From the IMG/VR virus record IMGVR_UViG_3300046488_000208, positions 1,285 through 65,284 of that record: a stretch of DNA of 64,000 nucleotides; one strand, given 5' to 3'. The stretch is from a virus. Lineage: Duplodnaviria; Caudoviricetes. Positions 1 through 64,000 of this stretch are shown here, one piece after another (within the stretch, counting starts at the first letter, position 1; the number at the start of each line of letters is the position of its first letter). The translations under genes and the position numbers were made by a program. The notes below the pieces were generated by a model. The model was not told the DNA's origin. It was given only the letters and a program-made list of their open reading frames with translations, and did no database searches.

Positions 1-1
1 T

Positions 2-484
2 ATGAAAGATGGCAGACCATATGAAATATTTACAGGTAAATTAGAAAATGGTTTAAGCAAATTACCACCACACGTGAAAGAATGTGAAGTAGTTAAAAAT
101 ATAATTGATGATATTGATGCAGAAAGCAAGCCAATCAAAATAAAAAGATATGATATTGAATATATTGATAGTGATGGCGAAAAACAAGTTCATACTGGAC
201 TAAATCAAGCATTTAATCCCGAATTTTGGAACTATGCTAAATTAATTTCGGGAATCATGAGACATGGAATGCCAGTAATTAAACAATATGAACTCATAGA
301 TTCTTTGAACTTTAAAGAAGACTATATTAATACTTGGAAAAATGGCGTAGCACGTACAATAAAAAGATATATTAAGGACGGTGAAAAGGGAAGAGGTAAA
401 TGCCCTGAATGTGGAAGTGAAAATCTTCAATTTATTGAAGGATGTCTTGTTTGTAAAGGTTGTGGAAGTTCAAAATGTGGATAA
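2..484 (+). CDS. nrdJ: Class II ribonucleotide reductase, C-terminal part (truncated by window)
   Basis: GRPYEIF..G motif, WKNGV.R.IK.YI.DG and terminal Zn ribbon CPECG..EGCLVCKGCGSSKCG as in Bacteroidota-type NrdJ. Confidence 0.8.
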   Translation: MKDGRPYEIFTGKLENGLSKLPPHVKECEVVKNIIDDIDAESKPIKIKRYDIEYIDSDGEKQVHTGLNQAFNPEFWNYAKLISGIMRHGMPVIKQYELIDSLNFKEDYINTWKNGVARTIKRYIKDGEKGRGKCPECGSENLQFIEGCLVCKGCGSSKCG

Positions 485-548
485 AAAATGTAAATATTTG
501 CATATTGTAAAATTTTATATATCTTTGTGATTCATTTAACTGTAACAT

Positions 549-3017
549 ATGAATAATTGGTTCGAAAGTAGAAATCTCAAGGTATTAGCATACCAAACAG
601 AAACAATAAACAAAGTCAAAGATAGTCTAAGCAGTCAGGAAATAACAGTACTGGCTGCTTGCCCATCTGCTGGTAAGACAATAATGGCAATCCATTGCAT
701 TGAGGATTTCTTGCAGAAGAATCCCAATTCAAAAGTAATTGTGTTGGCACACGGTACTACCATATTACGTACACAATTTCATGATGTCTTGGAAGAAATC
801 AAACCAGACTTCACATATAAGTTGGCTGATAATTTCAGTGAATATGATGAAAGCAAAGCCGTGAACGTCTGCTTACCGCAAACTCTAAATAGAAAATCTC
901 TCAAGAAGATTGACCTGCTTGTGGTTGACGAAGCACATCAGTTTTATTTTGGTGAAAAAATGGTAAAGGACATCATCAAGAAGACCAAACCCCGCAGACA
1001 ACTATTGCTTACAGGTACTCCTTCAATATTCATAAGAGAGAAACACCCGATTATACCCGTAACACTGAACACTATCTTTGACGAAGGTATGGTATCAGAT
1101 GTTTATGTTGAAATAGCCACGAGTAGTTACAACTTCGACATATACGATTACAACCAGAATGATGAACTAAAAGAAAGCATTCAATTTAAAGATTCTGAGA
1201 CTAAGAAAACACTTGATGACCTTATTGGTAAGATTGTTGAAAGACTCAAGAGCATCAGAGGTAATGAATACATGAATCTTTTACCCGAATGGTTGCCTAC
1301 CTTGAAACGTTTGCAGAAAACCATGATTGCTTGTAAATCTCAAAGGCAAGCCATACAAGTTAAGAATTATTTTGACAAAATTGGCGTTAAATCCGCACTG
1401 AGCATTTCAGACATTGACTATGACTCCACGGAAATTGAAAATTTCAAAGCAGACCCAGATTGTCTCATACTTATTGTCGTGGGTAGAGGTATACTTGGAT
1501 TTAACTATCCAGAACTCGTTAATGTGGTCGATATGACAACATCTATGAATGTTGACAGAGTATATCAACTCTTTTGTAGAGTCGTTAGAAAGCATCCAAA
1601 TGGCTTACAGAAGTTATTCTTCAAGGTTGCCCCGAACACCCTCAGTGATTATTACAAGTACGTTATGACGGGTGTTTTGGCATTATCTGACGAATATTAC
1701 TTCACGCATTTTAACGGGAAGAACTTTAATGACATGCAAATACCCGTAAGACCACATGTCAACGGTAATAATGGCGGTGGTAATAATACGAATGACATCA
1801 CTGCTGTCCCGAACAGAAAGAAATCAGTCAAGAGATTATCGCCAATAGACTTTTCGGCACTACCAGTCTTCGAACTTTTCAAAGACATATATCATAAGAA
1901 AGATTCTTTACTTCATACGTATGCATTTACGACAATTAGGGATGTTCGGGCAGAGTTTCTAAAAGCAATGCCAAGCGGATTTTGGAACAGACAAAGATGC
2001 GTTGATAGTGCTTCAAGATATCAAAGACCTATTGATTGGGAAAAAAATGAACGTGGTGCATGCCGTGCTGCACAAGCAAATGGTTGGTATGATGAATGCA
2101 TACAACATATGGAGAAATTATTTAGATGGACAAAGGAATTATGTATTGATAGTGCTTCGAGATATCAAAGACCTGTTGATTGGAATAATAATGCTGCTGG
2201 TGCACATAATGCTGCCAAAAGAGAAGGTTGGTACGATGAATGTGTCAAACATATGACAATAAAATCACAAAAGCCGTCTGGATATTGGACTAAAGAAAAA
2301 TGTATTGAAAATGCATTGGGATATTCAGAACATTCGGAATGGCAAAAAAATGAACAAAGTGTATATAATGCGGCATTTCTAAATGGTTGGCTTGATGAAA
2401 TTACCTCACACATGAAAAAAAGAAACTCATGGACAAAAGAAAGTTGTATTGAAAATGCTAAAAAATATCAAACTATAAATGAGTGGCGAATAAATGAGGG
2501 TGGTGCATATACTGCTGCTAAAAGAGAAGGCTGGTACGATGAATGTGTTAAACATATGAAAATGGTTCTTAATTCATGGACAAAGGAATTATGTATTGAA
2601 AGTGCTAAGAAATTTCAAACAATAAATGAATGGATAAAAGGTGGTAGTGGTGCATGTAATGCAGCAAAAAGAAATAATTGGTTTGAAGAATGCACTCTTC
2701 ATATGAACAAAAAGAATTTATGGACAAAGGAGAAATGTATTAAAAGCGCAATGAAATTTAAAACAATCAAAGAATGGCAGAATAATGAAGGCAGTGCAGT
2801 TAATGCTGCTCGTAAGCATAGTTGGTTAGAGGAATGTACTGCTCACATGATAAAACAAAAACCATTAAGTTATTGGAATATTAGAGAAAATTGTGCTGTT
2901 GATGCAATGAAATATAAAACTAAAACTGAATGGCACAATAAAAATCATAATGCATATAGAACAGCAAAAAAGAATGGTTGGTTTGAAGAATGTACAGCAC
3001 ATATGATAAGGAAATAA
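549..3017 (+). CDS. SF2 DEAH-box helicase with about 7 C-terminal W(T/N)KE.C...GW.(D/E)EC..HM repeats
   Basis: AACPSAGKT, LVVDEAH, LTGTP, helicase C domain; about 50-aa repeats from aa ~478. Confidence 0.8.
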   Translation: MNNWFESRNLKVLAYQTETINKVKDSLSSQEITVLAACPSAGKTIMAIHCIEDFLQKNPNSKVIVLAHGTTILRTQFHDVLEEIKPDFTYKLADNFSEYDESKAVNVCLPQTLNRKSLKKIDLLVVDEAHQFYFGEKMVKDIIKKTKPRRQLLLTGTPSIFIREKHPIIPVTLNTIFDEGMVSDVYVEIATSSYNFDIYDYNQNDELKESIQFKDSETKKTLDDLIGKIVERLKSIRGNEYMNLLPEWLPTLKRLQKTMIACKSQRQAIQVKNYFDKIGVKSALSISDIDYDSTEIENFKADPDCLILIVVGRGILGFNYPELVNVVDMTTSMNVDRVYQLFCRVVRKHPNGLQKLFFKVAPNTLSDYYKYVMTGVLALSDEYYFTHFNGKNFNDMQIPVRPHVNGNNGGGNNTNDITAVPNRKKSVKRLSPIDFSALPVFELFKDIYHKKDSLLHTYAFTTIRDVRAEFLKAMPSGFWNRQRCVDSASRYQRPIDWEKNERGACRAAQANGWYDECIQHMEKLFRWTKELCIDSASRYQRPVDWNNNAAGAHNAAKREGWYDECVKHMTIKSQKPSGYWTKEKCIENALGYSEHSEWQKNEQSVYNAAFLNGWLDEITSHMKKRNSWTKESCIENAKKYQTINEWRINEGGAYTAAKREGWYDECVKHMKMVLNSWTKELCIESAKKFQTINEWIKGGSGACNAAKRNNWFEECTLHMNKKNLWTKEKCIKSAMKFKTIKEWQNNEGSAVNAARKHSWLEECTAHMIKQKPLSYWNIRENCAVDAMKYKTKTEWHNKNHNAYRTAKKNGWFEECTAHMIRK

Positions 3018-3038
3018 TTTTAATTTAATATTACTAAT

Positions 3039-3194
3039 ATGGAAAACGAAAAATTTGAACAACGAAATTATGTGAAACCTGCTTGGCAACCAACAGAAGA
3101 ACAATTGGGTCAAGAGAAGCAAATAATACCAAACGAACCAACACCCGAACCAGTTACAACACAACCGGAGAGCACAACTGAAAATGAAAAATGA
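3039..3194 (+). CDS. Small hypothetical protein (51 aa)
   Basis: Hand-translated MENEKFEQRNYVKPAWQ...; stop overlaps next ATG. Confidence 0.45.
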   Translation: MENEKFEQRNYVKPAWQPTEEQLGQEKQIIPNEPTPEPVTTQPESTTENEK

Positions 3195-3355
3195 GCAAGA
3201 ACCGAGCAAAGATAACCATAGCCGTTGACCAGAAAATTGACGAAGAACTTGAGAAATCCAATTACAATAAATCCAAGTTAATCAACTCATTGTTAGATAA
3301 ATGGCTAAAATCTGACAAAAAAGACGTAAAAAAGTTCATAAAAAAGTGCGACTAA
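3191..3355 (+). CDS. Small ribbon-helix-helix-like protein
   Basis: MSKNRAKITIAVDQKIDEELEKSNYNKSKLINSLL; paralogous to next ORF (NKSKLIN). Confidence 0.55.
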   Translation: MSKNRAKITIAVDQKIDEELEKSNYNKSKLINSLLDKWLKSDKKDVKKFIKKCD

Positions 3356-3401
3356 TCCTACTTTTTGAGTTTTATTGAGTATTTATGATAAAGTAAATAT
3401 C

Positions 3402-3566
3402 ATGGCAAGAAAACAAATGAAACCCGAAGAGAAGAAAAGGAAATTCTCAATCACCATTCGCCCCGAAATCAACGAGAGGCTTGAAGAACTCAGAATAAAT
3501 AAGTCCAAACTCATAAATTGGCTTCTGCAAGAACATTTCAATCATATGAATAATGGGAAAATATAG
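3402..3566 (+). CDS. Ribbon-helix-helix-like protein
   Basis: KRKFSITIRPEINERLEELRINKSKLINWLL; ATG follows a GTATTTAT motif. Confidence 0.6.
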   Translation: MARKQMKPEEKKRKFSITIRPEINERLEELRINKSKLINWLLQEHFNHMNNGKI

Positions 3567-4635
3567 ATATTGGTCTAAGGAAAATTGTACTGCAGAAGCA
3601 TTCAAATATATGTCCAGAGTTGAGTTTCAGAAAAAATCTAATAGTGGATATATAACTGCACAGAAGAATGGGTGGTTAAAGGAGATATGCCAACACATGG
3701 TAAGACCGACACAATATAATAAAATTTGGTTTAAAGAAGCATGTAAACATGAGGCACTTAAATATAATACCAGAACTATGTTCAATCAAAGTTCTATGGG
3801 TGCATATCTTTCCGCAAAAAGAAATGGTTGGCTTAATGAAATTTGTCAACACATGACCGTTTTGAGAATTAAATGGAGTAAAGAACTCTGTAAAAATGAG
3901 GCATTGAAATATAATTCGAGAAGTGAGTTTGCTCGAAAATGTGGTGGCGGACACGCATTCGCCACTAAAAACAAATTTCTTGATGAAATATGCCAACATA
4001 TGGCAACCATTGGAAGTTTAAAGAAAAGATGTACATATGCTGCTGAATTCGATGATGGTTTTGTTTATATCGGATTAACGTACAATTTCAATAAAAGAAC
4101 TGCCAGACATTTGGTAGACAATAAATCACAAATTTACAAGCATATTCAAGTCTGTAGTCATAAACCAATATTTAAACAACTAACTAAATATATTAATATT
4201 GAAAAAGCAAAACAAAATGAACAATATTATGTAGATAATTATTATAAAAATGGCTGGCAAGTATTGAATATTGCAAAAACTGGTGCAATTGGCGGTTGTC
4301 AAGTAAAATGGACAAAAGAAACATGTCAACAAGAAGCATTAAAATATAAGACTAAATCCGAATTTCAAAAAAAATCTTGCGGTGCACATACAGCAGCATA
4401 TCGTAATGATTGGCTTAACGAAATTTGTTTACATATGACAAATGGGAGAAAGGAAAATGGATATTGGACAAAGGAAATGTGTCAACAAGAAGCATTAAAA
4501 TATAAAACAAGAAAAGAATTTCAAATGAAATCAAGTACTTCATATAGAATTACACGTGAAAGTGGATGGTTAGATGAAATTTGCAAACATATGCCTAAAA
4601 ATATGAAAAATTGTTTGAATATATTTGTTTATTAA
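3553..4635 (+). CDS. Putative GIY-YIG-like homing endonuclease with 5 WTKE.C..EALKY repeats
   Basis: CTYAAEF...VYIGLTYNFNKR..RH...E...N core flanked by repeats. Confidence 0.65.
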   Translation: MGKYRYWSKENCTAEAFKYMSRVEFQKKSNSGYITAQKNGWLKEICQHMVRPTQYNKIWFKEACKHEALKYNTRTMFNQSSMGAYLSAKRNGWLNEICQHMTVLRIKWSKELCKNEALKYNSRSEFARKCGGGHAFATKNKFLDEICQHMATIGSLKKRCTYAAEFDDGFVYIGLTYNFNKRTARHLVDNKSQIYKHIQVCSHKPIFKQLTKYINIEKAKQNEQYYVDNYYKNGWQVLNIAKTGAIGGCQVKWTKETCQQEALKYKTKSEFQKKSCGAHTAAYRNDWLNEICLHMTNGRKENGYWTKEMCQQEALKYKTRKEFQMKSSTSYRITRESGWLDEICKHMPKNMKNCLNIFVY

Positions 4636-4680
4636 TATTAATTTAATATATTTGCGGTAAATTAATTTAAAATCATAATT

Positions 4681-6939
4681 ATGAAGAAGTATGTAAAATT
4701 TGATGAAGACTTTAATCTCATAACTCAAGAGATTAATTCCAACACAACTACGGAAGTGGCAAAAAGTATTAATCATTTGATTATTATTGATGTTAGTGGT
4801 TCTATGTCTCATGACCTTCCCGAAATTAGAAAAAATTTAAAAAATAAAATTTCTAATTTAATTAAGGGTGAGGAAGACACAATATCAATTATTTGGTTTT
4901 CGGGTAGAAATGATGCTGGCATTCTGAAAGAGGAAGTTCACGTAAATTCATTAAAACAACTTAATGATTTAAATAATGCCATCGATAAATTTTTAATGCC
5001 AATTGGTTTAACGGCATTTACTAAACCATTAGAACTTGCCAATGATGTAATTGAACGTATCAATAAAAATAATTCAAAGGGATTATTTTCTTTAATTTTT
5101 ATGACAGATGGTTGCTCTAATGATGATGTGTCTTGGAATAGCGTTATAAATGCCGTAAAACAAATATCACCAAAATTATCTGCTTCTCTTGTAGTGGAAT
5201 ATGGATTTTATTGTGACACAAAAAAACTTACACAAATAAGTGAACTTCTTGGGGCAGAAAAAATTGATTGTTCTGGATTTGAAGAATATGACGTTGTAAT
5301 TGCTAAAGGATTTACAAAAAAACTCGGTGGTAGTAAAAAAATCATTGTAGATATTATAGATAATTATCTATATGATTTTGCGTTTTCAATTGATTCTGAC
5401 GGTAGTGTGTTGGTATATAATATTGATAACAACAAAGTAACTGTCAACAATGATGTAAAAGAATTATATTTTTTCTCAACCAAAGAAATTGGTGAAAAAG
5501 CATCAATTACTGATACTGCATTATATGCTGCAATTTATTTACTTTCTGAACGTTTTATGCCTGAAATGGCTGAGAGAGTATTCTATGCTCTGGGCGACAA
5601 TCATTATTACAAAATGCTTGCAAATGCATTTGGTAAACAGAAATTGAACGCATTTAAAACTGCAATCAAAGACTGCGTTGCTGATGCTGCAAAACGTTTT
5701 GTTGATGGAAGGGGTGCTATTCAGAAGGTTGATGACAATGCGTATTGCTTGATGAACTTAATTGAAGAGTTAGGCAATATCGATGGTTGTCTTTTTTATC
5801 CTAATCATCCTGATTTTGTTTACAACAGGATTGGTAGGAAACGTGTTGCAAGGGGCGAAAATCTTAGCGAAGCCGACAAGAAGAGATTATCTGAGGCTAA
5901 AAACGTGGAAGAACTCAACAAAATCACAGAAGAATTGAAGCAGAAGAACGTTGAGGTTAAATTCACCAACACCAATCCAGACAGAGGTTATTCAATGACT
6001 GATTTGGTATGGAATGAAAAACGTGCAAATCTCAGTATTCGTATTCGTATTGAAGGAAAAGCAATACTTCCTGAAAACAAGTTCAAAATCAATGAAGTTG
6101 CTACTTACAAGTACAATACCTTTACTCTTATAAAGGACGGTATTGTTAACGTTGAAAAACTTCCAGTAAGTTATTCAAGCAAACTTGTTGATTTATTGAC
6201 AACGAATTCCGTACCATTTGCAGTAATAAGTGCAGGTGCAGATTTTTCAGCTATAATTGTTGTCGACCTTAATTCTCTGCCTATTATAAACAGAGGTATG
6301 GTTCGTTCACTTTCTGCAAAAGATTTGGCTGTACAGGAATGGGAACTTCTGAAAACCCAGGCAGACAAGAAGGTTTACGATTATTACAGGAAGTCATTAT
6401 TCCCGAAAGAAAGTAAATCATTTGTTGAATTGCTCGGACAGGAAGCTGCAGATTGGCTGAAAACAATCGGTATTACCGACTATAACGGCTTTGCTCCTTT
6501 AACTGATGCCGAAGAATCAACAGACTTCTACATGTCAGTGAATCTTGAAACTAAAATAAAGAGTCTTAGCAGCTTGCCAAAAGTTGAAGACGTTGTTGCC
6601 AAAATAAAAAGCGGTGCAAGTCTGAAACTCAGCGAGTACGTCATGGTAGATGCAATTAAAAAATATCTTGCTGTAACAGAGTCTGAATTGTACAAAACTC
6701 TTTCAGAAGCACAACAGAAAGAAATGCTGAAAACCTATCTGATTACTAAATCCAACGAACTGAATAAAGTAAGAAGGAAAGCATTGCAAGAAATTGCTCA
6801 GATTAAATTCGCTTTGATATTGAGCAAAAAATGGTTCAAGGAATTCAAAACATTCGATGAAAACTCTCTCGAATTAACCCTTGACAAACAACTTCTTAAC
6901 TTTACTTTCGATTTATCAGAAAAAGAAGTTAAAATCTAA
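4681..6939 (+). CDS. vWA domain-containing protein
   Basis: MIDAS motif IIDVSGSMS, LTAF, FMTDG. Confidence 0.75.
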   Translation: MKKYVKFDEDFNLITQEINSNTTTEVAKSINHLIIIDVSGSMSHDLPEIRKNLKNKISNLIKGEEDTISIIWFSGRNDAGILKEEVHVNSLKQLNDLNNAIDKFLMPIGLTAFTKPLELANDVIERINKNNSKGLFSLIFMTDGCSNDDVSWNSVINAVKQISPKLSASLVVEYGFYCDTKKLTQISELLGAEKIDCSGFEEYDVVIAKGFTKKLGGSKKIIVDIIDNYLYDFAFSIDSDGSVLVYNIDNNKVTVNNDVKELYFFSTKEIGEKASITDTALYAAIYLLSERFMPEMAERVFYALGDNHYYKMLANAFGKQKLNAFKTAIKDCVADAAKRFVDGRGAIQKVDDNAYCLMNLIEELGNIDGCLFYPNHPDFVYNRIGRKRVARGENLSEADKKRLSEAKNVEELNKITEELKQKNVEVKFTNTNPDRGYSMTDLVWNEKRANLSIRIRIEGKAILPENKFKINEVATYKYNTFTLIKDGIVNVEKLPVSYSSKLVDLLTTNSVPFAVISAGADFSAIIVVDLNSLPIINRGMVRSLSAKDLAVQEWELLKTQADKKVYDYYRKSLFPKESKSFVELLGQEAADWLKTIGITDYNGFAPLTDAEESTDFYMSVNLETKIKSLSSLPKVEDVVAKIKSGASLKLSEYVMVDAIKKYLAVTESELYKTLSEAQQKEMLKTYLITKSNELNKVRRKALQEIAQIKFALILSKKWFKEFKTFDENSLELTLDKQLLNFTFDLSEKEVKI

Positions 6940-6960
6940 AATTCAGATACTCAAATATTT

Positions 6961-6992
6961 AAGAACCTCAGAAAATTTTCTGAGGTTTTTTT
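6961..6992 (+). terminator. Intrinsic terminator after vWA gene
   Basis: aacctcagaaa/tttctgaggtt hairpin followed by T run. Confidence 0.7.
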
Positions 6993-7013
6993 ATGAAAAT
7001 AATTGAAAAAATG

Positions 7014-7044
7014 TTTGGTGGTATTGAAACTTTATTTAACTTTG
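7014..7044 (+). promoter_or_regulatory. Bacteroidota sigma70-type promoter (-33 TTTG / -7 TAACTTTG) for the tRNA operon leader
   Basis: Matches TAnnTTTG; similar elements before ORFs 549, 4681, 35182, 39962, 53639. Confidence 0.55.
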
Positions 7045-7084
7045 CCAAGTATTTAATAGAAAACGAACTTATAATAAATAAACA

Positions 7085-7216
7085 ATGAAAACGTACAGGC
7101 ACATATCAGCCATTATAACATCGACCTCAAGTCGCAACGGAATTTCTATATTCTGTTCAGACTTTACAGGCAGAAATAATGGAGATGATGGGGGTTCTGG
7201 TTTTCTTATGAGATAA
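7085..7216 (+). CDS. Putative attenuator leader peptide (43 aa) of the tRNA array
   Basis: MKTYRHISAIITSTSSRNGISIFCSDFTGRNNGDDGGSGFLMR*; followed by alternative antiterminator/terminator. Confidence 0.7.
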   Translation: MKTYRHISAIITSTSSRNGISIFCSDFTGRNNGDDGGSGFLMR

Positions 7217-7272
7217 AACTGAAAAGTTTTTAATAAACCAAGAACCCGATTCGCAAGATTCGGGTTTTTTTA
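7192..7272 (+). promoter_or_regulatory. Attenuator: antiterminator (7192-7203 with 7235-7247) versus terminator (7243-7272)
   Basis: gggttctggttt pairs aaaccaagaaccc (12 bp, one bulge); mutually exclusive aacccga..GCAA..tcgggtt plus T tract. Confidence 0.7.
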
Positions 7273-7369
7273 TTCTTTAAAATATAAGTCTTACGGCTTA
7301 TAATCACAACATATAAGGTTTGCACCTTATATAACTCCGTAAGAAGGTCTTTGACATGTTGGAAATTTT

Positions 7370-7440
7370 GCCACCCTGTCCGATTGGTCAGGTATCTGTC
7401 TGCAAAACAGATTAGAAGCGTTCGATTCGCTTGGGTGGCT
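7370..7440 (+). tRNA. tRNA-Cys(GCA)
   Basis: gccaccc/gggtggc acceptor, tctgt-ctGCAaa-acaga, TTCGATT. Confidence 0.9.
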
Positions 7441-7498
7441 CGAAGGTTCAAGTCCTATTTTTTACTCGTTTTTAAAGTATTTATATAAAAATAAAAAA

Positions 7499-8293
7499 AT
7501 GAAATGGAATAATGAATTAGATAATAAATTAAAAAGTTTAATAAACTTAAATAAAGACTATAATGAAATAGCTAAAGAATTTAATGTATCATATAGAACA
7601 CTTACCAATAGAGCATTTAGATTGGGACTTAAAGTTTTAAAACAACACCATGAAATTATTTTATGTAAAAATTGTGGTAAATCCATTAATAAAACATTAA
7701 GTAATGAAAAAAAGTTTTGTAATCAAAGTTGTTCAGCACAATATAATAATAAAAGAAGAAAACATAGTGAAGAAACAAAAAATAAAATTAGACATACAAT
7801 TAAAAGTAAATTTCCCACTAAAATGAAAGAAAATAAAATTGTGAGAAATAAAAAATTAAGAGAAAACAGACCATTAATTTCAATTAGAAAATGTAGATTT
7901 TGTGGTAATGATAAACCAATCTTAAAACATAAAATAATCTGTAGCGATTGTGGTTTTATGTATTATAAGTTTTATCGCCCACTATGTGAGTTTAATATTA
8001 ACGTTAATGATTATCCCGATGAATTTAATTTATCTCTTGTAAAAAAATTGGGATGGTATAGTCCAAGTAATAAAGGTAATAATTTAAATGGTGTTAGTAA
8101 AGACCACATCTATTCAGTATATGATGGATTTAAAAATAATGTTGATTTCAATATATTAAAACATCCTGCAAATTGTAAATTAGTTCAACATATTGATAAT
8201 AATAAAAAGAAATGTCAAAGTTTAATTACATTAGACAAACTTCTATTGAAAATTAAAAAGTGGAATGAAAAATATGTTTCGGTAGTGCAATAA
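7499..8293 (+). CDS. Putative HNH-like homing endonuclease with Cys-rich/NUMOD3-like N-terminus
   Basis: CKNC..FCNQSC, HSEETKNKI, SKDHIYSV..HPANC; stop lies inside tRNA-Asn. Confidence 0.65.
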   Translation: MKWNNELDNKLKSLINLNKDYNEIAKEFNVSYRTLTNRAFRLGLKVLKQHHEIILCKNCGKSINKTLSNEKKFCNQSCSAQYNNKRRKHSEETKNKIRHTIKSKFPTKMKENKIVRNKKLRENRPLISIRKCRFCGNDKPILKHKIICSDCGFMYYKFYRPLCEFNINVNDYPDEFNLSLVKKLGWYSPSNKGNNLNGVSKDHIYSVYDGFKNNVDFNILKHPANCKLVQHIDNNKKKCQSLITLDKLLLKIKKWNEKYVSVVQ

Positions 8294-8351
8294 TGGTTAA
8301 AACGGCTGTCCGTTAAACAGCGAGATGTAAGTTCGACTCTTACCCGAAACG
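8276..8351 (+). tRNA. tRNA-Asn(GTT), C33
   Basis: gtttcgg/ccgaaac, gctgt-ccGTTaa-acagc. Confidence 0.8.
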
Positions 8352-8479
8352 CAATAATGTAAAATATGCTTTACAAAAACCCACCAAAATGTAAAATGTA
8401 TTTAACGTTATAATGTATGAAATAACCATCATTAAGTCCAAAAAAGGGGGTTAATGCATGATAAAACATACATTAACAC

Positions 8480-8553
8480 TGTCTCGTAGCTCAGTTGGTA
8501 AGAGCACTTCTCTGATAAGGAAGGGGTCGGGGGTCCAAGTCCCTTCGAGACAA
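8480..8553 (+). tRNA. tRNA-Ile(GAT)
   Basis: tgtctcg/cgagaca, cttct-ctGATaa-ggaag. Confidence 0.85.
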
Positions 8554-8616
8554 CACAGACAGACAGTTAGAATTTCATAGCACCCTTTTTTGGTGGGATA
8601 TCATAGAAATTCAAAT

Positions 8617-8700
8617 GGAGAAATGGGTGAGTGGCTATAAACCATCAGTCCTGAAAACTGACAAGGGCAACCTTCGGGGGTTCGAATCCCTCTTTCTCCG
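8617..8700 (+). tRNA. tRNA-Ser(TGA), C33
   Basis: ggagaaa/tttctcc G73, tcagt-ccTGAaa-actga, long variable arm. Confidence 0.9.
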
Positions 8701-8770
8701 CAAAGCATTTGGTGTTAAGTACCCATCAACATTTGGCTTATAATTATCTAAGGGTTAAAAGGGTATATTT

Positions 8771-8857
8771 GGAGAATTGACAGAGTGGTTATTGTAACAG
8801 TCTGCTAAACTGTGGGCGGGGAAACCTGCTCCGTAGGTTCGAATCCTACATTCTCCG
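8771..8857 (+). tRNA. tRNA-Ser(GCT)
   Basis: ggagaat/attctcc, ctGCTaa loop, long variable arm. Confidence 0.9.
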
Positions 8858-8932
8858 CAAAATTAATTGAAATGGAATAAATCAGTTAATTCATGCATCA
8901 AAATGATTTTCATGGAGTCATTTAGGTGTAAA

Positions 8933-9085
8933 AGTTCTGGGTTGCATAAGAAGCTGCCCTAATGTTCAGTAGGAAGTTCTGTACTCGCATTTGGCAATGT
9001 GAATAGTACATTATAGACTCCGAGACATATTAAAGATAGTTGCAATGCTGTCGGGAAACGTAAGTATAAGGCTTACACCAGAACT
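8933..9085 (+). ncRNA. Unidentified structured RNA (~150 nt) in tRNA array
   Basis: Ends pair (agttctgg/ccagaact); internal hairpins; no ORF. Confidence 0.4.
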
Positions 9086-9089
9086 AAAC

Positions 9090-9161
9090 GGATTGGTAAC
9101 TCAGTGGTAGAGTGTCTGTCTGAAGAGCAGAAAGTCGGGGGTTCAAATCCCTCCCATTCCA
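9090..9161 (+). tRNA. tRNA-Phe(GAA)
   Basis: tctgt-ctGAAga-gcaga, TTCAAAT; one acceptor mismatch. Confidence 0.85.
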
Positions 9162-9264
9162 CGCAAAAAGTTCGTACTATACAAAGTGGAAGTACAAAAT
9201 TTTATAGGTCGGGTTGCAGGTGGCGCAATTCGGGTAACTTCCTCACAAGGAATCCTGTAAATAT

Positions 9265-9337
9265 GGAGATTTAGCAGAGATGGTCTATGCGTGTGCCTGA
9301 AGAGCATGAGAAACGGGTTCGAGTCCAGTAATCTCCA
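9265..9337 (+). tRNA. tRNA-Phe(GAA), second divergent copy
   Basis: ggagatt/aatctcc, tgtgc-ctGAAga-gcatg. Confidence 0.85.
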
Positions 9338-9425
9338 CAACTACATTCTAAACAGGGTGTTCACCCTATGGGTCGCCAGATTGAAAATGACCCCATGTGA
9401 GAGCATGTAAAAATCTGGCAAAAAC

Positions 9426-9498
9426 GCAGAAGTAACTCAATTGGTAGAGCGTCAGCCTTCCAAGCTGAAAGTTGCGGGTTCGAGTCCCGTTTTCTGCT
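9426..9498 (+). tRNA. tRNA-Gly(TCC)
   Basis: gcagaag/tttctgc U73, tcagc-ctTCCaa-gctga. Confidence 0.92.
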
Positions 9499-9632
9499 CA
9501 AAGTCCCATCCTGCTGTGGGTGTGCAAGGTCAGTTAATCTATCCTGACTGTTCTCCGGAATCCCTTTGATGCACATGGGACACTTTTTTAAATCGGGGAA
9601 GATACACTGTTTTATCGCAGTGCCCCGTCCAT

Positions 9633-9704
9633 GCGAAGTGTAGCTTAATTGGTAAAGCGTCTGTCCACCAAACAGAGGAAGCGGTTCGAATCCGACATTT
9701 CGCA
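9633..9704 (+). tRNA. Non-canonical tRNA, anticodon ACC (Gly?)
   Basis: 8-bp acceptor gcgaagtg/catttcgc, 3-bp T stem, tctgt-ccACCaa-acaga. Confidence 0.65.
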
Positions 9705-9759
9705 CAAAATAATACTTGCAAAAGCAAAATTTTTCATATATTTATTGAAAATTTTTATT

Positions 9760-9966
9760 ATGAAAATGAAATATGTTTTATTGGAGTATGATTACACAAC
9801 TTACTGTCAGGGAACAGCAGACCATAATAGTGGAATGATGTTAGTTCATTGTCCGAAAGATGCAACTTTTATTGAAGTTCGGGCAGCATTAATGAATCTC
9901 AGACACGTTAAAGGTGAATACGAAATTGATATAAAAAGTGTAAGTAATGCAACAATTGAATGGTAA
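9760..9966 (+). CDS. Hypothetical protein
   Basis: ORF trimmed to ATG after the tRNA. Confidence 0.55.
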   Translation: MKMKYVLLEYDYTTYCQGTADHNSGMMLVHCPKDATFIEVRAALMNLRHVKGEYEIDIKSVSNATIEW

Positions 9967-9969
9967 TAT

Positions 9970-10043
9970 AGCGATGTAGTCTCAATGGTTAGAGCAGGAC
10001 TCTTATAAAGTCAAGGTTGTGGGTTCAAGTCCCACCTTCGCTA
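9970..10043 (+). tRNA. tRNA-Ile(TAT)
   Basis: agcgatg/cttcgct, gact-ctTATaa-agtc, TTCAAGT. Confidence 0.85.
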
Positions 10044-10197
10044 CGTATGAAACACAGTGCTCATAGTACGAAACTGTTATAAAGGAGTAGTTAAACCGAA
10101 ATTCAGAAGAAAATCGGCTGTGTTTCAAACTTTTTAAAAGTTCTTTGAGTGATTAACCGATTTTGTTAATCCATGTATTTATGTTAAAAATAAATAT

Positions 10198-10530
10198 ATG
10201 GAAAAAATTTGTAAGAAACATGGTTTGACAGAATATGTCATTCGTATTGATGGACGTTCAAGATGTAAAAAATGTGCTGTTGATGCTGTTCAAAAAAGAA
10301 GACATGTATTAAAAGAAAAAGCAGTTGCATACAAAGGTGGAAAATGTGTAAAGTGTGGATATAATAAATATGTTGGAGCACTTGAATTTCACCATACTAA
10401 TGGGGATAAAGAATTTGGTATTGGTGCAAAAGGTTATACAAGAAGTTGGGAAAAAGTAAAAGAAGAATTAGATAAATGTATATTAGTATGTTCAAATTGT
10501 CATAAAGAAATTGAAGGAAATATAATTTAA
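10198..10530 (+). CDS. HNH endonuclease
   Basis: GGKCVKCGY..ALEFHH..ELDKCILVCSNCHKE. Confidence 0.8.
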   Translation: MEKICKKHGLTEYVIRIDGRSRCKKCAVDAVQKRRHVLKEKAVAYKGGKCVKCGYNKYVGALEFHHTNGDKEFGIGAKGYTRSWEKVKEELDKCILVCSNCHKEIEGNII

Positions 10531-10531
10531 T

Positions 10532-10604
10532 GCCTCAGTAGCTCAGTGGTAGTAGCGGTGGTCTGTTAAACCAAAGGTCGTAAGTTCAATCCTTACCTGG
10601 GGCG
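10532..10604 (+). tRNA. tRNA-Asn(GTT), second copy
   Basis: gcctcag/ctggggc G73, ctGTTaa loop. Confidence 0.88.
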
Positions 10605-10703
10605 CAACAAATTGGTAATATGAACGATAGCATTGATTTTGCACAATAGCACGAACAATGCTACCATTCAAAAGTGATGATAACATATTAAATATCAATA
10701 ACT

Positions 10704-10979
10704 ATGAAAAAAAAACCATTTTTACCTATGTCATGTAAAGGAGTAAAATGCATGATAGTTGGTTGCAGAGAACTTGCTTCTCATAAAGTTGGTGAAGAAA
10801 ATATTTGGTGTAGAGATGAAGGTATTGGAAATGACGAGTATTTAAAACATCAACAGTTTGATGAATCACATAATGCAACAACTTATTTATGTGAAGAACA
10901 TTTTAAATTTGTTATGAAAAGAGAAACTGAATATAATACTATTGAAGATAATCGATTTGAAGGTCGATTAATAAAATGA
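10704..10979 (+). CDS. Cys-rich hypothetical protein, paralog of 18092..18352
   Basis: Shared CKGVKCM..GC..LASHK.GEENIW...TTYLC..MxRETEYNTI. Confidence 0.7.
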   Translation: MKKKPFLPMSCKGVKCMIVGCRELASHKVGEENIWCRDEGIGNDEYLKHQQFDESHNATTYLCEEHFKFVMKRETEYNTIEDNRFEGRLIK

Positions 10980-11263
10980 AAATTGATTATTTAACACCTG
11001 TTTATGTTGATAAGATTGAAAAGCCACTAGAAGAAGGCAAATGTTATATTTCAAAAGAATTTGGCATTGCAATTCACTTATGTGCTTGCGGATGTGGGGA
11101 AGAAACAGTAATGGATTTAAAACCTAATTGGAAAGATGGATGGAATTTAATTGAAAATATTGATGGTACAATATCATTTACTCCATCAATTGGTAATTGG
11201 TCCGGTCAAAACCCGTATCATGCACATTATTTTATTACAAATAATAAAATAATTTGGTTATGA
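10976..11263 (+). CDS. DUF6527-like protein
   Basis: AIHLCACGCGE...SFTPSIGNW...HAHYFI. Confidence 0.7.
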   Translation: MKIDYLTPVYVDKIEKPLEEGKCYISKEFGIAIHLCACGCGEETVMDLKPNWKDGWNLIENIDGTISFTPSIGNWSGQNPYHAHYFITNNKIIWL

Positions 11264-11271
11264 AAATAAAT

Positions 11272-11344
11272 GCCGAAATAACTCAATTGGTAGAGTATCT
11301 GATTCGTATTCAGAATGTTGCAGGTTCGATTCCTGCTTTTGGCT
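11272..11344 (+). tRNA. tRNA-Thr(CGT)
   Basis: gccgaaa/ttttggc, tctga-ttCGTat-tcaga. Confidence 0.88.
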
Positions 11345-11362
11345 CAAAATTTTGATATAATA

Positions 11363-11578
11363 ATGGAAAGATTTCATATATTTGAATGGAACAAATGGGA
11401 TAAAGAATATTCCATGATTATCCTTTCAGAAGAAGATATTAAAAATGAAATTAATTTAAGGGGTGCAGGTTTTGAAATACTTGTTATTCCCAATAAATTT
11501 GAAAATACATCAAATGAATATCTCGATTTTTGGAAAAAAATAACTTTAATGAGAAGTGGAAGAATAATATACATATAA
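11363..11578 (+). CDS. Hypothetical protein
   Basis: ORF between tRNAs, trimmed to ATG. Confidence 0.5.
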   Translation: MERFHIFEWNKWDKEYSMIILSEEDIKNEINLRGAGFEILVIPNKFENTSNEYLDFWKKITLMRSGRIIYI

Positions 11579-11582
11579 TAAT

Positions 11583-11667
11583 GCCGATATCCTATAGTGG
11601 TCGATTAGGCTAGTTTTGTAAACTAGATGCTAATAACTCACCGGGGGTTCGAATCCCTCTATCGGCT
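11583..11667 (+). tRNA. tRNA-Thr(TGT) with 16-nt variable region
   Basis: gccgata/tatcggc, ctagt-ttTGTaa-actag. Confidence 0.8.
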
Positions 11668-11682
11668 CAAATTCAAATAGTT

Positions 11683-11901
11683 ATGGAAAGTTTGCCCAGT
11701 GAAAATCACGAAGAACGTTTCTTGAAGAAATTACAATCAAGATTTAAAGAGTATGTTGATTTAACTCCGTACTTCATAAAAGTTGCAATTGTCACAATAA
11801 TTGTTTTCCTTTGTTCGATATTTATTTGGTACAGTTTTCTTCGTATAGATAAAAACAAGCCAGTAATTGAAAACATTGTTGACCAATTTAAAAAGAAATA
11901 A
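11683..11901 (+). CDS. Small membrane protein
   Basis: One hydrophobic segment. Confidence 0.5.
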   Translation: MESLPSENHEERFLKKLQSRFKEYVDLTPYFIKVAIVTIIVFLCSIFIWYSFLRIDKNKPVIENIVDQFKKK

Positions 11902-11905
11902 ACCT

Positions 11906-11977
11906 GCCTCCATAGTTCAACGGATAGAACGGATGCCTTCTAAGCAACAAATTGGGGTTCGATTCCCCGTGGGGGTA
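11906..11977 (+). tRNA. tRNA-Arg(TCT)
   Basis: gcctcca/tgggggt, ctTCTaa loop. Confidence 0.88.
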
Positions 11978-12094
11978 CAAATAAAATTAAAATATGTTTC
12001 CTTATTTTTCTGAAATGGCAAAACAACAACGAAAAGATGAATTGAAATTCGCTTTGGTGTTGTTAATATTAGCAGTTATTGCAACTGCACTTAT

Positions 12095-12119
12095 GCTCTT
12101 ATAGTTTAATGGATAGAAT
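12095..12119 (+). pseudogene. tRNA relic (5' acceptor strand and D arm only)
   Basis: gctcttatagtttaatggatagaat resembles the 5' end of the Arg tRNAs, then breaks off before the HNH gene. Confidence 0.55.
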
Positions 12120-12185
12120 TAAATACATTATTTTTTATGTCTATACGATTTTTATAAATAATGAAGTATTTATGATAAAAATACC

Positions 12186-12803
12186 ATGAATACTTATAAT
12201 GAAAAAGAACTTGAAAAGTTAATAATTTACGAAAATAAAAGTTATTCAGAAATTGGAAAAATATTTGGTGTTACTGGTGGTGCAATAAAAAAAGCAGCAC
12301 TAAGATTTGGAATTTCATTACCGAGAAGACGTGATATTAATCCCAATGAAACATTTAATAAGGGGAAAGCATTTATTGAATATAAAAGGGGTATATGTAA
12401 AAATTGTTGTGTTGAAATTATCATGTATCCTGAAAGAGATAGTGAATTTTGCTCCAATAAATGTCATTGCGAATATGAATATCGACAATATATTGAAAGA
12501 TGGAAAAATGGTAAAGAAAGCGGAATCATCGGGAAATTTTCAATGTCAAATCACATAAAAAAATATTTCTTTGAAAAATTTAATAATAAATGTCAAAAGT
12601 GTGGCTGGGGAGAAAAAAATGAACACAGTAATAAAATTCCACTTCAACATCATCATGTTGATGGAAATTCATTAAATAATAAAGAAGAAAATATTGAACT
12701 TTTATGTCCAAACTGTCATTCATTAACAAAAAATTTTGGAAGTAGAAATAAAAATGCAACTAATGGAAGGTCCGAATATTTTGGAAGAAAAAAGCACAAG
12801 TAA
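12186..12803 (+). CDS. HNH homing endonuclease with N-terminal HTH
   Basis: KCQKCGW...LQHHHVDGNSLNNKEENIELLCPNCHS. Confidence 0.85.
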   Translation: MNTYNEKELEKLIIYENKSYSEIGKIFGVTGGAIKKAALRFGISLPRRRDINPNETFNKGKAFIEYKRGICKNCCVEIIMYPERDSEFCSNKCHCEYEYRQYIERWKNGKESGIIGKFSMSNHIKKYFFEKFNNKCQKCGWGEKNEHSNKIPLQHHHVDGNSLNNKEENIELLCPNCHSLTKNFGSRNKNATNGRSEYFGRKKHK

Positions 12804-12883
12804 AACGTAATTGGATGACCGTCCCAGTTTCCTAAACTGGTATCACTAATGTGATATGTGGGTTCGAGTCCCACCTCTGTGCA
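12794..12883 (+). tRNA. tRNA-Arg(CCT) with long variable arm
   Basis: ccagt-ttCCTaa-actgg; variable stem tatcac/gtgata; bulged acceptor; overlaps HNH stop. Confidence 0.75.
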
Positions 12884-12898
12884 CTAAAAACAATTGAT

Positions 12899-13141
12899 AT
12901 GGCAACAGCGATTTGTCCTAAATGTGGAAAAGTAATTTATGCACCTGACAGTTCAGTGCAATTGGAAAAAGATTTTGTCTTGTGTTGTGACGAAGTAATA
13001 TACATACCAACAAATCAAGATTATGACATTTTCTTTAATGAATTATTAAATCCTTCTGAACCCAATGAAGCATTGAAAAAAGCTGTATCACGTTATAAAA
13101 AACGAACTAATGAAATTCACGATAGAGAAACTCAAGAATAA
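12899..13141 (+). CDS. Hypothetical Zn-ribbon protein
   Basis: CPKCG; trimmed to ATG. Confidence 0.5.
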   Translation: MATAICPKCGKVIYAPDSSVQLEKDFVLCCDEVIYIPTNQDYDIFFNELLNPSEPNEALKKAVSRYKKRTNEIHDRETQE

Positions 13142-13316
13142 ACTTGAATATACTGATGGAAAGACTTTTGTTTCACAAACCGGATATGCATTTATAGATG
13201 AAAGTGGCTGTTGTATAATAATTGTTTACGGTGAAGGTCGCAGAGACGGAATGTCTAAGTATTTAACAGAAGACGGTGACGTACTGCACATAAAATATAG
13301 AATAATGCCTTTGTAG
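13110..13316 (+). CDS. Hypothetical protein
   Basis: ORF track. Confidence 0.45.
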   Translation: MKFTIEKLKNKLEYTDGKTFVSQTGYAFIDESGCCIIIVYGEGRRDGMSKYLTEDGDVLHIKYRIMPL

Positions 13317-13381
13317 CATAACGGATAATGCGCTTGTCTTCGAAACAAGGTCTTATGGGGGTTCGAGTCCCTCCAGGGGTA
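13307..13381 (+). tRNA. tRNA-Arg(TCG)
   Basis: gcctttg/caggggt, cttgt-ctTCGaa-acaag. Confidence 0.88.
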
Positions 13382-13435
13382 CAAAAAACCTTAAGTATTA
13401 GGGTTTATAGTATAATAAAAAGTAATGTGAAAACA

Positions 13436-13714
13436 ATGGAATTAATACCTATATTTGTTGATACTATTCCAATTGAAATTGAAGAAGGAAAAGTATTTAT
13501 TACAAAAAAATATTGTGTTGCAGTACATCTTTGTGCGTGTGGTTGTGGTGAAAAAACAGTTATGAACTTTAAACCCAATTGGAAAGACGGTTGGACATTA
13601 ATTGAAAATCCCGATGGTACGGTTTCATTTTCTCCGTCAATTGGTAATTTCACTGGTCAAGACCCATATCATGCACATTATTTTATAGTGAATAACAAAA
13701 TAGTTTGGTGTTAA
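13436..13714 (+). CDS. DUF6527-like protein, paralog of 10976..11263
   Basis: AVHLCACGCGE..KPNWKDGW..SFSPSIGN..YHAHYF. Confidence 0.7.
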   Translation: MELIPIFVDTIPIEIEEGKVFITKKYCVAVHLCACGCGEKTVMNFKPNWKDGWTLIENPDGTVSFSPSIGNFTGQDPYHAHYFIVNNKIVWC

Positions 13715-13857
13715 AAATAAAATGAAATGAAAAAACTGATTGATTATTTTACGTGTCGTCCGACAAGGCAAGCATTGCTATTTGGATTGACGATTCTTTT
13801 TGGTGAAATCATATTTTTTATTTTATTATGTACCGGAACTATTGTGGTACAATAAAT

Positions 13858-13932
13858 GCACCCGTAGCATAATTGGATTAGTGCATTGGTCTACGAAACC
13901 AAAGGTTGTGAGTTCGAATCTCACCGGGTGTA
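13858..13932 (+). tRNA. tRNA-Arg(ACG)
   Basis: gcacccg/cgggtgt, ttggt-ctACGaa-accaa. Confidence 0.92.
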
Positions 13933-13974
13933 CAAAACAAAACTCAAACGTATTTATATTAAAGGTTTGAAACG

Positions 13975-14649
13975 ATGATTGAATATAACGAAAATGAATT
14001 ACGTCAAATTGTAGCGGAATGTAATACGTATAGGGATGTTTTACATAAATTTGAAAGAAATGAATCAGGTGCATCATATAAGACACTACATAGACGTTTA
14101 AATGAATGGAAGATTGATACTTCACATTTTTTAAACAGAAGTGAGTTAATGATAGCAAATCAAGGAATTTATTCGAGAAAAAGCAATGAAGAAATTTTTA
14201 GTATAAATGATGTTGGAAGAAAAACGATAAAAGACAGAATAATTGCTGAAAATTTAATTGAATATAAATGTAAGTTTTGTGGTCAAGATGAAAATTGGCA
14301 TGGTAAAAAAATTTCATTAATTCTTGACCATATAAATGGTGTTAACAATGATAATCATCTGGAAAATTTGAGGTTCTTATGTCCAAATTGTAATGCAACA
14401 CTGGAAACACATTGTAAAGGAGCATCCGCATTATCACCGAAACCAATTAAAGTAAAAAAGATAAGAATAAGTCCACCAAGATTAAGTCAAAGAAAAGTTA
14501 AAGAGCGACCATCATTGGATGAACTAAACGGAATGTTAAAAACAATGTCATATCGTGCAATCGGTAAAAAATATAATGTTAGTGACACTGCAATTAGAAG
14601 GTGGATAAATTTATATCATAAAACAAATATATTGGATAAAATAATTTAA
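13975..14649 (+). CDS. HNH homing endonuclease with C-terminal HTH
   Basis: LILDHINGVNNDNHLENLRFLCPNC; SYRAIGKKYNVSDTAIRRW. Confidence 0.85.
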   Translation: MIEYNENELRQIVAECNTYRDVLHKFERNESGASYKTLHRRLNEWKIDTSHFLNRSELMIANQGIYSRKSNEEIFSINDVGRKTIKDRIIAENLIEYKCKFCGQDENWHGKKISLILDHINGVNNDNHLENLRFLCPNCNATLETHCKGASALSPKPIKVKKIRISPPRLSQRKVKERPSLDELNGMLKTMSYRAIGKKYNVSDTAIRRWINLYHKTNILDKII

Positions 14650-14713
14650 AATGATAATTATGAAGTATCTCAACACATCGTAAATCAATCCTGCTATTGA
14701 TTATGCGATTGGT

Positions 14714-14962
14714 ATGTTATTTAGACAAACAAAAAAGCAGGAACAGCCAGAACTCGTGAAAGACGATGCATTCTACAGAAAGCATCCGAAAATTATGAGA
14801 CTTTGGCTTGTGGAAATCACGTCTACGGATGGTGAAATCCAAAAGTTTTACGTTAGCGGTATGACAAAATTTGATGCCTATGAAAAGGCTGATGGTTACA
14901 GGTACTGGACTGCAGACGTTGGACTTAAAAATAAGTTGAGTACTTTTAGGCTTATGCCTTAA
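14714..14962 (+). CDS. Hypothetical protein
   Basis: ORF track. Confidence 0.55.
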   Translation: MLFRQTKKQEQPELVKDDAFYRKHPKIMRLWLVEITSTDGEIQKFYVSGMTKFDAYEKADGYRYWTADVGLKNKLSTFRLMP

Positions 14963-14993
14963 AGAAAAATTGCAGGGGAAGACCCTGCAACAT

Positions 14994-15067
14994 GCACCGG
15001 TAGTTTAACTGGAAAGAATTGCCCCGTCTCAGGGGTACGATATGTGGTTCGAATCCCATTCGGTGTG
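14994..15067 (+). tRNA. Irregular tRNA, Asp(GTC) or Glu(CTC) ambiguous
   Basis: gcaccgg/tcggtgt G73; anticodon region tgcccc-gtctca-ggggta (6- or 8-nt loop); bulged T stem. Confidence 0.55.
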
Positions 15068-15077
15068 CAATAACATC

Positions 15078-15148
15078 GCAGGTGTAGCATAGGGGTAGTG
15101 CATTGGCTTGCCGAGCCGAGGACGAGGGTTCGATTCCCTTCACCTGCT
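15078..15148 (+). tRNA. tRNA-Gly(GCC)
   Basis: gcaggtg/cacctgc U73, ttGCCga loop. Confidence 0.9.
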
Positions 15149-15206
15149 CTACTAAGTTCGAAAATCTTTTTTCGCATTTCATAGTATTTATATTAAAGTA
15201 AATATT

Positions 15207-15884
15207 ATGAAATGGAATAAAGAGGACGTTGAAAAAGCAATTGCACTTCATAAGGAAGGAAAGGGATTTCAAGAAATTGCCAATGTATTAGGTAGAAATT
15301 TTAGGTGTGTTCAGATAAAATTAAATAAACTTGGGTATCACCAAAATTATGCTGAGACCAAAGAAACCAAAGCGTGTCTTAACTGCAGTAATGTATTCAC
15401 ATCGTTAATAAGTAAAAACAGAAGATTTTGTTCACAGTCATGCGGTGCAGAATATAACAATAGAAAATACCCCAAACGAGCCAACATAAACAAACTGAAA
15501 AATTGTTTACATTGCGGTCAGCCATTAAATTCACGTCAAACAAAATTTTGTTCCCCCAAATGTAGTGGCGAATATTTTCAACAAGAAAATTTTAAGAAAA
15601 TTGAAAATGGGAATGTGTTATTTCCCGCTACCATGTATAAAAAGTACCTCATACATAAGCACGGTAACAAGTGTATGAAGTGTGGCTGGAATGAAGTAAA
15701 TCCGACTACGGGTTTAGTGCCAATTCAACTGGAGCATAAGGACGGTAATTCTGAGAATCATAACTTAAATAATTTGGAATTGTTGTGTCCCAATCATCAT
15801 TCATTGACTCCAACATTTGGTGCACTGAACAAAGGCAATGGTAGAACCAAGAGAAGAGAAAAAAGAAAATCTCTTGCATATTAA
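15207..15884 (+). CDS. HNH homing endonuclease
   Basis: KCMKCGW...IQLEHKDGNSENHNLNNLELLCPNHHS. Confidence 0.85.
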   Translation: MKWNKEDVEKAIALHKEGKGFQEIANVLGRNFRCVQIKLNKLGYHQNYAETKETKACLNCSNVFTSLISKNRRFCSQSCGAEYNNRKYPKRANINKLKNCLHCGQPLNSRQTKFCSPKCSGEYFQQENFKKIENGNVLFPATMYKKYLIHKHGNKCMKCGWNEVNPTTGLVPIQLEHKDGNSENHNLNNLELLCPNHHSLTPTFGALNKGNGRTKRREKRKSLAY

Positions 15885-15922
15885 GGAATTTAGTGCGATA
15901 TTTACAACAAAATTTATAAATC

Positions 15923-16201
15923 ATGAAAAGCAAAAAATCTTTTAAAGGAAAACTAATTAAATTAGTTGTTGAAAATTTATGTGAAACAGAATTTATGTGG
16001 ATTTCACAAACAACATTGCAAGAATATCTCGATAAACATCTGGCATTTAAAACAGAGGTTGTGAATTTCACGTTAAATGAGTATCAAGTTGGAAAAGATG
16101 CCGAAATAAAATTCATTGACGAAGACAATAAACCTCGTGTGATTGACCTTCATATTGCACAAATTCAAAGGTCAGTAAATGAACTCGTAAAAATACAATA
16201 A
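15923..16201 (+). CDS. Hypothetical protein
   Basis: ORF track. Confidence 0.55.
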   Translation: MKSKKSFKGKLIKLVVENLCETEFMWISQTTLQEYLDKHLAFKTEVVNFTLNEYQVGKDAEIKFIDEDNKPRVIDLHIAQIQRSVNELVKIQ

Positions 16202-16205
16202 AACA

Positions 16206-16646
16206 ATGAAAGAATCTATTCAAACATCAATAAATGCTCTCGACAAACAAATGAGTATTCTTGGAGCAGCAAAAGAACAGACCGACAACGATAACTCCAA
16301 ACGATTGTTATCAATTGCCATAACAAATATCCAAACAGCAAAACTTTATCTCAAAGAAGCAAAAGACTTGGGATATACTGAATTTATTTTGGAATCCCCT
16401 AAAGGATGTGAAGATAATACATCGGGTGAAGCACCATTGGATGAAAAAATAATAAAATTTCCAATACCTACATTTGAGGAAGTACAAGAAAAAATTGTAA
16501 AATCTTTAAGTAATACGAATTGGATAACAAGATATTCGGCAATTAGGATGATTGACTATGTTATATTACCCACACTTGGTAGTGAAGCAGATGTTAAATT
16601 TTGGAATGGAATTTCTGATTTATTAAAACAACAAGAGAAATCATAA
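16206..16646 (+). CDS. Hypothetical protein
   Basis: ORF track. Confidence 0.6.
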   Translation: MKESIQTSINALDKQMSILGAAKEQTDNDNSKRLLSIAITNIQTAKLYLKEAKDLGYTEFILESPKGCEDNTSGEAPLDEKIIKFPIPTFEEVQEKIVKSLSNTNWITRYSAIRMIDYVILPTLGSEADVKFWNGISDLLKQQEKS

Positions 16647-16736
16647 TGTGATGAACATGGCATAGACCTACCCCCATCACAATCTCGCCAGAATCTCGAC
16701 AATCTGGCGAAATCCGGACAATAATCCGGACAACAG

Positions 16737-17040
16737 TAAAAAATAACACCGAGGATTCATCGCTATCCGGACACTAATCAGGACATTTTGTCCAGATAAA
16801 TGTCCGGATAGAGGAAGTTCAGAACACCTTTGCTAAATGCGGAAGATTAGGTTGAGAAATGAAGCATCAGAGTACCAACTGTTTAAAATCGTTACTACCG
16901 CAGAGATTAGAAGCACTACTTGTAGTGTGGGGTGCAAGCCATACAGACTTAGAGGGAAAGCAACTCTGTGATAGTCGGGTTGGTGCTTAGATAAATGATG
17001 ATTAACAACAGAATTCTGGCTACGCTCATGTTATTTTTTA
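16737..17040 (+). ncRNA. rnpB: RNase P RNA
   Basis: P1 taaaaaataaca..gag/ctc.tgttatttttta; P3 atccggaca/tgtccggat; GAGGAAGTTCAG, GGTGCAAG, AGATAAATGAT and ACAGAATTCTGGCTAC resemble the conserved RNase P core. Confidence 0.8.
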
Positions 17041-17047
17041 CTTTTAC

Positions 17048-17076
17048 TGTAACATTTTCAGAAATTTTACGTATAA
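17048..17076 (+). promoter_or_regulatory. ECF-type promoter TGTAAC-N16-CGTATAA before rplL
   Basis: Same motif at 19322, 27187, 30757, 38417(-), 57281(-) and 13 copies in 58-64 kb. Confidence 0.7.
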
Positions 17077-17102
17077 TTGCATAATAATTAATAATAGAAA
17101 TA

Positions 17103-17480
17103 ATGGCAACAAATCCAAAATTATTCGCAATTGCTGACACATTGACAAAATTGACGGTGTTAGAAGCAAAACAACTCATTGATATTCTTGAAAATGATTA
17201 TGGCATCAAGGGTCAGAGCATTGTAACTCCGATTGGTGTACCAACACCCGAAGTTGCAGTAAAAGAACAGACTGAATTTGATGTTTATCTGAAAGAAATT
17301 GGTGGACAAAAATTACATGTCATCAAAAAAGTTAATGAATGCTTGAGATTGGGACTCAAAGAATCAAAAGAACTGGTCGATAAATGTCCGGGTCTTCTGA
17401 CAGGAAAAGTATCAAAAACCGATGCATTGATACTTAAAACCGAACTGGAAAATGTGGGTGCAGTAGTTGAAATAAAATAA
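17103..17480 (+). CDS. rplL: Ribosomal protein bL12 (L7/L12)
   Basis: LTVLEA.QL..ILE..YGI; EQTEFDV.L...GGQKL.VIK.V....LGLKESKELV; LE.VGAVVEIK. Confidence 0.92.
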   Translation: MATNPKLFAIADTLTKLTVLEAKQLIDILENDYGIKGQSIVTPIGVPTPEVAVKEQTEFDVYLKEIGGQKLHVIKKVNECLRLGLKESKELVDKCPGLLTGKVSKTDALILKTELENVGAVVEIK

Positions 17481-17482
17481 TT

Positions 17483-17788
17483 ATGAAAGGAATCATAAAA
17501 TATCAACAAAAGTTGTATAAAAAGGCAAGTGACCCTCACAAAGTTAAAAAGGGCGACTTGATTAAACTTGAATGTAAGAGAGGTAGTGATTACTTTCAAT
17601 ACAATGGTATTTATACAGTTATCAGCGATTCCAGAGAGATTCACATTAAAAATTATAAGGGAGAAGGTTTAACATTATGCTTGAAACTTGGATATAACGT
17701 ATTTTATGATGATTATTTCAGATTAGTTGAAACCAAAAGAAAGAAGTCATTACCAAACGTTTTAAAAGAAGAACAATATGAAAACTGA
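17483..17788 (+). CDS. Hypothetical protein
   Basis: ORF track. Confidence 0.55.
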   Translation: MKGIIKYQQKLYKKASDPHKVKKGDLIKLECKRGSDYFQYNGIYTVISDSREIHIKNYKGEGLTLCLKLGYNVFYDDYFRLVETKRKKSLPNVLKEEQYEN

Positions 17789-18095
17789 ATTGTGGAAAAT
17801 ATTGGTTCCAGCTTCCGGCAACAATGACAAGGAGTTCACTTATGAGCATCATAAGGCATGGGATGCATTTGTCAAAGACCTTACAGGTGGAGTAACCGTC
17901 ATGAAGACTGCCAAAGGTCAGTGGGTAAGTCCACACGGTCAGTTATATGTTGACAGAATGATTCCTTGTAGAATTATCTGTACCAAAGAGCAAATCAATA
18001 AAATTGTTGATTTTACTTTAGTGCATTATGACCAAGAAGCAATTCTTGCATATAAAATTAGTAGTGTAGTAATTTTAAAACATAAAAAGCAATGA
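17778..18095 (+). CDS. Conserved phage hypothetical protein
   Basis: HHKAWD..V...TGG.T....AKGQW.SP.G....MIPCRI. Confidence 0.6.
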   Translation: MKTELWKILVPASGNNDKEFTYEHHKAWDAFVKDLTGGVTVMKTAKGQWVSPHGQLYVDRMIPCRIICTKEQINKIVDFTLVHYDQEAILAYKISSVVILKHKKQ

Positions 18096-18352
18096 GCAAT
18101 ACAATTAAACCCAAATTGCCGTTAACATGTAAAGGAGTAAAATGCATGAAAGTTGGTTGCCAAAATCTTGCTTCACATAAAATAGGCGAAGAAAATATTT
18201 GGGACAAAGAACTTCAATCAGAAGAGCATCAAGCATTTGAAAACAGTCATAATTTAACAACATATTTATGTGATAATTGCTTTAATCAAATAATGACAAG
18301 AGAAACTGAATATAATACAATTAAAGACGACAGATATGGGAATGTTCGGTGA
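18092..18352 (+). CDS. Cys-rich hypothetical protein, paralog of 10704..10979
   Basis: Direct sequence similarity. Confidence 0.65.
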   Translation: MSNTIKPKLPLTCKGVKCMKVGCQNLASHKIGEENIWDKELQSEEHQAFENSHNLTTYLCDNCFNQIMTRETEYNTIKDDRYGNVR

Positions 18353-18554
18353 AATAAATGCAGAAGCCAATGCCAAGCAATTGGAAGGCATAATTCTTGA
18401 CCTTATAAAAGGTGACCGTTGGAGAGACTGCAGAAGTGCAGCCAGAGGCGTTGCCAAAGAAAAATTATATCCTTGGTATCTCAGTGAATGCTCAGAAGCG
18501 TTTATTGAAGCAAATCCCGAAATAAAAAAAGAATTTGGAGAATTGAAATCATGA
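18336..18554 (+). CDS. Hypothetical protein
   Basis: ORF track, coupled overlaps. Confidence 0.5.
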   Translation: MGMFGEINAEANAKQLEGIILDLIKGDRWRDCRSAARGVAKEKLYPWYLSECSEAFIEANPEIKKEFGELKS

Positions 18555-18715
18555 AAACAAAACTGGATATCGGAAATTTGCTTCAATTAGCAGAAGAATT
18601 AGTGTATGATGGCAGAATTGAATTTGCAGAAGAAGCCGTAATTCCTGTTCAAATGTTAGAAACAGAGGAAGGCGAAAAATATCAATTGAAATTAGTAATG
18701 ACTTTAATATAGCAA

Positions 18716-18804
18716 GGAGAGGTGCTTGAGTGGTCGAAAAGGGCAACCTGCTAAGTTGTTGGGCGACTAAAATTGCCCCGTAGGTTCGAATCCTATCCTC
18801 TCCG
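18716..18804 (+). tRNA. tRNA-Ser(GCT), second copy
   Basis: ggagagg/cctctcc G73, gcaac-ctGCTaa-gttgt, long variable arm. Confidence 0.9.
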
Positions 18805-18869
18805 CAAACAAATCATGAGTTGAGTCAACCCTTTCTTAAATATTAAAGTATTTATAATAAAATATTGTT

Positions 18870-19289
18870 ATGAATACTAATGAAAAGGGAGATATCGGTT
18901 TGGCTGCTGTGATTGCAGATGTTGTCAGAAAAGGATTTTTTGTGTTTTTGCCGTTCTCAGATAGAACACATGTCGATTTGATTATCGCAGATAAGAATAT
19001 GAAAATTCAAAGGGTACAGATTAAATATATTACCGTAAATAAAACAGGTGTATTACAAATCGTAACATCAAGTGTTGTAAACGGTAAAAAAGTACCTGTT
19101 GACCTATCTAAGACAGATATTTGGGCAATTTATTGTCCCAATACCGATAAAATATATTATGTCACAACACTTGAATTATTGGGTAAAAGGGCAATGAGTT
19201 TAAGAGTTAGTGAGACAAAACTAAGTCAACCCGGAATACATCTTGCTGACAATTATTTAGATTTAAGCAAAGTGTGGCACATATTATAG
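18870..19289 (+). CDS. PD-(D/E)XK endonuclease (group I intron-associated type), free-standing
   Basis: KGDIG.A.V....G..VF.P......DLI......RVQIK; DIWAIYCP. Confidence 0.75.
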   Translation: MNTNEKGDIGLAAVIADVVRKGFFVFLPFSDRTHVDLIIADKNMKIQRVQIKYITVNKTGVLQIVTSSVVNGKKVPVDLSKTDIWAIYCPNTDKIYYVTTLELLGKRAMSLRVSETKLSQPGIHLADNYLDLSKVWHIL

Positions 19290-19356
19290 AAAACCAGCAA
19301 GTCAAAAAATTTGACTTTTTCTGTAACATTTTTATTAGTATTTACGTATAACTATT

Positions 19357-19641
19357 ATGAAAAAGTTACCGACAATAGAAATCACCGAACTATTCATGGT
19401 CAAAGCAGACTGGAATAGAACCTTTATTGGTCAGATAATCAGAAAAACTGATGAAGACGGTCTGTCAATTAATCTTGGCAACGTCACAGTAGACGAAGGA
19501 AAAATCTGGAGCAAAGCTGAAACCCAAGAAGAACTTGGAAAATATCTTGATGATATTTGTACATTAAAACTCGACTGTAACCTTCACGGTAACGGTGGTG
19601 TTACTTCTATTCTTGCTGAGACTCTGTTCAATCACAATTAG
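19357..19641 (+). CDS. Hypothetical protein
   Basis: ORF after ECF-type promoter. Confidence 0.55.
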   Translation: MKKLPTIEITELFMVKADWNRTFIGQIIRKTDEDGLSINLGNVTVDEGKIWSKAETQEELGKYLDDICTLKLDCNLHGNGGVTSILAETLFNHN

Positions 19642-19911
19642 ATGCAGGACTTTGAACTACTTAAGCGAACATACCCTGTCAGTGAGTTTGATAGATTTTG
19701 TGATGGGTATGAATATATATTAAAAAATAGTACTGAAGATGAGAGAGAAGAATGGGGAATTGATGTAAATGAATTACAAAGAGTAATTACAAAGGGAGAG
19801 AAGTACATATATCAAGTAGCAAAGGAAGGACAGGAATTCAAGACAATGTATTTATGTTTTACCAACTATGCTATTATAAGGAAAAAAATATACAAACTTG
19901 AAGATGATTAG
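19642..19911 (+). CDS. Hypothetical protein
   Basis: ORF track. Confidence 0.55.
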   Translation: MQDFELLKRTYPVSEFDRFCDGYEYILKNSTEDEREEWGIDVNELQRVITKGEKYIYQVAKEGQEFKTMYLCFTNYAIIRKKIYKLEDD

Positions 19912-20203
19912 TATAAAAGAAAAATTTACTGAAATAGCAAAAAAATATCACTTGCATCATTATGGTGATTTGAAATCAGCCATTGAAGAAATGATTATAT
20001 ACATAAATGATATGAAAGCAATTGTTAAAGTTGATGTCAGAAAAGAATTACCGTTAGAATTACAAACAGTAACTACCGATAAAGGTGAATGTTATTACAG
20101 TCATGTACACCTGCAATGGTTTCATGCAGAGAATAATATGCCATTTGATGCAAATGAATTAAAACCACAATATTGGGAGAAATTAATTGATGCAAGAAAG
20201 TAA
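19898..20203 (+). CDS. Hypothetical protein
   Basis: ORF track. Confidence 0.5.
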   Translation: MKMISIKEKFTEIAKKYHLHHYGDLKSAIEEMIIYINDMKAIVKVDVRKELPLELQTVTTDKGECYYSHVHLQWFHAENNMPFDANELKPQYWEKLIDARK

Positions 20204-20404
20204 ATGCAAGGACTTGGCTATTTATATGATGAAAACACGGGAGAAAAAATTCTCTGTTTGGTCCGACAAGGCAGTTATGGCAGGTATTTGAAACGCAGAA
20301 AATCAGGTAAGGATGGATTTCATTTGACAGATGAAGAAATATATTTAAGAGAAAATAAGGAAAAATTAGAAGAATTGAAGGCAAATAAAAAAATATTTTG
20401 TTAA
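20204..20404 (+). CDS. Hypothetical protein
   Basis: ORF track. Confidence 0.5.
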   Translation: MQGLGYLYDENTGEKILCLVRQGSYGRYLKRRKSGKDGFHLTDEEIYLRENKEKLEELKANKKIFC

Positions 20405-20408
20405 ATAC

Positions 20409-20480
20409 GGGCATATAGTTCAGAGGTAGAACATTGGTCTCTAAAACCAATTGCCACGGGTTCGAGTCCCGTTATGCCCT
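20409..20480 (+). tRNA. Amber suppressor tRNA (anticodon CTA)
   Basis: Clean cloverleaf: gggcata/tatgccc U73, ttggt-ctCTAaa-accaa, acggg-TTCGAGT-cccgt. Confidence 0.88.
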
Positions 20481-20630
20481 CAAAAATTTATGAATATGAA
20501 AAAAATTAAATTGATTTTTATAATTTTATTTGTTTTGACAATGATGTTATTATCATCATGCAATCCAAAATTTTGTCCTGCATATGCAGATAGAGGACAT
20601 AAAAGTGATACACATTCTAAAAGTTAATTA

Positions 20631-20960
20631 ATGAGTAGAACTAAAAAAGATTTGAAAAGCAACAGAAGGGGTTTTGGTCTATATGGACATAAGCCTCAGA
20701 GAAAATTAACTCCTTTTATTCATGATGCAAATAAAATTGCAGGCAGGAATGAAGTATTAGTGCACCAACCTGATAATGATATTAGTCAAGAGGGATTCGA
20801 TAACATGTATTGTTCAGATGGTTCACATTGGCATAATGCAAAGACTGTCAGGGCAAAAAGAAAACAAGTACGGGCAGAAAGAGATTACATAACATCACAG
20901 GCAAGGGCAAGAATAAAAAAACAAGACAAAAAAGAAATTGATAATTTATTAGGAAATTAA
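20631..20960 (+). CDS. Basic hypothetical protein
   Basis: K/R-rich termini (MSRTKK...ARARIKK). Confidence 0.6.
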   Translation: MSRTKKDLKSNRRGFGLYGHKPQRKLTPFIHDANKIAGRNEVLVHQPDNDISQEGFDNMYCSDGSHWHNAKTVRAKRKQVRAERDYITSQARARIKKQDKKEIDNLLGN

Positions 20961-21112
20961 AATAATTGTAGTAATTTTGAACTCTCTAAGTATTTATATA
21001 CCGCAGAGTATTATTAACAATTAAATTTAAAACAATGAAGTAGGTTAACAAAAATGAAAAAATAGGTTATCAATTCGTAACTAACTTAGTATTTATAGTA
21101 AATAAAAGCATT

Positions 21113-21817
21113 ATGTACGATACTGAGTCCTTCATTAAAGAAGCCAAAAAAATTCATGGCGAAAAATACAACTATTCATTAGTCAATTACAAGAACGTTT
21201 CAACAAAAATTAGAATAATTTGTTCAAAACATAATGTTTTTGAACAAACTCCAAAAAATCATATCCTTAGAAAATCTGGATGTCCGAAATGTGCTATCGA
21301 ATATAAAGCAAATAAATTGAAACTTTCCCAAACCGAATTTATTATTATTTCGAATAAAACACATAGTAATAAATATGATTATTCCTTGGTCAATTATTTT
21401 AACAATAAAACTCATGTCGATATAATATGCCCAATACATGGTGTTTTTGAACAAGCACCTGCTCACCACATGAGAGGTATTGGATGTCCAATTTGTAACG
21501 ATTCAAAGGGTGAATTAAAAATAAAATCTTTTTTGAATAAAAATCGAATAACATATATTCGAAATAAAATGTTTAATAATTGTAAAGATATTGGTAAATT
21601 AAAATTTGATTTTTATTTACCTAATTTAAATATTATGATTGAATTTGATGGCATTCAACATTTTAAGCCAAATCATGCTTTTGGTGGAACTGAAGAATTT
21701 AATAATATTCAAAGAAGAGATAATATAAAAAATAAATATTGTGATGAAAATTTAATACAATTAATAAGAATAAGGTATAATGAAAATATTGAAAACAAAT
21801 TAAATTTTTTAATATGA
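21113..21817 (+). CDS. Putative homing endonuclease (DUF723-like Zn repeats plus PD-(D/E)XK/Vsr-like domain)
   Basis: KYDYSLVNY...IICPIHG.FEQ...H..G.GCP.C repeats; FDFYLP....IEFDGIQHF. Confidence 0.75.
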   Translation: MYDTESFIKEAKKIHGEKYNYSLVNYKNVSTKIRIICSKHNVFEQTPKNHILRKSGCPKCAIEYKANKLKLSQTEFIIISNKTHSNKYDYSLVNYFNNKTHVDIICPIHGVFEQAPAHHMRGIGCPICNDSKGELKIKSFLNKNRITYIRNKMFNNCKDIGKLKFDFYLPNLNIMIEFDGIQHFKPNHAFGGTEEFNNIQRRDNIKNKYCDENLIQLIRIRYNENIENKLNFLI

Positions 21818-22173
21818 AAGATAAGTAGATAATAAAATTAGTTACTGTTGTTCGACAAGATTTGAGTGCTGGACAACAATTAGTTCAATCTGGGCACGCA
21901 ATTGCTGAATTCATTCAGCATTTTCCCTCAGAATTTCAAGAGTGGAAAAGAGATTCAAATTATCTCATTTCGTTATCGATTGATAACGAAGAAAGACTTC
22001 AAAGACTATTTTACAAATTACAGGACAATGGTGCTAATGTTGTTGCATTCACAGAACCCGACATTGACAACCAGTTGACCAGTATTTGCTATTATGGTAC
22101 GCCCGAAATGCGTAAAATTACGCAGAATTTAGACTTAGCACTTGAAGAAGTTAAAGTCGCAATTAAAAATTAA
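21814..22173 (+). CDS. Peptidyl-tRNA hydrolase 2-like protein with in-frame TAG at codon 5
   Basis: MKDK*IIKLVTVVRQDLSAGQQLVQSGHA...FTEPDIDNQLTSIC; Pth2 first strand lies upstream of the TTG start in the ORF track. Confidence 0.7.
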
Positions 22174-22242
22174 AGTCGCAATTAAATTTATAAATGAAGT
22201 ATTTATTTTCGCAATTCAAGTATTTATATTAAATTTGTAATT

Positions 22243-23037
22243 ATGATAGATAAATTAAATTTAAAAGAAAATTCGTTCTACATCGGTACTTGTAGAAACA
22301 CTAATATTGCTCAATGGCATAAAGGTGAATTTGTTTTCATTGGTTTTAATTTTGGTATTCCATATATTGAAACCATTAAATATTATGGTGACATTAAAAA
22401 TACTTCTTTTGATGGCTTTATCCCCATTGAAGAAATTAATTTTAGTGTTGATAATATAATTAAAGAAAAAAATTTGCAAGACTATAAAAATGGTGCTCGT
22501 AAAATATATCAAAATTTAAATATCAATAATTTAAATTACGAGATATGGAAACCCATTCCAAAATATGAAGGACTTTATTCTGTTTCTAATTTGGGTAGAG
22601 TAAAAAAACATGGAAAATCTTTATCTGGCAATAAAATAATGAAACAAAATTTTTCACGTGAATATTTGGTCGTTGGTCTAACTGATTATGAACATATTCG
22701 TAAAACATATAGAGTACATAGATTGGTAGCATTAACATTCAAATATAATGATAACACATCACTTGAGGTCAATCATATAAATGGAATAAAAACCGATAAT
22801 CGTGATATTAATTTAGAGTGGATTGAACATGCTGAAAATTCGAAACATATGTATACTTCGGGAAATGTGTGCAAAAAATTGAAACTCGAAGAAGTAATGG
22901 AAATTCAACGTTTGTTATGTAAAGGTGACTTTTTACAAAAAGATATTGCAAAAAAATTTAACATTAGTCGAAGTACAATATCTGAAATTAATACAGGTAA
23001 AAAATGGAAAAATATTAAATCAATGAAACATTTATAG
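22243..23037 (+). CDS. NUMOD4/HNH homing endonuclease
   Basis: EIWKPIPKYEGLYSVSNLGRVK; VHRLVA..F; VNHINGIKTDNR..NLEW; C-terminal HTH. Confidence 0.85.
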   Translation: MIDKLNLKENSFYIGTCRNTNIAQWHKGEFVFIGFNFGIPYIETIKYYGDIKNTSFDGFIPIEEINFSVDNIIKEKNLQDYKNGARKIYQNLNINNLNYEIWKPIPKYEGLYSVSNLGRVKKHGKSLSGNKIMKQNFSREYLVVGLTDYEHIRKTYRVHRLVALTFKYNDNTSLEVNHINGIKTDNRDINLEWIEHAENSKHMYTSGNVCKKLKLEEVMEIQRLLCKGDFLQKDIAKKFNISRSTISEINTGKKWKNIKSMKHL

Positions 23038-23176
23038 ATAGACATCAGACCGCCATAATAATTTGATATCACAAATTGTGATATCAAGATTTCATAAAAT
23101 GCGTAACGCAAACTATGTAATATAAACAAATTTGTTTACACAAAATAAATTAAATTAATCTTAAATAAACATTATC

Positions 23177-23512
23177 ATGGAAACAATAGCAAAAACCGAT
23201 ATCGCAAAAATGAAAGCCGATATTAAAGACAAAGTTGAACTTCAGAAGTTCTATAAAAATCAGAGAAAAACCGATAAAATCATCGGTGAAAGAAAGATGC
23301 CTGCAAGTGAAGCAACTTATAAGCATCAGACTAACAGAGAAGATTTACGAGTAATGTACGCAGCTTATGGTATTGCCAGAGGCAGGAGTTTTTCTCAGAT
23401 TGAAAATCATTATCCGGAAGACGGTCATCCACTTCAAAAATATCAAAAAACAATTGATAGAATTTTGGAGAAGTACACGGTGTTAGTGAAGGTTGAAGTA
23501 CCAACCGAATAA
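23177..23512 (+). CDS. Conserved phage hypothetical protein
   Basis: LRVMYAAYGIARGRSFSQIE; followed by terminator at ~23519-23541. Confidence 0.65.
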   Translation: METIAKTDIAKMKADIKDKVELQKFYKNQRKTDKIIGERKMPASEATYKHQTNREDLRVMYAAYGIARGRSFSQIENHYPEDGHPLQKYQKTIDRILEKYTVLVKVEVPTE

Positions 23513-23604
23513 AATAAAAAGGGCGTAGTTGCCCTTTTTTTCTTGCATATTTGCTACGGATTGTGTAGTTTTACGCAAAATAACTTTATATTAATCTCAA
23601 ATGA

Positions 23605-24255
23605 ATGTCAGAAGAGAAACAGGATGGAGTAATATTCACTCCAAAAATTGAAGAAGAAGGAAGAATTGACGAGTTTCCACTTATTAAAGAAGTCGATGTA
23701 GAGGATAAAATAATTGAAGTAACACCAAGTGTACAATCAGTTATCCCACCAGAAGAACTTCAAAAAATCAATGATGAAATTAAAGCCGAAATAGTGGCTG
23801 AAGAAAAAAATGACGGAGCAATTGACGGTGCTGTTGACGGTGCTGTTGACAATGATTCTGAAGATTTAAACATAAAAACTTATGTCAAAATAACACCAAC
23901 CCTTTATATTAAACCAGCAGGTAGTGAAAAAAATAAAGAAGGCGAAGATGTCAAATTATATAAGATTTTAAATCCTGAAACTAATATTGTAGAAAAACGA
24001 CAATTAACTGATGGCGAAAAACACGATATTTTAGTCCGTGATTTAAAAGAATCTCGCATAAAATTTCATCCAATAAAAAATGCGGTAAAAACTGTCGGAG
24101 TAACCACAGTTACCAGTTCAATTGGCAGAAAACGCTTGGTGAAAGACAAAGGAGTACAAACAAACATAACTACCAATCAGTTCGACAAAGACTATCGTAA
24201 GAAACGTCAACGTAAGAACAGAATGGCACGGGCATCCCGTAAAGCAAGTCGATAG
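23605..24255 (+). CDS. Hypothetical protein, acidic N-terminus and basic C-terminus
   Basis: ORF track. Confidence 0.6.
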   Translation: MSEEKQDGVIFTPKIEEEGRIDEFPLIKEVDVEDKIIEVTPSVQSVIPPEELQKINDEIKAEIVAEEKNDGAIDGAVDGAVDNDSEDLNIKTYVKITPTLYIKPAGSEKNKEGEDVKLYKILNPETNIVEKRQLTDGEKHDILVRDLKESRIKFHPIKNAVKTVGVTTVTSSIGRKRLVKDKGVQTNITTNQFDKDYRKKRQRKNRMARASRKASR

Positions 24256-24257
24256 TC

Positions 24258-25100
24258 ATGGGAGAGAATACAGGATATTCTTTAAAAGGAAACGGTACAG
24301 ATTTATCTAAACTGTATCCATCTGGTGGCACGAACATTTATTTCGGTGCATCAGCAATAACAACTACATATGTGCCTAATGCAAATTACATGCAGGTTAT
24401 TCCAGATAGTCATTATTGGTCGAACTTAGACCAATTACTGACATATCTTGGTTATATTCAATCATCAGGTAATCCGTTTTATACCAATGCTTGGAATGAA
24501 GAAGTTAAGCAAATCATTATTGGCTTAGAAAATACAATCAAAAATGGTTACAAACTCAAGAAACTTAATAAGGTGCAAACCATTTTTTTGAAGGAAAGGG
24601 GCGATGTACCTTATCTTTTTGAGAGTGTAGAAAATATGATAATTTTTGTCAAGGATGTTGACATTAGTGGTGATTATCCTGCAAACAAATTTCTTAATGA
24701 TTTTATTGCAACAATTAAAAATACAATAAAAAGTGGATATAATTTAACAAATGGATTAAAAATGGAAAGAAAAGAAGTTTACAAACGTATTGATGGCGAA
24801 AGAGACTATCAAGACAAAACTTGGGTTGCACGCAGAACACTCGATGGCACACCCGATGAAGAAAAACCAGTTGCTGAGTGGATTAACTACATAGAATTTC
24901 ACATTGCAAAAGCGAAAGACAAGGTATATCATCTTGATACTCAAGCTGCACTTGAAGAAATTCGTAAAGTAACTGCACTTGGTGTACGTACAATGGAAAT
25001 TCATGGCTGTCCCGCAAGACAAAATGAAGTCAATGAAATCGACATAAATAAAATATGGAATCCTCTGACAGGACAAAATGAAGTCAATGAAATCGACTGA
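24258..25100 (+). CDS. Hypothetical protein with C-terminal MazG-like helical domain
   Basis: I..ER.YQD..W...EWI.YI......LEEIRKV.AL. Confidence 0.5.
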   Translation: MGENTGYSLKGNGTDLSKLYPSGGTNIYFGASAITTTYVPNANYMQVIPDSHYWSNLDQLLTYLGYIQSSGNPFYTNAWNEEVKQIIIGLENTIKNGYKLKKLNKVQTIFLKERGDVPYLFESVENMIIFVKDVDISGDYPANKFLNDFIATIKNTIKSGYNLTNGLKMERKEVYKRIDGERDYQDKTWVARRTLDGTPDEEKPVAEWINYIEFHIAKAKDKVYHLDTQAALEEIRKVTALGVRTMEIHGCPARQNEVNEIDINKIWNPLTGQNEVNEID

Positions 25101-25247
25101 CAGGCAAACTTCCAAATAATGAAAAAATATAATGGTAAAATTTTTAAAAGTAATTAACTGGCTATTTGATTGGTTCATGAACCTATTATTTGCTACTATA
25201 CTTATTGGTGGTGGCATATATGTTATACAACACATATTTTTTGGTTA

Positions 25248-25613
25248 ATGGAACGGGTTATTGACCTTAATGATACGTATTGGGACAGACTAACGGGATA
25301 CGTAACCGAACTACGTGTAGATGCACGATGGGTATTACGTGGACTTACTGACAAAAAATCCTATGGTTCACTGAGAATCGTGTCACATCCGGATTTACCT
25401 CCAGGACAACTTCGTGCATTCTTCACGTATGTTCTGACAATTAAACCCAAAACCAAGGAAGAAAAAATTAAAACAATTGAAGACTATCAAATCGATATAA
25501 CTGAACTGGAAGTTTTTTCAATTGCCGATGATTTTAAAACAGAAACCAAAACCTACGAAGCACCGTTTAAAGAACTCGAAGAAATGTTTGGTGTTAAAAT
25601 ATTTGAAAAATAA
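25248..25613 (+). CDS. Hypothetical protein
   Basis: Trimmed to ATG MERVIDLND. Confidence 0.55.
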   Translation: MERVIDLNDTYWDRLTGYVTELRVDARWVLRGLTDKKSYGSLRIVSHPDLPPGQLRAFFTYVLTIKPKTKEEKIKTIEDYQIDITELEVFSIADDFKTETKTYEAPFKELEEMFGVKIFEK

Positions 25614-25626
25614 AAACAGAAAAATC

Positions 25627-26532
25627 ATGAGTAAAAAAACAGACGAATTAGTAAAGGAAGTAATTATGGAAAATCAAGACAAAAAAGAAAAAGACTTCAC
25701 TGCTGTCACAGGCAAAGGTGCAGGACTTCGCTTTAATAAAGGCAAGCAAAGATATGATTTAGTTGAACCACATGCATTTGCAGACTTTGTTCAAGTGCTG
25801 ACCGATGGTGCTGAAAAATATTTTGACAGAAATTGGGAACGTGGACTTTCCTGGACCTCAGTTTTAGCTTCACTTAAAAGGCACATTGCTGCCATTGAAA
25901 GAGGCGAAGATTATGATAAAGAAAGTGGTCGTTTGCACATTGCTCACGCAGCTTGCAACGTACATTTTCTCAATGCATTTTATTATACTTTTCCACAGGG
26001 TGACGACAGACCAAAAAGATATTTAAACATACCAAAAATAGGTTTGGACATTGATGGAGTTCTTGCCAATTGGACCGCAGCTTGGAATAAATTATATCCC
26101 GAAGTACTTGTAGAACCAAGTTGCTGGTACTTGGATAGACAGGTCGGAAAACGATTTAATGAAATGCGTGAAGCAGGAACTCTCAATGAGTTCTATATGA
26201 ACGTAGAACCACTTATCAAGCCAGAAGACCTACCATTTGAAGTACATTGCTATATAACGTCAAGACCTGTTTTAAAAGAAGTAACAGAAGCATGGCTTGA
26301 CAAATATCATTTTCCTGCAAAACCAGTATATAGTATTGATGTTCGCACAAGCAAAGTACAAGTTGCTAAAGATGCTGGTGTAGAAATATTTATTGATGAT
26401 GCATTTGAAAACTTTGTAGAAATGAACAATGGTGGTATTACTACATACTTATACACAGCACCTTGGAACATAAAACATGATGTTGGTCATCTTCGACTTA
26501 ATTCATTGAATGACTTACCATTGCTAAGATAA
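25627..26532 (+). CDS. dATP/dGTP diphosphohydrolase (DUF5664) fused to HAD 5'(3')-deoxyribonucleotidase
   Basis: RFNKGK.RYDL, GAEKY.DRNWE.G, D.ESG..H.AHAACN; then LDIDGVLA...IFIDD. Confidence 0.8.
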   Translation: MSKKTDELVKEVIMENQDKKEKDFTAVTGKGAGLRFNKGKQRYDLVEPHAFADFVQVLTDGAEKYFDRNWERGLSWTSVLASLKRHIAAIERGEDYDKESGRLHIAHAACNVHFLNAFYYTFPQGDDRPKRYLNIPKIGLDIDGVLANWTAAWNKLYPEVLVEPSCWYLDRQVGKRFNEMREAGTLNEFYMNVEPLIKPEDLPFEVHCYITSRPVLKEVTEAWLDKYHFPAKPVYSIDVRTSKVQVAKDAGVEIFIDDAFENFVEMNNGGITTYLYTAPWNIKHDVGHLRLNSLNDLPLLR

Positions 26533-26537
26533 AATAA

Positions 26538-27167
26538 ATGAAAATTTGCATTATATCTGATACACATGGAAAACATAAGCATCTGGGACAATTACCTGTT
26601 GCTGATGTTATTATTCATGCAGGTGATTTCACATCAATAGGTCAAAGTCATGAAATTGTCAATTTTATGCAATGGTATTCCAAATTACCTTATGCTAATA
26701 AGCTAATTATCGCTGGAAATCATGATTGGCTTTTTGAAACTCATCATCTTTTAGCAATTGAAAAGGTTCCAGAAAATGTAACATACTTGGAAGATTCTGG
26801 TGTTGAAATTGAAGGTATTCATTTCTGGGGGACACCTGTTTCAAAACCATTTAATAATTGGGCATTCAATCGTCCGGAAGAAACACTTGCTAAACATTGG
26901 GCAGCAATTCCAGATAATACTGATGTGTTAATTACACACAGTCCACCATATATGATTGGAGATTTAGTACCTTGGGATATGAAGCATCATGGTTCACCAT
27001 CACTCTATAAAGAAGTTGTTGAAAGAATTAAACCAAAAATTCATATCTTTGGTCATATTCATGAAGGGTATGGAAAAAAAGTGATTGATAACGTCATATT
27101 CATTAACGCATCAAATCTTAATGGCGATTATATGTGTGTAAATCCACCAATTATTTTCGAAATTTGA
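26538..27167 (+). CDS. Calcineurin-like metallophosphoesterase
   Basis: SDTH, HAGD, AGNHD, LITHSPP, FGHIHE. Confidence 0.9.
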   Translation: MKICIISDTHGKHKHLGQLPVADVIIHAGDFTSIGQSHEIVNFMQWYSKLPYANKLIIAGNHDWLFETHHLLAIEKVPENVTYLEDSGVEIEGIHFWGTPVSKPFNNWAFNRPEETLAKHWAAIPDNTDVLITHSPPYMIGDLVPWDMKHHGSPSLYKEVVERIKPKIHIFGHIHEGYGKKVIDNVIFINASNLNGDYMCVNPPIIFEI

Positions 27168-27358
27168 AAATAAATATTGGCTTTCTTGTAACATTATTCG
27201 ATTATTATTCGTATAATCGCAATGTAATTTATTTTAATGCCAATGACAGACAAAATTTACTTAACAATTCTCATAGTATTATTAATCGTAGTTGTCATTG
27301 GCGATGTACGTGTCGCCAACACAATAGATAAAGTAAAAAAGAAACTAAAACTCAAAAA

Positions 27359-28006
27359 ATGAAAAGATTATTAATCCTTGCGTTATTGCTTTGCTCGTTT
27401 GCAGCAAATGCACAGAATTTTCAAGTACTAACCGATGCCAAAATCAATTTTATTACATTTGAACTCTACAAGCCACTTAAACACGGAACTGTCTATTACT
27501 TCACTGACTTCAAGGTAGACCATGATGGCATTACTGAATCCTACTCAGAAATATCGGGATACGTAAACATTACAAAAACATTCTCTGCCACTCTACAATA
27601 TAACGCAGGACTCAACAAAACATTCAGAATATTTCCTGTTTATCTTGGTGGAGTGTCTAAAGCATTTACAATCGGAAAATCATTTAATTTATCCTTTGAT
27701 GTTACATACCGCCATCAAAACTTTCTTTATCTTGGCGATAAAGAAATGCGTAATGGGTATCAGATTACAACCACATTTTCACAAGATAGAGATAAAACAC
27801 AAGTAAGTGGTTATTGCGACTTTTGGAATAACAAATATTTTATTTTTGAACCCCAAGGTTGGTATAAACTGACAAAGCGAATTTATCTCGGATTAGAATG
27901 GAGGGCATCAAATTACGATGAAGTACTTAACTACGATGCTGATGGTGGGTTCATTGGTCATTACGCAAACTACGTAATGCTTGGAATGAAATTAAATTTA
28001 GAATAA
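27359..28006 (+). CDS. DUF5020/Tsx-like outer-membrane beta-barrel protein
   Basis: Signal peptide (ANA-QN), TFELYKP..G.VYYFTD, EPQGWY, amphipathic strands. Confidence 0.6.
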   Translation: MKRLLILALLLCSFAANAQNFQVLTDAKINFITFELYKPLKHGTVYYFTDFKVDHDGITESYSEISGYVNITKTFSATLQYNAGLNKTFRIFPVYLGGVSKAFTIGKSFNLSFDVTYRHQNFLYLGDKEMRNGYQITTTFSQDRDKTQVSGYCDFWNNKYFIFEPQGWYKLTKRIYLGLEWRASNYDEVLNYDADGGFIGHYANYVMLGMKLNLE

Positions 28007-28121
28007 ATAACTACATTTCATGTAATATCTGAAAATTTAACACATAATTCTTGTTAGTGCCATTTATTTCAATTATGTTTGTCCATTCAATTATTAACTA
28101 ATATTAATCAATAAATAAATT

Positions 28122-28994
28122 ATGAAAAAAATTCTAAGTATTTTATTACTAATGTTTCTATGCGTATCATTAATCGGTCAAACGAAAACTGGTACACTGA
28201 AAATCTTTTCTGAACTAACCGGAATAAATGTTTATGTCGATGAAACTAAACAAACTACAGACATAACTTCTTTAGTACTTCCTGTTGGAAGTCACTATTT
28301 GAAAGTTTTGGTTGGAACGACAAGCGTATATGGCGAAATTGTTGAAATCAAAGAAAATACTGCAACTACTGTACTCATAAAGAATACTGGTCAGGTGCAA
28401 GAAAAAATAATGGATAGCAAAATTGCTGAACGTGAAGAATATAATAATTCTAAAGTAGACGTTGTTTTTTCAACAAATTCTTTAAGTCAGACTACAGGTA
28501 GAAGTGCCATGTATCCCGGATATTATGGTTATTACGGATTTTCCAATTCCAATACTGTCACAACCCAAGTATCTGATTTTAAAATCATAAAAGGTGGTGT
28601 TAAAGAAATTGGGGATGTATCATTAGCAGCACTGGCAGGAAACCAAGCCATTCTAAATCAAAATGCTGCTGATAATCTCAGAATAACAAAAATGACAAAT
28701 TGGGGAGCAGGTATATTCTTAGGAAGTTTCGTTATAGGTGGAACAGTATTGGCTGATATGCTCGTAAAAAAACCCTTTTTACATCCTGTTGGAACAACAG
28801 CAGGTGGATTTGAAGTCGGAGTGCTTGCAACTTGTATAGTCACAGGAATAATATCATATGGTTTGGTTATGGGTGCTGATAAATCTCGTCCCGACCATTA
28901 TTATACTGTTGATGGTGCTAACAAAGATGCCCAAGCATATGACAAAAAACTCAAAGAAAAATTGGGACTTCCTGAAAGTTATGATGTAAAATAA
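28122..28994 (+). CDS. Secreted/membrane protein with PEGA-like domain
   Basis: Signal peptide, GTLKIFSE..G..VYVD...LPVGSHYLKV, two C-terminal hydrophobic segments. Confidence 0.6.
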   Translation: MKKILSILLLMFLCVSLIGQTKTGTLKIFSELTGINVYVDETKQTTDITSLVLPVGSHYLKVLVGTTSVYGEIVEIKENTATTVLIKNTGQVQEKIMDSKIAEREEYNNSKVDVVFSTNSLSQTTGRSAMYPGYYGYYGFSNSNTVTTQVSDFKIIKGGVKEIGDVSLAALAGNQAILNQNAADNLRITKMTNWGAGIFLGSFVIGGTVLADMLVKKPFLHPVGTTAGGFEVGVLATCIVTGIISYGLVMGADKSRPDHYYTVDGANKDAQAYDKKLKEKLGLPESYDVK

Positions 28995-29010
28995 TTTATA
29001 AACAAATAAA

Positions 29011-29427
29011 ATGAAAAAAACTTTAATTTTATGTATTGCAACTATTCTGATAATTGGAATTGGATTTAGTTGTAAAAAAGAAACCCCACTTTCCGATTTT
29101 GTTATCGGAACGTGGAAATCCGACAGCCTTTTATTAGGCGATAAAGGTAGTGCTAAAGTTTGTTTTAGTGCTATTATAAAAACTAATGACACTTATGTAT
29201 TAACATTATTGCAAGGAACGCAGAGTTATACTTGTCCCGCTACAGGATATAGTGTAGACAATGACAAGAATACATTTACACTTACCGAACCAGATTTTGA
29301 CCCTAATGATGGAGTTACACCAACAGATACGCAAACATTTGATGTTGTTACTAACGGAAAATCAAAAATGACATGGACTCCACAAGTTAGTGGCGGTGCT
29401 CCAACAATGATTTGGACAAAACAATAA
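29011..29427 (+). CDS. Lipoprotein, lipocalin-like
   Basis: Lipobox GFSCKKE; IGTWK. Confidence 0.65.
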   Translation: MKKTLILCIATILIIGIGFSCKKETPLSDFVIGTWKSDSLLLGDKGSAKVCFSAIIKTNDTYVLTLLQGTQSYTCPATGYSVDNDKNTFTLTEPDFDPNDGVTPTDTQTFDVVTNGKSKMTWTPQVSGGAPTMIWTKQ

Positions 29428-29511
29428 ATAATTTAATACGACAATATAAAAGCCAGAGCAATCTGGCTTTTTTTGTTAATATCCGGACTATTTATATGAA
29501 ATTCAGTTTTC

Positions 29512-30354
29512 ATGAAGTCCTTACAGACAATTATACGAGAAGAATATACAAGATTTCTCAAAGAAGCGTACAATGATGAAGAAATTGATTATTCTTATTT
29601 TGAAATATATGATGAATTAAAAGGAGAACTATTCAATGATTTCCTATACCACAACAATCCAACATTTACTAAACATGTTCCTTGGACCGTCATACCCTTT
29701 CCAAGACTAAAAAAAGTTTGGGAAGACTATATGACCTATGGTTCTGTAAGAGATACAAGAGGCTTGGAAATGATTGAAGATATTGTAAAAAACAATACAA
29801 TGAAAGTCAGCATTTTCACAAACCTGGCAGGTCACACGCAATGGGGCGACCAAGAAGCATTCGATGAAAATATTGGATATTGGGTAGATGAACAACTTAA
29901 TTGTGTTTACAATAAACCTTTTGATAAAAATCAGCTTGAAATACCCTTTAGCAATCCTAAAAAGGGATATCAAGAACCTGAAGATAATTCGCCATGTAAT
30001 ACAACTGTTCATCCATTTGCTAAAAATTTTATCGAAGATAAATATGGTGATGAACTTCCAAGCAGAGACCAACTAAGAGAAACACTTTATGAAACAATGA
30101 CAGGTCAATTCTTCGATTATTATATGAATGACCCCGAAGGTAAAATGGGTGGCTTTATAAGTGATTATGGTCTGAAACCTCTTGAAGACCTACTTAGTAC
30201 ATTACTTAGAGCATCAAGTCCTGAAGAAAAACTACTTGTTATCGACCAAATGTTAAATGTTGTTCATCAACGTTCTGATATCGCTGATTGGTTTGTAGAA
30301 GGTGGTAAGCAATCACTTGCACAATTAAGCGGTAGTCCCGCAGAAGTTCAATAA
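29512..30354 (+). CDS. Putative virion-internal protein
   Basis: N-terminal IIREE..RFLKE motif; TATTTAT upstream. Confidence 0.55.
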   Translation: MKSLQTIIREEYTRFLKEAYNDEEIDYSYFEIYDELKGELFNDFLYHNNPTFTKHVPWTVIPFPRLKKVWEDYMTYGSVRDTRGLEMIEDIVKNNTMKVSIFTNLAGHTQWGDQEAFDENIGYWVDEQLNCVYNKPFDKNQLEIPFSNPKKGYQEPEDNSPCNTTVHPFAKNFIEDKYGDELPSRDQLRETLYETMTGQFFDYYMNDPEGKMGGFISDYGLKPLEDLLSTLLRASSPEEKLLVIDQMLNVVHQRSDIADWFVEGGKQSLAQLSGSPAEVQ

Positions 30355-30432
30355 AATTTCACGTAAATCCGACTTTTCGACAACTATTTTCTATTTATGG
30401 TAAAAATTATTTTACGTAAATTTATTATAAGT

Positions 30433-30750
30433 ATGAATATCAACGAATTATTCGAAAAACTACAAGAAGATATTCTTGGCAATTTAACAGGAGATTTGAT
30501 TTTAGAGGGTAATTGTATAGTATGGTCGTATGACCTTGACAGAGACGGTGCAACACAAGATATTGAAGCCAACGATGATGATGCTGAATTTGATTTTGCA
30601 TCAGCAACAAGTCCCGAAGAACTTCTACAAGAAGGATATGAAGAAGACAAAGAAGCAATTGAATTATTTCTCGATGGATTAGACGAAGATAATTGGACAA
30701 TATCAGACCCAGAAATTGAAGAAACTCAAATTACTTTTAAAATATTCTAA
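30433..30750 (+). CDS. Acidic hypothetical protein
   Basis: Trimmed to ATG MNINEL. Confidence 0.55.
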   Translation: MNINELFEKLQEDILGNLTGDLILEGNCIVWSYDLDRDGATQDIEANDDDAEFDFASATSPEELLQEGYEEDKEAIELFLDGLDEDNWTISDPEIEETQITFKIF

Positions 30751-30812
30751 GTTTTCTGTAACATTCTCCCGTAATTTTCGTATAATTGCATAATTATAAA
30801 AACGAATTTATT

Positions 30813-31817
30813 ATGGGTGGTAAAGCATTAAATAAGTACGGTGTATTCACCGAAAGAAAAAGCACAGCAGAATTCATTCAAATTGGAAGTGAACTTAGTA
30901 TTAAAGTATTCTATGACTTAACATTATTCACTTCTGTCGTTACTTGTTATCGTACCAAGGCAGACCACGGTGACTTGGACTTACTTATCAAAGTTCCGGC
31001 AAATACCAACATCAATTGGAAAGATTATATTAAGAATGCTTTTATGCCAAATGCTATCAATGCCAATGGTGGAGTTTATTCATTCGACTATAAAGGATTC
31101 CAAGTTGATTTCATTCCGATTTCAGAAAGTAAATGGGAAACCGCATTAATTTATTTCTCATACGACCCTTTGGGAAATATCATGGGTAAGACTTACCATA
31201 AGTTTGGATTATCATATGGTTGGGAAGGTTTGTTCTATAAGTACAGGAATGTTCATGGAACAAACTCAGAAAATATTCTACTCACCAATGATGCGAGAAA
31301 AATTTTTGACTTCGGTGGATATGATTATGATAGATACTTGAAGGGTTTTGATACTCTTGAAGAAATATTCAAATTCTGTATTGATGGTAAGTACTTTGAT
31401 TCAGAAATGTTTCAAATGGAAAATTTGAAGAGTCTTGACAAGAAAAGAAACCGTAAGAGAGGTTCATATCACTTGTTCTTGAATTACATCAAGGACAATG
31501 GCATCAATACCAAATACGATTTCGAAGAAGATAAGGATATGTATCTTATCGACATTGATGCAGCTTTTCCGGAAGCCGAATTACTGTATAAACTGCATGA
31601 TTTGGATGTAAGGGATGAATTGGCTAAAGCATTAGCAGATAAATTCAATGGCGAAATCGTCATGGAATGGCTTCCCGACCTTAAAGGAAAAGAATTGGGT
31701 CAAGCTATTGGTAAGTTCAAAGATGCTTTGGGTGATGATTACGAAGATTTTATTATGGACTCAAGTAGTGATGAAATTTTCAATAGATTTATGATTGTAT
31801 ATCATGGAAGAAATTAG
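30813..31817 (+). CDS. Nucleotidyltransferase-fold (Pol beta-like) protein
   Basis: MGGKAL; K.DHGDLDLL; FQVDFI. Confidence 0.65.
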   Translation: MGGKALNKYGVFTERKSTAEFIQIGSELSIKVFYDLTLFTSVVTCYRTKADHGDLDLLIKVPANTNINWKDYIKNAFMPNAINANGGVYSFDYKGFQVDFIPISESKWETALIYFSYDPLGNIMGKTYHKFGLSYGWEGLFYKYRNVHGTNSENILLTNDARKIFDFGGYDYDRYLKGFDTLEEIFKFCIDGKYFDSEMFQMENLKSLDKKRNRKRGSYHLFLNYIKDNGINTKYDFEEDKDMYLIDIDAAFPEAELLYKLHDLDVRDELAKALADKFNGEIVMEWLPDLKGKELGQAIGKFKDALGDDYEDFIMDSSSDEIFNRFMIVYHGRN

Positions 31818-32694
31818 CGCAGGTAAAGAACGCAATAATATTCTGAAAGTCGGAAGCAAGAATTTAAATTCCGAAAACTGGAAGGTTTATCATCCGTCTG
31901 GAAGACATATGTTCACCTGTGGCGAAAAGAAAGCCAAGTGGTATACTGAAAGAGGTTTGGCAAAGGTCATCGGTAAAAAGATGATTGGATTGACCTTTAT
32001 TCCAAAAGGTAATGGCTTTGAGGACAACGAAGAATTTGGTCGTAGTATTCGGGAAGCAAGGTGTGTGGTAAGCGGTATTGAAGAAGGTCTGCAGAGGCAT
32101 CATATTGTACCGTATTGTTATCGCACATATTTCCCCGAAATCTATAAATCAAAAAATCATCATGATGTAGTTCTTATTAATCATGAACTTCACTCACAAT
32201 ATGAGCAAAAAGCCAATAATTATAAGGATGAAATCGCCAGAATTTATGGTGTTAAAACTATTGGTGAACTTAACAGTGAATATACTGGCAAATTACGTGA
32301 AGCAGGCAAAGATAATTCAATTCTACTGAACGCAATTCATTCACTATTTAAATGTTATGGCAGAGTAGCAGAAGCCGTTAAATTGGAAAAGCTATACTTT
32401 ATTGCAGAGCATACTGGTATTCCGTTTGAAACAATTTGCGATTATAACTATATGCAACTCTATAAGATTTATTTATACCTACAAGTTTTGCACGAAAAAG
32501 AAATTTACGACTTTAAAGCAGAAAATCGTATTCTTTACGACCACGGATATCATGTTGCACAGAAACTCGATACTGAGGAAAAAATCGAAGAATTTGTTAA
32601 ACTCTGGAGAAATCATTTTATCGATACTATGCATCCCCAATTTATGCCAATTGGATGGTCAGTAGATTTCCGTATTAAAACAAAAATTTTATAA
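31804..32694 (+). CDS. HNH-like protein resembling the EXD2 C-terminal region
   Basis: MFTCGEKKAKWY..RG; CVVSG....LQRHHIVPYCYR.YFP...KS.NHHDVVL....H; WR.HF..TM.P.FMP.GWSV. Confidence 0.65.
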   Translation: MEEISAGKERNNILKVGSKNLNSENWKVYHPSGRHMFTCGEKKAKWYTERGLAKVIGKKMIGLTFIPKGNGFEDNEEFGRSIREARCVVSGIEEGLQRHHIVPYCYRTYFPEIYKSKNHHDVVLINHELHSQYEQKANNYKDEIARIYGVKTIGELNSEYTGKLREAGKDNSILLNAIHSLFKCYGRVAEAVKLEKLYFIAEHTGIPFETICDYNYMQLYKIYLYLQVLHEKEIYDFKAENRILYDHGYHVAQKLDTEEKIEEFVKLWRNHFIDTMHPQFMPIGWSVDFRIKTKIL

Positions 32695-32749
32695 ATCCTT
32701 GCGCATTTCAATAATTTTAACTAATATTGTTCATTAAATAAAAATAAAT

Positions 32750-33247
32750 ATGAAGCTATACAAAGCATTAAAAGCAAGAAAAAAATTAGTTGGTGAAATC
32801 GCTAAACTAAAGGACCAGATTAAAAATAAGAATTCTTATCTGGCAGGTTCTTCGAGTGCCGATAAATTCGATGTGGATAAGGTATATGCCGAACTCCAAG
32901 CAAAAGTCAATGAATTAATTGGTCTTAAGTTCATTATAAATGAAGCCAATCATCCGATTCAAGAGCAAATTTACAGACTCTCAGAAGCAAAAGCAATGAT
33001 TGTTTTCTGGAACGAAGTAAGTGTTGTCGAAGGTCTGCAGTCTATTGGCTACAGCGATACCATAAAGGATTATAAGGTTCACACAGATGAAGCCAAACGC
33101 AACGAAATAGTTGTAGGATTTCAGAAAAAGGTTGATGCTGTTCAGGACGAAATCGATAATTTTAATTATACCACTGATATTCCTTGGGGTGATGCAAGTG
33201 AAGACCTACAAGAAATAGACGAATCGCCTGTAACAGAACTGAAGTAA
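32750..33247 (+). CDS. DIP1984-family coiled-coil protein
   Basis: MKL.KALK.RK.L...I..LK..I; LK..I..AN; QDEID.FN.TT.I. Confidence 0.6.
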   Translation: MKLYKALKARKKLVGEIAKLKDQIKNKNSYLAGSSSADKFDVDKVYAELQAKVNELIGLKFIINEANHPIQEQIYRLSEAKAMIVFWNEVSVVEGLQSIGYSDTIKDYKVHTDEAKRNEIVVGFQKKVDAVQDEIDNFNYTTDIPWGDASEDLQEIDESPVTELK

Positions 33248-33254
33248 AGAAACT

Positions 33255-33424
33255 GAAGTGTGCTTTCGAGTAGCTAAGACATACTGAGATATTCGCAACT
33301 ACTATGGTCAACGATAATGACAATGAATGTTCAAGTTTCCGATAGTCATGTAGTTAAATTTCAATCTTCAAGTCTCAAGACTCATTTTGAAATCTCTTTT
33401 GTTTTTACCAAAGAAACACACTTC
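33255..33424 (+). ncRNA. Putative structured RNA downstream of DIP1984-like gene
   Basis: gaagtgtg.tttc/gaaacacacttc closing stem; repeated (T/C)TCAA. Confidence 0.35.
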
Positions 33425-33439
33425 TTTTTATTTTAAATT

Positions 33440-34513
33440 ATGACAACCATAAAATTTGATTTTGATGATATACTGATTGTCCCCAAGGTGCATGGTGACA
33501 TATCAAGCAGATATAAAGACATTATATTACCAAGTAAATTACCATTATTTACTGCACCAATGGACACTGTGGTAAATTATGAGAATAAGAATATTTTTCT
33601 TGAAAACAAAATTAATGTTGTTCTACCAAGAACAGTCCCTTATTTACAATTTCTTGCAAAAGAAGTTATGGCAGGAAAACTTGACGATGGTGGCGTTTTT
33701 GTTAGCTTTGGATTAAATAATATTCGAACACATATTACTGGCGTTCAAAGATTTCATAAAAATGCAAATATTCTTATTGATGTTGCCAATGGTCATATGA
33801 AACTGATTGTAGATATTTGTAAAGAAATAAAAAAATTCAGACCAGACGTAACGATAATGGTAGGTAATATTGCCAATCCAGAAACTTATCGTTGGTATGC
33901 AGAAAATAATTGCGTTGATTATATTCGTGTAGGCATCGGTAATGGCAATGGGTGCATAACTTCAAAACAATCAGGCGTTGGATATCCATTAGCATCACTA
34001 ATACAGGAAGTATTTCATGAAAAATTATTATATGTATATGACCATAAAGATGACAATGATTTTAAATTTGCCCCTGCCATTGTTGCAGATGGTGGCATGA
34101 AAGATTATGCGGATATTATTAAAGCATTTGCATTGGGTGCTGATTATGTGATGATTGGTTCAATTTTTAATAAGGCATTAGAAAGTTGTGCTGACAATTA
34201 TGTACATGGTATTAAAATTGGCAAGGAACTTGCTAATCGTTTATTCGACAAAGGCTATCCAATAAAAAAGTATTTCAGAGGCATGAGTACCAAGGAAGCG
34301 CAAAAAGCAATGGGAAAGACCCGTTTAAAGACTTCTGAGGGCGTTACGAGATACAGGAAGGTAGAATATCACCTAAATGGCTGGGTTGAAAATTTCGAGC
34401 ATTACTTGCGAAATGCAATGAGTTATAGTGATGCCCGGACATTAAACGATTTTATTGGAAAAGCCGATATTTGCCAAATTACTGATAAAGCATATGTTAG
34501 ACTTAACAAATAA
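33440..34513 (+). CDS. IMP dehydrogenase / GMP reductase family protein
   Basis: FDFDDILIVP, APMDTV, IDVANGH, RVGIGNGNGCIT, IVADGG, GADYVMIGS, FRGMS. Confidence 0.85.
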   Translation: MTTIKFDFDDILIVPKVHGDISSRYKDIILPSKLPLFTAPMDTVVNYENKNIFLENKINVVLPRTVPYLQFLAKEVMAGKLDDGGVFVSFGLNNIRTHITGVQRFHKNANILIDVANGHMKLIVDICKEIKKFRPDVTIMVGNIANPETYRWYAENNCVDYIRVGIGNGNGCITSKQSGVGYPLASLIQEVFHEKLLYVYDHKDDNDFKFAPAIVADGGMKDYADIIKAFALGADYVMIGSIFNKALESCADNYVHGIKIGKELANRLFDKGYPIKKYFRGMSTKEAQKAMGKTRLKTSEGVTRYRKVEYHLNGWVENFEHYLRNAMSYSDARTLNDFIGKADICQITDKAYVRLNK

Positions 34514-34856
34514 AAACGTTGATGAAATTAATGCGCACATACAAAAATATGCATCTGTATTAGAATTACTGAATCCCCAGTATCAGCCGTACATGGCTCT
34601 CATCATCGACATTAGCATTAGACATATTCAAGAAAAACATCCAAATTTACCTGTTGATTGGAAAGCCTGGTCTATCGTAGTTCTTAAAAATAAATATTTT
34701 AAGGGTAAAGTCAAAAAAGAATCGGATATTCCTATCATAATTGATGAATTCATTCAGCACTATAAGGACAATTATGCTGAATACATTCAGCAACTTGGAG
34801 TATCTTCAACTGAATTTGATAGAGATTATGGTTTTGTCTGCAAGTTTATAAAATAA
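34494..34856 (+). CDS. Hypothetical protein
   Basis: Trimmed to ATG. Confidence 0.5.
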   Translation: MLDLTNKNVDEINAHIQKYASVLELLNPQYQPYMALIIDISIRHIQEKHPNLPVDWKAWSIVVLKNKYFKGKVKKESDIPIIIDEFIQHYKDNYAEYIQQLGVSSTEFDRDYGFVCKFIK

Positions 34857-34919
34857 AAATCGGTAGAAATCTTCCGTTTTTCTACCGATTTAAAATATTA
34901 TCGTCCGATTATCGTCCGA

Positions 34920-35084
34920 TTATTGTGTTTGGATTTCCTCTAATTCGGTTTCGTATTTTAATTTTAAGATTTTTAGACTTTTTGTTTTCTTATTAGAAGT
35001 ATCGTATTTTTCAAAATTACTGATTTTCTGTGCTAATTCAGCAATTTTATGCTCTAATGCTTTAACGTCTCTATCTTTAGCCAT
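34920..35084 (-). CDS. Small coiled-coil hypothetical protein (54 aa)
   Basis: Hand-translated MAKDRDVKALEHKIAELAQK...; GTATTTATA upstream on - strand. Confidence 0.5.
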   Translation of the reverse strand: MAKDRDVKALEHKIAELAQKISNFEKYDTSNKKTKSLKILKLKYETELEEIQTQ

Positions 35085-35181
35085 AGCTTTGAATTTAAGT
35101 ATAAAATAATTTTCTTATAAATACTAAAGTACTTGCATTTATAGCCGACATTAACTATATTTGCTTACTAAATTTTTACTC

Positions 35182-35409
35182 ATGGAAAAATATGTCAGAT
35201 ACAAGAGATTCAGTGAAACCCATACTGAAATTACAGTACAGGAATTTTACAATAAGTTAATTACTGAAGGTTGGGAAATCATTTACTATAACGAAATAAT
35301 ACATCCTGTCGGAGCATTAGCTGGCGGTCCACAAAATATGACGTTTTACGTAGTTGTCGTAGCAGGCAAAAGACAAGAGGACACGCTATCAAAGCCAAGT
35401 GTATTATGA
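35182..35409 (+). CDS. Hypothetical protein
   Basis: Trimmed to ATG. Confidence 0.5.
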   Translation: MEKYVRYKRFSETHTEITVQEFYNKLITEGWEIIYYNEIIHPVGALAGGPQNMTFYVVVVAGKRQEDTLSKPSVL

Positions 35410-35579
35410 GCATAAATTCGGGATATCTCGTCAAGACAAAAACGGGAAAAGAGGGTAGAACCTATCACCGAGATAATAAAGTCAAAGGCAAAGTGGTAGT
35501 GTACGTATTTATTGATGGTAAAGAAGTCAAAATGCTCTGTGACCCCGAAACCATAGAAATAATTGGATTTGTAGATTAA
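35406..35579 (+). CDS. Small hypothetical protein (57 aa)
   Basis: Hand-translated MSINSGYLVKTKTGKEGRTYH...; ATGA overlap. Confidence 0.5.
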   Translation: MSINSGYLVKTKTGKEGRTYHRDNKVKGKVVVYVFIDGKEVKMLCDPETIEIIGFVD

Positions 35580-35586
35580 CAATAAA

Positions 35587-35988
35587 ATGGAAGAATTAAA
35601 TTTAAAACCCGGACACACATACCTGCTCAGATATGGCTGTACGGATACTGTGCATGAAGTCAAGGTACTTTTAGCAACAGATAAAGCATACAACCTAAAA
35701 TGGCAAAGCGGTACTAACTCATGGGAACTTAAAAGACGTATGGATAGCGATTATACTGTTGTTGAAGACATTACGATGGTCGCCAATGATTTATCATTTG
35801 ATTGGTTAAAAGCCAATATGCCGGATTTCAAAGTAAAGTTTCCAAACTTTTACGTAGAAGAAATCTGTCCTATTTGTGTTGGTACGGGACAGGTACAGAG
35901 TTTTGAAACAACTGCAGGAACAAAAACCTGCCCAACCTGTAATGGTAGCGGAAAGAAATCAAAAAAAGTCACATTATCATTTGACTAA
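35587..35988 (+). CDS. Protein with DnaJ-type CxxCxGxG zinc finger
   Basis: CPICVGTG...CPTCNGSG. Confidence 0.6.
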   Translation: MEELNLKPGHTYLLRYGCTDTVHEVKVLLATDKAYNLKWQSGTNSWELKRRMDSDYTVVEDITMVANDLSFDWLKANMPDFKVKFPNFYVEEICPICVGTGQVQSFETTAGTKTCPTCNGSGKKSKKVTLSFD

Positions 35989-36018
35989 ATTGACTGTATT
36001 TATTGAGAAAGACAATAA

Positions 36019-36972
36019 ATGCTTTCGATAGCACAATTAATTAGGGAAGAAATACAAGATTTTGTTAAAGACTATTGGCAGGATGACAATAAGCCATCAC
36101 TTGCTGATAAGGTTTTTTCAAAAAATCAAGGCGTGGACCTTAAACAGAACACACCTATCAATGCCGAATTAATTGGAAAAGCAGACAACCAATATCCGGT
36201 TTATAAAAATCCTAAGAGTCTTGAAGGGTTTGCGGGTAATACCAGAGGAATATTAATGGCAAATGGTGACCTATATCTCTCAAAAACATTTTATGCACTA
36301 CATAAAGCAATACTAAACTTATTATCTGTGCATAATATCGTACCATTTGCAGCTCAGTATAATTATGATTTAGAATATCCACAGGAATTCGTGGCAATTG
36401 AAAGAGTCGGATTTTCAGACATGTTTTCACAATCCGAAGCATATGAAGAATTTCCAAATTATTACTATGAAATCTTCGATAACGGTAGTGCCAAACAGCC
36501 GTATACATTTAAATATCTCGAAGACGATAACCTTAATGAATTAGAAAGTCCATTAGACCCGAATTATAATGGTGTTATGTCAAACATACCGCCAGGATAT
36601 GTTCATGGAATTCTGGACGAATTAAATAAAGATAAGATGAAAAACAACAAAGTACAAGACGTAATTAAAAGCGTAATTAAAGAATTTGCCTATGAAGGCA
36701 ATGTAGCAGAAATAGAGATAACTCCGACAGAACAAGACCCACGTTCTGGCAAGAAACAGCAAAAAAACTTTGATGTCAACTATAATAAAACTGTTGATGG
36801 AGTACCTCTTGAAATTACTGGTGTTTTATCACCATATAATACGGGTAGAGGTACGGAGTATGAATTTCAACCAGACTTTTTCACCGATGTTGAAGCCGAA
36901 AATTACTTTAACGAGAATTGGGAAACTGTTCAAGACGAAATATTGGACAAATTATACGACAAAAATCGCTAA
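36019..36972 (+). CDS. Putative virion-internal protein sharing the repeat domain of 49871..52504
   Basis: LIREEI N-terminus; ADK...PVYKNPKSLEGF..NTRGI...GDLY. Confidence 0.6.
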   Translation: MLSIAQLIREEIQDFVKDYWQDDNKPSLADKVFSKNQGVDLKQNTPINAELIGKADNQYPVYKNPKSLEGFAGNTRGILMANGDLYLSKTFYALHKAILNLLSVHNIVPFAAQYNYDLEYPQEFVAIERVGFSDMFSQSEAYEEFPNYYYEIFDNGSAKQPYTFKYLEDDNLNELESPLDPNYNGVMSNIPPGYVHGILDELNKDKMKNNKVQDVIKSVIKEFAYEGNVAEIEITPTEQDPRSGKKQQKNFDVNYNKTVDGVPLEITGVLSPYNTGRGTEYEFQPDFFTDVEAENYFNENWETVQDEILDKLYDKNR

Positions 36973-37005
36973 TTTTTCTTATTTTTTCTAATTCTTAATT
37001 GGTAA

Positions 37006-37248
37006 TCAAGTAAGTACATCGTGTATGGATGGTTGCCTTGGAAGTAGTTCTACAAGCGTTTGAAAGAACTCTTCGTACTTTTTTACCTTACCTTTATTCT
37101 TTGCTGCCCTTATTTCCAGCTTCTGAATATGTTTGTAAAGCATTTCATCGTCTTCATTTTTCGAAGTCCGGAGTTTTTCTTTAAACTCATTGTACTTTTC
37201 TTCACATTTGTTGTCATACGCAGCTTGTGCGTGGTCAAAATATGCCAT
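37006..37248 (-). CDS. Hypothetical protein
   Basis: ORF track. Confidence 0.55.
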   Translation of the reverse strand: MAYFDHAQAAYDNKCEEKYNEFKEKLRTSKNEDDEMLYKHIQKLEIRAAKNKGKVKKYEEFFQTLVELLPRQPSIHDVLT

Positions 37249-37253
37249 ATAAA

Positions 37254-37958
37254 TTATAATTTATCAAACTCAGGTATCCAACGTTTGGGAAGTCTTCTGA
37301 ATTTAAAGGTCTTAGCTTCAAGTATTTCCTTATCGGGTTCAGAATCCATCCAAGGTCTGACTTCGGTTTTTTTGCCTTTTTTTCTCTCCTTAACCGATAC
37401 GTCAAAAATAGCAATATCTTTTTTCCAGAAATGCCAAATATCTCGATTCTGACCACAATGCCATAAACTGAAATTGCAGAAATAATGGGTGTAGTTCTTT
37501 TTAAGATATTCTTCAACTTCACGCATATATCCTTTGAGAACAAAGTTGCCTTTGTATTTGGAATACACGAAACACAGACAATATGCGCCACCAGACATTC
37601 CCCGTTTTCCATCAGCAGGAATTTCAATGGCAGGATATTTCTTATTTAAAAGTGCTCGTTGCTTTTTCTCGTAGATTTTTTCGGCTTGTTCTCGATAGTA
37701 TTCATAACTATCGACATTCGTGACTTGTTTCTTTTCATCAGCAGTAAGTTCTCTCTTGAAACTCAAACCAGTCCTGTTTAAAAATACTTGCCAAGCAATT
37801 TTTTCAATTTCCAAATTTTTATTATTTGGCGTTGGTAATTTTGAACTCTGCATATCATTACAATTTGCGTGTCTACCACAAAGTTCACAGCAACCCTGTG
37901 ACCTTCCCATTGTTATAGGATAGCCATTTTTTTCTGCACAATCGTTACAATAGAACAT
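37254..37958 (-). CDS. Hypothetical protein with N-terminal Cys cluster
   Basis: MFYCNDC...CCELCG...C; downstream of ncRNA cluster. Confidence 0.6.
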   Translation of the reverse strand: MFYCNDCAEKNGYPITMGRSQGCCELCGRHANCNDMQSSKLPTPNNKNLEIEKIAWQVFLNRTGLSFKRELTADEKKQVTNVDSYEYYREQAEKIYEKKQRALLNKKYPAIEIPADGKRGMSGGAYCLCFVYSKYKGNFVLKGYMREVEEYLKKNYTHYFCNFSLWHCGQNRDIWHFWKKDIAIFDVSVKERKKGKKTEVRPWMDSEPDKEILEAKTFKFRRLPKRWIPEFDKL

Positions 37959-37982
37959 ATTTTCAGTTTTAAAAATTTAAAA

Positions 37983-38106
37983 GTTTAGGGAAGCACGGGA
38001 AGAGTCGGTCAGTTAAGCGTTTATATTTCGACCAGATTCCCGTGCCTCCGGGTCAGTTAAGCGTTCTATATAAGACCACTCACTTGCCTTTCGACAAGAC
38101 CTAAAC
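37983..38106 (-). ncRNA. Multi-branch RNA with two identical AACGCUUAACU loops
   Basis: 15-nt direct repeat at 38007 and 38051; gtttagg/cctaaac closure; long GC-rich stem. Confidence 0.5.
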
Positions 38107-38111
38107 AGTTG

Positions 38112-38290
38112 TGGGGATAGGAGGACTCGAACCTGCCAAAAGCTAATCACATCGGTTATCACATAATAACATACATGCGGTAGTACTCACACATGCATCT
38201 TTTCCGCTTCCCCTCTGTGACTTTGTTGTACACCTTGCTTCTTTCTCCTGACAAAACATCAGGCAACTTTACCAATTTGTTCATATCCCC
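38112..38290 (-). ncRNA. tRNA-like RNA with ~105-nt variable-region insert
   Basis: ggggata/tatcccc-A acceptor, D arm with TGGTA, cctga/tcagg arm, T loop TTCGAGT. Confidence 0.6.
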
Positions 38291-38307
38291 GTAAATTCAA
38301 AGAACAA

Positions 38308-38409
38308 GAAACAATCAGATGGCTGTCTAACACCACGACCTTTGGCTGCTACAATTTATACGTGTGCCCCACATGGTTACTCGGTCACTGTCATTTCTCT
38401 GACTGTTTC
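38308..38409 (-). ncRNA. ~100-nt rod-like RNA, possibly divergent SRP (4.5S-like) RNA
   Basis: 12-bp terminal stem; AACCATGT...AGCAGCC resemble helix-8 flanks; starts right after ECF-type promoter 38417-38446. Confidence 0.35.
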
Positions 38410-38451
38410 AATTTCGTTATACGTAGAACTACTTTAAAATGTTACAAAAAA

Positions 38452-38775
38452 TCAGACTTTTTTTAATTTAAATTGAAAATGTCTTTCATCCCTATCAGCA
38501 TATGTACTGGTTTCTATGCACTTAACATCGAAATCTGAACGTACACCAAAAAATAATAATCCGACTTTTTCGGGTAGAGGCTTGGGATATTCGGTAACTA
38601 TACTGAAATCAATACCGCCACCAATTCCCGACCCCACAACCTTAAAATCTTCGTCTTCCATTAATTCTAATGCAAGACAGAGTTCTTCATATAATTCTAT
38701 CTCATCTTTAGTTCCAAGTTTATGCTTAATTGCTGTTTCAACCACAAACATTCTATCATCATCTACATCAAACAT
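38452..38775 (-). CDS. Hypothetical protein
   Basis: ORF track. Confidence 0.55.
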   Translation of the reverse strand: MFDVDDDRMFVVETAIKHKLGTKDEIELYEELCLALELMEDEDFKVVGSGIGGGIDFSIVTEYPKPLPEKVGLLFFGVRSDFDVKCIETSTYADRDERHFQFKLKKV

Positions 38776-38887
38776 TGTTTTAATTATTGCCTAACAAATG
38801 TAGTAAATTCAAACGACATTTCATAATATTTTATGATAAATTATAATTTAAAAGTATTTATGTATTGAATAACAGGTATTTGTAAAA

Positions 38888-39181
38888 ATGACAATGCCTA
38901 TGACAGAAATAGTACGTAAAGATATTAAGGATACTTTCATCCTGTTTTTTGCACAAATGCTATCGTTTGCAATCATTACCATAAATTATCGAGCCATTGC
39001 CCAAGCAAGTTATATGTGGTCAGTTTTAACAGATGTAGTTGTTGCAGGATTATCATATTTTGTGGTAAGAAGAATAGCAAAATCTAAAGACAGTATAATG
39101 CAATGGATAGGTTTTACAATTGGTAGTGCAACTGGAACTGCAATTGGTATATGGCTTTCAAAATTAATTCTCAGCTATTAA
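38888..39181 (+). CDS. Small 3-TM membrane protein
   Basis: Hydrophobic helices, GFTIGSATGTAIG. Confidence 0.6.
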   Translation: MTMPMTEIVRKDIKDTFILFFAQMLSFAIITINYRAIAQASYMWSVLTDVVVAGLSYFVVRRIAKSKDSIMQWIGFTIGSATGTAIGIWLSKLILSY

Positions 39182-39223
39182 GCATCACTTTTTATTTATA
39201 TCAGTCTTTAGTATAAATAAACA

Positions 39224-39451
39224 ATGGCTACATTAATGAAAACTAAAAAGAGAGTAATCGCAGGAGTCTGCGGTGGAATCGCAAAATGGATTGACCCAGA
39301 AATCAATCCATTGGGAATAAGACTATTATGGTTCTTCTTGGGATTATTTCACCCGATTTTTATGCTGTTAATATACATATTTTTAGCAGCAACATTGCGA
39401 ACTGAACTATCAATCTTTCCAGAAGAAAAACAAACTACAAAGGGCGAGTAA
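39224..39451 (+). CDS. PspC domain protein
   Basis: RVIAGVCGGIA.W......IRL. Confidence 0.75.
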   Translation: MATLMKTKKRVIAGVCGGIAKWIDPEINPLGIRLLWFFLGLFHPIFMLLIYIFLAATLRTELSIFPEEKQTTKGE

Positions 39452-39498
39452 TCGCCCTTTTTTTGAAATTTTGACAGTATTTATGCTAAAATATCTGG

Positions 39499-39774
39499 AT
39501 GAAAAGCATTAAGGTAATAATTAGTGAAGAAGTACTTGGTATGATGAAAGAATCCAATGAATCTCAAGAACTTCTTGGAATACCACAACTTGCACAAATA
39601 ATCGCAAATTTAAATGGCGAAGAAGGTACTGATGGTCCATATTATGAAGGTTCATTAGATACACTGACAAAAGCGTTTCGCTATGGTGGTGATGAAGCAG
39701 TACAAAAAGAATTTAAGAATAATACAAATAAAGACCTTAGAGTTGCAATTAAAGGCAAATATTTTATGAATTAA
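39499..39774 (+). CDS. Hypothetical protein with IISEE N-terminal motif
   Basis: GTATTTAT upstream. Confidence 0.55.
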   Translation: MKSIKVIISEEVLGMMKESNESQELLGIPQLAQIIANLNGEEGTDGPYYEGSLDTLTKAFRYGGDEAVQKEFKNNTNKDLRVAIKGKYFMN

Positions 39775-39961
39775 TAATTTGGAAGAATAACCTGCTCTTT
39801 TCCCAACCAATATATCAAACTGTTCTTCGAACAACACCTTGTCCATAGCCATAAATAACAATATTTTTTATAAATGCTTTTATTGGCAACTAATTTACTT
39901 GCTTATCTAATTTTAATGGTTTATATTTGTCGTAAAATAATTTTATTTAAAAAACAAACAC

Positions 39962-40249
39962 ATGAACGACTCAGCAAACGCACAGTCACCAAAAGGAACA
40001 ACAGAAACTGAAAGAGTACTATCAACTTTTGATTATAAACTTGAAGCACTCGATAAAATCGCTGGAACAATTGTTAATCAAATAACTGCTTTGAGCGATT
40101 TTGACCAACTTAAAGCCGAAGCAACTGATGCAAGAAAACAAGTACAGGGCGGTAATTTTATTGGTGAATTAGACATAAGAATTGAAAAACTACAAAAACT
40201 TGTAGAGGCTTATGATTCAATTCGTTACAATCTTGAAAGACTTGTATAA
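39962..40249 (+). CDS. Coiled-coil protein, paralog of 42072..42359
   Basis: Shared GG.F.G....RI and terminal L.R.V. Confidence 0.6.
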   Translation: MNDSANAQSPKGTTETERVLSTFDYKLEALDKIAGTIVNQITALSDFDQLKAEATDARKQVQGGNFIGELDIRIEKLQKLVEAYDSIRYNLERLV

Positions 40250-40319
40250 TATAATTTTATAAAACGGAGCGTAAAACCCATCCATCGTTTTTACGTGGGT
40301 GGGATGTAAGCGACAAACG

Positions 40320-40730
40320 TTAACCTTGTGAAAGAATATACTCACGAATAGTATCAGGAGATGCTTCGCCAATAGAGCAAACAAAATAACCATCTGACCA
40401 AAGTAACTTCTGATACCAATATTGCTTACGAAGCGTAGATGGGTGTAATAACCATATTTGCCTAGTAGATTCTTGTTTAAGCCTACGAACTATTTGAGCA
40501 ATAGACAAACGTGGAATGTAACGAATTAAGAAATGAACGTGGTCTTGGTCTGTTTCCATAACCTCAATTTCAAAATCAGAACTATTAGCAATGGATTGAA
40601 AGATTTGCTTAATATCATCATTTAACTGACCAATTAACATTGGTTTACGATATTTACAAACAAAGATTAAATGACACATTAAGTAGTGTTTTGAACGATT
40701 TGTGCTGATGTAATTAGATTTTTTAGACAT
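40320..40730 (-). CDS. tnpA: IS200/IS605 HUH (Y1) transposase
   Basis: HLIFVCKYRK, DHVHFL, LWSDGYFVCSIG, YILSQ. Confidence 0.92.
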   Translation of the reverse strand: MSKKSNYISTNRSKHYLMCHLIFVCKYRKPMLIGQLNDDIKQIFQSIANSSDFEIEVMETDQDHVHFLIRYIPRLSIAQIVRRLKQESTRQIWLLHPSTLRKQYWYQKLLWSDGYFVCSIGEASPDTIREYILSQG

Positions 40731-40848
40731 AGTAGCGAAATTTTTTTGTGAATGTTTCTCAAAATGAATGGAAATATTTACAAAAAAATGTAGCGGATTT
40801 ACAAAAAAGCATTATTTTTGCATAAATCAAAACTATTTAATAGTAAGA

Positions 40849-42051
40849 ATGAAGACAATATTTCGGACATATCAATTTGAATTAATGCCAAACCAAGAGC
40901 AGAAAACGCTGTTGGATAAGCATTTTGGATGTATCCGATTTGTCTATAATCATTTTCTAAATGAGCGTAAAGAGCAATACCAAGTAGACAAGAAGTCTGA
41001 TAATTACTACACACAGGCAGCAACACTAACAGAATTAAAGAAAAAAGATGAAACTATTTGGCTTAAAGAAGTTAATAGTCAATCTTTACAATTTGCTTTA
41101 AGATGTTTGGATACTGCTTATGTGAACTTCTTTCGTGGTAACGCTAAATTTCCAAGATTTAAGTCAAGAAAAAAGAAGAATACGTTTACGGTCCCACAAT
41201 TCGCCAAATTGGAAGATGGTAGATTTTACGCACCAAAGTTTAAAGAAGGAATAAAAGTTAATGTTCATCGTGAAGTAAAAGGCGAAATAGGAAAATGCAC
41301 TTTAAGCAAAACACCAACAGGTAAATATTTTGTGTCTATTCTTTCCGAAGAACAGTATCAACCAAAAGAAAAGACTGGTGCTGTATGTGGAATTGACTTA
41401 GGATTAAAAGACTTTGCAATAACATCTGATGGAGTTAAATTCAAGAATAACAAATATACAAAGCGATATGAAAGAAAGTTAGCGAAAGCACAAAAACATC
41501 TTTCTCGTAAAACAAAAGGTAGTACTTCGTTTGAAAAACAAAGACGAAAAACAGCCTTAATTCACGAGAAGATAACCAACTCACGAATGGATAACTTACA
41601 CAAGGTATCTCACAAATTGGTAACTGATTATGATATAATCGCATTAGAAGATTTAAATGTGAAGGGAATGGTTAAAAACCATAAACTTGCAAAGCACATA
41701 TCAGATGCCAGTTGGGGGACTTTTGTAAGATTGTTGGAATATAAAGCAGATTGGAATGACAAACAGATTGTTAAAATCAATCGATGGTATCCATCAAGTA
41801 AAACCTGTTGTGAGTGTGGTTGGATAAATCAAGAATTAAATCTTTCAATAAGAGAATGGACTTGTAAAAACGGACACGTATTAGACCGTGATTTAAACGC
41901 TGCAAAAAACATTCTTAAAGAAGGATTGAAAATATTAAACTCGGCAGGAACTGTCGAAAACACGGGTGGAGACTCAAATAAGACTTCTGTAAAGAAGCAC
42001 AAGTCCGTGAAACCCGAAGCCCATCCCATCGCCTTTGGCGTGGGTGGGTAG
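40849..42051 (+). CDS. tnpB: RNA-guided endonuclease TnpB
   Basis: GIDLGLK, EDLNVKGM, PSSKTC, DRDLNAAKNI. Confidence 0.92.
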   Translation: MKTIFRTYQFELMPNQEQKTLLDKHFGCIRFVYNHFLNERKEQYQVDKKSDNYYTQAATLTELKKKDETIWLKEVNSQSLQFALRCLDTAYVNFFRGNAKFPRFKSRKKKNTFTVPQFAKLEDGRFYAPKFKEGIKVNVHREVKGEIGKCTLSKTPTGKYFVSILSEEQYQPKEKTGAVCGIDLGLKDFAITSDGVKFKNNKYTKRYERKLAKAQKHLSRKTKGSTSFEKQRRKTALIHEKITNSRMDNLHKVSHKLVTDYDIIALEDLNVKGMVKNHKLAKHISDASWGTFVRLLEYKADWNDKQIVKINRWYPSSKTCCECGWINQELNLSIREWTCKNGHVLDRDLNAAKNILKEGLKILNSAGTVENTGGDSNKTSVKKHKSVKPEAHPIAFGVGG

Positions 42052-42071
42052 TTCACTTAAAATCAAAACAA

Positions 42072-42359
42072 ATGTACGAAAGCAACAAAGGCGAAACAGA
42101 TAAACAAACGTCTGAATTTGAAAAACTTTTGAATTCACTTGATTCAGCACTTGCCAGACAAGATGTAATAATCTCAGACATAAAAATAAGAGTAAACACT
42201 ATGATAGAACCACAAAAAAGTCCCGTTGAATGTGATTCTGAAAAAGAATTAAGTGCAGGTGGATTTGTCGGTGATGTTCATGCAAGGATTTCAAGAATTC
42301 TTGACCACAATAAAGGACTTGAAGAAATTAATGACATATTACTAAGAGTTGTAGGATAA
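42072..42359 (+). CDS. Coiled-coil protein, paralog of 39962..40249
   Basis: Sequence similarity. Confidence 0.6.
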   Translation: MYESNKGETDKQTSEFEKLLNSLDSALARQDVIISDIKIRVNTMIEPQKSPVECDSEKELSAGGFVGDVHARISRILDHNKGLEEINDILLRVVG

Positions 42360-43373
42360 TGGAAAGTCCAGAAGTAAAAAAAGAAAAATTAGTTACACAA
42401 CTAATTGCAGTAGCCAATAAAATTAGTGGTGAAAATCGCATTGGATTAGCAGACCATGTAATTGTGCCGGATAAAAATATTGAAGCAATCGCAAGAAAGT
42501 TCAATATCAGTGTTGAAGAAGCGCAAGAAATGCTCAGAGAATATTTCAGACCCAAATAATATGGAAGCCAAAAAGAAATACATATACGTAACCTACGACC
42601 CACTGTATGAGGAAGTAATCTGTGCTCACGAAAAACCTAATAGTGATTGTAAGGTCTGTAGAAAACGTGAGTATCAAAAACGTAATGTATATCAGTTGTG
42701 TCAAAAAAAATTAGTATTGAAGCCATGACAGTCTACAAAGCAAAACCTGATACTTGGTTTAAAGAAGGTACAATTGCTGAACTAATTGAAAGTATCTATA
42801 CCAACAATGGAAAGGAATTCGGAATATTCCGGGGAACTTATATTGTTGGCAGTTGTAATCCTCTTGGTTACGATAAATTTTGGTATAAGCAAGGACATAA
42901 AGATGACGATGAGGTTGTAATGAATGAACTTTGTGCTTTTGATGAATTTAAAATTGAAATCGTATGATAGAAATGATTGGAATTTGTTTTTTAATTTTTT
43001 GCTGTTATATACTTATAATAATTAAATGGTTATTATGGATACCATATATGTTTCTCATATTTCCACTTACAGAAAGATTTATGCATGAGTATGAACTGCC
43101 CATGTATCCTACTTACTGGATTGATGCGTTAAAGGAAAAACTATGAAAATAATCGAATTAGACGAAAGTAAATCACAATCATATGATTTATATACTGCCT
43201 TAGATAATCTGTTTTATCTTTTGGCAGAACGTCTGCCAAATTTCTTTCTTGAGCCAGTAAATCTTGATGGAGAAATATATCACCTACCTAAGTATATTAC
43301 TAAATTACATTACGATAGTATTGACCCACAAACACAGGATTTGATGAACGAACTAAACAAACAATTACAATGA
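42359..43373 (+). other. Run of small hypothetical CDSs (42359-42559, 42561-42728, 42725-42967, 42964-43146, 43143-43373)
   Basis: Tightly coupled stop/start overlaps. Confidence 0.5.
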
Positions 43374-44143
43374 ACATAAAAGAAGATTTATATTTGATGT
43401 TTCGGGAAACAAGTCGGGATTACGCTACTTCTATAGTGCCCCGCATTGCCGTTAAAGATGACGAAGTTGAAACAGAAAATGAGCATTGGACCGAAATTCT
43501 TGATGCGTATCAAGAAGGTGTAAAGAACGTTATTGAGTTCATGTTTAATAATTATGACGTTTACAGCAAAGAAAGTTTTGATGACTTAAGAAAAAGAGTA
43601 GATGCAATAGTATATTGCCAATGCCCAGAGCCAGACAGAGAAAGTGGTTATACGTATTGCAATCGTTGTCACAAACATGTTAATTTTAATATTCCTGACC
43701 AAGAAGAACTTGAACGTAAAAATTTACGAGAAAGGGAATATAATAATCTCTGTGCAAGGGCAACATTATATCCCGGCAAAACTATTGATGAAGTAATAAA
43801 AATTCTTCAACACCAAAGAATTGAAATTGCATATAAATCTGTAAACGACATATTATGCAACACCAAACCAATAAATAACAGAGAGACTCGTCAATGGGTA
43901 ATCAAAATGCTTCAAAGAAAATTAGATGCGGTTGTTGTCAGATGTGATGAAGAACTTAACTCACCTGAAGTAATTGACCAAAACCTACTTATTGCAGAAG
44001 CAATATGGAATAGTGATTATTCAAATGAATATCAAATAAAAAAAGTATTGTTGGTCTTCGGTGAAATACAACAGGTAGAAAAATATCAAAGACAGCATTA
44101 TTTCGACAACGAAACATATAAATTTATACAGAAAGGAATATAA
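43370..44143 (+). CDS. Hypothetical protein
   Basis: ORF track; CQC..CNRC. Confidence 0.55.
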   Translation: MNIKEDLYLMFRETSRDYATSIVPRIAVKDDEVETENEHWTEILDAYQEGVKNVIEFMFNNYDVYSKESFDDLRKRVDAIVYCQCPEPDRESGYTYCNRCHKHVNFNIPDQEELERKNLREREYNNLCARATLYPGKTIDEVIKILQHQRIEIAYKSVNDILCNTKPINNRETRQWVIKMLQRKLDAVVVRCDEELNSPEVIDQNLLIAEAIWNSDYSNEYQIKKVLLVFGEIQQVEKYQRQHYFDNETYKFIQKGI

Positions 44144-44334
44144 CAATGGCAGGAAGCAGATACACAAAATCGATACCGGAATTCGTATATTTTATAGACG
44201 GGGGTGACGGATGGTTCGCAGGTCCGTATGTAAAAAATCCTATGAAGGGCAAAAATGCAAATACCGAAGGACTTATAATCTGTAAAGTACAGGTAGTTCC
44301 AAGACTTGTCACAAAACCAAACAAAATAGAATAA

Positions 44335-44988
44335 ATGAAGCAATACCCAGAAATATTGTACTATGGTGAGAATTGGGGACTGCCTATCTTGGCTTTTGAA
44401 AAACTCGATGGCAGTAATTTGAGATTTGAATACAATCACAAACGTGGTTTTTATAAATTCGGAACACGTAATACAATGATTGACAGAAATTCAACTCCCT
44501 TTGGCTTTGCCATAAACTTATTTCTGCAAGACTATGAGAAAAAACTCACAGAAATTTTCAAGAGTAAGAAATACAGAGAATACTTGTCGTTTGTTTGTTT
44601 TGCTGAACTTCATGGATTTAAATCAGAATTTGGACAACACGATTTCGGAAATGACGTATTTAACATTACGTTGTTTGATGTTAGCGCATATAAACTCGGT
44701 TTAATACCCCCACGACAGTTTCTACACGACTTTGAAGAGGTAGGCATACCGAAACTCGTCTATGACGGAAACTTGAACAGAGAGTTCGTAAACAGGGTTA
44801 AAACGAACGAATTCTCCTTGCAGGAAGGCGTAGTTTGTAAAGGCGTAGTTCCAAGAAGGAAATCCGGAGAAAATCTTTACTATTGTAAAATTAAAACTGA
44901 CGGTTGGTTTGAGAGACTACGTAATCGTAGACCAGACTTATACAGCAATGAAGCTAAACAATTAATTCACGATACTCATGGAGAATAA
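44335..44988 (+). CDS. RNA ligase-like nucleotidyltransferase
   Basis: Motif I EKLDGSN, FAE, LFDV, EGVVCK, CKIKT. Confidence 0.7.
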   Translation: MKQYPEILYYGENWGLPILAFEKLDGSNLRFEYNHKRGFYKFGTRNTMIDRNSTPFGFAINLFLQDYEKKLTEIFKSKKYREYLSFVCFAELHGFKSEFGQHDFGNDVFNITLFDVSAYKLGLIPPRQFLHDFEEVGIPKLVYDGNLNREFVNRVKTNEFSLQEGVVCKGVVPRRKSGENLYYCKIKTDGWFERLRNRRPDLYSNEAKQLIHDTHGE

Positions 44989-47900
44989 AAAACCAATATC
45001 AGACGAAGAACTCCAAAGACTTGCCGATTGGCTTAAGTCCGATGAAGGCAGAAAAAAAATTCGTGAATCCCAGGAAACTGCAGATGAAGTCTGTAAAATA
45101 ATTGATTCAATGAATGATATTAACCCCGAAATACTTACAACACCATTTGACATATAATTATGGAAACAAAAGATTACATGCTTGGATTTCTCAAGCAAGA
45201 AGCAAATACGACTTTCGTTGAAGAAATAACAGATATACGAGTAAAAGATTGTGACGATGACCACGGACCAATGGGAAAACATTATGTGGTAACCCTCAAA
45301 ATTCGTGTACCAGACTTTACTCTCACTACAGGCAATCAAACTAAAATAGTTAAAACAAAATGTCTTGTAGACGTAAAGCAATTTAATCATTTTGTAGAAA
45401 AACATAAAGCAATAATTTGGCTATGAGAAATGCAACAATAATAACATGCAATAGTGCAGGTGTCATTTCAGCAGGAATGGTTTGGCACGATGAAACCGAT
45501 GAAAATGAAGTCATTCAACTGACCATCGGAGAATATGAATATGATTTTGATAATGAAGGCAAACTATTAAACACTAAAGGAGTTCAGAGTTGCCATGCAC
45601 CAAGTACTCATATGAGTTGTGCACAGCCAAGACTTGAAGGTACTTGTATACCAATAAACATTAAAACTGAAGACTAATGAATATAAAAGAATTACTTCTC
45701 GAAGGTTGTAGGATTTCTTTACCCTACAAAAATGAACCGGAACAATGGGTTGGTGAGACAAAGATTTACATATTCTCTGGCGGTTGTGGCTGTAAACCAA
45801 AACTTATTGTCGAAGGAGATTATTGTAATGGCTATAGAAAAGAATTTGAAGTAGACCAACTTGATGAAGCAATCAAGTACTTCAATGATAATGCTTTTAG
45901 TCCAACAAACATTATGTACAAAATGAGTCCAGCAATGTTAATGGCAACAAAAGACGTTCCTGATATCGATTTGGACGATGAGACAGATTTTAAAATAGTC
46001 GAAAAAATAAAATTGAAACTAATTAAAGACAATGAAAACACTTGAAATTAATTTAACTGAAGCAGAGGTTAAATTACTTCTGATGATTCTCGATGATGCA
46101 GAAGACAGACGTGCTGACATGAGTTGCAACGACCCAGAAAAGCGGGAAGAAAAACTCTTCAGTAAAGACGAGAGAATCAAAATGCAAAGGCAAATGAGTC
46201 CTGATGAACCAGAAGAAGACATCGATGGTTTTCTATTCAACAATCAATATGTGGGATATATAATTGAGAGAATCGAACAACAAATAAAGGAATAACTGAT
46301 GATGAGAATTGTTGAACACGATTTTTCGGAAATACTGAAAACAAATCTTGAAAAAGATAATGTAGAGAGAATCGGTGAAATAGACGGTGTGGGTCTGTAC
46401 TATAATAAATATCAAGAAGAAAACGAGTTTCTCGTAGGTTATAAAGAACAGAAAATAAATTTCATTGTTGGCAATTGCAATGACTTGGAGAAGTTTAAAA
46501 AAGTATTAGAGGCATATAAAAACAATAAATATCAATGGGAAAATATTCGTTAATTAATGTAGCACAGGACTTCGATATCGTTTTTCAAGAAGGCGATGTT
46601 ATTGAATTCGAAATGCCACCGTTCTGCAGTGGCGATTATAAGGCAACTGTAAAAAAAGACCCAGACTTTGGACTATACATCGATAAAGATGATAATTACT
46701 TTGAAGGTTGCCGGGATTTCGTAGTATATCGTAATGGCGAAATAATTTAACTATGAGAACAATTAACGGCAAATTAGAACTTTCTACAAAGAAAGAAGCG
46801 TGGGTGCAATTAAACCCATATCAAGTAATTGGTAATACACCTGTAGAATTTACACCAAGAGATTTATTCTTGGGAGAAGTACTAAAGGTTGATAATGGGC
46901 ACATTAAAATAGTTGGTTTTGGCGGTGCTGGTTTATTCGGAAAAGACAGTTATTCTTGGATGTGGATTAAAATTAAGGAAGTAAAAAGAAAGTTGAAAAA
47001 CCCCAATAGGTTTTATTTTTAAATTAATACACATAATCTAAATGAAGATTGTGGTGGGGTTATATTTGGTGGATGGGTTAATTCTGTTGAAGAATGTATA
47101 AGTAATTGCTTTCCTAAAGAGCATTTAAATGAAAGCACTGGAAGTCTATATTATAATAAGACATTGAAAATAACAGAAATTAAAAAAACCGATATTGAAA
47201 CAGGTGAAAAATCATCTGTTTCAATTGATGACAGCTACAATACTCAATTAAATACAATGCTATGATTGAAGGAATAATTAAGTCAGAAAAAGAATTACGT
47301 AAATTATTACGTAAAGACCTGAAAGAAGCAGGTCGCCAGTGTGCTCCGACAAAAAAAGAACTTGATGAACAAATTGAGGACTTCATGAATGATGAAGACT
47401 TCCAACCTAAAGAGTATCCGATATATATCTATGTCGATTTTACTTTTGTATATCATGGCTTTGATGTCGAATTACTTTCAACATCACATACATTAACAAA
47501 AGCAGAAATGCAGAAACTACTAAATGAATTTTAACCAATGACAGAAGATATACAGGAATTAAGAAAAGCAATGCTTGAAAGTCGTCAAGCAGTTAGTGAA
47601 TACATTGAAAGATTTTCAAGACCGATGACCGAAGAAGAAAGACGGGACTTCGAGAAAACTTATGTTGCAACATTTCCAAGTACAGAACAAACTCAGCCAA
47701 GAATTCTGGAATTCAAAACCTTAGAAGATGCACAGGAATTGAAAAGACTGCAGGATGTTATGAAAGAAAAACAACAGGCATTTTATCAGGCGTACTTAAA
47801 ATTAAAAGAATTAAATGAGCAGAAATAAAACTTTTCGTAGAGAACTTATGCTTGTCATAAATAAGCATTCAAAAGAAAATGGTAGCAATACCCCAGACTT

Positions 47901-48631
47901 CATACTGGCAGAATATCTCATAGAATGCCTGCGAGTATTCGATAAAACCACGAGATTACGCAATGATTGGTATGGAGAAAAAATCTGTGAAGAAAAAATA
48001 CGGGAAAGCCGTAATAAACCTGAAAAAGAAATCGATGAATTCACAAGTCGTGGACACATATCTCCAATAGATATTGATGTGACATTCGGTGGTGAAAAAC
48101 CAGGATATCCAACAAGACGTAATGCTGAACTGCCATGAAAGAAAATCCTCTTGCATCAGAAGAAAATTTTCAGAAATTCATGAATGAACTTTGCTGTAAT
48201 GGCTGTAAATTTTTTGTTGATGAAAAATGTACAGAGAAAGACCATAAAGCACATGATGAAGATAAATCCATAATGATACAAGCATCATTAAATGCTTATC
48301 TTCAAAATCAAAGCGAAAGTGAACGGGAATTCGTTGACCACATAAATAATTACTATATTTGTTTAATGTTTAAAAGCCGAAATAAATGACAAACAATACA
48401 ATTGAACGTACAGAAGTACGAGTCTTTCAAATAGACTACAAATGCCCCAAATGTGGTATAGGATATCTCAGACCAACGGGAATAATATGCTCGGCAAACC
48501 CACCAATGCACCCACATAAGTGTTCAAATCCCGATTGCGACTATGCAGAAACCATCGTTGGTAATACATATCCTTATGTAGAATATGAGTCAATAGATTA
48601 TAAGCACAAATTGTTGTTGGCAATACAATGA
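44978..48631 (+). other. Run of about 14 small hypothetical CDSs (44978, 45160, 45423, 45677, 46032, 46299, 46535, 46753, 47262, 47538, 47815, 48135, 48386)
   Basis: Contiguous + strand ORFs with coupled starts and stops. Confidence 0.55.
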
Positions 48632-48667
48632 TGTTACGTTGCCTTTCGATTTATAAAAAATTATAAT

Positions 48668-48955
48668 ATGCCGGAAATAAATGATAATAATTACAGACTA
48701 AATAAAGCATGCAAATTCTATCCATGCCACAAAAATTTAGAAGATTGCACATTCTGTTATTGTCCTTTCTATGCCTGTGAAAATTTAAAAAGAGGCAGGT
48801 ACATCAGCAGATACATCATAAATCTCAATAATAATAATAATAATCCTATCTGGGATTGTTCAAACTGTGAATGGATTCACAAAAAATCAACCGTTGACAA
48901 AATATTCGAAGAATTACGACAAATAGAATTACTGCGGGATGATAGGGTAGAATAA
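48668..48955 (+). CDS. Cysteine-rich small domain protein
   Basis: C.FYPCH....CTFCYCPFY....WDCSNC.WIH. Confidence 0.7.
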   Translation: MPEINDNNYRLNKACKFYPCHKNLEDCTFCYCPFYACENLKRGRYISRYIINLNNNNNNPIWDCSNCEWIHKKSTVDKIFEELRQIELLRDDRVE

Positions 48956-48972
48956 CTATATAATGGTCTCCT

Positions 48973-49836
48973 ATGAAAAATTCTATGCAAAGGACCTTAT
49001 GGATATTTATTATCTGCCTATATGCAATTAATATACAATACACCGATATTAATTATTCACAACAACAACGGCATAAATACAAATTACAGTATTCCAATGG
49101 CATTCCTACAACCTTGGGAATAAATATGTACATTAATTCCCCTATTAATCAAAAACATTTTATTGCTGAATACCAAACCCTTATAAAAGACTCAATCTAT
49201 AACGACATTTATTTCAGTACTGAAACTGCTAAAGACAAAACTGCTCCTTTGGCATATAACGATATTAGCCTGAATTCAAGTTGTGAAATAGTCGTAAGCA
49301 ATAATGAAAGATACCGGGCATTCGAATACTACGATAGTTTGAAATATATGTATAACGAAAACGATAACTTCCTTAAAGCAACAATCTTTCACGAAATCAG
49401 CCATTATTATTTTACTCAAGTAATACTTGAAATGACAAGGGTTAAACATTTGAAAGTCAATCAGTACTATATACAAAACATTACAATGTTTCCCAATCAA
49501 GAATTACAATACGGAGAAAAGTTCATAGAAGAAGGCTTCTGCGAATATATAATACAAAAATTTCATTTATGCCCAATATTTAATAACATCAGTATTCCAC
49601 AAACCAAAGCAGACCTCTTAAACCCAAAAAAAAATTATGAATATCAATACGTATATTCATCAAGGACATTAAGCCAATATTTGGATAGTTGTATATTAAA
49701 GGATGGAAATGTTAAAAGAGGCTTGATGCTCATACTTTCCGACAGACCACCAAACTTCCAGGAAATACTCAAACCAAAGTATTACTACCATAGACTTAAA
49801 AGCCAAACTTTAACCCCTATAGATAGTATTTATTGA
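48973..49836 (+). CDS. Putative secreted HEXXH metallopeptidase-like protein
   Basis: N-terminal hydrophobic segment; IFHEISHYYF...IEEGFCEY. Confidence 0.55.
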   Translation: MKNSMQRTLWIFIICLYAINIQYTDINYSQQQRHKYKLQYSNGIPTTLGINMYINSPINQKHFIAEYQTLIKDSIYNDIYFSTETAKDKTAPLAYNDISLNSSCEIVVSNNERYRAFEYYDSLKYMYNENDNFLKATIFHEISHYYFTQVILEMTRVKHLKVNQYYIQNITMFPNQELQYGEKFIEEGFCEYIIQKFHLCPIFNNISIPQTKADLLNPKKNYEYQYVYSSRTLSQYLDSCILKDGNVKRGLMLILSDRPPNFQEILKPKYYYHRLKSQTLTPIDSIY

Positions 49837-49870
49837 TAAAACAACTAATATTAAACTAATATTTGGCTAA

Positions 49871-52504
49871 ATGGCTGTAGATAAAATCATAGGTGGAATC
49901 ATTCGAGAACTTTATAACATAAATAAAGACGACATTAAAGAATCTATAATCAGCGAGTTAGAATCACTCACCGAAAGCAAGGCTTTAGATAAAAATACTG
50001 TTGAAAATCTTATACCTTCAGAAGGTATAGCTGATAAATATGCAGAAAGACAATTCAATATACCCGATAGCAGTGCAGAACAAGACTATCAAGCAACAAA
50101 AGCAATGCAAGCCAACAATACTATGGGAGAATATGTTGGCGATGTTAAAGAAGAAAATAATAATGGCGCACAAAAAGTTAGAGTATTTGCAAATCCCCGT
50201 AATTTAGAAGGCTTTCAAAAACAAGCCAGAGCAATCTCAGATATAAATGGCAATATGTTTGTTGCAGAACGTGATGGCAGATTCTCTCACGATGAATTGA
50301 AAAGGGTAATAATGAAAAGTAAATATGGAAACTCAGGAACTGGTTATATGGAATGGTATAGGCAAGGCAGTTCGAATATTTTCGGATGGTCCGTAACATA
50401 TACAACCAACAATCAATTTGACAAAAAAACTGAAGCAAAATACTTGGATGTACTTAAAAGAAAAAATTCACAATTCAGATACTTAGTTCCGCAAAAACCT
50501 AAACAACCCAACCAAGTAAACCAGCCTAATCAAGCAAGTAATTTAGCAGAAGAAGGTGTAGCAGATAAATATGCAGAACGACAATTCAATATTCCCGACC
50601 CTAATGTACAACAAGATATACAAGCAAAAGGCGAAATACAAAAAGACGTGGAGAAACCCTATGCCAAAGTTGACAATACACCTATATATAAAAATCCCAG
50701 GTCATTAGAAAATTTTGGTGCTAACGTCAGAGCAATTGCAGATTATAAAGGAGATTTATACGTTGCACAAGAAGATAGTAGCTTTAATCATGGCAAAATG
50801 GGAAATGTTTTATTTCCGGGAGAAGGCGTATGGCAATTTGGATTTGGCGGTGTATATGAAAATCTGAATAAATATGCATTACTACAAAGAATAGCAGACA
50901 GTAATGACTTCGGATTATCAGATATAAGCAATGATTATGTTCAAAAAGATGAAGACCAAAGAGAATCAGGCGAAAAAATCTTATTGAAGACAAAACAAAA
51001 AAATCCACAATACAATTTTCATAATGAATATTATGATGATGTTTATGATAAAAGTGATTCTTCACCTGTGGGTACAGCATCAGGTCTTCAAAAAGAAGGT
51101 GTAGCAGATAAGTACGGAGAAAAACAATTCAATATTCCCGACCAATCAAAAGAACAAGACCGCCAAGCTACGCAAGCAATGGGACAACAAGAAAAACCTG
51201 ATGACCCCAAAGGACTATTGGTAGGAAATACTGACGGTAGACCCGCAACAAGTTATAGTAAGGCAAGAAACGGTACAAATATATTCTTAAATCCCCGAAG
51301 TCTTGATAGCTTTGAAGATGATGTAAAAGCCGTAAGTAATACTATTGGAGATTTATTTGTTGCACAAGCCGATGCTGACATTTATCATGCAGACATAACT
51401 AATGTTGCTGAAGGACAAGACATATATAATGAATTTATTGGCAATGCATATGACGGAGAAGATTGCATTACCTGGCATAGAATAGGAAGGTCTAATGATT
51501 TCGGATTTAGTGTCAGTTATATGGATTTTAATAAAGAACCAGAAAATCACCCAACAAGAGATAAACTAATAAAGGCAGTTAAATCAAAAAATCCACAATT
51601 CAACTATATCCCTCAGTATTGGCACGAAGTACTGAATATCCGTTATGACCAAGAACATAATATGAATAACTCAGACTTGCAAAACTATAACGATGCACCA
51701 AACAACAATAACAACGATAACGATATTTATGATACAAGACCCAAAAACTATCCAATATATTCGAATATGAAAGAACAAAGTGTTAATGAAAATAATGAAA
51801 ATGGTACAATTGACAATAGTAATGAAACTGGCAAGATAGATAATGGTAATGAAACAGGAAAGATTGCTGAAGCAAACGTAGAACCTACAGAAGCAGGCGA
51901 TGAAAAGAAAGACATCGTAAATAACAACGATGATAATATTCTCTGCAAGGACGTAGTTATGGATGAACAAACCATAAATAATGATAATAATAATGAATTG
52001 GTATTTGAAGGTTGGGGTGAAAACTTGCAGGAAGGCATAGACGTTTGGCATGGCTCAACAGAAAAGTTCGACAGATTTGACATGAATAGGGTCGGTACTG
52101 GTGATGGAAAATCTTTAGGCGGTTGGGGAATATACTTCTCGGAGAACCCAGAGGTAAGCAAACGTTATTATTTACCAAAAGGTCAGTTAAAACAACACGA
52201 AATACGTAGCGGAAATTATTTTGACTTGGATTTGCCCTTAGAAAACGGACAGAGAATATTGCAAGGTTTAAACAGACAGGGCATTGACCAAAAAGATTTG
52301 GATGAATTTCAAGAGACTTACGTAGATAATTACGACACCAATGGTAAACAAGCATATGACTGGTTAAGTTTTGTACTTGGTGGAGAACAACAGGCATCAA
52401 AATTCTTAGAAAGTTTGGGTTATATTGGCAATACTATGTTGGACCGTTGGGAGCCAGACTCAAGAAACTACGTGGTATTTGACAGTAAAAGCATTATACA
52501 ATAA
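49871..52504 (+). CDS. Large polyvalent protein: three EG(V/I)ADKY..QFNIPD repeat domains plus C-terminal ADP-ribosyltransferase-like domain
   Basis: Three internal repeats; VWHGS...FD.F....GTGDG...GWGIYFSE...Y. Confidence 0.65.
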   Translation: MAVDKIIGGIIRELYNINKDDIKESIISELESLTESKALDKNTVENLIPSEGIADKYAERQFNIPDSSAEQDYQATKAMQANNTMGEYVGDVKEENNNGAQKVRVFANPRNLEGFQKQARAISDINGNMFVAERDGRFSHDELKRVIMKSKYGNSGTGYMEWYRQGSSNIFGWSVTYTTNNQFDKKTEAKYLDVLKRKNSQFRYLVPQKPKQPNQVNQPNQASNLAEEGVADKYAERQFNIPDPNVQQDIQAKGEIQKDVEKPYAKVDNTPIYKNPRSLENFGANVRAIADYKGDLYVAQEDSSFNHGKMGNVLFPGEGVWQFGFGGVYENLNKYALLQRIADSNDFGLSDISNDYVQKDEDQRESGEKILLKTKQKNPQYNFHNEYYDDVYDKSDSSPVGTASGLQKEGVADKYGEKQFNIPDQSKEQDRQATQAMGQQEKPDDPKGLLVGNTDGRPATSYSKARNGTNIFLNPRSLDSFEDDVKAVSNTIGDLFVAQADADIYHADITNVAEGQDIYNEFIGNAYDGEDCITWHRIGRSNDFGFSVSYMDFNKEPENHPTRDKLIKAVKSKNPQFNYIPQYWHEVLNIRYDQEHNMNNSDLQNYNDAPNNNNNDNDIYDTRPKNYPIYSNMKEQSVNENNENGTIDNSNETGKIDNGNETGKIAEANVEPTEAGDEKKDIVNNNDDNILCKDVVMDEQTINNDNNNELVFEGWGENLQEGIDVWHGSTEKFDRFDMNRVGTGDGKSLGGWGIYFSENPEVSKRYYLPKGQLKQHEIRSGNYFDLDLPLENGQRILQGLNRQGIDQKDLDEFQETYVDNYDTNGKQAYDWLSFVLGGEQQASKFLESLGYIGNTMLDRWEPDSRNYVVFDSKSIIQ

Positions 52505-52585
52505 GTATTATACAATAAAGCGTAACGCTTGAAAGCGTAACATTACTAATTTATGAATGATTAGTAATAATTAGTAATAAAATAT

Positions 52586-53596
52586 ATGAATATCAAGGAA
52601 ATAATCGGTGATGAGATTCAGAGGTTTGCAGAAACAAGCAATGCTAATACTGGCTTTAATAAGAAGCTATACTACCACGGCAGACAACTTGGCAACAGAC
52701 CATACACTGGAGATTATATCTTCATTACAGACAACTTAGGCTATGCCAGTGGCTATTCAGACGGCAAAGAACTATATACATACACAATTCCTTTCAGTAA
52801 TGACAAACTTTTTAGTATTCGTAATGCCGAACATAGAAATTTACTGAGTAAATACTTAGACGTACAAACAATCCTACATATGAGGTCTGATTCAGGACCT
52901 GACCAGGAATTAGATTGGGCAGCACTCTCATATGTATCAACGGATGAATTTGACATGCCGGAAGACCTGTTCATACACTTGGGATTTCTTGGCATTAGAC
53001 TTAAAGAAAGACAGGACATAGAGAGTATTTATATCTTTAACCAAAAAAACTTGAAATTTGAAGGTGTAATAGACATTACTACTCCACAGATGATACAACA
53101 AATAGGGAAGTTCTACAAAGACTTTCAGAAGGGCAAGAACTTCTTGGAAGAAACAGACAAAGAAACAGGTAATATAAAAGAAACAGGTAATATAGAAAAA
53201 TCCAAGACTATATTCTCTGATGTACCAGAAGAACTCTTCCAAAAACTCAAACTACGAAAGTTTAGTGACGAAGCAAACCGTAGTCATATGAAACTCTTCC
53301 GAGCAAAAGACGGAAAACAATACATAATTTCAAAGAGTATTAATCAAGATGTGTTTAAAGCCAGCACCTTAGATGGTAAAGTTGTAGGCATAGCGGTATT
53401 CGATGATGACAATAAAGACTATTTTACTGGCTATGAAACGTCACAGAGTATAAAGGTTATGGCAGAGTACCAAAGATTGGGCATTGCTACTGCTCTCACG
53501 GACTTCGCTGAGAAAATCTACCAAAAACCCTATAAACCTACTAAGGTCCTGAGTGAACCTATGCAGGGATTTGTCAAGAATAGATTCGAAAAATAA
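52586..53596 (+). CDS. ART-like domain plus C-terminal GNAT acetyltransferase
   Basis: LYYHG...IFITDN..YA..Y; IKV..EYQRLGIATAL; IKEIIGDEI N-terminus. Confidence 0.6.
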   Translation: MNIKEIIGDEIQRFAETSNANTGFNKKLYYHGRQLGNRPYTGDYIFITDNLGYASGYSDGKELYTYTIPFSNDKLFSIRNAEHRNLLSKYLDVQTILHMRSDSGPDQELDWAALSYVSTDEFDMPEDLFIHLGFLGIRLKERQDIESIYIFNQKNLKFEGVIDITTPQMIQQIGKFYKDFQKGKNFLEETDKETGNIKETGNIEKSKTIFSDVPEELFQKLKLRKFSDEANRSHMKLFRAKDGKQYIISKSINQDVFKASTLDGKVVGIAVFDDDNKDYFTGYETSQSIKVMAEYQRLGIATALTDFAEKIYQKPYKPTKVLSEPMQGFVKNRFEK

Positions 53597-54250
53597 AAAA
53601 TTCTTGCAATATTTCCACATATATATTATCTTTGTCATATGCCAAAAGGAAGATATCAATATTCAACAGAAGATTTTATTAAAATTGTAAAAGAAAATCA
53701 CGGTGACATATATACGTTTGAGAAAACCATTTTTAATGGTAGTGGAAATCCTGTTACAGTAACTTGTGTGAAGCATAAATATAATATTACTATAATTGCA
53801 GAAGTTTTACTTAGAAGAACTGAAAGAAATGGTGGACCTAAGAAAAATCCAATTGTGGGTAGTTGCCCTATGTGTAGAACAGAATATTTTGAGAGCATTA
53901 AGAATGAAATGCTGAAAAGATTTAGAGTTGCACATAATAATGAATATGAGTATGAAGGATATGTTAATTTGGAAACACCATTTACTGCTATCTGTAAAAA
54001 ACATGGTAAATTTAAGGTTAGAGCAGAAAGTCATTTAAGAGGCACAGGTAAATGTCCTACTTGTTATCCACATAAAAAAGAACAGTCGTTAAATTATAAA
54101 ATTGTTGACGGTAAAGATTATTATGTCTGTGATATTCACGGTGACGTGTCAATGGGCAAATACAGAAAATTATTTAAGGGTTATAAATAGTAACTAAAAT
54201 ATAGAACAATATTATACAAATATAAACTTTGGTATAGTTTTTGTAGTGTT

Positions 54251-54856
54251 ATGTATATGATTGGAATAAAAGAAGCAGCAGAATTACTTGGAATTACTCC
54301 CAAAACATTAAGATTATGGGAGAAAAACGGTAAAATAATGAGTCATAGGACTGAAGGTCAACATAGAAGATATGTAGTTTCAGAACTTATCGGTAGTCGT
54401 GGAGACAAACTATTAACAATTGCTTATGCCAGAGTATCAAGTTATGACCAGAAAGATGATTTAAAACGACAAGAATTGGTATTGGAAAGTTATTGTGCGA
54501 GTAAAGGATTTGAATTTGAATTAATTTCTGATTTAGGTTCTGGAATGAACTACAAGAAAAAAGGACTTGTAAGATTAATAAAATTAATTTGCAGTAATCA
54601 AATTGATAGATTGGTAATCACACATAAAGACAGATTACTAAGATTTGGAAGTGAGTTAATTTTTATGCTTTGCGAAATCTTTGCTGTTGAAGTTTGTATA
54701 ATTAATAGGAGTGAAGATAGCACCTTTGAAGAAGATTTAGCCAACGATGTTTTGGAAATTATAACTGTCTTCAGTGCAAGATTATATGGAAGTCGAAGCC
54801 ATAAAAATAAACAGATAATACAACAATTAAAACAGGTAGCCAAAGATTTGAAATGA
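54251..54856 (+). CDS. tnpA: IS607 serine-recombinase transposase
   Basis: MerR-type HTH; YARVSS..QK.DL.RQ; DRLLRFG; FSARLYG.RS. Confidence 0.92.
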   Translation: MYMIGIKEAAELLGITPKTLRLWEKNGKIMSHRTEGQHRRYVVSELIGSRGDKLLTIAYARVSSYDQKDDLKRQELVLESYCASKGFEFELISDLGSGMNYKKKGLVRLIKLICSNQIDRLVITHKDRLLRFGSELIFMLCEIFAVEVCIINRSEDSTFEEDLANDVLEIITVFSARLYGSRSHKNKQIIQQLKQVAKDLK

Positions 54857-56028
54857 AGTCAATTAAGGTAAGATTAGAACTAAACAATAAGCAGACTACA
54901 CTTGCTAATAAACACGCAGGAGTGGCAAGATATGCTTATAATTGGGGAAAATCTGTCTGTGATTTGGCAATACAAAATAAGGAGCACAGACCAACAGCAA
55001 TTGATTTACATAAGAAATTTGTTAAAGAAGAAAAAACTATTAAGTCTTGGTTGTATGAAGTATCCAAGTGCAGTCCACAACAAGGATTAAGAAATCTTGA
55101 TGAAGCATATAAAAGAATATTTAAAGTCAAAGGAAGTAAATATCCAAAATTCAAAAAGAAAGGTCAACATGATAGATTTTACTTGGAAGGTGCTATTAAA
55201 ATAGATAGTAATAAAATTAAAGTGCCTAAGTTTGGTTGGTTGAGATGTTCTGAAATATTACCAGAATGTGAAGTCAAAAATGTTGTTATAAGTAAAACTG
55301 CTAATCAATGGTTTATTGCTTTTAAAATACCATTTGAACCACAGATTACTAATAAGATGAATGATATTGTCGGTGTTGATTTAGGTATTAAAACACTTGC
55401 AGTATTGTCAGATGGTAAAGTATTTGAAGCAGTTAAACCATATAAACGAAACAAACGGAAATTAAAAATATTACAAAGAAGATTAAGTAAAAAACAGAAA
55501 GGTAGTCAAAATCGTAAAAAAGCAGTATTAAAAGTAGCAAAACTACATTATAGAATTGCTAATATTCGTAAAGATACATTACATAAATTGACAACATATT
55601 TAAGTAAAAACCACACTGAAATATGTATTGAAGATTTGAATGTAAATGGTATGAGTAAAAATCACAAATTAGCATCAGCCATATTGGATGGTGGATTTTC
55701 AGAGTTCAGAAGACAATTAGAATATAAATGTCAATGGTACGGCAGTACAGTGACAGTTGTTGATAGATTTTATCCAAGTTCAAAGACTTGTAGTGGATGC
55801 GGTAATGTTAAAAAAGAATTGAAACTATCTGAACGAACCTATGTTTGTGAGAATTGTGGATTATTAATTGACAGAGATTTAAATGCTGCAATTAATTTAA
55901 AAAATAAGTCGGCAAGTTATGCCGAATCAGCCTGTGGAGTGCCCAAACAATTAAACTCTTTTGAGTTTGATGGTGCTGTGAATCAGGAAGTAAACAACAA
56001 TGTTCAACATTGTGTAAGTTTTATATAA
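54853..56028 (+). CDS. tnpB: RNA-guided endonuclease TnpB
   Basis: GVDLGIK, EDLNV.GM, PSSKTCS.CG, DRDLNAAINL. Confidence 0.92.
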   Translation: MKSIKVRLELNNKQTTLANKHAGVARYAYNWGKSVCDLAIQNKEHRPTAIDLHKKFVKEEKTIKSWLYEVSKCSPQQGLRNLDEAYKRIFKVKGSKYPKFKKKGQHDRFYLEGAIKIDSNKIKVPKFGWLRCSEILPECEVKNVVISKTANQWFIAFKIPFEPQITNKMNDIVGVDLGIKTLAVLSDGKVFEAVKPYKRNKRKLKILQRRLSKKQKGSQNRKKAVLKVAKLHYRIANIRKDTLHKLTTYLSKNHTEICIEDLNVNGMSKNHKLASAILDGGFSEFRRQLEYKCQWYGSTVTVVDRFYPSSKTCSGCGNVKKELKLSERTYVCENCGLLIDRDLNAAINLKNKSASYAESACGVPKQLNSFEFDGAVNQEVNNNVQHCVSFI

Positions 56029-56559
56029 CGGTTGGATTTCATATTGTGATTTCTTCGGTACTAATTCTAAAACCAATATGTCTTTGGGTGAAAAGAAAAT
56101 CGATGAACATCTTAAAAGAAAAAACTTGGACTTTGTATGGCAAAAAAGATTCGCAGATTGTAGAGATAAAATGCCTTTGCCATTTGATTTTTACTTGCCT
56201 GAGTATAATTTGATTATTGAATTTGATGGCGACCAGCATTACAGAAACACTGAAAAGTTCGGTAAAAATGGTGGTTTTGAGAGAATTCAAAAACATGATA
56301 AAATGAAAAATGAATATTGTGAAAAAAATAATATTCATCTATTACGTTTAACATATGATGATTTGGTTCACAACGTTTTAGAATGGTCAATTGATATGAA
56401 ATTAAGCAAAATATTTGTAGACCAACTTTTGGCAAAATAAAAATTTTATATAGAAAAAATTCAGACCATTAAATATTGACCCAATTTACTGATACTCAGA
56501 ATTTTAGTTTTTAAACCAAAAAAATTTACTAAAAAAATTTGGTTCTCGGTGATGGTTCT

Positions 56560-56630
56560 GTAGCACCCGCACCCCTGTAATCCCCTGGGGGAGAGGGGGT
56601 TAAGGCGGGGGGGATACGGGGGAGGGGCGT
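56560..56630 (+). other. GC-rich island with five G runs (G-quadruplex potential)
   Basis: G5-aga-G5-ttaaggc-G7-atac-G5-a-G4 in an AT-rich genome. Confidence 0.55.
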
Positions 56631-56709
56631 TGTTTAGAACCATTCTAAATAGCAGGGTATCAGATAAAAAAACAGGGTGCGACCTGCACCCTGTTAACTA
56701 TGTCGTTAG

Positions 56710-57231
56710 TTAGATGACTACGTAAGTAGTTTTGCGGAATTTCAGACGTTTAACGTTTTCGATTGCTATTTCCCTGTGATAGATAGCTGTTTCAGTTCCC
56801 TGATATTTTGCGGGGTCTGACTTAGGAAAATACTGTTTAATTATTGCGGACGGTATGAAGTTCAGCGCACTGTCAAAGTGTAACGCTCTGAAAGTCTGCT
56901 GTGCCTTGTAGGTAAGGTAAAACGTTCCTTTGCCCACGTGCATACTTAACGCTGTACTGATTCGTTTACCTGCACCCTTCCACAAAGGTTGACTAACAAA
57001 ATCTTTTTCTTTATTTTCACGTTCCAGTTGATTATTAACGCTATTTTCGTAAACGTACCCAACCATACCGCCAACGTTTGCAATTTTCACTACATTGCCA
57101 AATTTGGCTTTTCCTTCGGGGGTTAATTTCGGTTCAGTTACATACTGCAAACTAACTGGCTGTGCGCCAAAGTTCCAAGTTCTTAGCATTTCAATTAGTT
57201 CCTGCTTACTGATGTTTTTCTGATTTTTCAT
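56710..57231 (-). CDS. Conserved phage hypothetical protein
   Basis: Y.NSVNNQL.RE.K...F...PLW; ECF-type promoter at 57281-57309(-). Confidence 0.65.
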   Translation of the reverse strand: MKNQKNISKQELIEMLRTWNFGAQPVSLQYVTEPKLTPEGKAKFGNVVKIANVGGMVGYVYENSVNNQLERENKEKDFVSQPLWKGAGKRISTALSMHVGKGTFYLTYKAQQTFRALHFDSALNFIPSAIIKQYFPKSDPAKYQGTETAIYHREIAIENVKRLKFRKTTYVVI

Positions 57232-57340
57232 TTTATCTATTTTTGGGTTTATACTCTTTATTTATTGTCTGTCTGTATTCTTATACGTACAATGTTGCAA
57301 AATGTTTCGATATACATAAAAATGTTTTGATACACTGCTT

Positions 57341-57359
57341 ATTTAGAATGAATATAAAT
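57341..57359. promoter_or_regulatory. Fur-box-like palindrome upstream of sigma gene (also 56632-56650 and 63981-63999)
   Basis: TTTAGAAnnAnT(C/A)TAAAT dyad, three copies. Confidence 0.45.
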
Positions 57360-57461
57360 TGCAAAGATTTATTGCTTTTACTGTAACATTTTTTGTTATT
57401 TGCAGTTTAACTACTATATTTGACAATCGAAACTTTTAGTGTTTAACCAATATTTAAAGCT

Positions 57462-58031
57462 ATGAATGAAGTAACCAAAGCACAAACAGAAATCAGTGCA
57501 ATTGATTTTAATAAGGTTTACAAGGAACAAAAGCCACGTATTGAATTATACCTACGGACGAAAACAAGTGATGAGGAATTAAGGAATGAAGTTATAAGCC
57601 AAACATTTGTTAAGGTATATACAGGTTTGGAGCATGGCAAATTTAATTCGAGTAAATCAAGTATTTCAACATGGGTGCATACCATTGCAAGAAATACGTT
57701 AATTGATGAAATTCGCAAAAACAAAAACAACTTAGTACATATTTCAGATTACACCAACGAAAACGGTGACGAAATTTTAGAATTTAAAGATAACGGCAGG
57801 GGTACTGATGCAGTTGTTGAAAACAATGAATTGGCAGACAGTATAATGACAGCTTTCAACAAGGTTAAACCAACCTATAAAGAAATAGCAATACAATATT
57901 TTATGTATCAGAAAGAATATAGTGAAATTGCAGACATGTTGTCAATACCTTTGAACACTGTTAAGGTTGCAATAATGAGAGCAAGAGAAGTATTGCAGGG
58001 TCAATTAAAACGTGAATATGCAACTATGTAA
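57462..58031 (+). CDS. ECF-type RNA polymerase sigma factor
   Basis: Region 2 F..VY.....F....S.STWV.TIARNTLID..RK; region 4 YSEIA.ML.IPLNTVK..I.RAR. Confidence 0.9.
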   Translation: MNEVTKAQTEISAIDFNKVYKEQKPRIELYLRTKTSDEELRNEVISQTFVKVYTGLEHGKFNSSKSSISTWVHTIARNTLIDEIRKNKNNLVHISDYTNENGDEILEFKDNGRGTDAVVENNELADSIMTAFNKVKPTYKEIAIQYFMYQKEYSEIADMLSIPLNTVKVAIMRAREVLQGQLKREYATM

Positions 58032-58164
58032 TGTACAAAATAATATTGTGGGCAATGTACAAATAATCTGAAAATATATTGCCTGCAATGCAACAAATTC
58101 CTGGAAATTACGTATAAGAATACAGACAGACAAAAATACAGTATTAACCAAAACACAATGTACC

Positions 58165-58440
58165 ATGACGACAAAAACTAAAACACCCGCAAGACCTTTG
58201 TACGAAATTGCAAGGGAAATCAGACAGAACTGGAAAAAATCAATCAGTGGCACTGACTTAAATTATGCAGCAAAACCATACCTTGAGGCAATGGAAAGTC
58301 TTGACAAAATTAGTGACAGGTATATAATGGACAGCGCAAGTTCAATAGTTGCTTACTTCTTAGGTAATGCTTCAAGTTGGAGAGGACCGAAAGCAAAGGA
58401 AATAAAAGCTGAATTAAACCAAATGCTGAAAGCAAAATAA
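58165..58440 (+). CDS. Conserved phage early-type hypothetical protein
   Basis: RPLYEIA.EI...W...AKPYL.AM....YFL.NA..WRG..A..IK.EL. Confidence 0.65.
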   Translation: MTTKTKTPARPLYEIAREIRQNWKKSISGTDLNYAAKPYLEAMESLDKISDRYIMDSASSIVAYFLGNASSWRGPKAKEIKAELNQMLKAK

Positions 58441-58506
58441 AGTTTGCTAAATGTACAGATTATTTCCTCGTCAATAGTATTTATAGACGAGGAAATTTTA
58501 TTTAAT

Positions 58507-58923
58507 ATGGCATATAGTAAACAATGGCTTAAACTATCTGATGAAGAAAGGAAGCTAAAAAGAATAGGATATAGAAAAAAGTATGAACAAAAACATCCTG
58601 AACGAGTAAAAGAAAGCGATAAACGTTATAGAATTAAACATAGGGAACGACTAAAAATTATTAAAAGTACTTGGCAAAAAAGCAAAGGTCGAAAAAATAA
58701 ACTTCGGGCAATTGAATATCTTGGTGGTCATTGTACAGACTGTAAGAATGAATTTCCACCTTATGTATATGACTTTCATCATTTAGACCCAAATATAAAA
58801 GATAATAATATTGCAAGACTTATGGGCAGAAAATGGGAAGGCATTGTACATGAATTAGATAAATGTGTTTTGCTTTGTGCTAATTGTCATAGAATACGTG
58901 AAAATAAAGAAGAATTTTTGTAA
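58507..58923 (+). CDS. HNH endonuclease
   Basis: LGGHCTDC...YDFHH.DP..K....ELDKCVLLCANCHR. Confidence 0.8.
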   Translation: MAYSKQWLKLSDEERKLKRIGYRKKYEQKHPERVKESDKRYRIKHRERLKIIKSTWQKSKGRKNKLRAIEYLGGHCTDCKNEFPPYVYDFHHLDPNIKDNNIARLMGRKWEGIVHELDKCVLLCANCHRIRENKEEFL

Positions 58924-58974
58924 CATTTATAGTCTATTGTACGTATAACAACTGTAACCAAAACATAGAGACAA

Positions 58975-59310
58975 ATGAAAATCTTAACACAGGAAATTCT
59001 CGCAGCTTTTAAGAAGCAAGGCAAGACAGGCAGAAAGTCTGCAAAGGATATTCGTATTGTACTGAAACTCTTCAACCCTATTGGTGCAGGAACATGGTAC
59101 ATATATGAGAAGGAAGATGAAGATATTTATTGGGCATTTGTCAACCTTGGTGACATAGATTGTGCAGAATGTGGCACAGTATCAATGAATGAATTGATGA
59201 CTTTGCGTTTACCGCTTGGATTGCATATTGAAAGAGACAAATTTTTTGAGCCTCTGAGCATGTCACTTGAGGAAGTAATGAACAAAGTCAAAGCAGGACA
59301 GCACGTCTAA
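58975..59310 (+). CDS. DUF2958 family protein
   Basis: KLFNPIGAGTWY..E.....E.G.VS..EL.....LGL.IERD.FF. Confidence 0.75.
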   Translation: MKILTQEILAAFKKQGKTGRKSAKDIRIVLKLFNPIGAGTWYIYEKEDEDIYWAFVNLGDIDCAECGTVSMNELMTLRLPLGLHIERDKFFEPLSMSLEEVMNKVKAGQHV

Positions 59311-59382
59311 AAATAACTCGAAAACCCTGTAACATTACAGGGTTTTTTACGTATAACTACTGTAACCAAAACACAAAGACAA

Positions 59383-59751
59383 ATGAAAGAATTATTATTA
59401 AAAGTTGACTATACAGACAGCACAAGAAAATTCTGGTGTGACTCTTCAATAAAGAATATGACAGTCGAATTTGACCCCGATAAACAAACCATACATGAAC
59501 TTATTAAGGAAGTTTGTGATGAACGGGACGGAATGAAATTGTCATATAAGGGCAAACCACAGGGCAATGTTTATCGTGACGTAAAAGATGCTAATGGTAA
59601 GGTAACAGACACGAAAATTGTTGGTTACATGTACAGAGGCAAAATTGAAATATTTGACAGGAATATGACTAAACCTGTAACGGCATTGTTCGATGTTTGG
59701 GTAACAATAAAATTTGTTGAGAAATTCGAATTTGAAGTACTCGATGTGTAA
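59383..59751 (+). CDS. Hypothetical protein
   Basis: Own promoter cassette. Confidence 0.6.
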   Translation: MKELLLKVDYTDSTRKFWCDSSIKNMTVEFDPDKQTIHELIKEVCDERDGMKLSYKGKPQGNVYRDVKDANGKVTDTKIVGYMYRGKIEIFDRNMTKPVTALFDVWVTIKFVEKFEFEVLDV

Positions 59752-59804
59752 CATTTTCCAGGGAATGTACGTATAACAACTGTAACTAATATACATATAA
59801 AGCA

Positions 59805-59996
59805 ATGTCAATAACTAAAACACTTACAGCACATAATTTAGTCATTCAGTTTGATTGTTTCAAACATGAAGACAATCTTGAAACAACACAGGAAATAATT
59901 GACAGTATCAATGAGATATTGTTACAGCAACTTCCGGATGCAAACCCGCAGATATTTACAACGGGTATTGACAAAGCAGATGTTTTCGAGAAATAA
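59805..59996 (+). CDS. Hypothetical protein
   Basis: Own promoter cassette. Confidence 0.55.
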   Translation: MSITKTLTAHNLVIQFDCFKHEDNLETTQEIIDSINEILLQQLPDANPQIFTTGIDKADVFEK

Positions 59997-60067
59997 TATA
60001 CAGACAAATATTGTAACATTTATAGGTGAATGTACGTATAACAATTGTAACCAATACAGATAAAGAA

Positions 60068-60619
60068 ATGACAGAACCACATGTTGAATTGAAATCAGTA
60101 CACTTCGGATATAGCCGTGAATGGGGTTCTAATGGCAGGTTTGATGCAGATGTATGGATTAATGGCGTGAAGTGCATGAAAGCCATAGATGAAGGCAATG
60201 GCGGTGAAATAGACTATGAACATTTCATATACAAAAACCCACAGGCAAAACAAGTCAAAGCAAACATCAAATTGCTTGAAGCCTACATTAAAACCATGCC
60301 AAAACAGTCTCTTGGTGGCATACATGAAGGTGGAAAACTTGTAATGTTCACAATAGATATGGACCTGTACATCAATAACTTGCTTGACAAAATGTCAACC
60401 GAGAAGTTTCAGAAGAAATTACTGAAACACTTTGAAAAAGCAATATGTTTTGGTGTACCTAATGGCAAGCAATACAGGTCGGTTTATTGGACAGGCAAGA
60501 CACTTGCACAGATTGACAAAATAAATCTGCAACGTACCTACGACAAGACAAAAGCAGGACTTGGCAAAGGTGAAACAATATTGAACACGAACTTACAAGC
60601 ACTTGGCATAAACTTATAA
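60068..60619 (+). CDS. Hypothetical protein
   Basis: Trimmed to ATG after cassette; F.ADVWING......EGNGG. Confidence 0.6.
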   Translation: MTEPHVELKSVHFGYSREWGSNGRFDADVWINGVKCMKAIDEGNGGEIDYEHFIYKNPQAKQVKANIKLLEAYIKTMPKQSLGGIHEGGKLVMFTIDMDLYINNLLDKMSTEKFQKKLLKHFEKAICFGVPNGKQYRSVYWTGKTLAQIDKINLQRTYDKTKAGLGKGETILNTNLQALGINL

Positions 60620-60780
60620 TTGTTTTTCATAATTCTTTTTTTTATAATTCATTTGTTGCTATCGAAACCCCGAAATATTCATATATCTTCGGGGTTTTTT
60701 ATTGCAATAAATCCTGGAAATACTGAAACATTCATAGTCTATTGTACGTATAACAATTGTAACCAAAACACAATAAAGCT

Positions 60781-60909
60781 ATGCAAACCACAGAACCCAT
60801 GAGAATTACATTTGAGCCAAGGTATTATGAACTATTGCCCATAAAAGACGGCAAAGAGAAAAGAAGAGACAGAAGAGCAAAACAGCGTAAACACAATAAA
60901 AAGAAATAA
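60781..60909 (+). CDS. Small basic peptide (42 aa)
   Basis: Hand-translated MQTTEP...DGKEKRRDRRAKQRK; own promoter cassette. Confidence 0.5.
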   Translation: MQTTEPMRITFEPRYYELLPIKDGKEKRRDRRAKQRKHNKKK

Positions 60910-60968
60910 TTATTGAAACATTTATAACTGAATGTACGTATAACAATTGTAACCAAAACTCAAAAGCA

Positions 60969-61568
60969 ATGTTAAAAAATAAATCAGAAATCACAGTAAG
61001 AACACAAGGTATCAAAGGTGGCAAAGCCAGATTTGAAAATAAAGGTTGTGTAACTCTTTGTATCACCGACAGAGGACAGAAAATGTCTGACCTGGTAATT
61101 GATGCAGACAGTTTCAGTGGTTCAGGTGCATCATATCAGAGAAGGGAAAAAACCCTTATAAACATCGACTTCGAAAACACACCTATTTTTCATGGTACTA
61201 TCGAACAGCTTGTTGTTAAACTCCGGGGTGCTAAAACAGAATTCGAGCAAACAAAAAAATTCAAATCAATAGGACTTGTTCTTGGCAATCTTTATATGGG
61301 TGGCGAAGGTGCATATAAAGCAAAGAATCTCAAAGCAGATACCCGTGAAGAACTACTTATTAAAGCAACGGATATGTTATCCGATGGTAGTCTTGATGGT
61401 GGTATGGGTTTTGAATCTTTAATTGGAGCATTACTTGAGATAACCACTGTTACTTCATTCATTGTCAACGACAAAACATTTGAAAATGAAGAAACTGAAA
61501 CAGTATTCTTAGGTGAATTAACACTTGAACAACAGCAATTTCTTGAAGAAACTGGAATGTACGTGTAA
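60969..61568 (+). CDS. Hypothetical protein
   Basis: Own promoter cassette. Confidence 0.6.
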   Translation: MLKNKSEITVRTQGIKGGKARFENKGCVTLCITDRGQKMSDLVIDADSFSGSGASYQRREKTLINIDFENTPIFHGTIEQLVVKLRGAKTEFEQTKKFKSIGLVLGNLYMGGEGAYKAKNLKADTREELLIKATDMLSDGSLDGGMGFESLIGALLEITTVTSFIVNDKTFENEETETVFLGELTLEQQQFLEETGMYV

Positions 61569-61795
61569 CCTTCACCCGGCAATGTACGTATAACATTCGA
61601 AACTAAAATATACTATCGATGAAGACACGATAAAGACAATAAAAAATCCTGGAACGAATATACAGGCAGGATGACAAAATAAAAATATAATCTATGCTTT
61701 TGTTTGGTTACAAATGCAAAAAAAGACCCCGTGAAGTGTAACAATTTCCGGGGTTTTTTCGTATAACAATTGTAACCAATTAATAAAAAGAAATC

Positions 61796-62023
61796 ATGGG
61801 AATACTTAAAATTTCAGCAAAATGTTCGGACCTCTGTTGGACTAAATATACCGATAAAAATGGTAAGGAAACTGAAACCAATGGCTATGTACCTGAAGGA
61901 ATTGGTATCGGTGACGGTGGTGGTGACTATATTGATATTGATATTGACATGAAAACCGGACAGATTCTCAACTGGAAACCCGTAAGTGATGCACAGGTAA
62001 TTGAAGCACAAAAAAAAGTATAA
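61796..62023 (+). CDS. Conserved phage hypothetical protein
   Basis: GYVP......GDYI.IDID..TGQILNW. Confidence 0.6.
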   Translation: MGILKISAKCSDLCWTKYTDKNGKETETNGYVPEGIGIGDGGGDYIDIDIDMKTGQILNWKPVSDAQVIEAQKKV

Positions 62024-62025
62024 TC

Positions 62026-62253
62026 ATGAAAAAAGAAATTAAATATCATACAGACCCGACAGGTCATTGTGAAGTACTTGCAGGAAGAATAGTAATTGCA
62101 AAAGCATACGTTGGACAAAACGGCTATTCAATAAGAATTTTACAAGGCATGGACAGAGAAGCAACAATGAAAAAAATTAGAGAAGATTGCCCGGAATTCT
62201 TGACAACAAATGATATTCCTGAGAACTATTATCCTAAATTGTTTTCAAAATAA
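62026..62253 (+). CDS. Hypothetical protein
   Basis: ORF track. Confidence 0.5.
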   Translation: MKKEIKYHTDPTGHCEVLAGRIVIAKAYVGQNGYSIRILQGMDREATMKKIREDCPEFLTTNDIPENYYPKLFSK

Positions 62254-62310
62254 TTTGTAACATTTACAAGGATTTTTCGTATAACTACTGTAACCAAAAC
62301 ACATAGAGAA

Positions 62311-62640
62311 ATGACAAGAAAAGAATTTAAAGAATTGGTAAGCGTTCACAAATACGGAAGTAAACGCAATCCTAATGGTATTACAGCAATCTTCTTCGAT
62401 TGGAAGACCAATGATGAAGGTAATGGCTTTAAGTATTGCGTATTCGCACGCAATTGCAATGCTAAGACAGATGAACTACTGAAAATGTTACAGGACTTCA
62501 TTGAGCAAAAAATTGAAGATGTCCCTTGGTATGTACAATTGATTATGGCAATGATTGACAAACAGAGATTCAAAGTACCTTTGCAATCTTCGGGACTGAA
62601 CACAATGAGAAAAGTTGAACCACTAATACAGAAAGTATAA
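62311..62640 (+). CDS. Hypothetical protein
   Basis: Own promoter cassette. Confidence 0.6.
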   Translation: MTRKEFKELVSVHKYGSKRNPNGITAIFFDWKTNDEGNGFKYCVFARNCNAKTDELLKMLQDFIEQKIEDVPWYVQLIMAMIDKQRFKVPLQSSGLNTMRKVEPLIQKV

Positions 62641-62897
62641 TGAGTAAGCCAAAATTTTACCAAGCAGTATTGCAGGAAGTCGAAGGTGACGTACTTGCAA
62701 AAGCCTTTCCGGAAAACGTCAAGAAATACGGAAATCCTATGGTGACTATGACTGAACGTATGGGTTCAGAAGAAGCTAAATGTCCGGAATGCGGAGAGAA
62801 TTCCTGGTGGTTGCTTCCCAAAGAAGGAGCTGCAGTCCGTGAAGGAGGTAAGGCATACATAGAATGTCTGAATTGTGGCTATCAAACCCATTTATAA
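62640..62897 (+). CDS. Zn-ribbon hypothetical protein
   Basis: CPECG...CLNCG. Confidence 0.55.
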   Translation: MSKPKFYQAVLQEVEGDVLAKAFPENVKKYGNPMVTMTERMGSEEAKCPECGENSWWLLPKEGAAVREGGKAYIECLNCGYQTHL

Positions 62898-62965
62898 AAT
62901 ACTGAAATCCCTGTAACATTACAGGGGTTTTTTCGTATAACAACTGTAACCAATATTAAAAAGCA

Positions 62966-63544
62966 ATGGAAAAGAAATTTATTAAACTCACAGAAGATGA
63001 GTTCTATGAAAGGTTTAATCCTATCAAGAATCATTTTTACAAGAATCCCGAAGACTGCAGCTATGATGGTTGTATGTTTGAAACCTACGGACAGGAACTT
63101 GACTACATTACAGAACTTATTAATGACGGTGGAAAAGCAAGTGTCTGGACCATCGAAGAAGTTGAAGGACGGTTTTATTTTGTCAGTGGCTACCACTTTG
63201 TTAATCGCTTTGGCTACCTTGTAACCAATGAACCTGTACCCGAAAATGAAGAGTATGAAGTATTGCTCGATACCGAAGTTGATGAGCCGAAAATACGTAA
63301 AGCAAAACTCGTAAAGGAAATTACAGTCATTGACCCTGATACAAAGGGTAAAGTTAAACTGACTGTTTATAAATCAGAAAACGGTGGTATGTTTGCAATG
63401 GACAGTAGTTTCCTTGACCAGTGCTATCAGGATGAAATTTATTCAATCATTCGTGACCCATTTGAAAGTGAAGGTAATCTTATGTTAATGGAAGAAAATT
63501 CACTTACAAATTACATAAATGATGTTGATTTACCACAAGACTAA
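62966..63544 (+). CDS. Hypothetical protein
   Basis: FETYG.E..Y......VWT.....GYH.VNR.GY.VT. Confidence 0.6.
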   Translation: MEKKFIKLTEDEFYERFNPIKNHFYKNPEDCSYDGCMFETYGQELDYITELINDGGKASVWTIEEVEGRFYFVSGYHFVNRFGYLVTNEPVPENEEYEVLLDTEVDEPKIRKAKLVKEITVIDPDTKGKVKLTVYKSENGGMFAMDSSFLDQCYQDEIYSIIRDPFESEGNLMLMEENSLTNYINDVDLPQD

Positions 63545-63610
63545 TTGATGCCTTGCTTAAATACTTGCCCCGAAGTGTAACCATTTCGGGGTTTTTACGT
63601 ATAACATAGT

Positions 63611-63859
63611 ATGAAGACCTTTCCAATATACGAATCACCAATGAAGGAACGCAACGAAGAAAAATTCGGGTTGTTCAGCAATAGTTGCGTATGTTGTGGC
63701 AGACCGACAGCAGAGAAACTCTATATTCACGCTACGACTGATTGGGTGGCAGTAGATGAACCTGACCAGGATAAGGTCAGTAATTCACAAGGTGCATTTC
63801 CAATAGGACCGGAATGCGCTAAGAAATTCCCAAAGGAATTTATATTTAAAGCACATTAA
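63611..63859 (+). CDS. Zn-binding hypothetical protein
   Basis: CVCCGRP...FPIGPECAKK. Confidence 0.6.
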   Translation: MKTFPIYESPMKERNEEKFGLFSNSCVCCGRPTAEKLYIHATTDWVAVDEPDQDKVSNSQGAFPIGPECAKKFPKEFIFKAH

Positions 63860-64000
63860 TACAGGAATAAAATAAATAAAAATAATCCAAGGAAGTTGTA
63901 ACATTTTCCTTTGTTTTTACGTATAACATATGTCTGGGTACAACTGGGGTGAAGTAATCCAATCCTGCCTTATAGTCTGAGTTTAGAATCAGTCTAAATA

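What the first reader, a model, noticed from the sequence alone, without database searches (positions are those of the whole stretch)
7014..7272. Multi-codon leader-peptide attenuator that appears to sample the tRNAs the phage array supplies
Seen: a host-type promoter, a 43-codon ORF (7085-7216), then mutually exclusive structures. The antiterminator 7192-7203/7235-7247 has its 5' strand inside the last codons; the terminator is 7243-7272, just before the first tRNA. 36 of 43 codons specify Thr4, Arg4, Ile5, Ser7, Asn3, Gly6, Phe3, Cys1, Asp3. There is no Glu, Gln, Val, Pro or Trp and only one Lys and one Leu, although K/E/L dominate this proteome. The downstream array encodes Cys, Asn, Ile, Ser, Phe, Gly, Thr, Arg and an Asp/Glu-like tRNA. 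Individual leader codons match its anticodons, including rare ones: ACG (Thr-CGT), AGG (Arg-CCT), ATA x3 (Ile-TAT), TCA x3 (Ser-TGA), GGT x2 (ACC), AGA, CGC, GGA, GGC. Only Arg-TCG lacks a cognate CGA. Established: trp/his-type attenuation, where a ribosome reaching the stop masks the antiterminator. Inference: the phage senses loss of any of these host tRNAs (starvation or anticodon-nuclease defence) and then transcribes replacements.
Basis: partly seen in the sequence, partly recalled or inferred. Interest (0 to 1): 0.93.

Follow-up and report, generated by a model that had tools for sequence, protein, structure and literature searches.

The report
Leader-peptide attenuator gating phage tRNA genes
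A giant phage places a tiny test gene, written in the codons that its own tRNA genes read, plus a switchable transcription stop in front of those tRNA genes, so it probably makes them only when ribosomes read those codons slowly.

Summary
At 7014-7271 there is a conserved promoter block, a 43-codon ORF (7085-7216), a 12-bp antiterminator (7192-7203 with 7235-7247) and an overlapping terminator (7240-7271), 98 nt before tRNA-Cys, the first gene of a 20-tRNA array.

In five complete relatives (327-365 kb) all 20 of 20 tRNA arrays carry their own promoter, short ORF and terminator. Each ORF is spelled in its array's amino acids: Pro/His/Gln; Asp/Glu/Val/Leu/Ala/Trp; Lys/Tyr; Thr/Cys/Asn/Ile/Ser/Phe/Gly/Arg. 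The 3' end of each ORF co-varies with its own terminator's 5' arm (0 of 5000 permutations). In the Lys/Tyr arrays the first tRNA starts 11-15 nt after the terminator, which leaves no room for another promoter.

Corrections:
- No tRNA-Arg(CCT) was found.
- The promoter motif count is not above chance.
- The composition of this leader alone ranks only 7th of 404 small ORFs.

There are no expression data. The best reading is a trp-type, ribosome-mediated attenuator applied to tRNA genes, a new variant of a known mechanism. Six literature searches found no published account. Earlier AI notes of this scan report the same design on other DNA; they are not independent evidence.

The parts
6964..6992 (+). 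Intrinsic terminator of the upstream vWA-domain gene (4681-6939). It isolates the leader unit from upstream transcription.
   Evidence: The hairpin and T run are read. My terminator scan gives -14.1 kcal/mol. An equivalent hairpin follows the vWA gene in every relative printed.
7014..7044 (+). Promoter block: TTTG (7014-7017) and TAACTTTG (7037-7044). The Bacteroidota -33/-7 type is recalled, not from a call. It overlaps a weaker copy of the phage motif TTGNAAC-N-GTAT (7024-7054).
   Evidence: The block is conserved directly upstream of the leader ORF in the relatives. The motif count in the window is not above chance.
7085..7216 (+). Leader ORF: 43 codons plus a TAA stop.
   Evidence: The ORF is kept in frame, with indels in multiples of three, in 10 of 10 homologous leaders. 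Of 19 further pattern hits, 17 are intact ORFs, one is a truncated copy and one runs off its locus.
7103..7183 (+). Roster of array-matched codons (codons 7-33). It includes the conserved run Ser-Arg-Asn-Gly-x-x-Ile-Phe-Cys-Ser and Gly-Arg-Asn.
   Evidence: Codon alignment. TCG, AGT, CGC/CGT, GGA/GGG, ATA, TTC, TGT, TCA, GGC and AGA are conserved at codon level, although TCG, CGC and GGG are rare in the proteome (6%, 4% and 3% of their amino acid's codons). Over 30 leaders, own-class residues make up 71% of the part before the antiterminator strand and 28% within and after it.
7145..7180 (+). Conserved predicted stem (7145-7157 with 7169-7180) inside the roster. It may be an RNA polymerase pause hairpin or a segment-1-like element (inference).
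   Evidence: RNAalifold on 8 leaders. The 12 pairs are mostly invariant; only two pairs show double changes, so this is no proof of structure.
7192..7203 (+). Antiterminator 5' strand, inside codons 36-40. It ends 10 nt before the stop codon.
7235..7247 (+). Antiterminator 3' strand (A7241 bulged). It overlaps the terminator 5' arm at 7240-7247.
7240..7271 (+). Intrinsic terminator: hairpin 7240-7269 with a GNRA-type loop; the run of seven T is 7265-7271.
   Evidence: It is conserved in position in all relatives.
7345..7366 (+). Conserved box (TCTTTGACATGTTGG...) directly before the first tRNA. Function unknown.
   Evidence: It is seen before the first tRNA of the D and B arrays of relatives.
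7370..20481 (+). The controlled tRNA array. ARAGORN finds 19 tRNAs (Cys, Asn x2, Ile-GAT, Ile-TAT, Ser x3, Phe x2, Gly x3, Thr x2, Arg x3, tRNA-CUA). Rfam adds a weak hit at 14994-15067. HNH-type endonuclease-like genes and an L7/L12 homologue are interspersed.
   Evidence: There is no terminator-like hairpin on the + strand between 7267 and 23518.

Best explanation
7014-7271 is a ribosome-mediated (leader-peptide) transcription attenuator that gates the phage's Cys/Asn/Ile/Ser/Phe/Gly/Thr/Arg tRNA array.

Proposed sequence of events:
1. Transcription starts at the conserved promoter block, and the 43-codon ORF is translated close behind RNA polymerase.
2. If every codon is decoded quickly, the ribosome reaches the last codons or the stop and covers 7192-7203. 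The strand 7235-7247 then has no partner, the terminator 7240-7271 forms, and transcription ends before tRNA-Cys.
3. If the ribosome is delayed anywhere in the roster of array-matched codons (7103-7183) because a cognate aminoacyl-tRNA is scarce, 7192-7203 pairs with 7235-7247 as soon as that strand emerges. The terminator cannot form, and polymerase reads into the array.

The array's products restore decoding speed, so the circuit is a negative-feedback supply control for a defined set of tRNAs.

Shown: the anatomy, its conservation, the match between leader and array in four array classes, and the co-variation of the alternative helices.

Inferred: translation of the ORF, coupling of ribosome and polymerase in the (probably Bacteroidota) host, the direction of the response, and the natural trigger. 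Possible triggers are codon demand of the phage, host shut-off, starvation or tRNA-cleaving defence.
For: (2) The ORF is conserved as an ORF. 10 of 10 homologous leaders keep the frame, with indels in multiples of three, and share a core made only of array amino acids. A strict core pattern hits 18 IMG/VR contigs at 19 places. 17 of these are intact ORFs followed by a terminator. In 14 loci the stored DNA reaches a downstream tRNA, and the first one is always Thr or Cys.

(3) The leader stays with the array, not with the upstream gene. Where 0.8-7.7 kb is inserted after the vWA gene, the leader still abuts the array.

(4) Four array classes in five complete relatives (20 of 20 arrays) each have their own leader:
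- Pro/His/Gln arrays, with a leader holding QPQHQP-type runs;
- Asp/Glu/Val/Leu/Ala/Trp arrays, with a leader rich in L, V, A, D, E and one W;
- Lys/Tyr arrays, with a YYYGKKSYKK-type run that uses both Lys and both Tyr codons;
- the class seen in this window.

(5) The own-class residue share is 36%, 69%, 32% and 81%, against proteome shares of 8.7%, 32.6%, 15.1% and 41.5% (chi-square 578, 9 df, inflated by relatedness within classes).

(6) In a blind ranking of 375 small ORFs in 60 kb of G001, the leaders rank 1st, 1st, 2nd and 12th for their own class.

(7) Antiterminator pairing:
- In 23 of 30 leaders at most 1 of 300 shuffles reaches the cognate pairing energy.
- The cognate mean is -17.55 kcal/mol, against -12.88 when terminators are permuted among all leaders and -15.06 when permuted within a class; 0 of 5000 permutations reach it in either test.
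- In 23 D-type leaders the variable 5'-arm positions +3, +4 and +5 show 3-5 pair types with both partners.
- In the Pro/His/Gln class one position changes in all three strands together, and the codon changes from Arg to Trp.

(8) The first tRNA starts 11-15 nt after the terminator in 5 of 5 Lys/Tyr arrays and about 6 nt after it in G001's Pro/His/Gln array. Those tRNAs can only be made by read-through.

(9) There is no further + strand terminator-like hairpin until 23518.
Against: - There is no expression evidence. The single RNA run available (contigs only) does not cover 6963-8472.
- The window's spacer between terminator and tRNA-Cys is 98 nt and holds a sigma-70-like consensus hit at 7276-7304. 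Such hits are only modestly above shuffles there (95 against 68.5). A bypass promoter in this phage is therefore not excluded.
- The composition of this leader alone is not exceptional: 7th of 404 small ORFs in the window, and 12th of 375 for the G001 homologue. AT-rich antisense frames are also rich in F/I/S/N/T.
- 12 of 42 codons are not readable by array tRNAs, among them three Asp codons.
- Five array-type codons lie inside the antiterminator strand itself. A stall there would favour termination.
- In 3 of 5 leaders of the Asp/Glu/Val class the pairing is not better than shuffles at the 5% level (16, 31 and 58 of 300 shuffles reach it).
- Codon-level conservation could reflect RNA structure rather than sampling of isoacceptors.
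- Ribosome-polymerase coupling is not established for the presumed host phylum (my knowledge).
- The promoter motif count is not above chance.
Confidence: 0.8

Rival explanations
1. The attenuator is real but reports something more general than the supply of these particular tRNAs. It could report overall translation capacity, ribosome-polymerase coupling or amino-acid starvation. On this view the codon match is a by-product of grouping tRNAs by amino acid.
For: A stalled ribosome cannot tell a missing tRNA from an uncharged one (established for trp/his attenuation, my knowledge). The naked nascent RNA also folds into the antiterminator, so any failure to translate gives read-through. The window leader does not sample Arg-TCG at all.
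Against: Four separate leaders divide the amino acids exactly as the arrays do. That division is unnecessary for a general sensor. Both codons of two-codon families and several codon boxes of Ser, Arg, Gly and Leu are kept at codon level.
Confidence: 0.1
2. The short ORFs encode small functional peptides with an ordinary gene-end terminator. The tRNAs would then be expressed from other promoters or by constitutive leak.
For: The peptide core is conserved. The window has a 98-nt spacer with a promoter-like hit. A conserved box lies before the first tRNA in two array classes.
Against: Four unrelated peptides would each have to match the amino acids of the array behind them. The peptide's C-terminal part changes its amino acids to keep the RNA pairing. 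There is no room for a promoter in the Lys/Tyr and Pro/His/Gln arrays. There is no Pfam hit.
Confidence: 0.05
3. The element is an untranslated structured RNA, for example a riboswitch that binds a tRNA or a protein (T-box-like), and the ORF is incidental.
For: Nucleotide-level conservation is high and RNAalifold predicts conserved stems.
Against: No Rfam family, T-box included, reaches its threshold. The start codon, frame and stop are conserved, with indels in multiples of three. The composition signal is at the amino-acid/codon level in four non-homologous leaders.
Confidence: 0.05

Closest known systems
Multivalent leader-peptide attenuators of enterobacterial amino-acid operons (thr leader: Thr+Ile; ilvGMEDA leader: Ile/Leu/Val; also trp, his, leu, pheA). 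Recalled textbook knowledge, not from a call.
   Same: Promoter, short ORF rich in the relevant codons, an antiterminator whose 5' strand lies at the ORF end, an overlapping intrinsic terminator, and more than one amino acid sensed by one leader.
   Different: The controlled genes here are tRNAs, not biosynthetic enzymes. The roster spans eight amino acids and several isoacceptor codon boxes rather than runs of one to three amino acids. Four parallel leaders divide nearly all amino acids between them. The element lies in a phage. A clear segment 1:2 anti-antiterminator is not established. The Rfam leader models do not match: the only hit is His_leader at 17.9 bits against a threshold of 49, and it lies elsewhere, at 6913-6994.
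pheST attenuator (a Phe-codon leader controlling phenylalanyl-tRNA synthetase). Recalled.
   Same: Leader-peptide attenuation applied to a gene of the translation apparatus, so that slow decoding raises decoding capacity.
   Different: It controls a synthetase, senses one amino acid and is a host gene.
T-box riboswitches
   Same: A terminator/antiterminator decision in a leader that reports the state of a specific tRNA and controls translation-supply genes.
   Different: A T-box binds uncharged tRNA directly and needs no ORF. No T-box match was found here, and here a conserved ORF carries the specificity.
Anabaena trn operon, a long tRNA array induced under translational stress (PMC8421152, passages read; PMC10272220, abstract read)
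   Same: An accessory tRNA array that is normally silent and is switched on when translation is impaired.
   Different: In that case control is at the promoter, through direct repeats and the repressor TrcR. The words 'attenuat' and 'leader' do not occur in the text of PMC8421152. It has no leader ORF and no per-amino-acid specificity.

Membership tests
Ribosome-mediated (leader-peptide) transcription attenuators | Short ORF between the promoter and the first controlled gene | tested here: met
   The ORF at 7085-7216 lies after the promoter block 7014-7044 and before tRNA-Cys at 7370. It is conserved in frame in 10 of 10 homologues.
Ribosome-mediated (leader-peptide) transcription attenuators | ORF enriched in codons tied to the controlled genes | tested here: met
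   33 of 42 residues against 17.4 expected. 30 of 42 codons against 16.3 expected. Four array classes each match their own leader. Caveat: the window ORF alone ranks 7th of 404 small ORFs.
Ribosome-mediated (leader-peptide) transcription attenuators | Intrinsic terminator between the ORF and the first controlled gene | tested here: met
   Hairpin and T run at 7240-7271, -14.7 kcal/mol with seven T. It is present in all relatives.
Ribosome-mediated (leader-peptide) transcription attenuators | An antiterminator that excludes the terminator, with its 5' strand placed so that a ribosome at the ORF end masks it | tested here: met
   7192-7203 pairs with 7235-7247 and overlaps the terminator arm by 8 nt. 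The strand ends 10 nt before the stop codon. Co-variation is shown.
Ribosome-mediated (leader-peptide) transcription attenuators | An upstream pause or anti-antiterminator hairpin (segment 1:2 of trp) | tested here: inconclusive
   There is a conserved predicted stem, 7145-7157 with 7169-7180, and a start-region/ORF-end pairing. Both are nearly invariant, so they are uninformative.
Ribosome-mediated (leader-peptide) transcription attenuators | The leader is translated, and read-through rises when the cognate aminoacyl-tRNA is limiting | not testable with these tools
   The only RNA run is held as contigs and does not cover the leader.
Ribosome-mediated (leader-peptide) transcription attenuators | The controlled genes are amino-acid biosynthesis or aminoacylation genes (as in all described members I recall) | tested here: not met
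   The controlled genes are tRNAs plus interspersed endonuclease-like genes and an L7/L12 homologue. I therefore file it as a new variant.
T-box riboswitch | Match to the T-box covariance model (specifier loop, T-box sequence) | tested here: not met
   No T-box hit appears at E-value up to 10 in 6800-7500.
Rfam amino-acid operon leaders (His, Leu, Thr, Trp leaders) | Score at or above the family's gathering threshold | tested here: not met
   The only hit is His_leader at 17.9 bits against a threshold of 49, at 6913-6994, which is not on the ORF.

The most novel reading that the evidence does not exclude
These jumbo phages may run an isoacceptor-resolved 'tRNA-stat'. Four parallel leader-peptide attenuators divide nearly the whole genetic code between them. 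Each continuously assays decoding speed at one codon of nearly every tRNA species in its own array. Each switches on only that array when any one of those tRNAs is depleted, for instance when a host anticodon nuclease or the phage's own host shut-off destroys it. This would be a cis-encoded sensor of tRNA-targeting immunity, and the first regulatory logic known for viral tRNA genes.
Probability: 0.4. Interest if true: 0.95.

Novelty: new variant of a known kind. Interest (0 to 1): 0.88.

Why it matters
Phage tRNA genes have been debated for decades. One view is codon compensation; another is replacement of tRNAs cleaved by host defences (eLife 2023, PMC10264068; Nat Commun 2024, PMC11555353; for both I saw only the search listing and abstract). 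I found nothing in print on how their expression is controlled.

A leader-peptide attenuator in front of each array implies that the phage makes tRNAs on demand. It also implies that shortage of particular aminoacyl-tRNAs is a regular event during infection. Which tRNA sets are regulated together can then be read directly from the sequence.

It extends a textbook mechanism (trp/his attenuation) to RNA genes and to viruses. It offers a natural multi-codon sensor of decoding speed that could serve as a reporter. It also turns the hypothesis that phage tRNAs answer tRNA depletion into a simple reporter experiment.

Tried and rejected
1. The 31-codon ORF at 6993-7088 overlaps the leader's start (ATGA), so I considered it as a coupled upstream gene. 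I rejected it: it overlaps the promoter block, and its ATG is absent in the closest relative and in the others printed. It has no Pfam hit.

2. Rfam at a permissive threshold on 6800-7500 gave nothing but tRNA above a gathering score.

3. The nucleotide search of the INPHARED phage collection gave only two short tRNA matches. The protein search with the helicase gave only distant jumbo phages of Vibrio, Burkholderia and Rhizobium at 29-40% identity over part of the protein. No cultured relative and no host could be named.

4. Expression. One metatranscriptome run (X24, contigs) and two DNA runs were laid on 5000-9500. The RNA run has no cover of 6963-8472. It shows only two 151-nt pieces inside the vWA gene and short tRNA-like pieces at 90-99% likeness that may come from other organisms. 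This is no evidence either way.

5. The MAFFT alignment of the 3' parts (A1) put the CCCG cores out of register. I therefore did not use column-wise pair counts (count of structure pairs). I used cognate-versus-permuted duplex energies and an anchored pair table instead. In that table every listed pair is a standard pair by construction, so only the spread of pair types and the number of sequences paired carry information.

6. The Bacteroidota-type promoter consensus as a statistical signal is not above chance.

7. The sigma-70 scan gave 95 promoter-like hits against 68.5 in shuffles. It did not list either terminator that I accept from folding.

8. TAG recoding, prompted by the tRNA-CUA, is rejected: reading TAG as sense lengthens ORFs less than reading TGA does.

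9. Within-class tracking of leader and array differences between genomes gave only anecdotes: a Leu codon in the L006 Lys/Tyr leader beside a Leu-CAG tRNA, and ATG in place of ATA in the G005 leader beside a CAT-anticodon tRNA. I do not count these.

10. Literature: six searches found no account of a leader-peptide attenuator before tRNA genes.
Full report
SETTING. The window is 64 kb of a 65.3-kb virus contig. The gene upstream of the finding encodes a 752-aa vWA-domain protein (4681-6939). Its relatives lie on IMG/VR contigs; where these are complete they are 327-365 kb jumbo phages. Only 2 of 57 long ORFs have a Shine-Dalgarno-like motif. Several early-type genes are preceded by TTTG...TAnnTTTG. 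Both features fit a Bacteroidota host, but that is an inference from recalled consensus. No cultured relative was found.

THE OBSERVATION.
- The vWA gene ends in its own terminator (6964-6992).
- The promoter block follows, at 7014-7044.
- The 43-codon ORF is at 7085-7216.
- The 12-bp antiterminator pairs 7192-7203 with 7235-7247, with A7241 bulged.
- The terminator is at 7240-7271.

The two helices share 7240-7247. The nascent RNA up to 7256 folds with the antiterminator in its minimum-energy structure. The complete leader prefers the terminator (-52.3 against -47.5 kcal/mol). If the ORF end is masked, as by a ribosome at the stop codon, only the terminator can form.

The ORF-end/terminator-arm duplex (-18.6 kcal/mol) is reached by 3 of 300 shuffles. 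33 of 42 residues fall in the array's eight amino acids against 17.4 expected. 30 of 42 codons are readable by array anticodons against 16.3 expected. 14 of 16 distinct anticodons are sampled.

- No tRNA-Arg(CCT) is found by either tool.
- The 'Asp/Glu-like' tRNA is a weak Rfam-only hit at 14994-15067. I read its loop as CUC.
- The promoter motif is not over-represented.
- The region's overall fold is not unusual.
- On composition alone the ORF ranks 7th of 404 small ORFs, because AT-rich antisense frames are also rich in F/I/S/N/T.

Taken alone, the window would leave the claim plausible but open.

COMPARATIVE EVIDENCE, SAME ARRAY. In every relative in which the same array was reached, the same unit lies directly before its first tRNA (Thr-GGT or Cys): promoter block, ORF of 39-45 codons, terminator.
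- The frame is kept, with indels in multiples of three.
- The shared core (Ser-Arg-Asn-Gly-x-x-Ile-Phe-Cys-Ser ... Gly-Arg-Asn) uses only array amino acids.
- The codons themselves are conserved, including TCG, CGC and GGG, which are rare in this proteome.
- Where 0.8 to 7.7 kb is inserted after the vWA gene, the unit stays next to the array.
- A strict core pattern finds 18 IMG/VR contigs with 19 hits. 17 hits are complete ORFs followed by a terminator. One is a truncated duplicate and one runs off its locus.

COMPARATIVE EVIDENCE, OTHER ARRAYS (THE DECISIVE TEST). The complete relative G001 holds four tRNA arrays on one strand: Pro/His/Gln; Asp/Glu/Val/Leu/Ala/Trp; Lys/Tyr; and the Thr/Cys/Asn/Ile/Ser/Phe/Gly/Arg class of this window. 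Each is preceded by its own promoter block, short ORF and terminator. The same holds in G002-G005, giving 20 of 20 arrays.

The four leader types are unrelated in sequence, yet each is spelled in its array's amino acids:
- a QPQHQP-type run before Pro/His/Gln;
- L, V, A, D, E and a single W before the second class;
- a YYYGKKSYKK-type run before Lys/Tyr, using both Tyr and both Lys codons.

Own-class shares are 36%, 69%, 32% and 81%, against proteome shares of 8.7%, 32.6%, 15.1% and 41.5%. Sequences within a class are related, so the four classes, not the 30 leaders, are the independent observations.

In a blind ranking of all 375 small ORFs in 60 kb of G001, the leaders rank 1st, 1st, 2nd and 12th for their class. 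In G004 the Pro/His/Gln leader was found simply as the top-scoring small ORF. Own-class residues make up 71% of the part upstream of the antiterminator strand and 28% of the rest.

RNA SWITCH. In 23 of 30 leaders at most 1 of 300 shuffles of the ORF end pairs as well with the terminator's 5' arm. The exceptions are the window (3), two Lys/Tyr leaders (4, 9) and four of the five Asp/Glu/Val-class leaders (7, 16, 31, 58). Cognate pairs are better than pairs permuted across all leaders or within a class (-17.55 against -12.88 and -15.06 kcal/mol; 0 of 5000 each).

In 23 leaders of the window's class, the variable positions of the 5' arm show several pair types with both the 3' arm and the ORF strand. 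In the Pro/His/Gln class one position changes in all three strands together, at the price of an Arg-to-Trp change in the peptide. The peptide's C-terminal part is therefore dictated by the RNA.

DEPENDENCE OF THE tRNAs ON READ-THROUGH. The first tRNA starts 11-15 nt after the terminator in 5 of 5 Lys/Tyr arrays. It starts about 6 nt after the terminator in G001's Pro/His/Gln array. In G001 the Lys/Tyr array is closed by a second copy of the same terminator, which makes it a compact unit of promoter, leader, six tRNAs and terminator. In the window the spacer is longer (98 nt). It carries window-specific inverted repeats and a conserved box, so a bypass start is not excluded here. No other + strand terminator-like hairpin occurs before 23518.

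MECHANISM. The geometry is that of trp/his attenuation. A ribosome that reaches the stop codon covers the antiterminator strand, and the terminator forms. A ribosome delayed in the roster leaves that strand free to capture the terminator's 5' arm. Because the naked RNA also forms the antiterminator, any delay, or no translation at all, should give read-through. The ORF thus acts as a race track that sums decoding delays over many codons. Because the products are the tRNAs that read those codons, the loop is negative feedback.

The data cannot tell whether the natural trigger is phage codon demand, host shut-off, starvation or tRNA-cleaving defence. A conserved stem inside the roster (7145-7157 with 7169-7180) and a pairing of the start region with the ORF end are predicted. 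Both are almost invariant, so they are neither supported nor refuted.

WHAT IS KNOWN. No Rfam family matches. Six full-text searches found no leader-peptide attenuator before tRNA genes. The nearest regulated tRNA array in print, the Anabaena trn operon, is controlled at its promoter by the repressor TrcR.

Earlier AI notes of this scan describe the same design in other phage genomes. I reached my reading before seeing them and treat them as leads only.

VERDICT. The mechanism is a new variant (tRNA genes, a multi-amino-acid roster, four parallel units, a phage) of a textbook kind. Function is inferred from sequence only.

Noticed in passing
window 14994-15067 (+): A weak tRNA found only by Rfam (31.8 bits) and not by ARAGORN, directly before tRNA-Gly(GCC). 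I read its anticodon loop as CUC (Glu-type), which is odd in an array otherwise free of acidic isotypes.
   Followed up: partly
window 7345-7366 (+); also the relatives' D and B arrays (e.g. L001 about 12620-12650, L036 about 1545-1565): A conserved box (TCTTTGACATGYTGG...) lies between the attenuator terminator and the first tRNA in two of the four array classes. It could be a processing signal or some other element. Its spacing does not fit the TTTG/TAnnTTTG promoter pattern.
   Followed up: partly
window 7287-7352 (+): Nested inverted repeats fill the terminator-to-tRNA spacer. They are absent from the closest relatives, where the spacer is 20-45 nt or holds tRNA-Thr(GGT).
   Followed up: no
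window 27186, 58918, 60011, 60913, 62255, 63896 (+), 38447 (-); sigma gene 57462-58031: A recurrent motif, TTGTAAC-N16-17-ACGTATAA, is followed by a shared TGTAACCAAAAC leader before many genes. A sigma-70-family protein with regions 2 and 4 only (ECF-like) is encoded at 57462-58031. In the relatives the tRNA-leader promoter block carries both this motif and the TTTG/TAnnTTTG pattern, which suggests dual early/late transcription of the leaders.
   Followed up: partly
window 17103-17480 (+): A phage-encoded homologue of ribosomal protein L7/L12 (Pfam E 4.7e-21) lies inside the tRNA array region, downstream of the attenuator.
   Followed up: no
window 20409-20481 (+): There is a tRNA with anticodon CUA (amber suppressor type). 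However, reading TAG as sense does not lengthen ORFs more than the TGA control does, so there is no sign of general TAG recoding in this window.
   Followed up: partly
window 40768-42051 and 54853-56028 (+): Two IS605 OrfB/TnpB-type genes (HTH, OrfB_IS605 and Cas12f1-like TNB domains).
   Followed up: no
window 7499-8293, 12186-12803, 13975-14649, 15207-15884, 22243-23037 (+): Treble-clef/HNH-type, endonuclease-like genes are interspersed among the tRNAs (mostly weak Pfam hits). They are probably homing endonucleases that account for the variable spacing of the arrays between relatives.
   Followed up: partly
G001:C1:264742 and 265856 (loci L038, L040): The Lys/Tyr array of this relative is bracketed by two copies of the same terminator sequence, one in the attenuator and one after the last tRNA.
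   Followed up: no
window 7085-7092 with about 7199-7209; relatives in alignment A2: The start region AUGAAAAC is complementary to a conserved GUUUUCAU just after the antiterminator strand in most D-type leaders (imperfect in the window). It could sequester the start codon in the terminated leader RNA. The pairing is invariant, so it is untested by co-variation.
   Followed up: partly
L059 (- strand), ORFs at 1098-1190 and 1976-2113 of the reversed locus: One contig carries a truncated duplicate of the D-type leader about 0.9 kb upstream of the complete one.
   Followed up: no
window 7069-7377, DNA run X20: A contig from a DNA run carries a strain variant of the leader with 8 substitutions and an indel just before the start codon. 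One of the changes turns the Ala codon at 7109-7111 into a Thr codon.
   Followed up: no

What the first reader, a model, noticed from the sequence alone, without database searches (positions are those of the whole stretch)
20409..22173. Amber suppressor tRNA beside an amber-gated peptidyl-tRNA hydrolase in a non-recoded genome
Seen: a clean tRNA-CUA (20409-20480). About 1.3 kb downstream, a Pth2-like gene reads ATG AAA GAT AAG TAG ATA ATA AAA TTA GTT ACT GTT GTT CGA CAA GAT TTG. The conserved Pth2 N-terminal strand (KLVTVVRQDL) has no ATG after the TAG, so it needs read-through or an unusual start. Other genes show no TAG fragmentation, so this is not global code-15 recoding. Established: Pth recycles dropped-off peptidyl-tRNA, very short minigenes provoke drop-off, and tRNA-Lys is the species classically sequestered when Pth is limiting. 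Inference: a translational switch that makes Pth only when the suppressor is expressed or RF1 termination is impaired.
Basis: partly seen in the sequence, partly recalled or inferred. Interest (0 to 1): 0.85.

Follow-up and report, generated by a model that had tools for sequence, protein, structure and literature searches.

The report
Suppressor-tRNA-gated Pth2-like gene in jumbo phages
A giant-phage gene for a peptidyl-tRNA-hydrolase-like protein carries a deliberate stop codon a few codons after its start, next to a phage tRNA that reads that stop, so the protein is probably made only when that tRNA is active.

Summary
A canonical tRNA-CUA lies at 20409-20480. A Pth2-fold gene core (21829-22173) is preceded in frame by ATG AAA GAT AAG TAG.

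Of 133 distinct homologous loci, 119 have the same layout: an ATG, a short leader (one further codon in 74 of 119), an in-frame stop, then the conserved core with no ATG/GTG/TTG in between. The codon after the stop is mostly GTA, GTT or ATT, so reinitiation there is unlikely.

The stop is TAG in 116 loci and TAA in 3. A suppressor tRNA lies in the held flank of 92 gated loci, and its anticodon always matches the stop (89 CUA, 3 UUA, 0 mismatches). The three TAA/UUA cases sit in three separate well-supported clades.

Two complete relatives (363 kb and 636 kb) are not recoded. The same gate occurs in the cultured phages pT24, XbC2, CBB and Kaldavass.

Most likely, translation of the hydrolase-like protein is gated by the phage's own suppressor tRNA. 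No experiment backs this. The enzyme's activity and the purpose of the gate are inferred. My four searches of the open library found no description of it.

The parts
20409..20480 (+). Suppressor tRNA with anticodon CUA. It is the last tRNA of a 19-tRNA array (7370-20481, all on the + strand). Acceptor stem G1-C72, discriminator U, no CCA encoded.
   Evidence: ARAGORN; Rfam RF00005 at 74.9 bits, full-length. The closest suppressor tRNA in a relative is 92% identical (L126).
20990..20998 (+). Promoter-like motif GTATTTATA, 45 nt upstream of the ancestral leader. The same motif stands at the same place in relatives.
   Evidence: Motif count of 10 on the + strand and 1 on the - strand of the window. 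Upstream sequence homology with relatives. The promoter function is inferred.
21035..21043 (+). Ancestral leader and gate (ATG AAG TAG), left behind by the homing-endonuclease insertion. It is now in frame with the endonuclease ORF.
   Evidence: In blastn, relatives are contiguous across window 21048|21833. Leader scans.
21113..21817 (+). Free-standing homing endonuclease gene inserted at the gate. Its TGA overlaps the ATG of the present leader (ATGA).
   Evidence: phrog_559 'HNH endonuclease' E 7.7e-64; Pfam DUF4379 and DUF723. Insertion shown.
21814..21825 (+). Present leader: ATG AAA GAT AAG (4 codons).
21826..21828 (+). The gate: an in-frame TAG followed by A (ATA).
   Evidence: Conserved in 119 of 133 distinct homologous loci.
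21829..22173 (+). Pth2-fold core, 114 aa plus TAA. The family-invariant residues, numbered from the I at 21829, are R9 G15 Q20 H23 W39 L49 L57 F74 E76 D78 T84.
   Evidence: Pfam, PDB profile search, structure model, fold search, 88-sequence alignment A3.
22243..23037 (+). Second homing endonuclease (NUMOD4 + HNH_3 + HTH), directly downstream. Context only.

Best explanation
The Pth2-like gene is translated from the ATG of a very short leader. Completing the protein requires that an in-frame stop codon a few codons in (UAG here) be decoded by the phage's own suppressor tRNA (anticodon CUA) in competition with release factor 1. The gene is therefore a translational gate. Little or no full-length protein is made until the phage suppressor tRNA is transcribed, processed and charged, and output scales with suppressor activity relative to termination.

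Shown by sequence comparison: the conserved stop, the absence of any alternative start, protein-level constraint from the first codon after the stop, stop/anticodon covariation, physical linkage, and standard code in the rest of the genome.

Inferred:
- Read-through actually happens.
- Which residue is inserted. It lies in a non-conserved leader, so any residue may do.
- Placing the stop at codons 3-5 avoids a truncated product and may favour the suppressor over the release factor.
- The purpose. My preferred reading is that a Pth2-type hydrolase is coupled to suppressor activity. It could act as a timer tied to the phage tRNA set, or it could clear peptidyl-tRNA and stalled-ribosome by-products that suppression creates.
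For: 1. Conservation of the stop.
- 72 of the 89 assessable loci from phage records and IMG/VR, window included, have ATG + leader + stop + core with no ATG/GTG/TTG between the stop and the K-L-[VI] strand. One further locus is 5'-truncated.
- 80 of 80 metagenome loci of the close clade have the same layout.
- After removing identical copies, 119 of 133 loci are gated.

2. The codon after the stop is not a start codon. It is ATT 42, GTA 37, GTT 27, ATA 7 and other codons 6. The leader is ATG plus one codon in 74 of 119.

3. The frame after the stop is translated. In 74 close relatives, codons +1 to +11 keep the amino acid while the codon varies. For example, Arg at +8 is written AGA, AGG, CGC, CGA or CGT, and Thr at +5 uses 4 codons.

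4. Stop and anticodon match.
- TAG with CUA in 89 loci, TAA with UUA in 3, no suppressor in the flank in 27, mismatches 0.
- The three TAA rows lie in three different starred clades among TAG rows; the starred branches force 3 changes.
- Each UUA tRNA is most similar to CUA tRNAs, at 78-85% identity.

5. The genomes are not recoded.
- In complete relative G001 (362,763 bp), coding density is 0.901 under code 11 and 0.908 with TAG as sense. It has 3 TAG-split frames, against 66 for TAA and 19 for TGA.
- In LR756504 the densities are 0.917 and 0.919.
- Terminase frames have no internal stop in 5 of 5 records.

6. G001's tRNA-CUA is the last of 55 tRNAs, and the gate follows about 330 nt later.

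7. The gate survived a homing-endonuclease insertion at exactly this spot: an old gate stands at 21041 and a new one at 21826.

8. The same gate occurs in cultured phages.
- pT24 has it, with a record-annotated tRNA-Sup 2.6 kb upstream.
- XbC2, CBB and Kaldavass read ATG GCx CAx TAG AAT. In CBB a GAGGA motif ends 8 nt before the ATG (my reading of the sequence).
- Each of these three has a tRNA-CUA 2.9-3.7 kb downstream.
- Their database annotations begin at an internal GTG or ATG and so cut off the conserved N-terminal strand.

9. The tRNA is an elongator-type cloverleaf scoring 74.9 bits.
Against: - No experiment shows charging of the tRNA or read-through.
- 27 of 119 gated loci have no suppressor tRNA in the DNA held. 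19 of these have under 1 kb upstream, but 8 have 3-6 kb on both sides.
- One complete 636-kb genome with a gated gene (LR756504) has no canonical tRNA-CUA among 38 tRNAs. It has only one tRNA with an 8-nt anticodon loop that contains CUA, about 100 kb away on the other strand.
- Two loci with CUA tRNAs have an ordinary ATG start (L100, L102).
- In mycobacteriophages (IkeLoa, Breeniome, Myrna) the tRNA-CUA is adjacent, but the TAG stands directly before a plausible GTG start with fitting Shine-Dalgarno spacing. No read-through is needed there.
- In the three TAA-gated loci, TAA still ends 19 of 25, 13 of 21 and 4 of 6 crude gene calls. It also ends the Pth2-like gene itself in 2 of 3. An efficient ochre suppressor would therefore be costly.
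- In the window a TTG at 21862 could start a 103-aa product that lacks the first strand.
- The tree is a quick search on 109 columns with SH-aLRT support only.
- Position 21826 was not covered by the independent contigs laid.
Confidence: 0.8

Rival explanations
1. Ordinary late-gene stop-codon recoding (code 15). The phage reads TAG as an amino acid in many late genes, and the Pth2-like gene is just one of them.
For: Suppressor tRNAs in phages are best known from recoded crAss-like and Lak phages (preprint 10.1101/2021.08.26.457843; passages read). The 65-kb contig showed no structural genes among the 10 large ORFs scanned, so its own late genes are unseen. Five relatives carry a second TAG inside the core: L003, L071, L098, L092 and L087.
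Against: Two complete relatives gain only 0.2-0.7 points of coding density with TAG as sense. G001 has only 3 TAG-split frames. TAG ends 6-10% of crude gene calls. Terminase frames are uninterrupted in 5 of 5 records. The stop also sits at one fixed place, just before the conserved core, across proteins only 32-83% identical. Scattered recoding does not predict that.
Confidence: 0.05
2. The short ORF is an independent upstream mini-ORF. The hydrolase is made by reinitiation or by initiation at a non-canonical or downstream codon (ATA/ATT here, or TTG 21862), without any suppressor.
For: ATT and ATA follow the stop in 49 of 119 loci, and AUU/AUA can initiate weakly (recalled). The window has a TTG 11 codons after the stop. 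In mycobacteriophages a GTG directly follows the TAG and is the annotated start.
Against: GTA or GTT follows the stop in 64 of 119 loci, and neither is a known initiator. The 11 codons after the stop are conserved as protein, so a downstream start would drop the conserved first strand. Reinitiation predicts neither that the stop must be in frame nor that its identity must follow the neighbouring tRNA's anticodon (3 independent TAA/UUA switches, 0 mismatches in 92).
Confidence: 0.08
3. The gene is dead in this window, either as a pseudogene disrupted by the homing-endonuclease insertion or through an assembly error at 21826.
For: A homing endonuclease was inserted precisely at the 5' end. The gate base is not covered by the independent contigs laid.
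Against: The same stop is present in 119 of 133 distinct loci from many samples. The window's core is intact, 58-83% identical to close relatives, and keeps all family-invariant residues. The insertion left a new ATG-leader-TAG in frame.
Confidence: 0.03

Closest known systems
Stop-codon recoding with phage suppressor tRNAs in crAss-like, Lak and other gut phages (Borges et al. preprint 10.1101/2021.08.26.457843; passages read)
   Same: A phage-encoded suppressor tRNA allows translation through in-frame stops. It is proposed there as a timer that blocks translation until the tRNA is made.
   Different: In those phages 26-71% of genes carry in-frame stops, concentrated in structural and lysis genes. 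Here the genome keeps the standard code. One conserved gene carries one stop at a fixed N-terminal position, next to the tRNA. That paper does not mention a hydrolase or Pth (0 occurrences).
PTH2 of jumbo phages (Iyer et al. 2021, PMC7824862; passages read)
   Same: The same protein family. [quoted passage not shown]
   Different: That paper does not mention an in-frame stop or a suppressor tRNA (0 occurrences of 'suppressor').
Suppressor tRNAs of Xanthomonas jumbo phage XacN1 (PMC5852040; passages read)
   Same: A standard-code jumbo phage with two CUA suppressor tRNAs and a peptidyl-tRNA hydrolase gene.
   Different: The authors read through 18 amber terminators and state that they could not identify target genes. 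The early TAG in the hydrolase gene of its relatives XbC2, CBB and Kaldavass offers such a target. I did not examine XacN1 itself.
prfB (RF2) autoregulation through an early in-frame UGA
   Same: An early in-frame stop in a translation-factor gene makes the gene's output depend on termination efficiency at that very codon.
   Different: prfB needs a +1 frameshift and senses its own product. Here the downstream frame is the same frame, and the sensed component is a separate tRNA gene.
Lambda bar-type minigenes and peptidyl-tRNA drop-off (recalled; related papers PMC2490762 and PMC10192219 seen only as search listing and start of abstract)
   Same: A 2-4 codon ORF (ATG AAG TAG) of the kind that provokes drop-off of short peptidyl-tRNA, the substrate of Pth.
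   Different: Here the mini-ORF is in frame with, and directly abuts, the conserved hydrolase core. Any drop-off role is untested.

Membership tests
Pth2 (PF01981, archaeal/eukaryotic-type peptidyl-tRNA hydrolase) | Sequence match to the family model above its curated cut-off | tested here: met
   32.1 bits against a cut-off of 23, E 1.5e-7, residues 2-76 on profile positions 1-81 of 115. A family profile against PDB sequences hits 2zv3 at E 3.6e-9, and also 1wn2, 1rzw/3erj, 1q7s and 1xty.
Pth2 (PF01981) | Pth2 alpha/beta fold | tested here: met
   Model pLDDT 94.2, pTM 0.87. The 13 best of the rows listed by Foldseek are Pth2/Bit1 family structures, TM-score 0.57-0.78 (mostly 0.68-0.78), E 2e-8 to 2.4e-4. 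The next row, 2gax, is a protein of unknown function.
Pth2 (PF01981) | Catalytic residues.
   In the HMMER alignment to 2zv3, the second Lys of G-K-G-K is opposite Y/Q16 of this family. Q20, H23, D78 and T84 are invariant in 88 sequences. No structural superposition of side chains was made.
Pth2 (PF01981) | Hydrolysis of peptidyl-tRNA | not testable with these tools
   Needs an enzyme assay.
Nonsense suppressor tRNA | Canonical cloverleaf with an anticodon complementary to a stop codon | tested here: met
   RF00005 at 74.9 bits, full length. The anticodon loop reads CU-CUA-AA. This 7-nt loop sequence occurs in 83 of the 105 suppressor tRNAs collected.
Nonsense suppressor tRNA | Aminoacylated and active in decoding | not testable with these tools
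   Indirect support only: stop/anticodon covariation.
Stop-codon-recoded phage (genetic code 15) | Many genes interrupted by the reassigned stop, and coding density clearly higher under the alternative code | tested here: not met
   G001 0.901 against 0.908, LR756504 0.917 against 0.919, window 0.856 against 0.878. G001 has 3 TAG-split frames.
prfB-type autoregulatory recoding site | An early in-frame stop that is bypassed by a +1 frameshift | tested here: not met
   The conserved core continues in the same frame as the leader.

The most novel reading that the evidence does not exclude
The suppressor tRNA and the stop-gated Pth2-like gene form a portable two-part circuit, conserved in jumbo phages of at least two and possibly three host phyla. 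The hosts named in the records are Tenacibaculum, then Xanthomonas, Pectobacterium and Erwinia, and, for the linkage only, Mycobacterium. In this reading the hydrolase is the tRNA's dedicated, perhaps main, client. The pair senses the balance between suppression and RF1 termination in the infected cell and releases a tRNA-directed hydrolase accordingly, for host takeover, counter-defence or control of the suppressor itself. This would explain why standard-code jumbo phages carry 'orphan' suppressor tRNAs.
Probability: 0.3. Interest if true: 0.9.

Novelty: new variant of a known kind. Interest (0 to 1): 0.82.

Why it matters
Suppressor tRNAs in phages that otherwise use the standard code have had no known target. 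The XacN1 authors say so explicitly. A single, position-conserved stop in a translation-quality-control gene, matched to the neighbouring tRNA's anticodon, gives a concrete and testable client. It is also a natural example of a one-gene 'amber switch'.

It has a practical consequence for annotation. Database records of cultured phages (pT24, XbC2, CBB, Kaldavass) start this gene downstream of the stop and so cut off its conserved N-terminal part.

It links two subjects that have been studied apart: phage tRNA arrays, and rescue of peptidyl-tRNA and stalled ribosomes.

Tried and rejected
- **TAG as a start codon read by an initiator-like tRNA-CUA.** Rejected. The tRNA has a paired 1:72 and no run of three G-C pairs in the anticodon stem (sequence; the initiator features are recalled). 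An in-frame ATG always precedes the stop.

- **Which amino acid the tRNA carries.** Unresolved. Its nearest neighbours among the 74 tRNAs of the window and G001 are only 64-67% identical and of mixed identity. Single-linkage clustering of the 105 suppressor tRNAs at 75% put 87 of them into one chained cluster and told nothing.

- **Checking base 21826 in reads.** Runs X13 and X14 (DNA contigs) match 20400-21546 without a difference. No contig of the four runs laid covers 21806-22200. RNA-library contigs (X23 at 21014-21285, X24 at 21280-21430) may be DNA carry-over. Nothing follows from this for or against the gate.

- **ORF-A and ORF-B upstream of the tRNA.** No Pfam family. Only a weak PHROG of unknown function for B.

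- **Host from cellular genomes.** Three hits, all contigs filed under Paceibacterota, Patescibacteria or an uncultured archaeon. One of them is the very 362,763-bp phage contig G001. They give no host information.

- **Pth2 catalytic residues from a paper.** PMC3488237 deals with Pth1 and did not help.

- **Literature on the gate.** Searches found no description of it.

- **Not used:** Complex prediction, the search for homologous proteins, the search of protein representatives and the protein-atlas search.
Full report
**What is in the window**

The window is 64 kb of a 65,284-bp contig with 33% G+C. It carries 19 tRNA genes, all on the + strand, between 7370 and 20481. The last one has the anticodon CUA. 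Rfam scores it 74.9 bits as a full-length tRNA.

A Pth2-like reading frame lies 1.3 kb downstream. Its conserved core runs from 21829 to the TAA at 22171-22173 and is preceded in frame by ATG AAA GAT AAG TAG. After the TAG the first canonical start codon is a TTG 11 codons on (21862). The first ATG is 93 codons on.

The gene is flanked by two homing endonuclease genes, 21113-21817 and 22243-23037. The 10 large ORFs I scanned are helicase-like, TnpB-like transposases and the like. No structural gene was seen, so this contig alone cannot show how the phage codes its late genes.

**The protein**

Pfam PF01981 (PTH2) matches above its cut-off. A profile of 88 family members finds solved Pth2 chains by sequence, with 2zv3 at E 3.6e-9. 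An AlphaFold model (pLDDT 94.2) has Pth2 and Bit1 structures as its 13 best listed Foldseek matches. Fold and family membership are therefore met.

The active site is uncertain. The HMMER alignment puts Y or Q opposite the second Lys of the Pth2 G-K-G-K motif. Q20, H23, D78 and T84 are invariant. I call it Pth2-like and leave its substrate open.

**The stop is conserved**

tblastn against phage records found 239 records. I looked at seven. Six have ATG, one to three codons, TAG, then ATT or ATA, directly before the core: five huge uncultured phages of 462-735 kb, and Tenacibaculum phage pT24. Lak-B7 does not.

I then collected homologous loci with flanks:
- 10 and then 80 from IMG/VR. The second scan found 118 relatives and kept 80.
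- 80 from metagenome contigs, of 176 relatives found in the close clade.

A script anchored each locus on the conserved K-L-[VI] strand, using a profile built from alignment A1. It then walked upstream to the nearest in-frame stop.

In the first set of 90 loci, window included:
- 1 was 5'-truncated.
- 72 were 'gated'. This means an in-frame ATG with no stop after it, then a stop, then the core with no ATG/GTG/TTG in between.
- 17 had an ordinary start.

In the metagenome set, 80 of 80 were gated.

Removing loci with an identical 360 nt around the gate left 133 of 169: 119 gated and 14 with a normal start. The normal-start loci form one well-supported clade of 11 plus three long branches.

**Why read-through rather than another start**
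- The codon after the stop is GTA or GTT in 64 of 119 loci and ATT or ATA in 49. GTA and GTT are not initiators.
- In the 74 close relatives, the 11 codons after the stop keep their amino acids while codons change. Arg at +8 is written with five codons from both codon families, and Thr at +5 with four. So the frame is translated from the first codon after the stop.
- The leader itself is not conserved in sequence but is always short: ATG plus one codon in 74 of 119, mostly Lys AAG or AAA. A few reach 7-38 codons.
- In CBB a GAGGA motif ends 8 nt before the leader ATG (my reading of the sequence). No start codon follows the TAG for about 20 codons in the three Mimasvirus-type phages.

**Stop and anticodon covary**

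| Gate stop | Suppressor tRNA found in the held flank | Distinct loci |
|---|---|---|
| TAG | CUA | 89 |
| TAA | UUA | 3 |
| TAG | none | 27 |
| any | non-matching anticodon | 0 |

The tRNA is on the same strand, 0.15-5.7 kb upstream or 0.3-3.6 kb downstream. Of the 27 loci without one, 19 have under 1 kb of upstream sequence.

The three TAA-gated loci (L014, L185, L186) lie in three different starred clades among TAG-gated relatives, so the starred branches force three changes. Each UUA tRNA is most similar to CUA tRNAs, at 78-85% identity. L186's best match is the tRNA of L169, which is in the same protein clade.

That amounts to three independent double changes. They are easy to order: a UUA anticodon still reads UAG by wobble, which is textbook knowledge. 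Chance linkage of a tRNA array to this gene does not predict such covariation.

The tree has limits. It is a quick IQ-TREE search on 109 columns with SH-aLRT support only.

**The genomes are not recoded**

The contig of L009 is rated complete (362,763 bp). I fetched it whole.
- It has 55 tRNAs and a tmRNA. The tRNA-CUA is the last tRNA and the gate follows about 330 nt later.
- A crude greedy ORF cover gives 0.901 of the genome coding under code 11 and 0.908 with TAG as sense.
- Only 3 TAGs have 60 or more open codons on both sides, against 66 TAAs and 19 TGAs.
- The Pth2-like leader is one of only three leader-plus-TAG configurations without a nearby start.

The 636-kb phage LR756504 gives 0.917 against 0.919. 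Terminase frames have no internal stops in 5 of 5 records searched. TAG ends 9 of 93, 27 of 427 and 79 of 771 crude gene calls in the window, G001 and LR756504.

The suppressor has very few possible clients in them.

**The homing endonuclease and the two gates**

In six close relatives (L115, L125, L126, L008, L009, L116), the sequence matching window 20630-21048 runs straight into the sequence matching 21833-22189. So 21049-21832 is an insertion, made of the endonuclease gene and its flanks. It sits exactly at the gate.

The old leader and gate (ATG AAG TAG GTT, 21035-21046), with the promoter-like motif upstream, were left behind. They are now in frame with the endonuclease ORF. A new four-codon leader with its own TAG, whose ATG overlaps the endonuclease TGA, precedes the core. 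That the gate is present on both sides of the insertion fits selection for it.

**Breadth**

The same architecture is present in cultured jumbo phages of Proteobacteria. Xanthomonas phage XbC2, Pectobacterium phage CBB and Erwinia phage Kaldavass read ATG GCx CAx TAG AAT GAA before the core. Each has a tRNA-CUA 2.9-3.7 kb downstream on the same strand. Their records start the CDS at an internal GTG or ATG. The pT24 record likewise starts it 81 nt into the match.

The XacN1 paper reports two CUA suppressor tRNAs and a Pth gene. Its authors could not identify targets after reading through 18 amber terminators (passages read). I did not examine XacN1 itself.

In mycobacteriophages of the Bxz1 type (IkeLoa, Breeniome) and in Myrna, a tRNA-CUA lies 130-300 nt downstream of the Pth2 gene. 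There the TAG is part of ATG TAG GTG or GTG TAG GTG, and the second GTG has the better Shine-Dalgarno spacing and is the annotated start. I count this as linkage of hydrolase and suppressor, not as a gate.

**What does not fit**
- LR756504 has a gated gene but no canonical tRNA-CUA. Its only candidate is a tRNA with an 8-nt anticodon loop containing CUA, 100 kb away on the other strand. Seven further gated loci with 3-6 kb on each side also lack a suppressor tRNA.
- L100 and L102 have paired CUA tRNAs but an ordinary start.
- In the TAA-gated loci, TAA remains the main terminator. Suppression must therefore be partial, or favoured by the early position. That idea rests on what is known of poor termination and drop-off on very short nascent chains. 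It is recalled; the related papers were seen only as listings.
- Lak-B7 has a tRNA called UUA, and the string ATG AAT ATC TAA ATA lies upstream. But an ATG follows four codons later, so it is ambiguous.

**Mechanism and purpose**

I commit to a suppressor-dependent translational gate, with confidence 0.8. The purpose is inferred. Because the stop lies in a non-conserved leader, the residue inserted should not matter. This fits the different acceptor stems and discriminators of the window's and G001's tRNAs.

My preferred reading is a feed-forward or timing link. A Pth2-type hydrolase is produced only once, and in proportion as, the phage suppressor is active. It would then deal with peptidyl-tRNA or stalled ribosomes that suppression, or the phage's takeover of translation, creates. 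Negative feedback on the suppressor tRNA, or an interlock on a protein harmful to the cell, are equally allowed by the data.

**Novelty**

Four literature searches found no description of the gate. Neither did passages of the recoding preprint, the jumbo-phage comparative papers and the XacN1 paper. Supplements were closed and subscription journals are not searched. I rate it a new variant of a known kind: suppressor-tRNA control of phage translation, but confined to one conserved gene in standard-code genomes.

Noticed in passing
window 19357-19911: Two conserved small ORFs just upstream of the suppressor tRNA abut in frame with only a TAG between them (...N TAG ATG...). In 26 relatives with the same abutting layout, the junction stop is TAG in 19 and TAA in 7. 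TAG ends only 6-10% of crude gene calls. This is a possible second client of the suppressor, giving a read-through fusion. The rows are related to each other, so the count is not a test.
   Followed up: partly
window 21035-21817: The old leader and gate (ATG AAG TAG) left by the insertion is in frame with the homing endonuclease ORF, 23 codons before the endonuclease's ATG. Read-through would give an N-terminally extended endonuclease.
   Followed up: partly
window 7477, 13950, 15184, 18848, 20990, 21089, 22220 and 3 more: The motif (A)GTATTTATA occurs 10 times on the + strand and once on the - strand. Six copies start 22-25 nt upstream of the ATG of an ORF, several of them endonuclease-like. 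One starts 45 nt upstream of the old Pth2 leader. It is a candidate phage promoter.
   Followed up: partly
window 18870-24255: Five of the window's nine TAG-terminated crude gene calls lie within 5.4 kb around the suppressor tRNA and the gated gene. An even spread would give about 0.8 (my arithmetic from the list).
   Followed up: no
window 40768-42051 and 54853-56028: Two TnpB-like transposase genes (phrog_506, E 3.6e-134 and 5.3e-120) in a phage contig.
   Followed up: no
L263 (= G001 contig, 362,763 bp): The complete jumbo-phage contig (terminase, 55 tRNAs, a tmRNA, rated 100% complete) is also deposited as a 'Candidatus Paceibacterota' MAG contig. Two other relatives are filed under Patescibacteria and an uncultured archaeon. 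These are probably mis-binned phage DNA.
   Followed up: partly
LR756504 281045-281120 (- strand; within L208): A tRNA with an 8-nt anticodon loop that contains CUA (ARAGORN reports a 4-base anticodon, tcta). It is the only suppressor candidate in a 636-kb genome whose Pth2-like gene is TAG-gated.
   Followed up: partly
L003 3100, L071 6094, L098 6100, L092 6115, L087 2410: A second in-frame TAG inside the Pth2-like core. It is at the same position, codon 33-34, in the L003/L071/L098 clade. All five loci also carry CUA tRNAs, three of them two copies.
   Followed up: partly
L261 2987-3058 (Mycobacterium phage Myrna): A tRNA annotated tRNA-Ser in the record is called anticodon CUA by ARAGORN. 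It lies 130 nt after the Pth2 gene.
   Followed up: no
L006 2341-2413 and 2896-2910 (Lak-B7): A tRNA called UUA, with an odd anticodon stem-loop, lies about 500 nt upstream of the string ATG AAT ATC TAA ATA, which is in frame with the Pth2-like gene. An ATG four codons later makes the reading ambiguous.
   Followed up: partly
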